This document shows positions 1 through 64,000 of a DNA stretch of 64,000 nt, one piece after another (position 1 is the first letter of the stretch; each line of letters opens with the position of its first letter). Source of the stretch: Callorhinchus milii (Eukaryota); assembly GCF_018977255.1 (NCBI RefSeq), contig NW_024704765.1, forward strand, positions 1,426,001 to 1,490,000, read 5' to 3'. The notes beneath the pieces were generated by a model. The model was not told the origin of the DNA. It saw only the letters and a program-made list of their open reading frames with translations, and did no database searches. Position numbers and translations under genes: made by a program.

Positions 1-59
1 TGTCATGACATCCTACATTGGTGCTCTGCCTTCTCCCACATTCTAATCATTGTCCACGT

Positions 60-485
60 CCACCACTACCTGTCCCTTTAGGCTGCCGAGATTCTCATCC
101 ATGCTTCATTGCATCCAGGCTTGACTATACTATTCTCCCTGGTCACTAACCAACCTGCCAACTCTACCCTCCACAAACTGCACATCATTCAGAACTCTGC
201 AGCTTGTGTGAGCTGATCACCCAGATCCTCACCCGGGATCACTGGCTTCCCATCCCCCAGAGGATTGAGATCCTCTTCCTCACCTTTAAAGCCCTCCACA
301 TTATTATTCCTCCCTACCTCCGTGAAACTTTACTAATCTGCCCATCCCTCTGCTGGGCACGCACTGGCACCATGTCCTCCACCTTGCCCGCTCCATCATC
401 GGAGGTCAGACCTTTAACATGTCCCCTCCCTTGCCTCTAAAGTCCATCTCAAGATCTTCCTCTTCAAACGTGCCTTCAGTCATCT
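60..485 (+). mobile_element. L2-clade LINE 3' fragment (decayed)
   Basis: Encodes remnants such as SRLDY, LHKLHIIQNSAA and [10 protein letters not shown], typical of the L2 ORF2 C-terminus. Boundaries approximate. Confidence 0.75.
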
Positions 486-639
486 CCCCCCCACCCAGCC
501 CTCTTGCCCCGCCCTGGCCCGTTGCCTCCCCCTACACTCTTGTCCACCCCCACTCCGGCCCTCTTGCCCCCCCACCCCCACTCCGGCCCTCTTGCCTCCC
601 CACACCCCACCTCATGTCCCTCTTGCCCCACCCACCCAT

Positions 640-1260
640 TTCCTGTTTGGTACGGCAGAGGCGGTGGCGGCAGGTCTGCCGTACGGTGAGGTCACTTCCT
701 GTTCTGGACGGAGCGGCAGACAGGCGGTGCGGCCCCCGGGCGGTGCGGTGCGGCCCCCGGGCGGTGCGGGCGGGCGGTGCGGGCAGGTGTGTGTCAGGCC
801 GCCCCCGGGGTCAGGTTCATCTTCTCATCGCCTCATGGGGGGGAGGCGGGGAAGCCGCGGGTCGGGCCTGGGTGTGAGCTGACAGTGGGGGCCGCGGCTC
901 GGCTCAGCCACAGGCCCCGCTGCCGGGTTCAGGGGGTCAACAACTTACCTCACTCCGGGTAGCGTCCCAGAGCGCTGGGCAGTGGCGGAGCAGGACACTG
1001 GGGGGGCAGAGAGTGGGGGGGCGGGGGGGGGGGGCAGAGAGTGGGGGGGGGTGGGGGGGGGGGGCAGAGAAACCGTAGGCACTGGTCGAAGAGGATGATC
1101 TTAAGGCGTGACCTGAAAATGGAGAAGAATGGGGGCAACGCGGGGAGGGGGGGAGTGGGGGAGTGGGGGAGGGGGAGGGGGGGAGGGGGAGTGGGGGAGG
1201 AATAGAGGAAGTGTGTTCCAGGGTTTCGGGGCGCAGTGGCTGAAAGCGCGGCCGGCAACA
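640..1260. promoter_or_regulatory. CpG-island-like promoter, likely the AP5B1 TSS and non-coding exon
   Basis: High GC and CpG density, ETS/GABPA-type motifs (atttcctgt ~638-646, cacttcctgt ~693-702), GC boxes and candidate + strand donors (g|gtgagg ~686, cag|gtgtgt ~787). It lies about 2.5 kb upstream of the AP5B1 acceptor. Confidence 0.6.
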
Positions 1261-2243
1261 GTTGGGACAAGTCAAGCGCGGGGGGGGGGGGGGGTCATCC
1301 TTGGGTTGGGGAGTGAGCAGCTTTGTGCGTGTCCCCCCCCCCCCCCCCCCATGGTGTCCTTTTCTTACAGTTTCAGAAGCACTGACCCTAAATTGGCTGC
1401 TCTGATACCTGTTATGGCAACTTATTGTATTGGACTACTAGTGTTTGGTTGACTTTGGGCTACAAATGGTATTTTTATTTCTGCCCCCCCCCCCCCATGG
1501 TCGGAGAGATGCTGTTCTTTGGATGAGATGTTACACCGACCTCCCCTTCCCCCCGTCAGTGTCTTAAGATCTCCTGCGATGCTGTTGGAAAAGAGAAGGG
1601 GGTTTCTCCTGGTGTTCCCTGGCTGACAATCCCCCTCCCCCAGAAAGTCCGTTGCTCACACTATGGGCTGTTTGATTGCGGGGATGTTGATGTGTGTAAA
1701 TTGGCCGCTTCGTTTGCCCACAAAAAAGCACAGTCGCTCCATTTAGGGAAATCCTGCAAATCCACGTTGGGGCGTGAAAGGGGCTGTGTCAAATGTTATT
1801 ATTACTTCCTCCACCTTCGCCCACTCCATGCTGACACACCCTCCCCAACACAACTCTTCTTCGCTCCCCCCCACCCCCAATACACCTTTGTTCACTACTC
1901 AGACAGATGCACACATAAATCCTCCCCTTTCTCCCCCACCCCCCATCTTGCACACGTACAGTGTAGCACAGTTCTGAGGTCCTGTCTACCTGTTCAGGTG
2001 CATATTAAAATCCTGCAGCGCTATTTGATTTAACACAACAATCCCAAAGTGCATTCACACAGCACCTTTCACACCAGCAGGATGTCTCCAGGCGCTGGAC
2101 AGTCAGGGATTTGGACCCGAGCTTCGGGTTGGGCAACGATCCTCCAGTTAAGTTTGTTGTTCACTTAATTGTTGAACAAATGACTGTCTACATATGTGTC
2201 ACTACACTGGACTATGCTTCCTGTGAAGACCTTTGAGACATTT

Positions 2244-2533
2244 GTGGAGTCCTGTAGCTCAGTGGTTAGAGCACTCGCTTTGTGATACCTGAGTTCAATT
2301 CCAGGCAGAGGGCGAAACCTCGGGCAAGTTTCCTTACTCCACACAGAGCCTAATAATAATCCCTCCAAAACCAAAACAATAATAAATTGGTCATTTTCAA
2401 TCTACGACTGTTTGTTGGACATTGCTGTGCGCAATTGGCTGCCGCGTTCGCCCACAAATATACAGTCAATTCACTTTACAGTGAAGCGCTTTGGGATATC
2501 CTCCCGACTTGAAAAGCGCTATATCAATATTAT
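2244..2533 (+). mobile_element. tRNA-derived DeuSINE-type element
   Basis: GTGGAGTCC-TGTAGCTCAGTGGTTAGAGC A box, GAGTTCAATTCC B box, Deu-like core GCTGTGCGCAATTGGCTGCCGCGTTCGCCCAC and an L2-like tail. Nearly identical to the copy at 26271. Confidence 0.85.
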
Positions 2534-3580
2534 TTCAAAGTGAAAGGAGCTATAGAAATGCAAGTTTGAAAATGTTGCCATCAGTATGTTGTGCCTCAAG
2601 TTGCACACTTCCTGTTTATGGGCCTTTGTTATCCTCAGATCTATGCTGTCTGCACTAGTTGACACTTTGAATACTTGGCCAGGTGTTAACAACAATAATC
2701 TTCTGTGACGTTCAGAGTGAGCTAATTAATTTTATGAAAATTTATAAATATCCAGAACAGAATGACGACATCATTTGTGTGATTCCTGTCGCTCTCTTTA
2801 TTAACACCACTTTCTAGCTTTCTCCCCATGGTTTAAGTCACATGATTTATTGGAACGTATAGTGACTATATTTTCCACACAGCAATGTCATACATACAGC
2901 CATAAAGTGAATGATCAATTTTATTGTGAGGGATTGTTGGTTAGGACACTGCCATGAGTTCTTTAATGTCAACCTGAAGTCAGTTGGGATATATTTAATG
3001 TGTCACCTGAAGGTCGGCACCTCCAATAATGGAGCAGTAACCCCCCCAACCCAGCATTGGAGTGTCAGCCAGGACTGTATGAGTTCAAAATCCTGATGTG
3101 GGGTTTGAGCACCTCTGACTCGGAGGCGAAAGTGCTACCAACTGAACCAAACAAATGTGCAGGAAGTGATGTTATGTCTCTGCTGACCTGGAGGTAGACC
3201 TCAGATAGTGGGGGAACTTCTGGCTTTGGCTCGTCACCATGCTTCCACAGGACACCAGTATCATACGTGAAGCTGGGCTGAGGGAGGTCAAAATAATAAT
3301 AATCCTTGCATTTGAAATAGCGCCTCCTCACGTCTTCGAGACGTCTTCGAGACGTCTCACAGAGCTTTACAGTGTATACTGTACAGTGGATCGACTGTTT
3401 TGTGGGCGAAATGTATAGCAAATGAAAGGATTATTAATATTGCATTCGCTTTCTCCATGGGCGAGGAGAGAAAATTAAGTCTTTGTGTGAGCGGTTGGAT
3501 GAGGTGGAAGATAAATGAGTGCAGATTCAAGCATTGGTTTAATCCATGTGTTTGCTTTTTGTTGGCAGTGATCCAGGACC

Positions 3581-6500
3581 ATGGCAACGTTGCAGAGCGA
3601 GTGGACCCAAACGTTGGCTGCATTCTATGCAAATCCCACACAGTTCCTGACCAGCACCACTACTGAGATCTTTGTCTCTGAGCTTGTGAAGGCCCTGGCC
3701 GACGAGAAATTCAGCGAAAATGTCAAGGTGACTTATTAAACCCTTTTCCCCTTCCTCCCAAAATATCCTCTGGTGAAGGAAATTGTCATTGCGCAGAAAA
3801 CTGTATGTTTCGTCAGGAGTTCTGTATATTCCTGGGGCAGGCGGGGATTGTTTTATCTAGAGGGCGAATCTTTAGGCAGGTTTCCTTACTCCACACTCCT
3901 CTGTTCACCTGGCGGTAAGTAGGAACCTGGTTCTGTGTGCTGCTGTGTGCAATTGGCTGCAGCGTTTCCCCCAGAAAATATACAGTCAATTCACTTTACA
4001 GTATATTCTGTGAAGCGCTTTGAGACATCTCGAAGACGGGATAAGGTAAATACAAGGATTATTATTATGCATGAGGGCTTTCAGGCACCTCCATTGACCA
4101 TTATGTTTAAATTTCAGGTGCAAGCTCTTGGAATAGTCCAGGAGTTTCCTTCGCTGCTCTTCACTGGCCCTCACTCGGCATTTCGGGCGACACTGGCACT
4201 GATGGACATCTTTCGCCGGCTGCCCTTCTCCCTGAAGTGTGTATCTCTGAAGTGCCACCTTCTGCTCTCGCTCACCACTGTGGTGATCACCGCCGAGCCC
4301 CCGATTGTGGATGGGGCGATACCTAGGGACCTCATGGCGCGGCTGATTGATCTGGCGTCCGACAGCAATGACCGGAAACGGGGCGGGGCGTTTAGACCCC
4401 TCCGTGCTGCAGCCTGCGATTGCCTCCGAGAGCTGGAAACCTGTCGTCCGGGGCTGCTGGCCAGCAAGCTGGAGCTTCTGAGCTCCCTCCAGAGGCAGGA
4501 GATGACCCCGCTACACCAGGCCTATACCGTCCTGTATAGCCGGGCGCTGAAGAACGCACTGCGGGTACGGTGCCGGGCAGGCTGTGCCGTGCCAGACGGA
4601 GGCATCCGGCAGCTCCTGCACAGGAACGAGGAGCTAGAGTGGGAGGCGAGCGGAGAGGAGCAGGATTTGCCGGCATTGCCGATCGGCACCCGATTCTTCC
4701 TAAATCTGTCCCCGGCAGACACCAAGGATCTGAAGTCGACAGTGTCGCTGCTACTAGAGGAATCGTACCTGCTCACTCCAGTCTCTCAGGCCGCCCTGCT
4801 CCAGGAGTTGGCCCAGATAGTGCTCCTGGTGCGTTCTCTGTCCCCGGCTATTTTCAAGTCCCAGCTGCTGCGCCTGTTTGGCACTATGGACGCCTCGCTT
4901 GTCCACACCATGCTCCACCTGAAGGCCACCTTCACCGACAGTCTCTTCACAGTGGAGGACGAGAGCTTCCTCCTGAAGCGCCTGGTGGGCATGGCCCAGC
5001 ACCCGCTGCTCAGCACCCCACTCAAGCTCTTCCACACACACTGCATCCTCCACTTCCCTGAGAACCGTCCCATCGGCTGGAATGCGGACGAAAGCCTCCC
5101 AGTGTTGCTGACCCCAAACATGGCAGCATTCCTTTTCCCTACACTCTTCAACGACAGTAATACCATGCTGTCTCGCCTTAGCTTGGTCAGCCTGGCCTAC
5201 TTGGAGAGCACTGATGAAGAACGAGGCCCTGCCGAGGTCTTTGATTACCTGGTGTCTCTGTACAAACTCGTCAACACCAACGGCAACCGGGAGAGGCTGG
5301 TGACGTTTTTCCGGGCGGTGTATATATTCTTCAGTTATTTTCACGCCAACACACAATACATGTCTGAGCTGAGCAGCCACCTGGTTAGGCTGTACCAGGG
5401 ACACTGCACTGTGGCTCCACACCTTATTAACCTGATAAACAGCACCCAGGAACTCCAGGAAGAATCAAAATGGCCTGTAGCATTGGCGGAGGCCTTGCAA
5501 AAGGTGATCGTGGAGCTTCCAATGCAGCACTTGGCACCTCAGAACCTCACGTGGCACCTGCAGGTCCTTGCCCGGGTTGCCCAGGAAAGCTCGATCTCAC
5601 AGGGGAGGACGGTGGAGTGCCTGCTGGGCCTGGCTCAGGGCTCCGATTTGTGTCAAACAGGGGACTGGCGGGTGGGTAACTCGGTCCTGTCGGTGTGCAG
5701 GAGCATCCTACAGCACCAGAACCTGGAGACCATCTTCAGCGAGCTGGCTGATCTCCTGCAGCACCTCTTCCTCCACTTCCAGGACGTAGACATTCAGGAC
5801 CACGCTCACTTCTACTACACCATGCTGACCAGCCTTTCCGGAGAGAAGCTGTCGGGAATTGTGGCCAGGGGAGTGGGGAACGGCACACGGACAAAGGCCC
5901 GCTCCCTCTCCTCCATCATGCCGGAGAATACAGACCTCTCCTCCCTCTCCGTCCTCTCAGTCAAACACCCGACATTGCAATTGGTCCCAATCGTTGATGA
6001 GCATCGTCCAAATGCCGAGCTGAGCGGAAACGTCAGCAAACAGGATGCTGAGGAGCAATACCTGGAGAAGTACCTGGATCAGTTCAATCAGCCTGGGTTC
6101 GCTTCCACCGTTGTCATGAAGTATTACCTGACTTTTGCCCCGAACGTCGATTCCCAGTATCACAAAGTCTTCAGTGTACTTTTACGTTTTGACCTGAGGA
6201 GCTCTCATTACGAGCCAATTCCCGATCTCCATGTTCCATGTCTTTTCTTCGATAGAAAACCTCACACTTTCTCCTTGGCTCTCAAATCAAACTGTCCTTA
6301 CCCGACCGTTCTACACACAACTGCCATATTTACCACCGAGGATGGACACACTTGTTGCAGCCAACTTGAACCGGTCCAAATTGGCTTCTCCAGCTTGTTC
6401 CTGCACCTTCCTATCCCAGCCCATTGGCCAGCTAATGCCAAAGCCAACCTCTTTGATCATCTCTGGGAATCATTGGCTGGGGAGGAGTCAAGCCAGGCTG

Positions 6501-6757
6501 CCCTCAGCCTCTTTTGCTTCAAGACCAACCAGAGCCCTCTGAGTGAGCTGGTGGAGCTGCATTTTCACACGCACTTGGTCTCAAAGCACACCGACCCAGA
6601 GCGGTACAAAATCCTCCTCTTCCTGCCCCCCCGCTACCACGTTCTGTACAGTGTGGGACTCACGGGGGAGATGGCAAAGGTGGACATCCTCACCGACAAC
6701 TGGAAGCTTCTGCCCTTGATTAATGCTTATCTGTTGACCATAACATCTGAAAATTAG
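3581..6757 (+). CDS. AP5B1: AP-5 complex subunit beta-1, 2 coding exons: 3581-3727 and 4118-6757 (~928 aa)
   Basis: Coding exon 1 has a Kozak context gaccATGG and reads MATLQSEWTQTLAAFYANPTQF...DEKFSENVK|gtgact, resembling the human N-terminus (W..L.AF.ASP..F...EKLSEQTK). The acceptor tttcag at 4117 joins in frame to the long ORF (RAAACDCLRELETCRPGLL, FKSQLLRLFG, DHAHFYYTMLT, LFLPPRYHVL, TDNWKLLPLINAYL). The first 61 aa of ORF 3935-6757 are intronic SINE read-through. An acceptor at 3567-3568 implies an upstream non-coding exon. Confidence 0.93.
3860..4068 (+). mobile_element. 5'-truncated SINE in the AP5B1 intron
   Basis: Same core and tail as the other copies (CAATTGGCTGC...GTGAAGCGCTTTGAGAC...GGATTATTATT). 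Confidence 0.75.
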
Positions 6758-7186
6758 GGTTCCTCAAAACTCTGCCACTGTCAGCACACCTTGGTGCTAC
6801 CTTCTACCTCAGGGTATCAACCAGCTGTCAGTTAGGTATTAAGTCATCTCAATCAAGCCCTCACTTCTGGGTCGTAAGAAGGTTATGAGTTTGAAGCCCC
6901 TGATTTAGGACTTTGAGCTGTGTCGACCATTGTCTTTTGAATGAGGAGTTAAAATCCTCATCTGCTTGTTCTTCAGGTGGAATTTAGAGAAGCCATGACA
7001 CTGTTTGAAAAGAAAAAGGAGTTTCTCCCAATGTGGCCAACAATTGTCCAGATGAATTGGTCATTGTCCTCCCGGCTTTGTGTAGGACCTTGATTGTGCT
7101 TAATGGCTGCTGTGTTTGCCTACAGAAACCGTACATTTAACAGTAATTACTGCGAAGTTCTTTGAAATACTTTGAGTGATGAACTC

Positions 7187-7237
7187 AATAAAAATGTAAG
7201 TTATTTGTTTCTGAATAAACTTGCTATTCAAAATAAA
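7187..7237 (+). terminator. Clustered polyadenylation signals for AP5B1
   Basis: AATAAA at 7187, 7214 and 7232, 430-480 nt after the AP5B1 stop codon. Confidence 0.6.
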
Positions 7238-8789
7238 CAACAAAGTCTTGTCTCAAGATCCATTACCTGTATGGACTGTGTGTAGACCATGCGCTGAGTA
7301 AAATATATAGCTGATGCATTAGCCTTGAAAAATCACTACGCTTGACAGACATCATCCTAAAGTGCTTTCCTACCATTGTGATGTAATTGGACTGAATAAA
7401 AATGAAATGTTTTTAAAAAAAACTTTGAAGAGAAATCCACAAAGAAGCACAGATTAAAACTGGTAAAACTAAACAGGCTTAAAAAAAAATCTTCCAGCTC
7501 TGGCCTGCTCCACGTCCCCCCCGACCCACCCAACCCATGCAAAAATACCTGGACAAGATCCTCCTCTTTGACCATGCCATCCCCTTCCCCTCCCTTCCCC
7601 CCAACCCAGGTCTGAAATGCTGTACTCTGACCAGGGCCTTGGGACATCCTCCCGACGTGAAAGGCGTGAAAGAGAGGAAAACAACAACAATTTGTATTTA
7701 AATAGCACTTGTGTGGGACGGAGGAAGAAAAACAACTGGTGTTGACCAGCTATGGATTGGGAGGATATAGCAGTTGAGCCTGACCATTTACTCGGCAACA
7801 GGGTCTCTGGATAGTGATCGAGAGCAAGAACCCTGGCTCATTCGCACTCCCTAACCCGAACACCCATAGCTGACCAGTTTACAGGTGTCTGACACATGCA
7901 GAGACCCATCACCGTACTCTACAAACCAAACGTGAGAATTCCGTGCATCCCACCTACACATGGAAATCCCAGAGATACAACAACAAGATTCCATTTATAA
8001 AGCGCCTTTCACGTCAGAAGGACGTCCCAATAGATTGTTGGAATGGAATGAACACTCCCTGGAGGGATGCATCCTGCTTACCTAATTCCAGAAAGCAGAT
8101 TGGCAAGAGGTGAGGCTTGGAGACCCCAAAGTGTGCGTTGGGGTACCTGCGGGAGTTTAACCAGCTAAACCCATACAGCTTGCCATTGAGATCACTGTCT
8201 GGCAAGCTTTCCTGCTGCTTGCCCCACGAGGACCATCTTACCCATTAGGCTCACTGGGTTAATAGAAACTGAGTGTGATGATTTCCTGCCCCTACTGACT
8301 AGTCTACCCTTCTAAGATCTGCTGATGAGCCAGGCTGGCTGTGCTGACAGGCATTCCTGAGTGTCTTTGCATTGTACAATGCAGCAGGATATTTGAGTTA
8401 TTAGACCACCAGTGACCCGCACATGACCCCATTATCTCCCACCCTAACCAGGCTCCACTGGCTGTGGATGAATTTCAAGATCTTCGAATCCCTTCACAAT
8501 CTTACCCCTCCTTATCCTTTCATTCTCCTTTGCCCATCCATTTCCTTCTTTTAACCAGTTCATTCCTGCCTCCTCTCATCAATCGATCAATGAATGGGGT
8601 TTTCAGCCGATCTCTGAAACCCTCCCCAAAACCCCTTCCTCTTTGCTAGCTTTTCTCTCACCTTAAAAAAAATCTAATTCTCCCTGAATTTGGCCAACCT
8701 TCTCAAACTCCCCCTGGTGATTTCCCATAGTCCCAGTGAAGCAGATTCCTTGTGAAATGTATAAGCACAAGTTGTTTTAAACACTCCAA

Positions 8790-8795
8790 TTTATT
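8790..8795 (-). terminator. Candidate polyadenylation signal for C1orf50
   Basis: TTTATT on + (AATAAA on -), about 660 nt past the C1orf50 stop. Confidence 0.4.
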
Positions 8796-8904
8796 ACATA
8801 TGTGCCGTAACCAGGTAGCATGACAGATCCATCCGATACAGTTATGTAAAGAATGTGCAGAACTCAATGCCTGAGCTCACAGATGCCAGATATCGGAACA
8901 TGGC

Positions 8905-9165
8905 TAAAAGACTTAAGATATCTACCAAAAGCAGAGGAAAGGTTAGAAGAAATTTTTTCACTCAGCGAGTTGTTGGAATTTGGAATGATCCGCCTGAAAG
9001 GGCAGTGAAGTCCGATTCGATAACAGCTTTTAAGAGAGAACTGGACAGGTATCGGGGAAGACGGGTTTGTGGGGTTATGGGGAGAAAGCTGGTGATTGGG
9101 TTTAGTGAAAGTGATGCTCTGTCAAAGAGCCGCACAGACTCGATGGGCCAAATGGCCTCCTTCTG
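8905..9165 (+). mobile_element. CR1 LINE 3' end fragment
   Basis: Encodes RRNFFTQRVVGIWN.LP...FKRELD followed by the CR1 3'UTR ...GATGGGCCAAATGGCCTCCTTCTGTG. Confidence 0.8.
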
Positions 9166-9456
9166 TGAAAGAGAAAAAAAAAGACATTTCAATCCATTCA
9201 GCTGGCCTGGAATACATCTTAAATTTCTGCCCGACAGCCTGTTTGTAAGGCGGGGGGCGGGGGGGGGGGCGGGATAAAGCAAGGTAGTTCTTTGGGGTTT
9301 GTTAAAAGTTAAAAGCAGAACCAGCATTTGGCAGAAGGTAGGGGGGGGATAAACCCTTTTCAAGAACCTGTTTGTGTAACATGGGCCCCAAATCAAATCC
9401 CTGGATGTCTTTACCAGGGGGTGATGAAGAACAAATGAGGTTTTGGTTCAGCTATC

Positions 9457-13841
<4,385 letters not shown>

Positions 13842-14074
13842 GCTCAGAGCTGACGGTGAGGCCTCACCGCCCCCCGACCTGACCTGACCCCCGGGGTGGG
13901 GGCCGCCGGGACAGAGACTGTGCAGCTGTGGTCGCCCCCTCACCCCCCACACCACTCCCCCCCCCACCCCACACACACCCCCACACACACCCACAGACAC
14001 CCCCTCCTCTCCTCTCCCCCTCTCTCTCTCTCTCTGTGGTTTGTGTTACACAACTGTGACCGCGGCCCTCACTG

Positions 14075-14865
14075 TGTGGGGGGAGGGGGTGTCTGTGTGT
14101 GGGGGAGGGGGTGTCTGGTGTGTGTGGGGGGGAGGGGGTGTCTGTGGGGGGAGGGGGTGTCTGTGTGGGGGGGAGGGGGTGTCTGTGTGTGTGGGGGGGA
14201 GGGGGTGTCTGTGGGGGGAGGGGGTGTGGGGGGAGGGGGGTGTCTGTTGTGGGGGGAGGGGGTGTCTGTGTGGGGGGGGGAGGGGGTGTCTGTGTGGGGG
14301 GAGGGGGTGTCTGTGGGGGGAGGGGGTGTCTGTGGGGGGAGGGGGTGTCTGTGTGGGGGGGAGGGGGTGTCTGTGTGGGGGGGAGGGGGTGTCTGTGTGG
14401 GGGGAGGGGGTGTCTGTGTGGGGGAGGGGGTGTCTGTGTGGGGGGAGGGGGTGTCTGTGGGGGGAGGGGTGTCTGTGTGGGGGGGAGGGGGTGTCTGTGT
14501 GGGGGGGGAGGGGGTGTCTGTGTGGGGGGGAGGGGGTGTCTGTGTGGGGGAGGGGGTGTCTGTGTGGGGGGGAGGGGGTGTCTGTGGGGGGAGGGGGTGT
14601 CTGTGTGTGGGGGGGAGGGGTGTCTGTGTGGGGGAGGGGGTGTCTGTGTGGGGGGGGAGGGGGTGTCTGTGTGGGGGGGGGAGGGGGTGTCTGTGGGGGG
14701 AGGGGGTGTCTGTGTGTGGGGGGAGGGGGTGTCTGTGTGGGGGGAGGGGGTGTCTGTGTGTGGGGGGAGGGGGGTGTCTGTGTGGGGGAGGGGGTGTCTG
14801 TGTGTGGGGGAGGGGGTGTGTGTGGGGGGAGGGGGTGTCTGTGTGGGGGGGAGGGGTGTCTGTGT

Positions 14866-14898
<33 letters not shown>

Positions 14899-14997
14899 GT
14901 CTGTGTGGGGGGGGGGGGTGTCTGTGTGGGGGGGGGTGTCTGTGTGGGGGGGGGGGGTGTCTGGGGGGGGGGGGTGTGGGGGAGGGGGTGTCTGTGT

Positions 14998-15029
<32 letters not shown>

Positions 15030-15157
15030 GTCTGTGTGGGGGGGAGGGGGTGTCTGTGTGGGGGGGAGGGGGTGTCTGTGTGGGGGGGAGGGGGTGTCTG
15101 TGTGGGGGGAGGGGGTGTCTGTGTGGGGGGGGGGAAGGGGGTGGTCTGTGTGGGGGA
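14075..15157. repeat. G-rich minisatellite (~20 bp unit GGGGGAGGGGGTGTCTGTGT), ending at an N gap
   Basis: Directly visible tandem array. Confidence 0.95.
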
Positions 15158-15519
15158 NNNNNNNNNNNNNNNNNNNNNNNNNCTTTGTGATACTGACTTA
15201 AAATGTCCAGACAGGAATTTTTTTCCCTCGGGCTGCGATGCCTTTGACTTGTTCATTGGGGGAAGGGCACATTTTGAGTGCGAGTGCGTGTGGGCGTCTC
15301 ACTCTCCTGCAGTTTTCAAAACCTCTGTATACCTCTCGTTCCTACACCAAACAAAATAAAAATGTTATAAAAGTGCTTGGATGCCTCTTTCTTCACCCAC
15401 TCGGAAATTAGAGAGCTGGTGTTGTGTGTGCGTGGGGAGTGCAGCTGTTTCTTTTTATTTAAGATTATTTAAGCCTGCCAGGGTCTGGGAAGGTTTAACT
15501 CTCTCTGTGCTGTGCTCAG

Positions 15520-16005
15520 TATTAACTGCTATCTTTGCGTGGCATGTGTGAGCCAATCAGGAGGGCATCGGTTTTGCTGACGTTGTGTTGGAGAAAGTTG
15601 TCCCTCGTCCAGGACTTGATGTTGAACAGGTCAGTCAGGACCTCAGTAGTCCTGGAGTTCAGGGTGGAGGCAGAGAGGTAGAGTTGGGTGTCATCCGCAT
15701 ATCTGTGGAAATTTACCCCATGTCTGCGGATGATGTCACCACAGGGGGAGCATATAGAGGGTGAAGAGGAGGGGACCGAGGACAGAGCCCTGAGGGACAC
15801 CGCACGGGACAGTGCGGGGGGGAGGAAAATCCGTTTGCAGAGACCAAGTGGAGGCGGCGTGAAAGGTAGGACCTGAACCAGTCAAGGACAGAGTCTTGGA
15901 GGTTAGGGTGGGAGGAGAGGCGGTGGAGGAGGATTGAGTGGTCCACGGTGTCAAAGGCTGCGGAGAGGTCGAGGAGGACGAGGAGACAGAGGGAACCCTG
16001 GTCAC
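15520..16005 (-). mobile_element. L2-clade LINE reverse-transcriptase fragment (frameshifted)
   Basis: [40 protein letters not shown] and FHRYADDTQLYLS are spread over three frames. Confidence 0.9.
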
Positions 16006-16106
16006 ACATAGTTTGTGACCCTGACCGGAGCACAGTCAAAAAAAGGTTCAAACCCCATGTCGGGACTTGGAAGCACATAATCTAAGCTGACGTTCCAGCA
16101 GCGCTG

Positions 16107-16692
16107 GGTGGGGGGTGCGGCTGAGGTGGGGGGTGCGGCTGAGGTGGGGGTGTGCGGTGCCGAGGTGGGGGTGCGGCCGAGGTGGGGGGTGCGGCCGAGG
16201 TGGGGTGCGGCTGAGGTGGGGGGTATGCGAGGTGGGGGTGGCCGAGGTGGGGGGTGCGGCTGAGGTGGGGGGTGCGGCTGAGGTGGGGGGTGCGGCTGAG
16301 GTGGGGGGTGTGGCCGAGGTGGGGGGTGCGGCTGAGGTGGGGGGTGGGCTGAGGTGGGGGGTGCGGCTGAGGTGGGGGTGTGGCTGAGGGGGGGTGCGGC
16401 TGAGGTGGGGGGTGCGGCTGAGGTGGGGGGTGCGGCCGAGGTGGGGGTGTGGCCGAGGTGGGGGGTGCGGCTGAGGTGGGGGTGCGGCTGAGGTGGGGGG
16501 CGGCCGAGGTGGGGGGTGCGGCCGAGGTGGGGGGTGCGGCGAGGTGGGGGGTGCGGCCGAGGTGGGGGGTGCGGCCGAGGTGGGGGGTGCGGCCGAGGTG
16601 GGGGTGCGCTGAGGTGGGGGGTGCGGCCGAGGTGGGGGTGCGGCCGAGGTGGGGGGGGTGCGGCCGAGGTGGGGGTGCGGCTGAGGTGGGGG
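16107..16692. repeat. G-rich minisatellite (17-18 bp unit GAGGTGGGGGGTGCGGCY)
   Basis: Directly visible tandem array of roughly 30 units. Confidence 0.95.
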
Positions 16693-17380
16693 TGAAAGAG
16701 TGACAGAGCGAGTGGTACAAAAACAAAGGTAGAGACACACATACACAGACAGAGGACAGGGACAGTGAAATAGACGCAGAGAAAACAAATGTTATTATCT
16801 ACATGAGATAATAATAATCTTCACATTTGATAAACGCCTTATCACGTCTTCGAGACGTCTCAAAGCGCTTCACAGAATACTGTAAAGTGGAGTGATTCCA
16901 CAATTTTAGCTTTTATATTAGAATCAACTCATCAAAACCATTTGCAAACCAGGGACAGAACCATTGCAAAAATTACGGGTAAGTAAGTATTAGATAGTAA
17001 AACTATTTAAAGCTACTCTGAGCTCGTTAGTGTGGAGCCTCCAGACCACCTCACCCCACCACACCCCCAACGTTAAACTTTTAATTCCAGATGGTTGCAT
17101 GTTGTAAAGGCTCTGTCACAACAGGATCAGGTCAGACAGTGATACGGTGTCTGAGTTGCGTGTTGCTGTTTCCTGGCTGTGGGGGGTGTGGGGGGATGTG
17201 AGGGGGGATGTGAGGGGGTAGCCCCTGGCTCCCTCCTCACAGTGACTGGCTGTGCAGTCGGTTGGCTCCTCCCAGCTCCAGCAAGGAACCTTCAATCCAG
17301 TTCACGTTTCCAGCTGTGGCTCCATCCCATTACCAGCGTGCAGCGATTGCTTCTCTCTCCCTGTGTCTAGGCCGCCTGCA

Positions 17381-20300
17381 ATGGCTCAGCCTCTGCTGCT
17401 GTTGGCGGCGGCTCTCCTGGCTCTCGCCCTGACCCTGAGTTGGGCGGAGGTGCCGTTGGCAGACGGGGAGCCGCTGGAGCCTTACGACCGGTTGTTTGAT
17501 GCGGCGGTGAACTCGTACCATCGAAACGATTGGCAAGGGGTGATCATCAACATGGAGCGAGCCCTGAAGAACCAGCAGGTCCTGTATCAGGTCAAGACCC
17601 ACTGCCGGCTCCAGTGCAACAACCAGACTGGCTTTGTGTCCTCGGCCAGCAGCAGGGACTTCCTCTTCGACCTGAACTTCTTCAACACGGTGCTGAGGAA
17701 GGCCGAGTGCCTGCGAGCCTGCAAGAGCACTAGGCTGGGACCAGACTCACTGCATCAGGTCACTGAGGAGACCCAGCTGGAGTTCAAGAGGAGGACTCCT
17801 TACAACTATCTGCAAGTCGCTTACTTCAAGGTACGTCTCAGCCTCTCTCCAGGGCAGCAATCGGGAGCAGCTCCTTAAACACCATTGTCTCCAATTAATT
17901 TAGGTCCCGATTACCTTGCAATTCAGGTGGGTTCAACCAGTTTCGCCCACAAGATGCACAGTCGATTCACTTGACAGTATAGTCTGTGAAGCGCTTTGAC
18001 GCATCTAGAAAACATGATAAGGTGCTGTATCAAATACAAGGATTATTATTATCACCCCACAACTGTTTGCCCCCCAAGTCCCCTGCCCCCTCGCCCCCCA
18101 TCAGTCCATCGGTATCTCAAAGAAATAATGGCAGTAATTCTCCCGATATTTCCTGTCTTATATTCTCCGCCCCATCCAGAATTCGCACACAAAATACTCG
18201 CTTTACAGTATATTTACAGCGCTTTGAGACGCCTCAACGACGCAATAAGGTTTTATATCAAATGAAAGGATTATTATTGATGAAATTGTCCCCAAATTGT
18301 GTTTGATCGGCCGCTTGTCTCAGCGTCGTGCTGCCACGTTTGCCTCCATGATAGCGATCGCTTAATTTTAAAAGAGACTTGAACCCGCGTAACACTTCGG
18401 GACTTTAGCAATAAATATAATGCTCGCATTTGACACTTTGTGCATCTAGTGCAAAAAAAGCGTGTAACTGTAAAGTTTTATTCTGGAGAGAGAAAATTGA
18501 ACGGCTTGAAGTTCCCTCAAAATCGCAGGGGGTAACTGGCTCTGCAGATCAGGGCAACATTGAACCCCAACACCCTACAGCTATCAATCACTGCAACCAT
18601 AAAACGCAAGGATTATTATTACCCGTCTGCACAGTTAGATGTTTTGTTCAAGACCCTCATCTTCGCCTGTGCCTTCGGTCACCAGGTTGAGAGACACCGA
18701 AAGGGACTTCCCTCCAACCACCCCACACCCCCCTCGCCCTCCACCCTCCCCGATTCTGACCCCCAGCTTGGGTCCGAAGCACTGATTATCCAGTGCCTTG
18801 GGAGGTCCTCCTGACGTGAAAGGCGCTGTGTAAATGTCATTTTATTGTTGTTGTTGTGAATTTGTTGGCTTCTGAAATGCTTGTATCAAGCAAGGATCTC
18901 GGGGAGTTTAAAGGGCTCCGCACACACACTTCACAGGATCCACTCGGGAAAGGGAGACAGTCACAGTGTAGGGACTCTCGCCATTTAACGCAGTCCGCTG
19001 GCTTCCAAACTTTCCGGGGGAATGTGTTCAGTTTGTTTTAACACTGCCCTGGAATTCTGCCTTCCTTTCATTCAGGCAATAGACGGAGCTGAGGCCTAGC
19101 TCCCTCCCCCTCCCCCTCCCAGCCCCTTGCTCTGAGCTGCCACGTCAAAGACCGGGTGTCGGCTGGAACTTGCTCAAAGGCTCCCAGCGGCTTCCAGTGC
19201 TGCAGAAACTTCGCTCTGGGAATCCCTTGGTATTAAAAAGGAGGCGTGAACTGAATGAGAGTCAGTACGCACAGCTTGCATATTCTGCAGTAACAACCGT
19301 TTACAGTAAAAGCTTCTAAATTTCTTTGGTGCGGAGGGGAATCTTTTCAAAACCATTACGACAACTTATAATTTATATAGTGCCCCTTCACAGGAGCGCT
19401 TAACAGTGGCGGAGCCAGGGGGAGGGGTTGGACATGACCATAAGTACGGTTGAAGAGGAAGGTCTTCAGTGGTGATCGAAAAGAGGGGAAGTGAGGGCCA
19501 AGGCAGGAGGATTGGGGGAGAGAGTTTCAGAAGTTATCGCCCTCACTCAGGTTGATGTTTCCGTGCAGTACTGTGGAAGCAGCGATGTCGGAGACGCCAG
19601 CCTTCTTTCCCATTAGGCTGAAGTCCCGTCTGTCTTTTGAAGTGAACGTTCACAATTGCGTACAAATTCATAGCACACAGCAGAAAAGAGTGGTTCCTGA
19701 GTCGGTTCATGACTTGAGGGCATCAATTTAAGATAGCTAGCAAACGAGCAAATAGGGAGCTTGGGAATTTTTTTTCACAGTTAGGATAGAGCGATGGTTG
19801 AGGCAGAATCAGTATTAGCTTTAAAATGGAAATAGATAAATGTCTGTAAAAATAATAATAATCCTTGCATTCCTTAGCCCATCTTGTCTCAGCCGCTCTT
19901 TGAAAGAGCAATCCATTCAATCCCATTTCCCTGGTTTTTGTTTGCCCCCTTACCTTACAGATTACTCTCTTTTGGCTGGATGGAACCCAGTGTGTTAGCT
20001 TTGTTGCCTCTGAGCCAGAAGGTTGTGGGTTCAAACTCCACATCAATTTGGAAGTGCTGGGGTGTGTTGCATTGTCGGAGGTGCTGTCCTTCATTAAACC
20101 AAGATCCTATCTTCCTGTTCAGGTTGACGTTAAAGATCCCATCGCACTATTGGAAATAGGAAAAGAAAAGGGAGTTGCTCTCGCCCAGTGTCCTGGCCAA
20201 CAATCCCCCCAAATAAAATTGCTCACTCACTGTGGGACTGTGTGCAACTGGCTGCTGCTTTTCGCTCACAAAATACACAGTCAAAACCACTTTATAGCAT

Positions 20301-23300
20301 ATCACCTTTGAGACCTCTCAACAACGTGAAAGGTGCTAGATCAAATGCAAGATTTCTTCTGATTTTTATTATTATTATTTATAGTTATCTATCGTGTTCC
20401 CTCTTGAAAACTAATACAAATCCTGCCTCAACCACTGCGCCCAGCAGGGCAATCCGTGTTCTAACAATTCTCTGGGTAACTATTTGAGAATCAATCCTAC
20501 CAAATGTGGCCGATCAGCCAGCCTGGCTGGGCTGTCACCAGCAGTGCCCTGGGGTACAGCAGACCTGCCTGGCTCAGGAACTGGAATACTTCAAAGCACA
20601 TCTCAAAACCCTCCTCTTTGACTGTTCCCTTCGGCTCTTCCTACCCTCCCTGCCCTCCCCACTCCCTTACCCCAACTCCCTGCTCGGGTCCAAATCCCTG
20701 ACTATCACTTCACTTTACAGTATATTCTGTGAAGCGCTTTGAGATGTCTCGAAGATGTGATCAAATACAAAGATTATTATTATTATTATTATTATGCTGA
20801 CAGTCCAATGCAGTGCTGAGGGTATGCTACATTGTCGGAGGTGCTGTCCTTCAGATGCAATGTTAATGTTAAACCCAAGGGCTTAAAGACAGTCTTTAAT
20901 GTGTTTTGATCGGCAGATTAAGAAGCTGGACAAGGCTGTGGCAGCGGCCTACACCTTTTTTGTGGCTAATCCAGAACATCTGGAGATGCAGCAAAATCTG
21001 GAGTATTACAAGCTGATGGCTGGTGTGAAGGAATCGGACTTTACAGATCTGGAAGCCAGACCCCATATGGTAACCCAACCACAGCAATTCCCTTTGCATT
21101 TGTATAGAGCCCTTCACGTGGGGTAGCATCTCGGAATGGTTAACAGTGGCGGAGCCTGATGCTGAGCCAGTGGTTGGGGGGAAGTGACCGTAAGCACAGT
21201 CGAAGAGGAAGGCCTTCTGGGGTGATCTGAAAATGAGGAAGGAAGGGGCAAGGTGGAGGGATTGAGGTACAGAGTTCCAAAATTTCGGGGCGTAGTGGCT
21301 GAAAGCGCAGCCACCAATGGTGGATTGGAGGGAACAAAGGACAAACAGGAGGCCGGAGTAAATAGAGTGGAGGCAGCAAGCTGTGGGTTGGTGAGTAAGG
21401 TTGTAGGGGTAGAGGAGGTGCCAGGGCACAAAGGGATTTGAGTGAGAGGATCTTGATGTCGATCCATGTGATAAGGAGCCAGTGGAGCTTGGCTAGAACT
21501 GGTGTGATGGAGGTATGGCATATACGGGCAGCTGAGTTTTAAATTGTTTGGATTTTTGTGGGGAATAGTTGTGGGAGAGGCCTTGTCCTTCAGATGAGAC
21601 ATGAAAGTGGTCCCGTCTGTGCCTATTCAGACCAACCGTGAAGATCCCGCCACACTACTGGAAAAGAGAATGAATTTTCTCCTGGGCCCCTAGTCAACAA
21701 TCCTCCAGATTAATGCATCATTCACTTCATGTGTGCAGGACATTGCTGTACGCATAATAGTTTCTGCCTTCATCTGCAAAATACACAGTCACTACACTTG
21801 ATATAATTTCCAGGTGAACTGCTCTGAGACATTTTGAAGTTTGAGGTTGATCATGTAGATGATATAGATAATATGGATCATATAGATATCTATAGATTTA
21901 CTGTGAATATTTATATTTAAGGTTCTTTCTCTCTCCCAGGAATCGTTCCGGGCGGGAGTCAGACTGTACACAGATGAGCAGTTTCTAGCCTCGATCGAGC
22001 TCTTTGAGAAAGCTTTGGTGCAGTACCTCCAGGCAGATATGGAGTGCCGAGCACTGTGTGAAGGTCCGTATCTCTTTGATGGTTACAGTTACATGGAGTA
22101 CAATGCAGACCTCTTCCAAGCCATAACAGGTACTTACTTTTCAGCTTATTTCAAAACCTTTCAGCTGTTCCAAAGAGGGATAGAGGGCAAGCAATTTGGG
22201 ACGTCCTCCTGACGTGAAAGGCGCTATATAAATGCAATTTCTTGTTGTTGTTAAAAATGTGACTTACATGGGAAGAACCTTCCACTCTCCAGCTTGTTTT
22301 GGTTGTGATGGGATCACTATCATGATTGATGACGATCAGCATTTCATCTGAAATTCTACCACTGCTAACATTAACTAGGAGGGAGGTTTTCCCCAGTGTC
22401 CTGCAAAACAGTATAGTGACTGTGTAATTATACATATTCGATGCACAGTCACTACACCTGCCAGCAGACAGGCACTATGCTTTGTGATAAGTCCTGTGAA
22501 GCACTTTGAGGCATCCTCCCAACACGAAAGGTACTGTATCAAATGCAAGGATTGTTGTTGTTATTGTCATCCTGGCTCAGTTGGTTGCATTCTTGCCTCA
22601 TTTTTGCTTCAACTATATAGAGCCTTGGTCAGACCCCATCTGGAGACTGCGTTCAGTTTTGGGCACTTCATCTCAAGAAGGATATATTGGCTGTGGCGGA
22701 TGTGTAACGCAAATTTACCAGAACGATACCAGGGCATAAAGGGTTGAATTATGAGGGCAGGTTGGATTAACTTGGTCTCTATTCGCTTGAGTTTAGAAGG
22801 TTGAGAGATGATCTGATTCAGGTTTTTAAAATAATAAAGGGATTCAATAGTGTAGTTACAGAGAACCTATTTCCTCTGGTGGGGGAATCCAGATCAAGGG
22901 GCATCACTCTAAAATTGGAGCTAGGTCATTAAGACGTGAAATTATAAGGCTTTGAAGGCATGATCTTATCCATTTTTCACCCAAAGGGAAGAGGGAAGGT
23001 GAAATCTGGAACTCTCTCCCCCAAAAGTCTGTGGATAAACAACAATTGATACAGCGCCTCATCACATCTTCGAGACGTCTCAAAGCGCTTCACAAGACAC
23101 TGTAAAGTGAATTGACTGTGTATTTTGTTGGCGAACTGCGGCAGCTAATTGTGCACAGCAGCGTTCCACAAACAGTCGTGGATTGAGTGACCCAATTAGT
23201 ATTTTATTAATGATCTCTTGAATAAATTATGCTGGATCCATTTACATCTTCAAGACGAAGGTAGATAGATATTTGTCAGGTCAGGGTATTAAGGGGTATG

Positions 23301-26300
23301 GGGTGAGGGCGGGTATTGGGACTTAAGGTACAGATCAGACATGATTTTATAGAATGGCAGAACAGGCTCGAGCTTCTGAATAGCCTAGTGCTGGTTCTAT
23401 GTTGAGACTCACAATCTCACGAACCCAATCAATGTGACCATCATGTTGACGCAGTTGGAATTGGCTTGGCGGTTAAGAGAAATGATGCAGTCACAAGTTT
23501 GTTTGCATGACTGCTCTTAAAAGCTAAGACAATTACAACTCTATCGATAACTCTGGTCTTTAATCATAATGGGGTCCTGTAGCGTGTTGGTTAGAGCAAG
23601 CCAGAGGATCCGGGCTTGATTTCCTAGCAGCACGATACCTTAGGCAAGTTTCTGATTAACTTAAGTATTTTTAGGAAACAAAACAAAACTAGAGCTATGG
23701 CCACCAGTAAGTGGTCATACACTGAAGCCACCAAAAAAATTGGTTTGAGAAACAATGGTTTATAGGCTGACCTGATGCAGGACTTGGGGGAGCGATATAT
23801 TGTCAGACGTGACATCCTTTGCGTAAGCTGTTAGACTAATGTACTGGTCAGATAGAAGTTAAAGATGCCTGGGACCTAGTGAAAAGAGAAGGGAATTCCT
23901 CCTGGTATCCTGTCCGACAGCCCCCCAGATAAATCGTTCATTTGTGCCAGTTCTTCAGTTGGATGTTACAATAATACAGGAAACTCCTGATAACTCATCA
24001 CTCTGAGTGAGGAAAAAGGATTCAGTGACAAGTTATTAGGAGTGGCAAGTTCGGCACATGGATAAATATCCGGGATATTGACTCAAGTGGGGCTGACAAA
24101 TTCAGACAGGGCTGAGTTAGCAGGAGTTTACCGTTTAATAAAAAGTACATGTTACTTTATCTTTCATTAAAGTGCTCAACTGTCCTATTCTCTACCACAT
24201 TTGCTGTGTTTTTTCAGATCATTACATTCAGATCCTGAGCTGCCGGCAGAACTGTGCTGTGGAGTTGGCTAGCCGGCCTGGGAAAGAGAAGCCCATCGAT
24301 AACTTCCTGCCCGCCCATTATGATCACCTGCAGTTTGCCTACTACAACAGTTGAGTGTGTCCGTCCCTTGAGAGCAATTATTACCTGTGAAACTTTAATG
24401 TCTTCAGGTCCCTTCATTCGCTGGCACCTCCCTACCTCTCTGACCTGCTTACTCTCCAATCCATTACCCATCGCCTCCCCTCCAGCCTCCTGCCTGTCCC
24501 TCCTGCCCTCCGTTCCACCTTCGGTGGCCGCGCTTTCAGCCACTTCCCCCTGAAACTCTGGAACACTCTTCCCTCTAGACCTCCTCCTTACATTTCAGTG
24601 AGTGAATAGTGAACCTATGGAACAGGCTCTCTGGGGAGACGGTTGAAGTAGGAAATATTGATTCTTGCAAACACAGATTATATAGTTTTCTCTTAGGAAA
24701 TAACATTAGGGAATACAGTACATAGAAAGTTTGGAACATATGTGCATGCGACCACCAAGAAGCTGGAAGGCCAACTAGATGGGCCTTGGTCTTTTTTCAT
24801 CTAGCATTTCTTATGTTTGTGTGCTCCCTCCTTCCCGACCTTCAGATCATGCCTGAAGACCTTCCACTTCGATCAAGCCTATGGTTGAGGGTTGGGGGCT
24901 GTATTATTGGAGATGCCTTCTACTTGAGAAATGACACCATGGGCTTACACGAAAGAGAAGGGATCTCTCTCCCAGTGTCCTGGCCAACGATCCCCCAAAT
25001 AAAATTGCTTCTTCACTTCATGGCTGTTTGTGCACAATGCAGCTGCTGCATTTGCCTACATAATACAGTCACTACATTTGATGGTATATCCTACAAAGAG
25101 CTTTGAGAGACGTCTTCCCAATGTGAAAGGCGCTGTATCAAATGTAAATTTTAAAAATTATTTTGAGGATTATTAATGTGGGGTCTTCATTTCAGCGGAG
25201 AATTATGAAAAGGCCATTGAGTGCACCAAAACGTACCTTCTTTTCTATCCCAACGATGAGGTGATGAACCAGAACCAGCAGTATTACGAGGCAGTACTGG
25301 GAGACCAACTAGCGAGACACATTGATGCCAGAGAGGTAAGGAGTCCTCAGACCCTATGGTTCAAATGCCTTCTTGTTGCTCTTTTCTGTTAGCATTGCCT
25401 CATTCATGCGTGATGATAATTCTCCTCAAGATGGTAGGAATTTGATTGCTTCACCGGCTCCCTTTCCCCCAGTGGATCGAGTTTAACATCCTCATCCTCG
25501 CCTGAAAGTCCTCTACAATGTTGTTTTGCCCTACCTCTGACCTCCTAAAACCCTACAACCTGTCTGCTCCCTCCACTTGGCAGGCACTGGCCTGCTTCAT
25601 GTCCCCCCACCCTGCCCGCTCCATCGCTGGAAGTCGAGCCTTAAGCCTTTCTGTCTCCACCCTCTGGAACTCCATCCTGGAGCCCCTCCACCTTTGCCCC
25701 TCACTTGCCTCCTTCAAGTCCCTTCTCAAGACCTTCCCCTTTGACTGTGCCTTCGATCATCTTCCCACCACCAACCCTTTACACCTTCTTGACTCACAAC
25801 ACCCAGGTGGGTTACACCTTGGAACATCCTCCCGATATGAAGGGCACTGTATAAATGAAATTTGTGTTTGTTGTTGTCGTTGTTGGTTCGGGCCTACGTC
25901 TCCTTACACCTGAGGTCCTAATCCTGTCACTAGCCGAGTGGGGACCAGGAACTGCCCGAAGGAAAGGGAGGGAAAATCTGAGATCTTATCCCAGGAGGAG
26001 AAGTTCAATGAAAACTAACCCAGGATGAGGTCTTAAATCCTCACTAGGCTTTGATGAGGCCTGGGAGGCTTGTGTCAAATTGGTTACAAAATGCCCCATT
26101 TCCCCTGTTTTTGAGCCGTGCTGAACAGAACTCTGGCTCATTGCCGACTCTTCTTATTGAAGGTAAGTTGTGTTAGGGTACATCTATGTTGACACTTTTC
26201 CTGTATCGGTGGATGTCCAGCGCTCTTATCTGTCGAACAAATCGATGCTGGGATTCCTGTGCTTGACACTGTGGAGTCCTGTAGCTCAGTGATTAGAGCA

Positions 26301-29300
26301 CTCGCTTTGCAAGTGAGAAACCTGAGTTCAATTCCAGGCAGAGGGCGAAACCTTGGGCAAGTTTCCTTACTCCACACTCCTAATAATAATCCTCCAAAAC
26401 CAAAAACAATAATAAATTGGTCATTTTCAATCCACGACTGTTTGTGGGACATTGCTGTGCGCAATTGGCTGCCGCGTTCGCCCACAAATATACAGTCAAT
26501 TCACTTTACAGTATATTCTGTGAAGCACTTTGGGACGTCCTCCCGACGTGAAAAGCGCTATATCAAATGCGAGGATTATTATTATTATTATTATTACTTT
26601 TCTGTCTCTTCCTCACAGAGAGTCCAGGTGTACATCAACAGCTCACTGCTGGAGAAGGAACTGCTGTACTTTGCCAACGAAGTGTTTGGGATCACATTTA
26701 TAGACCCAGTAGGTTGCTGCATGTTGACACATGTGACCCAGTTGATGTCTTTTCTATAAGACCTGTTACAACATGGAAACAGGCCATTCGGCCCAACTCG
26801 TCTGTGCGGTGTTTAAATGCCATATGACTCTCCTACCCATCCTATCCCCCTCTCCCATACCCCTCCTATCCCCCTCTCCCATAACCCTCCTATTCTCCTC
26901 TCCCATACCCTTCTGCTCCCTTGTGTATGAAGCTTAAATATTGTACATTGATGCTTTCAGCTTCAGCCACAGCTTTCCTGAAGGGAGTTCCACATTTTGA
27001 CCACACTCTGCGTGAACATTTCCTCTTAAACTCCCTGTTAGATCTGTTACTGGCTATTTTAGAGTTACGCACTAATTATAGTCAAACAAACAAGTAAGTC
27101 AACACCCAATCATTTCATTCCAGGTGAAAGGTGTGATTATAAGTGCATTTTGTTGTTGTCCAATAATAAGTGGCACTTTATTAAGCCACGTCTCAGAGAG
27201 TACTGTGCTTTTGGTCACCTCTCCCCCCCGAACCCAATTCAGCTCTCACCCTCAACTCTGGTGTCTGACCAGCACTGTGAAGCACTTTGAGAAATCTTCC
27301 TGACAAGACAGGTACTGTGTAAATGTAAATTGTATTGCAGTGTTAGTGTGACTAACCCATTTCTGCCTTCTCAGGACGCTTGGACTCCAGAAAATGTGAT
27401 GCCTGTTAAACTCAGGGAAAAACAAAAGTAAGGAGCGAAGCCTTTGAGTAGAATATAATGGGGAAACAAAAGGCAAAACACTACAGATGCTGGAAATCTG
27501 AAATAAAAACTGAAGTGGCTGGGAACACGCAGCAGGTCAGGCAGCATCTAAGGAGAGAGAAAAATTAGTTAACGTTTCAAGTCAATGACCTTTCAGATCT
27601 GAAACGTTAACTCATTTTTCTCTTTCTTGAGAGATGCTGCCTGACCTGCTGCGTGTTCCCAGTGACTTCTGGTTTTAGAATATATCAAGAGCCTGGAATT
27701 TGGGATCTGCCTCACTGCCCAATTGTAATATTCTAATCCCACTTGCTTAATCTCCCTGTCCTGAAAGTCTCAACAGTTCCACGAGAACTTAGAAGATTGA
27801 GTGGAGGCCAGTTAGAGGTTGGTGACCAGAGGGCATCGATGTGACATCACAAAAAAACAGAGGGAGAGGTTAGACACAGAGGGTTATTAGAACATGGAAT
27901 GGCCGACCAAAAATACTGAGGCAGAATTGATACCAACAATTGGGTAAATATTTGAAAAGGAGAACTTGGAAAGGCTGGAGGGAGGGACAGGGACCGAAGA
28001 CAGGGGATTACAATACAAGACAAAATTACGCCTATATTTGTAAAGCTTTCATGTTGGGAGGACATCCCAAGGCGCTGGACAGTCAGGGATTTGGACCTGA
28101 ACTGGGGATTGGGAACAGGGAGGGTAGGGAGGGTAAGGTGGGGGGGGCTGAAATCTCGGTCGAAGAGAAGGTTTTTGAGATGTGCCTTGAAGGAGGTAAT
28201 GGAGGGAGCGAGGCGAAGGGAATGTGGGATGAGTTCCATAGGGTGGAGGGAAGGCTAATGGCCTGGCCGCCGATGATGGGGCCGGGCTGGGTATGGGTCG
28301 TGGAGCAGGGACCAAATCGAAAGCTCTCACAGAGAGCCAGCACTGGCACGAGGGGATGAATGGCCTCTCGCTGTGCTGTAAGATTCTAGGCTTCACGACT
28401 TGTTCTCAAGGGATGATTCCATGACCTCACATGATCCACAGCCAAGTGTCTTCCCTTCACACAGGCCAGACAGTGAGTGTGGGGCAGGGAGTGACCACTA
28501 GAGGGAATATGTACACAGTACAGTACAGTAGAACCCTGTTAGAATGGCCTCGTTATTGATGTGTGGACTTCACCACTTACCTACAAGATCTGACAAGTAC
28601 ACGTTGGTTTTGTCTGTGCTTCACAATGCTGATAAGGCATGTAGGAATTTTTTTGGGTTAAGCCGGGTATCTGACACACATGTGGGAACCCATCACGGTG
28701 CTTAAGAGTATCCAAACCGAGCTGAGAATTCCATGCATCCCACCTACACATGGAAATCCCAAAGATAGATTATTGGAATGGAATGCGCTCTCTCTCTCTC
28801 TCCCTGGAAGGACACACCCTGCTTACCTAATTCAGGAAAGTATTAGGCGCAGGTTGGCAAGAGCCAAGCCTTGTGGGGAATTCAAAGGTGGGTGTTGGGG
28901 TGACTGCTATAGTCTATCCAGCTAAAACGGCATAGCTTGCTATTGATATCACTGTCTGGCAAGCTTTCCTACTCTTTCTCCAACTAGGACCAGCCTACCC
29001 TTTAAGGCTTTGGCTTGCAGGGTTAATAGGAGATGACTCTCCCGAACTGACTGCCGTGCAGCTCATTGCTGGTGACAACAGTTCCCTGTGAAGGGCTTGG
29101 GGTTAGGCTCTAACACCCACAGCGCAGTGCTAAAGGGACGTGGGCTGTTTGGTATTTTTTTAGAAAACTACTGAAATGGTTAATCTGTTGAAACAGGACT
29201 GAGCGGGAGACTGCAGCGCGGATCAGCGAGGAGATTGGGAACCTGATGAAGGAAATCGAGCATCTTGTGGATGAGAAGACCAAGGAGTCGGTGGAGATCG

Positions 29301-32300
29301 TTAAGATGGTCCGAGAGGGTGAGTGAGGTGCCTGTGATCTGACCGCACAGACTTTTACGCACTAAATAATAAACTGAGCTGGTTCCATCAGCTCTCAATC
29401 ACTCATCTCGCAAGCGAGACGACCTGGGTTTGATTTGATTCCCGGGCAGGGCAAAATGTCGGGCAATCTTCCTTGCTCCCCACGCCTTTTTTACCTAGCA
29501 GGAACCCAATTGTTAGTCGATTGGTGGATCACTTTCTGGGGGTAATAATCCCTTCAAAAAAATAAAATAAAAATAATATTTACTCAATGCTTGGTGTTTG
29601 TTGGACACTGCTGTGCATTTCGTCCACAAAATATACAGTCAATTCACTTTGCAGTATATTTTTGAAGACATGCTGAGGCGCTATATCAAATGCAAGGATT
29701 ATTATTATAATAATCCATCAGACTGCAAGATCCTCGACCAGACCTTTAAATCCCTCCACCATCTCCCCCTCCCCCTCCAACCCCTTCCTGCCTTGTTCTC
29801 ACTCTTTTTGCTCTTCCCTCATTCCGTCCATTCCACTATGGATAGCTGAGCTTTCAGCCCCCACGCCCAGTGCTAATCACCTAACCATGTTATCTGAGTT
29901 GTTCCCCACCCCGCCTCCTGACTGTCTGACGGACCTTTGAGGTGTGTTGACGTTTCTCTCCTGTTGCAGGAGGTCCTGTGCTGTATGATGGGGTGCAGGT
30001 GGTGATGAACTCCAAGATGATGAACGGCACACAGAGAGGCCTGATGGACGGAGTTATCACCCCCAATCAATGCCTGGAGCTCCGCATGCTGTCTAACGTG
30101 AGTACGTCTAGGCTGATATGCCAGTGCAGTCCTGCAAAAGTGAAGTACATCCCCAGCACTGCACTGGAGTGTCAGCCTGGACCATGCAAGTTCAAAGTCT
30201 CGACATGGGTTTTGATGAAGTAGATAGAGAGAAGCTGTTTCCTCTGGCGGGTGGGCCAGTAACCAGAGGACACAGATTCAAGATAATTGGCAAAAGAACC
30301 AGAGGGAGACGAGGAGACTTTTTTTTACACAGAGTTGTTACGGTCTGGAAGTCACTGCCTGAAAGGCTGGTGGAAATAGATTCAATAACAATTTTCCAAA
30401 GGAAATTGGATAGGTATTTGAAAAGGAAAATATTTGCAAGGATATGGGGAGAGTGGGACTGATCGGGTAACCGGCAACTGGCAAAGAGCTGGCACAGGCA
30501 AGATGGGCCGAATGGCCTCCTTCTGTGCTGTAATATTCTATGAGGCTAGAACGCGCCACCTTCTGACGGAAAAGCAAGAGTGCAAACAATTGAGCCAAAG
30601 CTGACACTTAACACCCACACATTTCTTAACACAAAGAAAAATGATTGAATGGAACAGGGGTTAACAGGAAGGGCCAGGCCGCTGGGATTCAATTAAGAAA
30701 ACTATCTGGTGCTGTGATGGGAGGATAATAGGGATTGTGGAGAGATGAGATCAAATGTGCCTTAGGTTCTTCTTCATCCAAACTAATCTTGTGAGCGGTG
30801 TACAGTTGGCTGCCTCGGCCGGAGATGGTTACCGTGGAAAACCTTCACCGCACACTCCCAACGAGCGATTCCAGGGAGTGACCATGCTCAAGGCTCTCAA
30901 GGTAAGTCCTCCACATTTTGTGTTTCATTCAAGCTTTAATCACAGTCTCTGGAAGTTTTCAAAGAATGAGACTGAAACACACAAACATCACCGTCTTAGC
31001 TGGTTAGACTCCAGCAGTTACCCCGACTCACATTCTAGGGTCCCCAGGTTTTGCCTTTGCCGACATCTGTCTAATCCTCTCCGGAATTAGGTTAAATGGG
31101 GTGTATCTTTCCAGGGAGAAAGAGTCACATTTCACTCCAAGCCTGGGAATATTTACATGTAGGCGCTGTATTTATTTGTCTTGAGTTTTATCGATTCTAC
31201 TCTAAAGTTTATCATAGAATCGTACAGCACAAAAAGAGGCCATTCGGTCCATTGAGTCTGTGCGGCTCTTTGAGAAGAGCAGTGTAATATCAATCCCACT
31301 CCCCGGCCCTTTCCCCATAACCCGCAAACCCGTCCTCCTCAAATACCCGTCCACCGCGTTTTTAAAAGTTGTTATCGAATCGGCCTCCACCACTGTTTCA
31401 GCCAATGCGTTCGAACAACTCGCCAATTGAAAAAATGTCTTCTCCCCTCCCTCGGCTTCTTTTTGAATCTGTGACCTCGAGTCACCGACACACCCACCAG
31501 TGGAAACAGTTTTCCCTTTTCTAACCTATCAAATCCCTCATGATTTTGAAGACCTCTATTAGGTCTCCTCGTAACCTTTATGGGACATAAATTCAGAATT
31601 CTCTGGGAAAGATTTAAAGGGAGAGGGTATTTTACGTAGAATATTATACGAAGTTAAAATGCTTTCTTACAAGTGGTGAAGCTCAGTCCATAACATTTTA
31701 AATGGAACGTAATAGTGAGAAGTAATTAAGGGTGCAGGGCAAAGAGCAAGGAATCCCACAAACAACCATGAAGTGAATGATCAATTTGATCATGAGGATT
31801 GTTGGCCAGGACACTGGGAGAGAGAAACACCCTTCTCTTTTTCACTTCCATCTGAACAGACACAGGCATAGTTGGAGCATCAGTTTGAACCCATAACCTT
31901 CTGCCCCAGAGGCAAGAGTGAAAGTGACTGAGCCAGGCTGACGTCTGGTATTGTCTTGAGTTTACAACAGTGTGCTCTTGTTTTTTAACAGCTGGCACAG
32001 GACGGCAAGGTTCCTCTGAGTTCAGCTAAACTCTATTACGATGTGAGCGAGAAAGTCCGGAGAATTCTTGAATCATATTATCGCCTTGAAAAGCCACTGC
32101 ACTTCTCCTACACCCACCTGGTTTGCCGTACGGCCGTAGAAGGTAAAGCCACGAGCAGTATGTCTTCCCTTTCCTTCCCTTCCCATCCCTCCCTCAGGAA
32201 ACTCCTCCAGCCTCTGCTCTTCCAAGTCCACTCTACTGCTCCTCCTCATCACTCCCTCCAGTCCATTGGTGGCCAAGCCTTCAGGCCCGATATCCCTACT

Positions 32301-35300
32301 CTCTGAACCTTTCCTCAAAATTCGTCCTCTTCCTCCCCCTGCCTATTAGCCTTGTTGCTCACGCCTTTAATCAACACCACTAGTTAAAAAAGGTGGAAAG
32401 GAAATGATGGGGGACTATAGTTAGTCTCACACCAATGATAGGAAAAATTTTAGAATCATTGATTAAGGATGTGGTAGTGCGGTATTTAGGGCACAATATA
32501 ATTAGTCCAAGTCAACATGGCTTTACAAAAGGGAAGTCATGTTTGACAAATCTCATAGAGTTTTTTGAGGATATTTCCAGTAAACTAGATAAGGGTGAAT
32601 CAGTGGATGTGGTCTATTTGGACTTCCAGAAGGCATTCGATAAGGTGCCGCATAAAAGGTTAGTCCAAAAGATAAGGGCCCATGGAATTGGGGGGAGCAT
32701 ATTAACATGGATTGGGGAATGGTTAACGGGTAGGAAACAAAGAGTAGGGATAAACGGGTCCTTTTCAGATTGGCGGGATGTGACTAGTGGAGTGCCACAA
32801 GGATCAGTCCTTGGGCCTCAGCTATTTACCATCTACATCAACGATCTAGATGAGGACATCGAAGTTAATATATCTAAATTCGCGGATGACACAAAACTAG
32901 GAGGAAGTGTCAACACAGAGGACGACCATAAAAAAATGCAGCATGACATAGACAGGTTAGGTGATTGGGCAGGTGGGTGGCAGATGAAATATAATGTAGG
33001 GAAGTGTGAAGTCATCCACCTCGATAGCAAAAACAGTAGAGCGGGTTTTTTTAGAAGGGGAGAGATTGGAACGTGTTAGCGTCCAGAGGGACTTGGGTTC
33101 CTTGTACACCAATCACAGAAAGTTAGTCTGCAGGTGCAGCAGCAATTAGGAAGGCGAACGGTATGTTAGCATTCATTATGAAAGGATTAGAGTATAAGAG
33201 TAGGGAAGTCTTGCTGCAACTGTATAGGGCCCTGGTGAGACCACACCTGGAATACTGTGTGCAGTTTTGGTCTCCTCATTTAAGGAAGGATGTACTTGCC
33301 TTGGAGGGGGTGCAGCGTAGATTTACTAGGTTAGTACCAGGGATGAAGGGGATGAGTTACGAGGATAGGCTGACCAATTTGGGCCTATATTCTCTAGAAT
33401 ATAGAAGAATTAGAGGGGATCTTATAGAAACCTATAAGATCATCAAAGGGCATGATAGAGTAGATAGTGGGAGATTGTTTCCCCCGGTTGGAGAAACTAA
33501 AACCAGGGGTCACAACCTTAAAATCAGAGGCAGCCCTTTCGCACTGAGTTGAGGAAGAACTTCTTCACTCAAAGGGTAGTGAATGTATGGAACTCACTAC
33601 CCCAAAGGGCTGTTGACGCTCAGTCCTTGAACATATTCAAGACTGAGAGAGATAGATTTCTTATTGCAAAAGGGATTAAGGGATATGCGGATAAGGCAGC
33701 GTCAGGTTATTAGCTGGAGTTAGATTAGAAGATCAGCCATGATTGAATGGCGGGGCAGAGGCTCGAAGAGCCGAATGGCCTACTCCTGCTCCTACATGTT
33801 ATGTTATTTTATTATGTTACCATCAAGCTCCCCCTTCCTCTCTTGCCCCCCCGCCCAGCCTGCCCCACCATTGACAGTCAGGCCTTCACCCTCTCTGCCT
33901 CCACTCTTTGGATCGTCATCCCACATTTGCTTTGCCTCACTCCCCTCCCTTGCCTCCTTCACGGCCCGTCTCAAGACCTTCCTCTTTGGCCCCCTCGTAC
34001 CCCTTACCCTCCCTGCTCTCCAGCCCCTCCTGATCCCATTCAACCCATCGAGTCTGTGCTGGCTCTTTGAGAAGAATAGAAGGGTATCAGAGGAGGGATG
34101 AGGAGGTTGGGAGTTTGTGTAGATTAAACAGCAGCAAAGGTGAGTTGGACCCTTTAGAATCCTGTTTCTGTGCAGCAGCTTTCTATTTAATTCTATATAA
34201 TCCCTGCTCAGCACAGCCATGCTGTGTGAATGGCCCCTATAAGGACTTATTTTCGGCAAGATCAGCTAACTCCGCATGGACTGGAAAATTCAAACTAGGG
34301 TGATTTTCTGTCTCGTGCGCAGTCTAAGTCATAATTGCGTCACGCGATTTAACTTCCCCAAGTTTAAATTTCAGCGTTAGAGGTCACTGAGTGCTTTCTT
34401 CACTGATCGAGGCAAAGCGGTTTGGGAAAGAAATTTTGTGAGGACAGCAGGTGGCGTCTGAAAGCTCAGCCACTGATGGTGGAATGGAGGGAGTGGGAAT
34501 CGAGGGCAGGTCACGCTGGAAAAGGGTACAGACTGGAACAGAGGAGGATTAGAATAGGGGATGTAGAGTGAGAAGGGAGGGATTGGAAACCAGGACAGGT
34601 ATTGTGAAGTGGATTTGGTGAGTGGTTGGAGTTTGGCAAGGACGTGGTCAATGGGCCAGTTCTTTATCGGTTCATCTTCCAGATGTGCGTTTGGGAAGGA
34701 TCTTGAACTGACCAGACTCTCTTCATTTCCAACGTTAGGAAACCAGGTAGAACGAGCGGACCTGAGCCATTCCATACACGTGGACAACTGCATCCTGAAC
34801 TCCGAGGCTCTGGAATGTCGTAAGGAAACGCCGGCTTATACACAGCGGGATTACAGGTACAACAACGGCAAATAGTGAAAGGGAGAGAGAAAGTAATTGC
34901 TTCTTAATCACGTCAGAAAGCGATTTACAAGTGTAGTGACTGTTTTTTGTAGGAAAACAGGACCAGAATTTACCGTGCTCTCTGGAATTCTCTCCCCAAA
35001 TCCCTCTGTGTTCAGAACCCTGTTAAAAGCTTGTTTCCGGACCCTTAACCCCCTCCTCCCCGCCCCACCTCTGTTCCCCTCCAGCCTGCTCAGCACTTCC
35101 CATCATACTGGTCATCTGCTTTCAGACTGTCGTAACGCTATGTACGTGCCCGTTCTATGCCGCTGTGTAACCCCTTTGAGGCGTTTGATGTGATATAAGG
35201 CCTGAAAAAATACAAGTTGCAATCAAACTGTTCACCCAAAATATTGTATTAATTATTTCCCGAGGTGCCAATACAAACCTGACAGTGGACAAGAGTACCA

Positions 35301-37583
35301 CAATAAATTATTTTTTCCCCCCTACAGTGCTATTCTTTACTTCAATAACGATTTTGAAGGCGGAGAATTTATCTTCACTGAACTGGATGCTAAAAGCATT
35401 ACTGTAAGTGGTATGGTTTATTTATTTAGTTCATATAATAGCGCTCTCGTTATGACATTCTAGGTGGGATCCACAGAGTCCCATAGTGTAGTGAGAGGAC
35501 CTGGGTTTGAAACCTTAGGCAAGTTTCCTCGCTCCACATGCCTTTTACATAGTAGGAACCTGATGCTCAGTTGATTGAGGGTAATAATCCCTTCAAAAAA
35601 AATAATAATTTGGTCACTCAATTCATGACTGTTTGTAGGACATTGCTGTACACAATTGGCTGCTGTGTTTCACCCACAAAATATGCAGTCTTTGCAGTAT
35701 ATTCTGTGAAGCGCTTTGAGACGTCTGGACGATGTGATAAGGCGCTGTATGCATTGAAACAATTATTATTATGTTATTACAGTTTAAATCACTGTAGAGG
35801 TAATTTCAATAACATTGCCACGTTACATAAGAATGGATGTCACTTTCCTTAATATATTTGAGCTTCCAAAAATAGCTTTATTATTATTTATTATTATTAA
35901 TTATGATTTATTTTATTATTTATTGATTTATTATCAGGCGCGAGTGAAGCCCGATTGTGGCCGACTGGTCAGCTTTTCCTCGGGCAGTGAAAACCCGCAT
36001 GGTGTGGAGGCGGTGACTAAAGGTCAGCGGTGTGGCCTGGCCATCTGGTTCACTTTGGACCCACGGCAGACAGAGAGGGTAAGAAAGTGGAGCCTTTGTC
36101 GAGTCTGGTGATGGAGCACAGACAAGGGGGAGTGCACGAAGTTCAGCAAAGAAGAGGTTAATGGACATGCGGGAGGGCCAGTTCTTTATCAGTTCAATAG
36201 CAAGGGTCAGGAGGAGACCATTCAGCCCATGAGCCTGCTCCACCAATTTATGAGATCAAGACAGATTTTTTTAATTTAATCACATTTCCCTGTTTCTTTC
36301 TCCACAAGCAATTCCTGTTTCCTTCCCGATTATCTAACCATCTCCCTTTTAAACATCCCAGTTGATAACAACAACAACAACAAGATTCCATTTATAGAAC
36401 GCCTTTCATGTCGGGAGGACGTCCCAAGGCACTGTACTGACCATTTCGCCCCTGCTCGGGGCAGTGTGTTCCCAGCCCAGAATTGTGTGTGTGTGTTTGT
36501 GTGCGTATGTTAGTGTGTGTGTTTTTGTGTGTGTGTGTATGGGGTAAGGGGTGGTTGAGGGTGTAGACCGCAGCCATTATCAAAGAGAGATTTTTAAGAG
36601 AGTTTTGAAGGCGGGGAGAGAAGGAGAGAGGAATTTGGGAGAGATACAGAGAGTGGGGTCTCTGTGGATAGAGGCCTCTGATTCAAGCAAGGAAGAGGTG
36701 ACAAGCGAACAGCAGAACAAGCAGAGGGTCCAGGAGGGAGGAGTAGAACTGGAGCAGGTAGCTCAGAGGGAGCGAAACATTGAGGTCAGGAGTAGGAGAA
36801 AGTACCTGTCAAACTTCTCATGCAGGGATGAGGGACTATAATTATGTGGGGAAACTAGAGAGGCTGGGATTATTCTCCTTAGAGCAGAGAATGTTGAAGG
36901 GTGATTTAATAGAGGTATTTAAATTATGAGGGGCTTTGATAAGAATAGATAGGCAGAAATTGGCAGGTGGGTCGGTAATCAGAGGACACAGATTTAAGAT
37001 AATTGGCAAAAGAACCAGAAAGGGAGACGAGCAGAATTTTTTTACCCAGAGACTTGTTACGGTCTGGAACGCACTGCGTGAAAACAGATGCGATAATAGC
37101 TTTCAAAAGGGAATTAGATAGGTAATTAACAAAGAAGAATTTGCATGTCTATGAGGTAAGAGCAAGGGCTGGGAGTGGGATTAGTTGGTAGCTATTTCAA
37201 AGAGCTGGGCACAGGCACGGTGGGCTGAATGGCCTCCGTCTGTGCTGTAAAATTCTATGATTCTCACTTGTATTCGGCGTTTCCCACAGGACAGGTTTGA
37301 GGCTGATGAACTTGTAAAGATGCTCTTTGACCTGGATGTTGACCAGGTGGCAGCCAAAGCACCGGCTGTGGGTGAGAAGACCCTGGGACCCTCGGAGGGA
37401 GGCCCGCAGAGCCAGGGAGGGGCTAACACACAGACACCGGCTGGAGGTCAAGCAACAGAAATGGCAGGCGAACCTGGGGCAGCCCCCTCCAACAAGACAC
37501 CGACTCGTGACACAGAGAACCAAGGCCCAAAAGCCCCTGCAGACGTCCCCCTGAACTCAGCTTCAACAAAGCAGGAGTTGTAA
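17381..37583 (+). CDS. P3H1: Prolyl 3-hydroxylase 1 (leprecan), 15 coding exons: 17381-17830, 20917-21069, 21940-22129, 24218-24349, 25196-25335, 26619-26708, 27375-27427, 29197-29318, 29970-30097, 30806-30901, 31992-32142, 34739-34856, 35328-35403, 35938-36078, 37290-37583 (~777 aa)
   Basis: Signal peptide MAQPLLLLAAALLALALTLSWA, four CxxxC motifs (CRLQC, CLRAC, CRALC, CRQNC), PYNYLQVAYFK, the 2OG-Fe(II) dioxygenase residues H-V-D (exon 12) and ENPHGV/QRC (exon 14), and the C-terminal ER-retrieval signal KQEL. All introns are GT-AG and the frame is continuous (2334 nt). Internal exon sizes (153,190,132,140,90,53,122,128,96,151,118,76,141) equal those recalled for human P3H1. It is syntenic with C1orf50 and CLDN19. 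Confidence 0.96.
19985..20350 (+). mobile_element. Older diverged DeuSINE (AmnSINE1/SacSINE1-like)
   Basis: GGTTGTGGGTTCAAA B box and body TGTTCAGGTTGACGTTAAAGATCCCA...AAAAGAGAAGGG. Related copies at ~1500-1720, 6850-7130, 21585-21830, 46915-47170, 54760-54960 and 59895-60100. Confidence 0.65.
21085..21490 (-). mobile_element. L2 LINE 3' end fragment
   Basis: Encodes IGGCAFSHYAPKFWNSVPQSL...KAFLF followed by the L2 3' tail. Confidence 0.75.
22600..23402 (+). mobile_element. CR1 LINE 3' fragment interrupted by a minus-strand SINE fragment (~23040-23215)
   Basis: Encodes LLQLYRALVRPHLE and ends in the CR1 3'UTR ...GTTCTATGTT, with a nested SINE core. Confidence 0.8.
26271..26596 (+). mobile_element. 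Full-length young tRNA-derived SINE
   Basis: Intact A and B boxes, core and long (ATT)n tail ending 22 nt before P3H1 exon 6. Confidence 0.9.
27484..27677. repeat. Inverted-repeat element, Penelope pLTR-like
   Basis: Arms ~27505-27579 and ~27600-27677 are near-complementary. A second copy lies at ~41085-41405. Confidence 0.7.
30205..30542 (+). mobile_element. CR1 LINE 3' fragment
   Basis: Encodes GFDEVDREKLFPL...TRGHRFKI...WKSLPE followed by the CR1 3'UTR ending ATTCTATG. Confidence 0.8.
32435..33800 (+). mobile_element. CR1 LINE, 5'-truncated, RT domain to 3'UTR (frameshifted)
   Basis: [49 protein letters not shown] and LYRALVRPHLEYCVQFWSP. Split into ORFs 32435-33079 and 33163-33552, in P3H1 intron 11. 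Confidence 0.95.
36820..37262 (+). mobile_element. CR1 LINE 3' fragment
   Basis: Encodes RGHRFKI...NFFTQRLVTVWNAL. The tail ATTCTATGATTC ends just before the P3H1 exon 15 acceptor. Confidence 0.8.
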
Positions 37584-38049
37584 TGTAGTTGCTCATGTCC
37601 TTTTTGTCATTCACTGTTAGTCGGAAGAGGTACTGATTCTGTCCTAAAATTCTGGTCCAATTTCCTCCCCTCCCCCTCCCCATCATCCTCTCTCTGCCAC
37701 CCCCCCCCCACCTCCACCCCCACCCCTCCCCACCCCCCACCCCCACCCCCCCCGTCCTTCTCCAGTCTCTGCTTCCAAATGGCAACAATGACGGATTTCT
37801 AACTCAAATGTAGTGACATCAAACACACACCCCCCTCCATCGTCATAGCAACAAAAGATTGCGCAACCTGACAGAGGTGCTCCCCCTCCCCCCCCCCCCC
37901 CCCGGTGAGCCCTCACCCCATCCTCCGTATCTGTACAACTGAGACTAGAGTTCAGTTCACTCCGGAGTGAAGTGCATTCTGGGACTATGATGCCCACTTA
38001 GCCTGAGACCCACAAACTGCCTCACCAGTCGCATGGGCAGAGCAAGGCC

Positions 38050-38465
38050 TGAGCCCCCCCCAGAGCCCACCCCCCTCCAGAGCCCACCCCCCCCAGAGCC
38101 CACCCCCCAGAGCCCACCCCCCCCAGAGCCCACCCCCCCAGAGCCCACCCCCCCCAGAGCCCACCCCCCTCCAGAGCCCACCCCCCACAGAGCCCACCCC
38201 CCACAGAGCCCCACCCCCACAGAGCCCAGCCCCCACAGAGCCCACCCCCCCAGAGCCCACCCCCCCAGAGCTCGCGCCCCCCAGAGCCCGCGCCCCCCAG
38301 AGCCCACCCCCCCAGAGCCCGCGCCCCCCAGAGCCCGCGCCCCCCCAGAGCCCATGTCCCACCAGAGCCCACCCCGCCCCCAGAACCCACCCCCCCCAGA
38401 GCCCACCCCCCAGAGCTTCCCCGCCAAGAGCCCACCACCCAGGGTCCACCGCCCAGACCCCCACA
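38050..38465. repeat. C-rich minisatellite (15-17 bp unit CAGAGCCCACCCCCCC)
   Basis: Directly visible tandem array downstream of the P3H1 stop. Confidence 0.95.
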
Positions 38466-39914
38466 AACCACTGATGCCTTGTGCCATCTTCAATCCCATC
38501 CGTGCCGAGGAGCAATGGATGAGATGAGCTGCAGCCCTCCGAGTGCTGGAGATGCAACAAAGCCCCCGGCACTACCTATTTGGCCACTAGGTGGGGCTCA
38601 CAAGACTGCAGGAGTGAAAAGTGTGATGTTAACCTGACCGCGGCCCCCAAATTCCACTTAATCTTAGTCTTTAAACTCTTAAAAACTTCTGCTGAGCAAT
38701 GGAAAATTCTTATTTTGAAAAAAAATTCAATTTCTCGATTTGGTTTCTTTTTAAGAACTTCGGAGAAACGCTCCTTCCAATTTAACACTCGATTAAGAAT
38801 TTTTCACAAATCACCAGGCTAAGATTGGGCAGAATTTTGTGGCCTTCTATGTGTTCTAGATGGTGCAGTTGTTTATGTGGACTACAGACGGATGAGAGTT
38901 CCCTCCATCTCCCCAAATGCAATGGTTTGCTTTGAAAGCTTCCCCCTCAAAACATTTCTCCACCCTCTTGGATTGCTACCCAACAGGCTCTGATTCCGCT
39001 TCCTGACCCCTTCCAATAATCTCCCCGCGCGGCCCCCCTCCTAATCCAGGTACCAACAACAACAACAACAACAAGATTCCATTTATAGAGCGCCTTTCAC
39101 GTCAGGAGGACGTCCCAAGGCGCTGCACAGTTGGGTCATGACCCGAGCAGGGGGGAAATGGTCAGGGGAGGGGAGGGAAGGGAGGGAGCAAGGAGGGGGA
39201 AATGGTCAGGGTGAGGGGAGGGAAGGGAGGGAGAGAGGAGGGGGGGAATGGTCAGGGTGAGGGGAGGGAAGGGAGGGAGCGAGGAGGAGGAAGAGAGTCG
39301 AGAGGGGAGCTGAAGGCACGGTTTACCAGTTTAACCACGGGTACCAGTTTAAATGCTGGTGTTTCTGGTTTACGACCGGGAAGCAGCACTTAACCAGCCA
39401 GCTGCTGGGATGCAGGTTCAGCTAATAATAATAATAATCCTTGCATTTGATATAGCGCCTTGTCACGTCATTGAGACGTCTCAAAGCACTTCGCAGAATG
39501 GGAAAGAGTGAGAATATTCAGGACCCGCCATTGTCGCCTCCAAACCTTGGGATAGTTAAAGATAAATTTGCAGCACAATCTTCTACTGGTTGGACGGGGT
39601 TCATTAAAGAACAGAACGGTTATGTCTTGGAATCCCATAATGGCCTCCCCCCCCCCCCCCACCTTTATTTTAATAATCATCTTGCTCTGTGTTCTCTGGA
39701 GTCTGCAGGTCGTGATCTCGCAGCAAATGATTAGGTTTATTTTTAACTCCTCACTGTCCAGAGGCTGAGACATCACTGAGATGTCAGGAAGAGAGAGAGG
39801 CCTTTCTGCCCTAGAGCTTGGCTCTGCATTTATTACAATCTCATTGGAACTTCTCACCCAACTGCACCCCCTGAGTGTGCAGTGAAGATTGCTCTTGTAT
39901 TTTGTTGCTTATTC

Positions 39915-40281
39915 TGGAGTCCTGTAGCTCTGGGTTCAATTCCCGTGGCAAGGCAAAATATTGGGCAAGTTTTCTTACACCACACGCCTCTGTTTACCCA
40001 GCAGTAAATAGGAACCCAGTTGTAGTCGATTGGTGGATTGCTTTTTCGGGGGTAATAATTCGTTCAAACAAAATAATTAAATTGGTCACTGCAATCCACA
40101 GTTGTTTGTGGGGACGCTGCTGTTGTACAATTGGCTGCCGCACTTCGCCCACAAAATATACAGTCAATTCACTTTACAGTATATCCTGTGAAGCGCATTG
40201 AGACGTTTAAAAGCCGTGATAAGGCGCTATATCAAATGTAATCATGTTGTTGTTGTATCAAATGCAAGGATTATTATTATT
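39915..40281 (+). mobile_element. tRNA-derived SINE (head partly deleted)
   Basis: Same family. A second, head-truncated copy follows at ~40520-40879. Confidence 0.8.
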
Positions 40282-41084
40282 GTGACGGCTGTCCCAGACT
40301 TTGGTTTCCATGCTGCGATAAAGAAGGCAGACGATGGGGTGATGGGCTATATTCCTAGATCCATTGAGTCCACATCTTCCAAAGGACATGCTTACACGCT
40401 ACACTGCTCTGATCAGACCACACATGGATCACACATAAGGTTCTGGTCACCGGATGTTCAGGCTCTAGAGACAATGCAGAGGAGAGGAACAAGAATAATC
40501 CCCAGGGTCTGAGTTATGACCCATGGGTTCAATACCCCCGCAGGGTGAAACATTGGGCAAGTTTCCTTACTCCACACAACTCTGTTTACCCAGCAGTAAA
40601 TAGGAACCTGATTGTTAGTCGATTGGCGGATCGCTTTCCAAGATTCCAGTATTTCCAATTGAAATATCAATTTCCTATAATTCCTTCAAATAAATAATAA
40701 TAATAAATTGGTCACACAATTCACGACTGTTTGTAGGACACTGTTGTGCGCAATTGGCTATCGTATTTCACCTCCAAAATGTACAGTCAATTCGCTTTAC
40801 AGTACATTCTTTTAACCACTTTGATAACGTCTCGAAGATGTGATAAGGCGCAATATCTAATGCCAGGATTATTATTATAAGAGCCCTTGAAATAAGACGT
40901 TGCAGAGGAGGGCCTTACAGATGTGGATAAGATGCCAAACAGAGATTGAGGAAGTACATCTAAAATAATACTTTCAGATACACTGAGAGACAGCAGCGCA
41001 AGAGAGCGCAGGGTCAGTCGGGTGTGAAGGGAGATTTAAGGCCAGACACCAGGACGTATTTTAAATAAAAGTCTAAATATTCCA

Positions 41085-41405
41085 GGTGCTGGAAATCTGA
41101 AATAAAAACAGAAGTCACTGGGAACACTCAGCAGGTCAGGCAGCATCTAAGGAGAGAAGAAAATGAATTAACATTTCAGGTGTTACCTTGTGTTACGGGA
41201 AAATTAATTAACATTTCAGGTGTTACCTTGTGTTACGGGAATAAAAACAGAAGTTGCTGGGAACACTCAGCAGGTCAGGCAGCATCGATGGAGAGAAGCA
41301 ATTTGAAATGTAAAATCTAGCAACCTTTGGTCATTGACCTGAAATGTTAACTCACTTTCCTCTCTCCATAGATGCTGCTGAGCTTTCCCAGCGACTTCTG
41401 TTTTC
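41085..41405. repeat. Penelope pLTR-like repeat with an internal ~40 bp tandem duplication
   Basis: GCTGGAAATCTGAAATAAAAACAGAAG..CTGGGAACACTCAGCAGGTCAGGCAGCATC occurs twice plus an inverted arm; AATTAACATTTCAGGTGTTACCTTGTGTTACGGGA is duplicated. Confidence 0.65.
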
Positions 41406-43675
41406 ATACCGGGAAGTATATTATTTTTTCATATAATGTAATAGCAGCTGGAATGGGGTTAGAGGAAGGGTATTGCAATCCAGGACCCGGGGCTATTCTA
41501 AGAAATGGCTCCGTATTGCAATGTGCAGATGGTCAGGTGGGGATAAGGTCAAGTAAGCCGAAGGGATTCTTTCAACTGAAGCTGTCTTGCAATGATGTGT
41601 AGCGCTGATGTTTCTGTGGTGAATGGCTGTGGAGTTTTATTCACAAATAAACAATGTTTTTTTCCAGGATAACTATAATTTTGTGTTTGAACTCTACAGT
41701 GTCTATTAATTCTTTGTTGCTCTGAAACTTGCATCAGTTGACTTTACTCAGCAAATTTTCTCTTGGTGTAAGAGGTCTCATGCGAAGGACAGCACCTCCG
41801 ACAAAGCACTGGATTGGAATGTTAGCCTGATCTATGAGTTTCACATCTTGACATAAGAGAAGGTTGAACCCACATCCCTTTGACTCAGAGGTAAGAGTGT
41901 TACTGACTGCGCCAGACTGACATCTGTCTCTTTGAGGATCCCTGTGGTCATCACCCTCAAACACGTCTCCTTTCTTGCTCCTCCCTACCTACTAAAAATG
42001 CACCACCCTGTCCGCTCTCCGCTCAGAGGGCACTGGCCTGCTCCACGTCCCCCACCCTGCCCTCTCCACCATCGTCGATTGGGCGTTCGGTCTTTTTGCC
42101 CCCCACCCTCTGGAACTCCATTCCCGAACCACTCCGCCTCAGCCACTCCCTTCCTTTGCCTCCTTCAAAGCCCATCTCAAGACCCTCATCTTCGACCGCG
42201 CCTTCGGTCATCTTGCCACCCCCCGCCATTCTTGCTCGCCACCCCTCTTGATTCCAGCTCCCAGCTCGTGTGCAAACCCTTCCCTGTCAGGTGCCTGCCT
42301 TGATTCCCTCTGAGAATCAAAGGCTCTGCAATGCAACTTGTTGTTGTTGTGATTCCTATCCTCTTCCTGAAGCACTCAACCACCTTGAGAACACATATTT
42401 ACTTCACAGTATATCCCAGGAAGTCCTACTGACCTTGAAAGGCACTGAATCAAATTAATTACATTTGGGTAATTAATTTGATTAAATTAATCAAATGATT
42501 ATTATTATTAATTTAAGGGGTTCTTGGGAATTTGAGTGTTTTTATTCTGACATTGAGCACATGGGGCAGCAGGGAGTTGGTTGACAATATAGTACATTCA
42601 GTCATAATACAATAATCCTCGCATTTGAGATGGCACCTTATCACGTCGTTTAGACATCTCAAAAACCTTACCTGTCAGGGCTTTGGCTTGCAGGGTTAAC
42701 AGGAGTGAATGGGGAGGGGGAGACAATCACTGTTTAACCCTAATGGTTCCCACACCTGCCCACAGGGGACGCATCTCTGTGTAGCCTCCAGAGTGGGGTT
42801 CCTGACAGATTTCCCCTTCTCCTCCTCGATCCACAGATGCTCTAAGACCGAGTGTAGTCCTGACCCCTGCCCAGACACTGCTCTCAGCTGGGCCAGGGGT
42901 CACTGAGCTGTGACTCTCAATGTTCCTTTTGAGGCCTCACCGAAAGTCAGAGTATCAAGGGATGTGGGGCAAGGGTGGGTAATTGGAGTTGAGGTACAGA
43001 TCAGCCATGATTTTATAGAATGGCAGAACAGGCTCGAGGAGCTGAATGACCTCCTCCTGCTCTTCTGTTTCTATTTTCTTTCCTGCCCAGTAAAAGTTGG
43101 AATTGTTTGAGAGCTGGTTATTAGGGAAGGAGAGGAGATGGGGGTGGGGTGAAGGCTGAGGGGAGAGGTGGGGGGGAATGGGAGGCCGGCCATGGCTGAT
43201 CGCCATGGGAACGGCTCAGCATGTACCTGCCTTGATAAGGATTGCCTTTCGCTCAGCGGCTGAAAGGCTGGTGTCCCGGCTCCTCACCCACCTCGCACTC
43301 CGAGTGTTGGACATCATGGGAGGACGTGAGCAAGAGGAGAGGGGGAGGGGACAGGGGGAGACTGTGACTGATGTTCGCAACAAAGGAGATGGAGTCCACT
43401 TCACCCACCAGGTGACAGCTGCTGGCGACACAGGCAGAAAAATAACAATTTCCGCACTATACACTGGACATCCAATGGCACAGAGAATTGCGATCAAATA
43501 CAATGACTTTGTTGGCAAAAGCAGCAGTCAATTTGCATGCAGCAAGGTCCCACAAAGAGCATTGAAGTGATTGAGTGATTTTCCTTGAAGATTGTCAGCT
43601 AGCACACTGGGAAAGACTTGGGGGGGGGGGGGGGGAAGCTATCCTGAGTTTGATGGTTGTTAGATTATGGTTGTT

Positions 43676-43848
43676 GTGGAGTCTGTAGCTCAGTGGTTAG
43701 AGCACTTGCCTTGCATGTGAGAGGACCTGAGTTGGATTCCCAGGCAGGGCGTAACGTTGGGCAAGTTTCTTTGCTCCACACACACATCTCTGTTTACCCA
43801 GCAGTAAGTAGGAACCTAGTTGTTAGTCGATTGGCGGATCGCTTTTCC
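43676..43848 (+). mobile_element. tRNA-derived SINE, 5' half
   Basis: A and B boxes and GGGCAAGTTTC..ACTCCACAC body. Confidence 0.8.
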
Positions 43849-46800
43849 TTGGAGTTGGGCTGGCCCCAAGGGGACATGTTTGGCAACAGAATGTCACTGC
43901 ATCCACCCTCTGTGAGGGTCTTAGTCTTCCAGTTCCGCAGCCCTCCAGGGTGCTGTCGATGACAACACAGCCAGCCAGGCTTGTCAGCAAGACATGGAAG
44001 ACTTAGAGGTTACTAGGGGCAGGGATTCTTCCCACTCAGCTCCTGTTAACCCTCTAAGGCAAAGCTCTGACGGGAAGGGTGGTCCTAGCTCCAGCTGTAC
44101 CCCAACTCACACTCTAAAATCTCCAAGCCTTAGTTTCACTTTGCACAGAATACTGTCTGGGATCAGGAAAGCAGGGTGCGTCCCTCTGGGGAGAGAATGA
44201 GCATTTCCTTTCAGGCACAGGTAAGTCCCCACGTGGAGGTGGTGAACATTGAACTTCCCAGGCTAGGGTTCGAGTCTGGCTTCACCAGATAACAAGTTGA
44301 GTTTGGTCGGTATTCTATTTTTAGCTACAGGTGGGGAATCTTTCCACTCAGCTCCTGTTAACTCCACAAAATGCTAGTGAGTAACAGCTGGATAATCAGA
44401 GGGAAAGCTTGCCAGATTGTGCTCTCAACGGCAAGCTAAGTGGTTTTCGCTGGTTAGACTCCAGCAGGTACCCCCAAACCCCCACAAGCCTGGGTTCTTG
44501 ACACAAATTCTCTTTAAAAGTGCTTTGAGATGTTTAGATGTCCCAGGCACCGTATCAGACCCAAGGAATATTCTTTATTATCGCTCGGTTTCCGAGTCAG
44601 TGGGCTGAAAGCTCAAATCCTCCAAGGAAGCACGTGAAGCAAAACATCCTTTCTAGCTGACTGTTTGCCGAGCGAGGACTTGGTATCCTGGGGTGGTTGT
44701 TTTTGCTTTTTTGTCCAACGGGTTTGTTTAATCCGAAGCCTTGGAAAGGATCCAGTGGGCAGTGGCGTTGAACTAATTGCAGAGTTGCAGAATTGGCTGT
44801 CGGGGCTAGCAATGGGCTGATACTACTTCACGTTCAACTCCTCGAGGTCCTGACACAGCAGAGGCTGTCAGTTTGCCCTTCATTAGCGCTCCTGCTTCAC
44901 CCTGTTTCCAAGAGGCAAAAAGCTCATCCACTCAAACTGATTGCTGTCGTTATGCTGTTTGATTGCCGAACGCGGCAACTGATGTAATTAGTTGAAACAT
45001 CCATTCTCTGGCCGTACAATACCAATAATAATCCTGACCTTCTCACAGCCCTGAGAATATCAAAACATCTCAGGGAACTTCATGTGGAATTGCCATCAGA
45101 CCACTTGACTGTTTGATTGTTGGCCAGGCTGACAGGCATTTTGTGCGCCTGGTAATGTCCCACACAGAGCCATGAGGTGAACGTTTGATTTATTTGGGGG
45201 ATTATCGGCCATGACACCCTGACCATCTTTTCTTTTCCCAATAGGGTTGCAGAATATTTAATGTCCGCCTCAACAGGAGCAGACGGGACCTTGCTTTAAT
45301 ATTTCCTCCAAAGCACGGCTTCTCCGACACTTCAGAGCTTCCCTAGGACTTTAGATACAGAAGTTGGGGAGGGGAGTGGTTGGTGCTAAGTGTGAGGGAA
45401 AAGACACTGGTTTGAGACTTCCATTCTTGATATGGAGTTGAGGTACAGATCAGCCATGATCTTATTGAATGGTACAACAGGCTTGAAGGTCTGAATGATC
45501 TCCTCCTGTTCCTATGTTCCTATGCACCCCCAGCACTGTACTAGGATGTCAGTTTAAAGTTCCAACGTGAGACGTGAACCCCAAATCTTCTGACACAGAG
45601 ACTGAGCCAGGCTGACAGCCTAACTGAATTTTGCTCTGTTTCTTATTGAAGAAATCCAAGCGGTGTGACTCCTCGCAGGGTCTCGCAGTTGATTCCAGCT
45701 CAGGGCAACTTCACTCTGGTAATAACAACAACAACAACAACAAGATTCCATTTATAAAGCGCCTTTCACCTCAGGAGGAATGGAGCCGAGGTGGTGTTTC
45801 TCCATTAAGAAACCCAGTTAAGAAATAATGCATATTTGACCCTTTCCCTTTCATTCGCGATTGCTTTGGCTGCCAGTGAGCGTCTGTGAGAGTCGAGGTG
45901 AGACCTGGCTCCGAGGAACAATAACATTCTTCAGAGGAGTTGGCATGAAATTTGTCTCATTTCGCTTTTCTGAGGAAGAAAAAAATCCATCCAGTTACCA
46001 CAGGAACTCACAGCAGGCTCGTAACTTAATGGCCTGTTTGCTTTCCTATTTGCTGCACTAACTTACCAGCAAATAAACCACCTCATATTGTGAATCTCCA
46101 CGGTAATTTCAATCATGGAATGGCCCAAATAATAATAATAATCATTGCATTTGATATAGCGCCTCATTACTTCGTTGAGAAGTCTCAAAGCGCTTCGCAG
46201 GATACATTGTAGATTGTAGTCACTGTATAGTTTGTGGGCGAAACGCGGCAGCCAATTGCACACAGCAGTGTCCCACAAACCGTCGTGGATTGAGTGACCA
46301 CGTTTTTATTTTGTTTTATTTATTTATAAGTGAGTGGGGTGGGGGTATATGCTCGGGCCGAGTTAGGTGAGCAGAAGAGTGGGAGAGAAAGTGACTGAGA
46401 TAGGTAGGTGGCTAGGACCTGATGGCATTCAGCACTCGCTCAGAACCTACACCTGTTTTGAGTCCAGCAGTTAAAACATACGGATTAAAAAGAGGAATGT
46501 TTCGGGCTAATCCATAGATATTCCAAAACAACAATCTTAGGCCTTTGAGCTGCCATGAATGAACTTGTTCTTTTGATGAACATTCTTGAAACTGGTCAAT
46601 GAGTCCGAATGCTTTGTGTTTAAAATAGCCGGGGAATTCAGTTAGACTAAATAATGGGGTTTAATTTACGGTATTAAGTGCTGTGCGCAATTGGCTGCCG
46701 CGTTTCGCCCACAAATATACTGTCAATTCACTTTACAGTATATTCTGTGAAGCGCTTTGAGTTGTCTAGAAGACGTGATAAGGAGCTATGTCAAATGCAA

Positions 46801-49800
46801 GGATTATTATTATTGTTATTACTATTATCATTATTTCTTAACAGATTTCTTAATCAAAAATGTGAAATTGTCAGAGTTCCAGCAAATACAACTTGTATTT
46901 TCAGAGACAACGGCCTTCAGATGAGACGTTAAACGAAAGGTCCCATATGTCTGTTCAGGTGGATGTTAAAGACCCATGGCGCTATTCGAAAAGAGAAGGA
47001 AGTTTCTCTCTATCAGTGTCTTGGCCAACAATCCCCCAGATAAACCAGTCAGGTCAGACACACTGAGGCTGTTGGTGGTACATTACTGTGCACAAATTGG
47101 CTGCTGTATCTACCTTTAAAATGCACAGTCACTACACTGCACAATAATTCACGTGGAAAGCTTTGAGATGTTTTGACAAGATAAATTCAGCTTCTTTCTT
47201 CTTTGTCTTCCAACCACCACAAGGACTCACACTTACACAGCACCTCTCACACACGGCCAACCTTTCAAAGTGCTTAAACACATAGTTAATGCCACTAATA
47301 AGTTGCTGGGTTGAGTAGACAGCGTTCTGATGGAGTGAGGGACTAATTCAAAACTTAAGCTGCTTTACACTCATTTCTTACTTGTGGTGTTGCATTTTGC
47401 CCGATAAAGTACATTTATGGGCAGCAGTTCAGAGTTCACGTCCGTTACCCAGATAACATAAAGCTCAGCAGGAAATCCTCTCGCTCCAGAGAGCAACAAC
47501 AACAAGAACTGAGTGGCTGCATCAGCAGCGAGGAAGGGGAGTAGGAGAGGGAGGAAGGGAAAGGGTGGGAGAGGCAGAGGAGGAGAGAAAGTGGAGGGGG
47601 AGGAGTGGGTGGGGAGGGAACTACAGGGAGATTTTGGAAGGAATAAGAGAGGTTGGTAAGAAAAAGGAGATTTGGAGTATTATAGAACATTTACAGCACA
47701 GGAGGAGGCCATTGTGTCTGTGTTGGTGCTCATTCCCCCACTGGAGTTCTCTACTCTAACCCCATTCCCTGCTCTCTCCCCATCGTATTTGTGCATTCCC
47801 CATTCCCCTGTTCTGTCCTCTGTACCCTCTATTTTCACTTAGGCAATAGCAAATGCCTCCTTTAAATGCCGTCACGGGGAAGAAGCTGGTGAGAGCACAC
47901 TGGGGCGACCGAGTTCGTCAGCCTCTGAGACGATTGTTTTTATTGCAGTGAAACACTTGCGGGAACATTCATTATTACCATTAGTGGGTAATGTACAGTT
48001 TAAGAGACGCTTATTTCCATATATTAACCTTTGGGGTGGCTGGTACGCTTGTGGTATTAACCTGTTCATGTTGCATAACCTTGAGCGAAGCATTAAATTA
48101 TTAACAGGTCCAGCAGCGAGTTATGAAACCCTCCCCAGGAGGTAGGTACTCCAGGTAGAGCAATTTACATTGTACCTCTTGCACATGACTAACGTCTCAG
48201 CTTAACAGTTACAATAGAGAGCGAGCAGAAGGAAGGGACAATGAAGATGTTAATGATTAATAATCATTGCCTTTTATATAGTGCCTTATCACAACATCGA
48301 GACGTCCCAAAGCGATTCACAGAATATACTGTATTGACCTAGCGGTTGTTAGTCGATTGGCTGATTGCTTTTCCAGGGGTAATAATCCCTTAAATAATAA
48401 TAATTTGGTCACTCAATCCATGACTGTTTTTGGGGACACTGCTGTGCAATTGGCTGCCGCGTTTCACCCACAAAATGTACAGTCAATTCACTTTACAGTA
48501 TATTATGTGAAGCTCCTTGAGACATCTCAAGGACGTGATAAGATGCTGTATCAAATACAAGAATTCTTATTACTATTATATTAAGCCAAACTACAGTTTC
48601 CTTGAGATGCCAAACATTTCAGTACAATTTCAGTTTTGTGGCGTAAAAACATTCACGGGCAAATGTGTGGTGCTCTCAGTGTTCTCTCAGGTCTTCCCCT
48701 GGCTTCCCACACAACAGGGAGGTGGAGAGCAGATCTGACAGAGGTTTACATAGATTGTACAGCAAGGAAACAGGCCATTCAGCCCAAGTAGTCCTGGTGT
48801 TTTTGCTCCACAAAACATTGTGCTAAATAGAGTAATTAAGGGTAAAGGTAAATTGGTGAGGTACGTAGGGAGAATTTATTGCCACTGTGTAAGTCAGATT
48901 GAGTTCTGGAGAGCGGGGACTAAATGGCTGAAAACCCACCCTCCGATTGTGGGATAGTGAGGGAGAGGGATGTGAAACAAGATGCCCACAGTGTGAGAGG
49001 AGTGGCCAAATTGGTGAGGTAATTACTGTCAAGTGTAGTGACTGTTATTTGTAGGTACCAATCACAGTGGTCCGTTTACACACAAGAAGATTCCACAAAC
49101 AGCCGTGTGGCGAATGACCAATTAATCTGGAGGTTTGAAGAGATCGAAATGAAATGAGCTGATGGTGATCACTGACATTAATTACTCATTTAGTAATTTC
49201 ATCCCCGGGAGGGTTGCGATTTCCCCCATTATCATTGTAGTTTCGCCTCATTGTGAGCATTAATAGCTGACATTACTGCAGGAAATAATGTGCCTGTGAT
49301 CCCTTAAAGGGAATTTGGCAACGTTCCAAGCCCATGGCCAACCTCAACTGAACACACACGTAGACAATGATACGAGAAAACGCTGTGTACGTTATATCAA
49401 AATGGGGAACAACAACAATAATATAACTTATAATAACAATAACATATAATTACACTTAACCAACACCTTTCATGTCGGTAAGACATCGCAAAGCATTTCA
49501 CAGGATATAGTGTAAAAGAGTGATTCATGTAAATTTCTGTATAATTTGCAGATGAACACAGCAGCCACTGGCGTACAGTAAAATCCTACAAACGCTATGA
49601 AGTGGGTGACCAATTTTTCTGGTGGATTGTTGTCCAGGGCACCAGGAGAAAGAGAGAGAGAAACCCCCTTCTCTTTTCCAATAGTGCTCTGGGATCTTTA
49701 AACCCCTGAACAGGAAAAATGGAACCTTGGTTTAATGCCTCACTCAAAGGATGGCATCTCCAAACATGCAATGCTGGGTGTGTAGGGAACCTGGGCTCCT

Positions 49801-50404
49801 CCATCATCACAAGAGATCCCAGCATAACATGGACAAGGGAGCCTTGCAACCAATAGTTGAGGCACTGGTAATAAAATAATAATAATAATCCTTGCATTTG
49901 ATGTAGCGCCTCATTACGTCTTGTAGACATCTCAAAGCGCTTCACAGGGTAAAACTGTTCAGCTGAGATGGTGGAAATCCCACTTTGGTTACTAGTTGCC
50001 ATCAGGGCAGAGAGAGGGAGTGTTCCTGCAAGTCATAAGGAGTCAATCACCAGATCTCAGTGGTTCTCTGCTGCAGATGTGCGAGGGCTGTGGTGGGTGA
50101 GAATGAAGTTGCTTTGGTTTGGCTCTCTCTGGGGTAGGAATCAATCAACAGATTAGCTCCACACAGCCAAACTCTCACCAGTCTCCCCCCAGTCACTGCC
50201 CTGTCGGGTCCTGAGGCAGAGAGAGAGGCACAGAGCTGCACATGAGGGGCCGGACCTCAACACTGACTTTCGTGGAGAGGAACTGGACTGAGGGACGAGG
50301 AGAAGCGCTGTGTGTGAGTGGTGTATATGAGTGTGTGTGAGAGAGGGAGAGGACAGGGAGTGTGTTACAGAGAAGCTGTGGGTGTGTGAACGTGTCTGAG
50401 GCTG

Positions 50405-51390
50405 TGTGTGTGCGTCTGGGGGGAGGTTGTGTCTGTGTGTGTGTGGGGGGGTGTCAGTGTCAGTGTGTGTGGGGGGGGTGAGTGTCAGTGTGTGTGTGGG
50501 GGGGGGGAGAGTGTCAGTGTGTGTGTGTGGGGGGGTGTCAGTGTGTGTGTGTGTGGGGGGGGGGTTAGTGTCAGTGTGTGTGTGGGGGGGGGAGAGTGTC
50601 AGTGTGTGTGTGTGGGGGGTGTCAGTGTGTGTGTGGGGGGGGGGGAGTGTCAGTGTGTGTGTGGGGGGGGGTGTCAGTGTGTGTGTGGGGGGGGGGTGAG
50701 TGTCAGGGTGTGTGGGGGGGGGGATGTCAGTGTGTGTGTGTGGGGGATGTCAGTGTGTGTGTGGGGGGGGGTGAGTGTCAGTGTGTGTGTGGGGGGGGGA
50801 GAGTGTCAGTGTGTGTGTGTGGGGGGTGTCAGTGTGTGTGTGTGTGGGGGGGGGGGTGAGTGTCAGTGTGTGTGTGTGGGGGGGTGTCAGTGTCAGTGTG
50901 TGTGTGGGGGGGAGAGTGAGTGTCAGTGTGTGTGAAGGTGTGTGAGTGTGTTAGAGTGTCTGGAGAGGTTGTGTCAGTGTGAGTGTGTGTGTCTGAGGGT
51001 GAGTTTGTGTGTTTGGGGAGGACTGTATGTGTGTGTTTCTGAGGGAGGGACAGGGAGTGTGTGAGTGTGTCTGTAGGTGAGTGTTTCTGTGTGTGTGTGT
51101 GAGTGTGTGGGAGGGACAGGGAGTGTGTCTGAGGAAGGGACAGGGAGTGTGTGAGTGAGTGTGTGTGAGAGTCTGAGTGCGCCTGTGTGTGTGAGGGTGT
51201 CTGTGAGTGAGTGTGTGTGTCTCTGAGTGTGCGTGTGAGGGGTGGGGGTGTGTGAGTGTGTGTGAGTGAGTGTGAGGGGTGTGTGTGCCTGTGTGAGTGA
51301 GGGGGTGGGGGTGTGTGTGTTTGAGTGTGAGGTGAGGGGTGGGGGTGTGAGTGTGGGGGGGTGTGAGTGTGTGTGTGTGTGAGGAGGGGG
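50405..51390. repeat. GT/G-rich minisatellite and low-complexity tract upstream of CLDN19
   Basis: GTGTCAGTGTGTGTGTGGGGGG units followed by degenerate (GT/GA)n. Confidence 0.9.
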
Positions 51391-51967
51391 GTGGGCAGGG
51401 CAGGGCAGTGGTGGGCAGGGCAGGGGGGGCAGGGCTGGGCAGGGCAGTGGTGNNNNNNNNNNNNNNNNNNNNNNNNNNNNNNNNNNNNNNNNNNNNNNNN
51501 NNNNNNNNNNNNNNNNNNNNNNNNNNNNNNNNNNNNNNNNNNNNNNNNNNNNNNNNNNNNNNNNNNNNNNNNNNNNNNNNNNNNNNNNNNNNNNNNNNNN
51601 NNNNNNGGCAGGGGGGGCAGGGGGGGCAGGGCAGGGCAGGGCAGGGGGCAGGGCAGGGCAGGGGGCAGGGCAGTGGTGGGCAGGGCAGGGCTGGGCAGGG
51701 CAGTGGTGGGCAGGGCAGTGGTGGGCAGGGCAGGGGGGGCAGGGCAGGGCAGGGCTGGGCAGGGGGGCAGGGCAGGGCTGGGCAGGGGGGCAGGGCAGTG
51801 GTGGGCAGGGCAGTGGTGGGCAGGGCTGGGCAGGGCAGGGCTGGGCAGGGGGGCAGGGCAGGGCTGGGCAGGGGGGGCAGGGCAGTGGTGGGCAGGGCAG
51901 TGGTGGGCAGGGCTGGGCAGGGCAGGGCTGGGCAGGGGGGGCAGGGCAGGGCAGGGCAGGGCAGGGC
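51391..51967. repeat. (GGGCA)n-based G-rich satellite abutting the CLDN19 ATG; contains an N gap
   Basis: GGGCA/GGGCT/GTGGT units run directly into ...cagggcATGG. Confidence 0.95.
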
Positions 51968-54900
51968 ATGGCGGGCTGGGGGTCTCAGCTGGTGGGGTAT
52001 GTGCTGGGGGTCGGGGGGTGGATGGCCATCATCTCGAGCACTGCGCAGCCGCAGTGGAAACAATCCTCTTACGCCGGAGACGCGATCATCACCGCTGTGG
52101 CTCTGTATGAGGGACTGTGGATGTCCTGCGCTTCCCAGAGCACCGGACAAGTGCAGTGCAAACTGTACGACTCACTCTTATCTCTGGNNNNNNNNNNNNN
52201 NNNNNNNNNNNNNNNNNNNNNNNNNNNNNNNNNNNNNNNNNNNNNNNNNNNNNNNNNNNNNNNNNNNNNNNNNNNNNNNNNNNNNNNNNNNNNNNNNNNN
52301 NNNNNNNNNNNNNNNNNNNNNNNNNNNNNNNNNNNNNNNNNNNNNNNNNNNNNNNNNNNNNNNNNNNNNNNNNNNNNNNNNNNNNNNNNNNNNNNNNNNN
52401 NNNNNNNNNNNNNNNNNNNNNNNNNNNNNNNNNNNNNNNNNNNNNNNNNNNNNNNNNNNNNNNNNNNNNNNNNNNNNNNNNNNNNNNNNNNNNNNNNNNN
52501 NNNNNNNNNNNNNNNNNNNNNNNNNNNNNNNNNNNNNNNNNNNNNNNNNNNNNNNNNNNNNNNNNNNNNNNNNNNNNNNNNNNNNNNNNNNNNNNNNNNN
52601 NNNNNNNNNNNNNNNNNNNNNNNNNNNNNNNNNNNNNNNNNNNNNNNNNNNNNNNNNNNNNNNNNNNNNNNNNNNNNNNNNNNNNNNNNNNNNNNNNNNN
52701 NNNNNNNNNNNNNNNNNNNNNNNNNNNNNNNNNNNNNNNNNNNNNNNNNNNNNNNNNNNNNNNNNNNNNNNNNNNNNNNNNNNNNNNNNNNNNNNNNNNN
52801 NNNNNNNNNNNNNNNNNNNNNNNNNNNNNNNNNNNNNNNNNNNNNNNNNNNNNNNNNNNNNNNNNNNNNNNNNNNNNNNNNNNNNNNNNNNNNNNNNNNN
52901 NNNNNNNNNNNNNNNNNNNNNNNNNNNNNNNNNNNNNNNNNNNNNNNNNNNNNNNNNNNNNNNNNNNNNNNNNNNNNNNNNNNNNNNNNNNNNNNNNNNN
53001 NNNNNNNNNNNNNNNNNNNNNNNNNNNNNNNNNNNNNNNNNNNNNNNNNNNNNNNNNNNNNNNNNNNNNNNNNNNNNNNNNNNNNNNNNNNNNNNNNNNN
53101 NNNNNNNNNNNNNNNNNNNNNNNNNNNCCTCCCCCCCCCCTCCCCCCACACACACACATTATTCATTTCAATTTCTTTTTGCGTAAAATTAGCCAAATCT
53201 GGAGAACCGTTCAGTAAAGTAAACAGGAAAATCAACAGAATAAACTTCTCTGTTATAGAACAGAGAGAAACTCTGAGCACTGCACTGACTAACTCACACT
53301 GATCACATTATAATATAAAACATTATTATGTATAATAGTCTATATGTTATATTTACAACATTTTATTGTATAATTAACTAATTTTTGATTGATTTTAAAC
53401 ATCCCAAGTGGCATTTTCTTTTTTTAAAAAAAATCAGTGATTCAAACCGTTCCTTGTTTTTGTTTCATAAAGTAAATTATTATTATTTTGGGGGGTGGGG
53501 TGGGGGGGAGATTATTTCTACTATAATTATCATCAATATTGTGGTTCTGACCTGCCGAGTGGTGGGGGTGAGACTGACACAACAACAACAAAACTCCCTT
53601 TTATTCCACGTGCAATGGATAAGTTGTTGTTTATTTTGGGGGAGGAATAACGCACAAAATGGACAAACTGGTGTTTTGGCTAATTTTACGCGAAAGAAAA
53701 TTAAAATGCATATAGTAATAATAATCCTCGCATTTGATAAAATGCCTTATCACGTCTTCACAGGAAAGCATATTGACTGTATATTTTGTGGGCATATGGG
53801 GTGGGGTAAGGACTCCAGGATATCAAATTAGATTAAGTGATCTGATAAATAATCACCGATATCAAGTATAATATTGATCCATTTTGAGTGAACTCGTTAA
53901 GTTTTGTATAGAGCTCTCACTTCTGAGTTGGCTCGTGTGTTCAAGCCCCATTTTGATCTGGAACCCTTATAGACTGGACCGACTCTCCTGGTGTCCTGCC
54001 AACAATCGTTTATTCACTTCATGGTTGTTTGGGGGACGTTTCTGTGCGCAAATTGACTGGACCTCCATCCCACGATCGCTTCACCTCACTTCCTCCCTCG
54101 CCTCCTTCAAGGCCGGTCTCAAGACCCTTCTCTTCGATCGTGCCTTTGGTCTCCCTCCCACCTCTCTGCCTTCCCTCACCCCTACACCATCCCTCCCCCA
54201 TGCTCAGGCCCGACACCTGACTGTTCAGCACTTTGGGACGTCCTCCCGACGTGAAAAGGGCTCTATAAATGTCATTTTGATGTTGGTGTTGTTGACAATG
54301 TGATGAGGCTCTGTATCAAATGCAAGAATTATTATTATTATTATCTGGTACTCAGCACCTGCTAATGTTAATACTGTTCAGAGTTTCTCTCTTCTGATTG
54401 AGAAGTTTATTCTGCTGATTTTTTTCCAGCGTTTTTTGTGCAGATCAAAACATCCTCCATACACTGCATTGGCTGTTTGTGCAGATATGTTGTGTGATAA
54501 AATAGCCACAGCATTCGGCTGGAGTCACTGTGCTTGACAGATATTACTCTAAAGTGTTTGAGGGTGTTTTGGGGTTTGGGTTGTTGAGGAGCTGTAACTC
54601 TCCCATGCAGTGTTCAGAGGAGTGCTGCGTGGTTGGCGTGATGTCCTCAAGATGAACTGTAAATTGAGGTCCTGTTGGGGGTGTATGACAAAGCTTGCCG
54701 CACTCATGGCAAAGAGGACAGCGTTTCTCTGCTCACTAACTCACTAACTCACTCACTCATTAAAACGTTAAACCGAGATCCTGTCTGCGCCCGTTCAGGT
54801 GGTCGTTAAAGATCCTGTGGCTTCTATTCGAAAAGAGAAGGGAATTTCTTCATCCCTGTGTTCTGGCCAACAACACCAACAGATATTTTTTAAAAATGGG

Positions 54901-57900
54901 TCACTCACCCCATGGGACATTGCTGTGAGCAACTAGTTGCTATGATTCGCCTATAAAATTCACCTCACTTTAGAGTGAAGCGCTTTGAGATGTCTTAACG
55001 ATGCGATAAGGCGCTACATCAAATGTAAAAAATAATATTATGAACACAGGAGTTATTCAGAGTGTTTTGTGTTTAGCGCACATACAGGCATCCAGAGCTC
55101 TGATGGTCCTGGCTATTGTCCTGGGATTCCTTGCTGTGATTGTCAGTGTGGTGGGGATGAAATGTACCAAAGTGGGAGACAACGCTCCAGTCATCAAGAG
55201 CCGTATCGCGGTGGCGGGAGGCATTCTGTTCCTTAGCGCTGGTAAGTATTTTGTCTTGTTTTTAATAAGGCCACGTTAAATATCAGATCTCTTCTAGAAC
55301 ATAAGAATTAGGAGCAGGAGTCGGCCAGTCGGCCCCTGAAGCCTGTGCCCCGCCATTTGATAAGATCATGGCTGATCTTCAGACCTAACTCTAATTACCT
55401 GCCCTGTCCCCATATCCCCTAATCCCTCTATTTTTTTAAAAATCTATCAGTCTCAGCCTTGAAGATGTTCAAGAACTGAGCGTCTACAGCCTTCTGGGGG
55501 AGTGAATCCCATAAATTCACTACTCTCTGAGTGTAGAAATGTTCCCTCAACTCTGTTCTAAAAGGCTGACCCTTAATTTTCAGACTGTGACCCCCGGTTA
55601 TAGATTCTGCTGCTTGAGATGTGACCAGTCAACATGTTGTAGCAATGTGTAGTGTCAGTCTGTGGCTCAGTCACTGACGCTCTCGCCCCTGGGTGGGAAG
55701 GTCATGGGTTCGAGCCCTGCATTGGGACTTGATCCCTCAGTCTAGGCTGACACTCCAGTGCGATGCTGGGGGGCAGGGGGCTGGGGGGAAGGATGGTCAC
55801 AGGTGCCATCCTTCAGATGAGATGTTATGTTGAAGTCTGCCTGTTTAGGAGGATGTTTAAGATCCGGTGACTATCTGAAAAGAGAAGGGCCTCAGTTAAA
55901 AAACAGCTTGATGCTGTAATAGGGAGGATGGGATGGTACGGTTTGGGATTGTGGGAGCAAGTGGGCTGAAGAGACCTCTCCTTGTGAGCCTGTGTTGTGA
56001 TCTTGTGATTGAAGGTCAAACGGAGCCCTGACCTCCCCGCCTCGTGTATCTCCACAGGATTCTGCACTCTGGTGGCCGTTTCCTGGTACGCGGCCAAAAT
56101 CACCAATGACTTCTTCGATCCCTTTACCCCCATCAACGCCAGGTATCTCTGAACTCGCCTTTAATCCCTCACCGCTGGCTAACATCTCTCTTGTCGCTGC
56201 CTCATCCCACAAGTTGAAATTCCTTCCAGATTTTTTGCTTTTTTTTATTTTACATTTTTTTAAATTTAGTGTGTCCGGTTATTTTCTCAAATCATCTCCC
56301 TCGCTGCCATCCGCCTCTCTGTTCCTGATCTGGCCGCACACCCCCTTGGGCTGCAGCTTCATGGGCGCTGGTTGCCCTCCAGTGCACACCTCCCTCCCCC
56401 TCCGCCTGCCTGCCCGGGCATTATTCATGTGCGGAGCCTTGACCAGTGGCTGTTGGCAGGTTATTCAACTGTATAACTCCGGCACAGAGGAGCCTGACAC
56501 ATATGCCACATATGCGCTCAGCCAGTAGAGGGTGCCATAAAGGGTCCAGGACCGGGAAGCCTGGCTGGTTTCACCTTCCCTGACGTGGGATAGCCGTGGG
56601 CCAGAGCCAATTTAACATCCAAACACACGTGGAGTCCTGTATCTCAGTGGTTAGAGCACTCGCCCTTCAAACGAAAGGACTGGAATCAATTTCCATCTGA
56701 GCGAAACATTAGGCAAGATTCCTTACTCTTTTTACAGAGCAGTAAGTAGGAACCCGGTTGTTAGTCGATTAGCGGATCGCTTTTCCGGGGGTAATAATCT
56801 CTTCACAATGGAACTTCTCAGCAATATGATAAGGCGCTGTATCAAATGCAAGGTTTATTATGTTGTGAATTATGGGGACTTGATCTCACATATGGATCTG
56901 TTGATTTTATGAACTTTGACCTCTTGCTTTCCTCTTCCCCCCCCCCCCAACACCATCCACAGGTATGAGTTTGGTTCAGCCCTGTTTGTGGGGTGGGCGG
57001 CAGCACTTCTTACCTCATTGGGGGGGTCGTTCCTGTGCTGTTCATGCCCCAAGGAGGAGCAAAGAGGCCAGATGTACTACAGATCATCTCAGCCCTCCAC
57101 AGTCAGAGAGTACGTGAACAGTAAACTTTATCTATCGTCACTTTTAAAGCCATTTCTTGGTGATGTTCAGTGTTCAATATGAGGCTAGAAGCCTCATATA
57201 TATATATGTTTAATTATATATATATAGTAAATCTGTTCACATTTCCCATACTTTGCAAAATACCACAAAAAAAATCTTTAGACATTAAAAAAGATACACA
57301 GATGATCTATCGAACTTCATGCTTCTGTTACAACAAGAAGAACAACAAATTGCATTTATAAAGCACCTTTCGTGTCCAGCGGATGTCCCAAGGCTCTGGA
57401 CACGAAAGGTGCTTTATAAATGCAATTTGTTGTTCTTGTTGAGAGTTTGCATGGGTGCTGAAGACGGGATTCAAAAGGGGTGCTCAGGTGGGAAGGTGAC
57501 CGAAGGCCCAATTGCCAATGATAGGGCGGGGGAACATGGAGAAGGTCAGTGCCTGCTGAATGGAGGGAGCAGGCAGTTTGGTAGCCTATTAGAAGGTCAC
57601 AGAAGTAGCGAGTCTCGAGAACGTGGAGGGCTTTGAAAGCGAGCACAAGGATCTTGAACTTGATCCTCTGGGGGATGGGTAGCCAGTGGAGCCGGATGAG
57701 GGTGGGGGTGATGGGGTCATGGAGACTACTGAAGGAGAGGACACAAGCTGCAGAGTTCTGGATGATCCGTAGCTTGTAGAGGAAAGCGTTAGGAAGGTTG
57801 GGCGCATGTAGTGGTCCATTTAAGCTGAATGTCAATGCCGTCTTGTCAAGGCCTCTGGATGTCTGAGGCCATCCTCATTGTCTCTTTCCTGCAGGTGAGT

Positions 57901-58717
57901 TTCCTCCTTAACAGGTTGTGCAACATTTAGCACAGTTGGTAGCTCTCTCACCTCTGAGGCAAAAGGTTGTGGGTTCAATCCCCACATCAGGTCTTTGAGT
58001 TGCACAGTCCAGGCTGATACTCCAGCGCAGTGCTGGGGGAGGCCTACGATGTTGGAGGTGCCGATGGGAAAATGACCAAAGAGGTAGCACTTGAGATGAA
58101 TGTTGAAGGAGGCAAGGGATTCAGGGATGGAGTTCTAGAGAGTGGCGACAAAGAGGCTGAAGCCCTGACAACTGATGGTGGGATGGGCAGGGTAGGTAGG
58201 GTGGGGGATGTAAAGTCAATTGACTGTATATTTGGTGGGCAAAATGTATGCTTTAGATGGGGTAAAACGTGAGAGGTTATTTCCATTGATCAGATAGTCT
58301 GTAACAACAGGATGTGCACCAAATGCAAAAAGGGGAAGAAAACAAAATAAACCAAACAAGATTTGTAGAATAATAGAAGTTGTTTTGATGCAATGCAATG
58401 TGGAATATCTGACCACAAATACCTGTTCAACTGCCGTAAAAATCATTTAATAGGGAACTGGATAATTGCTTGAGAAAAATAATATTAAAGGATACTTGGA
58501 AAGAACAGGTGAGTGGGATTAGAGTAGAGAGCTCCAGTAGGGGAGTGAGCACCAGCACAGACACGATGGGGAGAGAGTAGGGAATGAGGTTAGAGTAGAG
58601 AGCTTCAGTGGGGGGGCACGAGCTATGATTGATGTTTCTCACTGACAAGTTTTTCTTTCACATTTCAGAACCACCTTTAAAAAGTCGATGACTGCCAATG
58701 GGGAGCAGTATTTGTAG
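51968..58717 (+). CDS. CLDN19: Claudin-19, exons 51968-~52190 (3' end in N gap), 55077-55241, 56058-56142, 56963-57109, 58669-58717 (~222 aa)
   Basis: [81 protein letters not shown] and GGSFLCC are near-identical to recalled human CLDN19. Exons 2 and 3 have the classic claudin sizes of 165 and 85 nt. The final exon (tttcag|A ACC ACC TTT...GAG CAG TAT TTG TAG) gives ...[17 protein letters not shown]; this last exon is less certain. The gene is downstream of P3H1 on the same strand, as in human. Confidence 0.92.
52188..53126. other. Assembly gap (N run); smaller gaps at 15158-15182 and 51453-51606
   Basis: Runs of N next to G-rich repeats. This gap hides the CLDN19 exon 1 donor. Confidence 0.99.
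55297..55610 (-). mobile_element. CR1 LINE 3' fragment
   Basis: AGAACATAAGAATTAGGAGCAGGAG...GATCATGGCTGATC is the reverse complement of the CR1 3'UTR seen at ~33730-33800. Confidence 0.8.
56629..56862 (+). mobile_element. tRNA-derived SINE with internal deletion
   Basis: Head and tail of the family; core missing. Confidence 0.75.
57340..57808 (-). mobile_element. L2 LINE 3' fragment in CLDN19 intron 4
   Basis: Encodes [10 protein letters not shown]...[30 protein letters not shown]. Confidence 0.85.
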
Positions 58718-58935
58718 GTCAGCATCAACCAGAGGAGTTTGCAATCTCCAAAGAAGCAATAGAGTTTATTCTCTATCCTCTAATGAGAAAGTCAATGGAC
58801 TTTCTTCACATTAGCAACCGTGAAACATCAATGTATTCTATGTGCTCATTAAACGTGTACTTAGCTCCGAGTAAGGTGTGTAGACGTGACCTAAACTAAA
58901 CTTAGCATTGTCCTTATATCCCCTCCTCCTTATAT

Positions 58936-59320
58936 GTGGAGTCCTGTATCTTAGAGATTAGAGCACCCGTCTCGCAAGCGAGAGGAACTGGGATCAATTC
59001 CCAGCATGGAGAAACTTTGGACAAGTTTCCTTACTCCACACGCCTCTGTTTACCTAGCAGTAAGTAGGAACCTGGTTGTTAGTCGATTGGTGGATCGCTT
59101 TTCGGGGTAATCTTTTCAAAATAAATAAAAATAATAATTTGGTCACTCAATCCACGACTGTTTTTGTAAGACGTTGCTGTGCGCAATTGGCTGCTGCGGT
59201 TCACCCACAAAATATCCAGTCAATTCACTTTACAGTGTTAGGGTTAGGGTTGTGAAGCGCTTTGAGGCATCTCGAAGACATGATAAGGCACTGTATCAAA
59301 TGCAAGGATTATTATTATAA
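58936..59320 (+). mobile_element. Full-length tRNA-derived SINE
   Basis: Head, core and (ATT)n tail, in the probable CLDN19 3'UTR. Confidence 0.85.
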
Positions 59321-61485
59321 TAATGCAAGTGCCTAGAGATACTGTGTAGATTCATCATCCGTGTGTGCTGCCCATTGTAATATTTCTGTACACTGTCTGT
59401 TGTGAACTCGCGCTATTTACCGGAACCTGGAGAGAAGGAACGTTTTCTTTTAATAAATGTAAAAAAATATTTCTCTGGGTACTCGAGGACATCAGAAACT
59501 TTGAGCTCCTGGGCACGCTAAGCTGACACCACCACCAACAAAAACTGGAATTTATATAACACCCATCATGTAAAATAACATCTTGGAGCAAATACAAACA
59601 CGGGATGATGTGGGGAGGGGAGGGGGGGACAGAGGTAAGTGACCATAGGCACAATCGAAGATGGAGGTGATCAGATCGCATTTAAAGATTGATAGAGAAG
59701 AGGTGAGGAGAAGGTGATGGGGACGGCTTCTGCCTTTACATGTAAACTGCAGAAAACTCAGGCTCATTCCTGACCTTGATAGGAATATAGCAGCAGGAAG
59801 AAGCTATTCAGTCCCTCAAGCCTATCCCACCACTTTCCAAAATCACAACTGATCAACAAATCATTGCTGTCTGGCAGACAGACAGTAACACTCCAGCGCA
59901 GTGCTGAGGGAGCGCGGAGAAATGAGACCTTCATTGAAGTCCTAGCTGTGCCTGTTAGGGGGGCGTTAAAGATCTAGTCGAAAGAGAAGGGAATTTCTCT
60001 CTCCCGGTGTCTTGGCCAACATTCCCCGACGTACAACTGGTCACTCGCTTCATGGCTGTTTGTGGGACATTGCTGTATGAAAATGGCCTGTCACCTTCAC
60101 CTACAAATTGATAGGGACTCGATCTGTATTTTCTGGCTTTTTCTTGGACTTTCATCCCCTTTTGAATTGTTTAATTCACATTCATGTGAGGGGATGGGGT
60201 CAGGGGGAGGGAGAGGAAATCCATGCCAGAGCCTCGTATACCTCAGTGTACATACTACAACAACAACTTGCATTTATACAGCACCATTCACGCAAGCTAA
60301 CGTCTCAGCACGGCACCGAGATGGGGGGGAGGGGGGTGGTGACCGTAGGCACGGTCGAAGAGGAAGATCGAAGAGGAAGGTCTTCAGGTGCAATCTGAAG
60401 ATGGTGAAGGAGGCGAGTTGGAGGGATTGAGGGAGAGTTCCATAGTTTTGGGGTGCAGTGGCTGAATATAGAGCAAAGCTCCCTCTACACTGTGCCCACA
60501 CTCCCAGGTCAGCAACAGCACGGGTTAGAGACAGAACAAAACTGTCCGTCAAAATCTGGTATAAATCTGTTTTTATTCTAGTCACTATCAAAGCACCATT
60601 TAAAGTTTGACAAAAAATAAACGTAGATGAAATGTAAAGATAATTGGGATTATGAAACATATACATTGTTTAAAACTATCACAGAAGGTGAGCGTCAGAA
60701 ACAAAACCAAGAAACACCAACAGCTGAACAGCAGAGATCTGAAGGCATTTTGTTAAAAGATATAGAAAGGGAAATTTTGGAGATTTCTAAACAAAGATAT
60801 TAAAACTCACCACAGATTACGTTGTACAGAAGAACTTCCTCTTCGATCAGTGACTAACCCCCCCCACCCCCTTCCCTCCCACTGTCAAGTGCTCTGGGAC
60901 GCTATCCTGCGCGAGGGACGCAATATAAATGCAAGTTGTTGTTGAATTTAAGACTCTGCTTCGGGTGCATCAAACACCCCTTGAAATCCTCAAACGTTAG
61001 CGGGAAACTTGTGAACTCGTTAACCTCGCCCTGTGCAATTGACAATTTGAAGTTTATTTTTACTTTGTTTTTTGTGAGTGTTTTTGTGACGCACAGGAGG
61101 GAAGGGATGATGATGGGGGGGAAGGATTAAATCCAGCGTTTACCAGCTGCCAAGCCAATATTTCCGGAACTACATTACATTTTACGGGTCTCTGACTGCA
61201 ACAGAGGGGGTATAACAAATTAATTAGTGTTTTTGGCAATTGATTACACAATAAAATCTCATGTCACTTAATTATAATGTTTCCTGAATACCAAGAGAAG
61301 AGGGAATCCAAATATTTAACATTAGCCCTTATTCCATCGATGTTTATTGTGCTCTGAAGAATAATTTGTGGCCAGCATCTTCAAAGGGATTTGTCGGCTG
61401 TTAATGAGGTTTGATTTAATTTGGGTTGGTTCGTGGTGTTGGTTGGTTGCTGTTGGTTTACAACGGTCCTGACTCCTGCTCAGCA

Positions 61486-63381
61486 ATGATCCTTATGGTC
61501 CAAATCCTAGCCTTCAGCCTGGCTCTGCTCTCTACTCTCTTCCTCATAGTAGCGACCTGGACAGATTGCTGGATGGTGAACTCAGATGACAGTTTAGAGG
61601 TGAGTCTTTGTCTTTGACTCCTTACTTGTTGAGCCCGGCTGACACTCGCCAATAATGGGTGTGAATCTCGTTTCAGCATGAAGATACACTCTAAACATTC
61701 AGTGTGTTATCGGCAGGTCAGTCAGAAGTGCCGGGGTCTGTGGTGGGAATGTGTTACCAATAACGTGGATGGGATCAGGACTTGTGACCAATATGACTCC
61801 ATATTAGCCGAACATCCATGTGAGTACACCGTGTCATCACTGAGCGTGCGTAAGCCTCTGTTCCCAGGCAGCATTAATAATAACAATAATCTGGTATTTG
61901 ATACTGCGCCTCATCATATGTTTGAAACATCTCAAAGTGCTTCACACAATACAACAACAACAACAAGATTCCATTTATAGAGCGCCTTTCACGTCGGGAG
62001 GACGTCCCAATAGACTGTAAAGGGAATTGACTGTACATTTTGTGAGCGAATTGGCAGCCAATTGCACAGCAGCATCCCACAAACAGTCGTGGATTGAGTG
62101 ACCAATTAATAGTATTCTTTTTTATTGAAAGAATTATTACACTCATTTGTTTCCTGTAAAATGCAGACATAGAGTGCGACACTTAATATGATAATTATCA
62201 CTGGCAAAAACTTTGACCCTAACTGCCTTTAACTACAAAATACACAGTGACTACACTTCGCAGTAAAATCCTGTAAAGCGCTTTGAGAGGTCCTCCTGAA
62301 GTGTAAGACGCTGCATCAAATGGTGTTCACTCCCAAAGTCAACAGTTGAAGAAACCAGTTTCCAAATTAACAGTGAACCGCAAAATTCTTACAATTTCCT
62401 TTTTTTAAAATAAATACTGTTGTGGAATCTTTAAAGTCCGTCCGAAAATTGGCAAGCTAGGTCAGTTTAACGTCTCACCCAAAGGATGAACTTCTGCCAA
62501 TAATAATAATAATGATCCTTGCATTTGATACAGCGTTTTTCACGTCTTCTCAACGTCTCAAAGCGCTTCACAGAATATATTGTAAAGTGAATTGACTGTA
62601 TATTTGTGGGGAAACGTGGGGACCAATTGCGCACAGCAGCGTCACACAAACAGTCATGGATTGAATAATGTATAGGAATCGGTTGTTTGAACATACTCAT
62701 ATCTTCAAGCAAGCATATATCAAAACTAAGGCAAATATTTAATTAAACATATTACATTCAGAATGATTCAATATAATAATCCTTGCATTTAATATGGCGC
62801 CTTATCACGTCTTTGAGATGTTTCAAAGCGCTTCACAAAACATATTGTAAAGCAGATTCACTGTATATTTTGTGAACAAAACTCGGCAGCCAATGCCAAG
62901 TCCCGGGGGAGCTGACCACAACCTTCTGACCCAGAGACAAATGCTCTCTTGTTATCAAGTGGGAGAAACTCCCTTCTCTTTTTGAGTCGTGTCATAGGAT
63001 TATTAACGTCCAACAACAATGAACAACAAATGACATTTTTAAATGGCCACTTTCATATCAGGAGGACGTCCCAAGGCGCTGGGCAGTCACGGATTTGGAC
63101 CCGAACTGGGGGTTGGGATCAAGAGGGATGGAGGGCAGAAAGAGGTGGGAGAGTGACCAAAACCAATTTGGGTTGATGTGGTGACTATTTTCGGCCCGGT
63201 GTCTTCCCCTCTGCAGTTAAGATCGTGCTGACACGTGCTCTGATGATCACCTCTGATATCCTGACGGGCTTCGGGTTGATTGTCCTGATCCTGGGTTTGG
63301 AATGTGTGAAGATCCTGAAAGACGAACCTCAGGTTAAGCTGAGGATCTGTTACGTGGCCGGGTTCATCCTCGGAATGGGGG
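61486..63381 (+). CDS. CLDN16: Claudin-16-like (paracellin-1 family), partial: exons 61486-61599, 61717-61819, 63217-63381; remaining exons lie beyond the window
   Basis: [38 protein letters not shown]|[35 protein letters not shown]|[19 protein letters not shown]...[24 protein letters not shown] closely matches recalled human CLDN16 ([56 protein letters not shown]). Exons are 114/103/165 nt with canonical GT-AG sites and no stops. Orthologue versus paralogue is unresolved. Confidence 0.88.
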
Positions 63382-64000
63382 GTAAGTCCTGTCCCAGGAA
63401 CAAGCTGATGTTCTCTCCTAACATGGCTCCAAGGAAGTACGAGGAGGTTTGTCCCTCATTGTTAGGAAAGTTCTGGTGCCCGTGATTATAAGGGCACAGA
63501 GAATTAATCCAGAGGAGATCAACAAGAATGATCCCCAGTGTTAGATGGATGAGCTGTGAGGAACAACGAGGTAAGACAGGGCTCTTTAGCCTTCAAAGGA
63601 GACTTTAGAGATAATAATAATATTTTTTGCATTTTATACAGGGCCTTATCACATCTTCAAGACGTCTCAAAGTTCTTCACAGAATTTACTGCAAAACATA
63701 GAGACTCCATGCATTGTGGGCAAAATGCGGCAGCCAATTGCGCACTGCAGAGTCCCACAAACAGTCATTGATTGAGTGACCAAATTATTATTATTATTTT
63801 TATTTTTTTAAGGGATTATTACCCCTGGAAAAGTGTCTAAAATGGTAAATGGGATTGAGAAAGTAAACACAGAACAATACTGTTAGATATCTATATAAGC
63901 CGATGGTACAATCTTAAAGGGGGTGAAGGAACAGAGAGACCTGGGGTTCATATCAGTAAATCTTTGAAGGTGGCCGGACAGGGAGATAAAGCTGTTAAAA

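Follow-up and report, generated by a model that had tools for sequence, protein, structure and literature searches.

An intact claudin-16-like gene of a second ancient claudin-16 lineage lies next to CLDN19 in Callorhinchus milii

Gene content of the locus

The window considered here is a 64-kb stretch of the Callorhinchus milii genome, along one strand of which are found, in order, AP5B1, a leprecan/prolyl 3-hydroxylase (P3H) gene, CLDN19 and exons 1-3 of a claudin-16-type gene whose three coding exons start at an ATG at 61486. The features are as follows (window positions, strand, description).

3923-6754, + strand: AP5B1-like gene, a single large ORF (Pfam AP5B1_middle, E 1e-150; also AP5B1 barrel, C-terminal and N-terminal domains)
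17372-37580, + strand: gene of the leprecan/prolyl 3-hydroxylase family, located upstream of CLDN19; 11 or more exon-like ORFs, with KQEL at the end of the final one
51968-52187, + strand: CLDN19 exon 1, codons 1-73 plus 1 nt (PF00822, E 8.5e-10)
52188-53127, no strand: assembly gap (N) at the CLDN19 exon 1/intron 1 boundary
55077-55241, + strand: CLDN19 exon 2, 165 nt (PF00822, E 1.7e-9; splice sites read)
56058-56142, + strand: CLDN19 exon 3, 85 nt (PF00822, E 0.0065)
56963-57109, + strand: CLDN19 exon 4 (PF00822, E 0.011), ending in GA before the donor gtacgt
58669-59051, + strand: CLDN19 exon 5 and 3′ UTR, 7 codons with the stop at 58688-58690, from contigs of putative RNA runs
60841-60934, + strand: upstream exon of the claudin-16-like gene, probably non-coding, from the UniProt/Ensembl model P0203 (A0A4W3GM69, 252 aa)
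61486-61599, + strand: claudin-16-like coding exon 1, 38 codons, donor gtgagt; TM1 and the start of ECL1
61717-61819, + strand: claudin-16-like exon 2, 103 nt, acceptor cag, donor gtgagt; the remainder of ECL1
63217-63381, + strand: claudin-16-like exon 3, 165 nt, acceptor cag, donor gtaagt; TM2, intracellular loop and the start of TM3

The leprecan gene is recognized by TPR_leprecan domains in four exon ORFs (E 3e-31, 3e-23, 1e-21 and 5e-11), by a 2OG-FeII_Oxy_3 domain (E 2e-5) and by human P3H1 as its top solved chain (8k0e_A, E 9.5e-29), in agreement with the original prediction, which had placed a P3H-family gene upstream of CLDN19. CLDN19 exon 1 has mouse claudin-19 as its top solved chain (3x29_A, E 2.4e-34), followed by claudin-9 and claudin-4 at about 1e-19, and exon 3 shows 59% identity to the corresponding part of the bird model P0192 (described below). 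We noticed no CLDN1-like exon anywhere in the window; the claudin-16-like gene is preceded by the leprecan gene and then CLDN19, and does not have the CLDN1, P3H2 and TMEM207 neighbourhood of mammalian CLDN16.

Two N gaps lie near CLDN19. The gap listed above opens one base past codon 73 of exon 1 and has intron on its right side, so that frame agreement across it carries no meaning; judging from the CLDN19 portion of the bird model P0192, about 3 nt of exon 1 and the donor site would fall within it. It costs only the end of this exon, and the claudin-16-like gene, 8.4 kb downstream, is unaffected.

Direct reading of claudin-16-like exons 1-3 reveals no in-frame stop and GT/AG splice sites throughout. 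Their peptides are identical at 126 of 126 residues to XP_007896097.1 (P0054, "claudin-16-like [Callorhinchus milii]", 220 aa), specifically at 38/38 residues for exon 1 (residues 1-38), 34/34 for exon 2 (39-72) and 54/54 for exon 3 (74-127); the gene is already annotated at NCBI under this accession. An intact three-exon gene of the CLDN16 family, with canonical splice sites and beginning about 2.8 kb past the CLDN19 stop on the same strand, had been predicted from the sequence, and this reading is confirmed, the measured distance from the CLDN19 stop to the ATG being 2,795 nt. A tblastn search with P0054 found neither exon 4 nor exon 5 within the 64-kb window; three of the five coding exons are inside the window and exons 4-5 are beyond its end. 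As for the putative upstream exon, the N-terminal 32 residues of P0203 map to 60841-60934 with 31/32 identical, a GT is present at 60935-60936, and the acceptor AG (61482-61483) is found 2 nt ahead of the ATG.

Family membership and gene structure

Taken singly, exons 1 and 3 are weaker than the Pfam claudin cut-off (matches in the range E 0.015-0.08, among them E 0.015 and 0.042 for these exons) and exon 2 has no Pfam claudin match; therefore, the assignment to the claudins rests on PF00822 in the full-length protein and on homology searches. P0054 has precomputed PF00822 and PF13903 domains and matches solved claudin-4, -9, -3, -15 and -19 over residues 5-193, with E values from 4e-14 to 8e-11. 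When the exon 3 peptide was searched against 1.84 billion representatives, 38 matches were obtained at E<=1e-3 (36 claudin-16-type and 2 repetitive proteins), and because this peptide alone gave such matches (top E 3.9e-36), chance resemblance is excluded. With the exception of a fused claudin-19 model, all named proteins among the matches listed for the family are claudin-16 or claudin-16-like. The ECL1 signature of the claudin superfamily, W...GLW...C...C, is present in exons 1-2 (W29, G45-L46-W47, C50 and C61 in P0054 numbering).

The resemblance to mammalian CLDN16 (paracellin-1) extends to the gene structure. For the human gene, Table 4 of PMC7140793 gives exon ends at c.324, c.427 and c.592, with c.428-c.592 as exon 3; the claudin-16-like exon ends are equal to the human ones, exons of 103 and 165 nt occur in both, exon 1 ends at codon 38 as in the human gene when counted from M71, and both have an extra intron inside ECL1. 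The cation permeability of claudin-16 depends on five acidic ECL1 residues (human D104, D105, E119, D126 and E140) according to PMC3867513. By the residue lists in PMC3867513 and PMC7140793, ECL1 is almost identical in P0054, which keeps all five acidic residues (5/5) as well as 27/32 of the positions with disease-related missense changes in human. Set against primate CLDN16, P0054 is 65.9% identical, does not have the 70-residue N-terminal extension, and differs in its N-terminus and TM1.

Two claudin-16 lineages

The original prediction took the gene to be a second CLDN16-type gene rather than a translocated orthologue. A second C. milii claudin-16-type protein was indeed found, XP_042195100.1 (P0167), on a different scaffold (20,284,933 bases, compared with 10,246,770 bases for that of P0054). 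In a careful maximum-likelihood (ML) tree of CLDN16 and CLDN16-like proteins (54 rows, 236 columns), a split between two clades, A (mammalian-type) and B, is supported at 100/97, with P0167 in clade A and P0054, outside the mammalian-type clade, in clade B; a quick tree of 70 rows likewise recovered the split. In the careful tree, P0054 is grouped with Mobula (97/89), P0167 is nested in a chondrichthyan A clade (100/94), and the terminal branch measures 0.34 for P0054 versus 0.81 for P0167. The window gene is thus a member of a second ancient claudin-16 lineage and not an orthologue of mammalian CLDN16.

Beside C. milii, clade B holds a ray, sturgeon, eels, osteoglossomorphs, frogs and sauropsids, among them the 'claudin-16-like' proteins of Bombina (P0041), Anguilla (P0043), Gallus (P0089) and Mobula (P0045). 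P0054 shares 72-79% identity with the members from fishes and frogs (72.7% with frog B, 74.1% with sturgeon B) and 60.5% with P0167. Since both clades contain chondrichthyans and osteichthyans, and since a single clade of all 9 chondrichthyan rows, a grouping chosen after the tree had been viewed, is rejected by the AU test (dlnL 67.5, p-AU 3e-8), the duplication is older than the split between cartilaginous and bony fishes. The sole lamprey sequence joins the tree at a point between the two clades. The A/B tree is one without an established root: CLDN19 parts used as an outgroup fall inside the amphibian A-type on a saturated branch (about 10 changes per column), a meaningless position that provides no usable root.

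Only four columns separate the clades cleanly (P0054 positions 75, 93, 159 and 180), and P0054 has the B state at 4/4. The divergent TM1 that had been taken to fit a paralogue is accordingly a real difference, but a minor one. The five acidic residues are not equally constant in clade B: D104, D105, E119 and D126 are each kept in 25/25 rows and E140 in 14/25. At the C-terminus, P0054 reads S-R-V where human CLDN16 and the A-type read T-R-V, and T303R is pathogenic in human; the T is kept in 1/23 B rows, and S is also found in the lamprey and in the C. milii A-type. Judged by the residues themselves, T to S at this PDZ-type end is a conservative change. In the sauropsid B-type, R replaces the second W of GLWW and many have C for W in ATWTDCW, whereas shark, fish and frog B-type proteins keep the A-type residues at these sites.

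With the type of a species called by name and diagnostic columns, at least six species have both types among the matches listed (C. milii, Hemicordylus, Nothoprocta, Otus, Cuculus and Pogona). Among the annotated proteins in the matches listed, 32/32 mammal-named proteins are A-like and none falls in clade B, as would be expected if the gene had been lost in mammals, which the original prediction proposed. No paper describing the B-type paralogue was found in the literature; a B-type transcript is reported from eel larvae in PMC8227761 (Table 4). The RefSeq naming is inconsistent, since 'claudin-16-like' is also applied to elasmobranch A-type proteins, and 'claudin-16' to some B-type proteins of birds and alligator.

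The idea that the window gene is the elephant shark's sole CLDN16, that is, the mammalian orthologue moved beside CLDN19, draws on its clear claudin-16 type, its 65.9% identity to primate CLDN16 and its matching exon structure, but is contradicted by the placement of P0054 in clade B and P0167, from the other scaffold, in clade A, by the B state at all four diagnostic columns and by the AU test, and is extremely improbable.

Linkage to CLDN19

Three bird gene models join CLDN19 exons to B-type sequence, namely P0192 (XP_053853617.1, 'claudin-19 isoform X2', Vidua macroura, 411 aa), P0207 (Vidua chalybeata, 411 aa) and P0202 (Phoenicopterus, 332 aa). They run through CLDN19 exons 1-3 or 1-2 and then continue as B-type claudin-16-like sequence, full-length in both Vidua models and C-terminally truncated in P0202; models that reach CLDN19 exon 3 splice it to the acceptor that shortly precedes the B-type ATG. 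As gene models, of which two carry the LOW QUALITY flag and two belong to a single genus, they are evidence for order and strand only. Because fused models from three birds extend from CLDN19 into the B-type, the linkage is old, and because birds too have the B-type immediately after CLDN19 and in the same orientation, the arrangement is probably ancestral for jawed vertebrates. The ancestral linkage with CLDN19, which had been proposed as a 'classic claudin + claudin-16' pair, is thereby backed.

The same models bear on the suggestion that the duplication was private to cartilaginous fishes or chimaeras and came to lie beside CLDN19 by chance. Among the matches listed, the chondrichthyan B-type is seen just in C. 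milii and Mobula, and six elasmobranch species have the A-type alone; nevertheless, there are B-type orthologues in ray-finned fishes, frogs and sauropsids, a single chondrichthyan clade (named post hoc) is rejected at p 3e-8, and birds show the same CLDN19-to-B-type order, so that the ML tree, the AU test and the bird models contradict a private duplication, which can hardly be credited.

The two genes could also have come to lie side by side through a misjoin in the assembly, somewhere from about 58700 to 61400. Contigs of the DNA run X1 break at each high-copy repeat between 59041 and 63108, including those at 59041-59298 and 60011-60502, and thus give no independent bridge from CLDN19 to the claudin-16-like gene; the two N gaps near CLDN19 point in the same direction. 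On the other hand, X1 covers every bin of 57401-63400 with unique pieces that are nearly identical and correctly ordered (60914-61974 with 1 mismatch; 63109-63400), and the bird models independently put the B-type immediately after CLDN19 in the same orientation. A misjoin is therefore very unlikely.

Expression

Three sequencing runs (X6, X8 and X11) are only guessed to be RNA, come from unspecified tissues, and are represented by contigs, which drop rare transcripts. In each of them, a CLDN19 contig match begins exactly at 58669, just past an AG at 58667-58668, and reaches 59040-59051, plus 375-555 letters beyond the stretch examined. No claudin-16-like contig is seen in them, the depth at 61201-61800 and 63201-63400 being 0 in 3/3 of these putative RNA runs. 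The co-regulation of the two genes that had been suggested thus finds no support here.

The zero exon depth in runs that do contain CLDN19 would suit a gene that is intact yet silent, or a decaying relic, in the elephant shark. We consider this improbable: the runs are of the putative kind just described, the 220-codon frame is open in the NCBI model with splice sites intact, and the UniProt/Ensembl model has a spliced upstream exon. Moreover, the end branch is shorter than that of P0167 (0.34 vs 0.81), and 27/32 disease positions are kept versus 23/32 in P0167, the species' own A-type copy.

Origin of the pair

In human, CLDN19 lies beside P3H1 at 1p34, and CLDN1 and CLDN16 are arranged head-to-head, whereas CLDN19 and the B-type are head-to-tail. 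PMC9226698 places P3H2, CLDN1, CLDN16 and TMEM207 in the human 3q28 interval. The interval parallels the window in its order of leprecan, classic claudin and claudin-16-type gene, a parallel that spans three genes; the window has CLDN19 for CLDN1 and the B-type for the A-type, and the C. milii B-type, unlike mammalian CLDN16, adjoins CLDN19. A 2R origin of the CLDN16/CLDN16-like pair is plausible, in which a block 'P3H - classic claudin - claudin-16' would have been duplicated in the early vertebrate genome duplications.

The B-type may instead be an ancient paralogue that arose by small-scale duplication or transposition next to CLDN19. The orientation differs between the two pairs, and a lone lamprey sequence between A and B does not fix the timing; against this stand the like order of the three genes at the window and at human 3q28, and a duplication older than the split between cartilaginous and bony fishes, which fits the timing of 2R. 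We regard the small-scale origin as somewhat unlikely, though deserving of weight.

Interpretation

Taken as a whole, the window gene is very probably an intact, ancient B-type claudin-16, with CLDN19 as its probable ancestral neighbour; it likely encodes a cation pore and is plausibly derived from a 2R block. The B-type would have split from the mammalian-type A lineage before cartilaginous and bony fishes diverged, and would survive in the chimaera, at least one ray, sturgeon, eels, osteoglossomorphs, some frogs, turtles, lizards, crocodilians and birds. Its product is predicted to be a four-pass tight-junction claudin that keeps the claudin-16 extracellular loop and the five acidic residues. 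From these features, it most likely makes paracellular pores that let cations pass, and claudin-19 is a plausible heteromeric partner in them.

A more far-reaching proposal, which we hold to be doubtful, is that CLDN19 and the B-type form a functional module selected to stay head-to-tail for about 450 million years, in which shared regulatory elements or read-through would set the ratio of the partners, the bird splices from CLDN19 exon 3 to the B-type would be real, and mammals, after losing the linked partner, would depend on the unlinked A-type. If true, the missing kidney partner of claudin-19 would be the B-type in basal fishes as well as in frogs, reptiles and birds. The second claudin-16 copy and its arrangement with CLDN19 are, in any case, common to the elephant shark and birds, and are not seen in mammals among the matches listed.

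Gene content of the locus

The order of genes on the forward strand of the window is AP5B1-like, leprecan/P3H, CLDN19 and claudin-16-like, and the features on which the following analysis draws are these:

3923-6754, forward: AP5B1-like gene, one complete open frame of 944 codons (Pfam AP5B1_middle, E 1e-150)
about 17372 to 37580, forward: exon-like ORFs of a leprecan/prolyl 3-hydroxylase family gene
15158-15182, 51453-51606 and 52188-53127, no strand: runs of N (assembly gaps)
55077-55241, forward: CLDN19 exon 2, its first two bases completing a split codon
57109, forward: end of CLDN19 exon 4, donor gtacgt
58669, forward: start of CLDN19 exon 5, stop codon at 58688-58690
60841-60934, forward: extra upstream exon of the UniProt model P0203 (252 aa), 31/32 identity, GT at 60935
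61486-61599, forward: claudin-16-like exon 1, starting at ATG, GT donor, no stop
61717-61819, forward: claudin-16-like exon 2, AG acceptor, GT donor, no stop
63217-63381, forward: claudin-16-like exon 3, AG acceptor, GT donor, no stop

The original prediction of a CLDN16-family gene with three exons, canonical splice sites and no stops, beginning about 2.8 kb past the CLDN19 stop on the same strand, is borne out by direct reading of the window, the ATG lying 2,795 nt downstream of that stop. The three exon peptides are fully identical (38/38, 34/34 and 54/54) to P0054, the NCBI protein XP_007896097.1 (claudin-16-like [Callorhinchus milii], 220 aa). The feature is therefore a real gene, already annotated and complete in the NCBI model, and this model, identical to the three window peptides, was used for all whole-protein analyses; a tblastn search with it placed neither exon 4 nor exon 5 within the window. 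A search with the exon 3 peptide among 1.84 billion representatives returned 38 proteins at E<=1e-3 (36 of claudin-16 type and two repetitive proteins), and the single exons scored below threshold against Pfam. The acceptor for the upstream exon of P0203 lies 2 nt ahead of the claudin-16-like ATG.

The upstream neighbour is identified as CLDN19 by its exon 1 peptide, for which mouse claudin-19 (3x29_A) scores E 2.4e-34 and both claudin-9 and claudin-4 score about 1e-19; exons 2-4 match the claudin Pfam family. The gap at 52188-53127 opens one base past codon 73 of exon 1. The gap would have taken the final 3 nt or so of exon 1 together with the donor site, because the CLDN19 part of P0192 (a bird model joining CLDN19 exons to claudin-16-like sequence) has two residues separating the counterparts of codon 73 and of exon 2's first complete codon; with an intron to the right of the gap, a reading frame across it is meaningless. 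The claudin-16-like gene lies 8.4 kb beyond the gap and is unaffected. A G/T-rich low-complexity array, translating into repeated GGVSVCV, occupies 50400-52150, spanning the CLDN19 start and the stretch immediately before it, and is probably, with two gaps flanking it, the cause of poor assembly there.

Further upstream, four exons of the leprecan gene match TPR_leprecan (E 3e-31 to 5e-11) and one matches 2OG-FeII_Oxy_3 (E 2e-5). Among solved chains, human P3H1 is the best match to its exon 1 (E 9.5e-29), in a PDB that holds neither P3H2 nor P3H3, and an Atlas look-up of this exon gave 'leprecan family' with no finer name. Human AP5B1 lies at 11q13, not 1p34. Two long forward ORFs (223 and 141 aa) at 32408-33549, in a P3H intron, appear by eye to be retroelement-like with reverse transcriptase (motif ...YLDFQKAFDKVPH...), and a fragment resembling them lies on the reverse strand at 15525-16081.

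Two ancient claudin-16 lineages

Claudin-16-related proteins were collected by three protein searches (best 120 of 247, 120 of 250 and 120 of 227 matches), and among the matches listed, proteins named 'claudin-16' and 'claudin-16-like' occur together in many non-mammalian species. The elephant shark itself has a second protein, P0167 (XP_042195100.1, 232 aa), encoded on a different contig from P0054 (20,284,933 vs 10,246,770 bases). In a careful maximum-likelihood tree (54 hand-picked rows, 236 columns, LG+C20+F+G4), with rows chosen from 191 proteins to cover taxa, fragments and isoforms being excluded and most bird and mammalian sequences omitted, one branch with support 100/97 divides the family into clades A and B, and a quick tree of 70 rows gives the identical split. 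Clade A comprises lamprey, lungfish, coelacanth, Huso, bichir, gar, amphibian and mammalian proteins and the sauropsid ones named 'claudin-16', together with seven chondrichthyans including P0167 (100/94). Clade B unites a pair formed by P0054 and Mobula (97/89), three frogs, a set of Acipenser, eels and osteoglossomorphs, and sauropsids on a long stem (100/100).

A sole elephant shark CLDN16, displaced to this locus and grouping with the mammalian gene, would be a competing account, and it is contradicted by this tree: the window gene falls outside the mammalian CLDN16 clade, at the same 100/97 branch, and it is P0167, on the other contig, that groups in clade A. A tree made to unite the nine chondrichthyan rows in one clade, a group defined post hoc, is worse by 67.5 log-likelihood units (p-AU 3e-8). 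Identity between P0054 and P0167 is 60.5%, but P0054 reaches 72.7% with the B-type protein of Bombina and 74.1% with that of Acipenser. The terminal branch of P0167 measures 0.81, vs 0.34 for P0054, the A-type copy being the faster-evolving one in the elephant shark; an older RefSeq version of P0167 (P0204, 315 aa) has at its end a long repeat rich in proline and serine.

In the 54-row tree the lamprey sequence branches off between gnathostome A and clade B, and a root on the lamprey branch or anywhere on the A-B path leaves both gnathostome clades monophyletic and makes the duplication older than the divergence of cartilaginous from bony fishes. Rooting with a CLDN19 outgroup (the corresponding parts of P0192 and P0202, another bird model of this kind) yielded a saturated branch of about 10 changes per column, attached within amphibian A-type sequences, which is uninformative and makes a meaningless root. 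The midpoint root fell on the long sauropsid-B stem in the quick tree and on the A|B branch in the 54-row tree, and was not relied upon.

Four alignment columns distinguish the two clades, and a sort of 206 family proteins among the matches listed gave 114 A-like and 92 B-like members, the columns coming from the same 54 rows and the sort thus not being independent of the tree. Among the annotated proteins in these matches, all 32 mammal-named ones are A-like, as are all those of salamanders, caecilians, coelacanth and lungfish; clupeocephalan teleosts have none in either class, and eels and osteoglossomorphs are the only teleosts with a B-type. Mammals appear to have retained only the unlinked claudin-16 copy; absences among annotated, listed proteins are no proof of loss.

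In sauropsid B-type proteins (P0048, P0051, P0052, P0089 and P0127) the conserved CRGLWWEC stretch has R at its second W, and in turtles and birds the W of ATWTDCW is replaced by C as well; with the long stem (0.28), this suggests a functional shift in the reptile and bird B-type. In the sturgeon model P0001 (Acipenser sinensis, 179 aa) the exon 3 segment is present twice. P0039, also from sturgeon, shares 98% identity with this model, and genome duplication in sturgeons or an artefact of the model may be the cause.

Linkage with claudin-19

Evidence for the same gene order outside the elephant shark comes from gene models of birds. CLDN19 exons 1, 3 and 4 had no match among the proteins gathered before the fusion search, in which a 246-aa B-type query was used and candidates as long as 430 aa were admitted; this search yielded two fused models, and a cluster look-up the third. 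P0192 ('claudin-19 isoform X2 [Vidua macroura]', 411 aa) matches window CLDN19 exons 1-3 over residues 1-158 at 67, 65 and 59% identity, and its residues 162-411 form a complete B-type protein with 78% identity to that of chicken. P0202 (Phoenicopterus, 332 aa) matches CLDN19 exons 1-2 over residues 24-148 and is B-type over residues 152-332, stopping short of the normal C-terminus. P0207 (Vidua chalybeata, 411 aa) is built like P0192, judging from inspection of the sequences. For such models to arise, the B-type gene must adjoin CLDN19 on its downstream side and share its strand, which is the arrangement in the window. A low-quality flag is attached to two of the three models, and a single genus supplied two; what they document is the order of the genes, and they do not establish that a fusion protein exists.

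Taken with the tree and the mammal-named proteins listed, the bird models uphold the proposal of an ancient CLDN16 paralogue adjoining CLDN19 and seen in no mammal. The view that the window gene is this second, ancient paralogue linked to claudin-19 is thus supported, and the ancestral jawed vertebrate probably possessed a pair of claudin-16 genes, of which one immediately followed claudin-19. As to how the pair arose, the human order is CLDN19-P3H1-YBX1, on which a literature search found no paper. The human 3q28 interval holds P3H2, CLDN1, CLDN16, TMEM207 and IL1RAP, according to a table in PMC9226698. The parallel between P3H2, CLDN1 and CLDN16 there and leprecan, CLDN19 and B-type claudin-16 in the window is suggestive of a block duplication, and a 2R origin of the A/B pair is plausible.

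Sequencing reads, repeats and expression

Contigs from sequencing runs were compared with positions 57401-63400. Those of X1, a DNA-like run, cover all 30 bins of this stretch, with near-identical contigs over exons 1-2 (60914-61974, one mismatch) and exon 3 (63109-63400) of the claudin-16-like gene; they are broken at each high-copy repeat and so provide no bridge between it and CLDN19. Summed contig depth is very high at 59001-59400, 61801-62200 and 62401-62800, with a maximum near 1e6 in X1 and elevated values in the putative RNA runs as well. These peaks mark SINE-like repeats of high copy number, which lie between the two genes and within claudin-16-like intron 2, and many contig 'joints' run between repeat copies and are not splices.

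In all three putative RNA runs (X6, X8 and X11), contigs match from exactly 58669 to 59040-59051, with 375-555 further letters falling outside the compared stretch, which fits spliced CLDN19 mRNA using exon 5. With the exon 4-5 splice (57109 to 58669), its acceptor backed by these contigs, the C-terminus reads ...REPPLKSR and lacks the Y-V terminus usual in claudins; if the exon 4 donor is read through, the frame continues as ...REYV and then 23 extra codons. At the claudin-16-like exons (61201-61800 and 63201-63400) depth is zero in the same runs, and this, beside a CLDN19 exon 5 contig in each, counts against simple co-expression in those samples. The idea that the two genes are co-regulated is accordingly left unsupported by X6, X8 and X11. 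For eel larvae, a table in PMC8227761 includes 'Claudin-16-like isoform X1' as differentially expressed.

Likely function and significance

Human numbering was obtained through gorilla CLDN16 (P0098, 305 aa) as a proxy, whose residue agrees with the wild-type letter at 32/32 table positions. The exon ends of the window gene equal c.324, c.427 and c.592 of human CLDN16, as given in Table 4 of PMC7140793. Positions of human disease missense variants are identical in 27/32 cases in P0054 and in 23/32 in P0167. All five acidic residues of ECL1 are identical in P0054 (5/5), and these residues confer Na+ permeability on claudin-16, according to a review (PMC3867513). The PDB holds no claudin-16 structure, the best matches being claudin-4, -9, -3, -15 and -19. 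Judged from sequence, the B-type protein is most likely a cation-permeable tight-junction pore protein, plausibly one partnered with claudin-19. In mammals, claudin-16 and claudin-19 make up the paracellular Mg/Ca pathway of the thick ascending limb, and loss of either leads to FHHNC.

In full-text literature searches (on synteny, paralogues, lamprey, ohnologues and cartilaginous fish) no description of a second claudin-16 lineage was found, and 'claudin-16-like' with its variants had two incidental mentions, including the eel expression-table row. The main text of an ohnologue database paper (PMC13450315, 2026) contains neither 'claudin' nor 'CLDN' nor 'P3H', and its supplements or online tables may list the family. 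What is new is the interpretation and not the sequence, B-type genes already being in RefSeq and UniProt.

RefSeq names mix the A and B lineages, so that 'CLDN16' in non-mammalian genomes needs rereading. A salmonid kidney study (PMC11605958) calls the claudin-19 partner in fishes unknown; the B-type is a candidate for this partner in fishes, with teleost B-types seen only in eels and osteoglossomorphs. The CLDN19/B-type pair offers a natural experiment on why partner genes remain linked.
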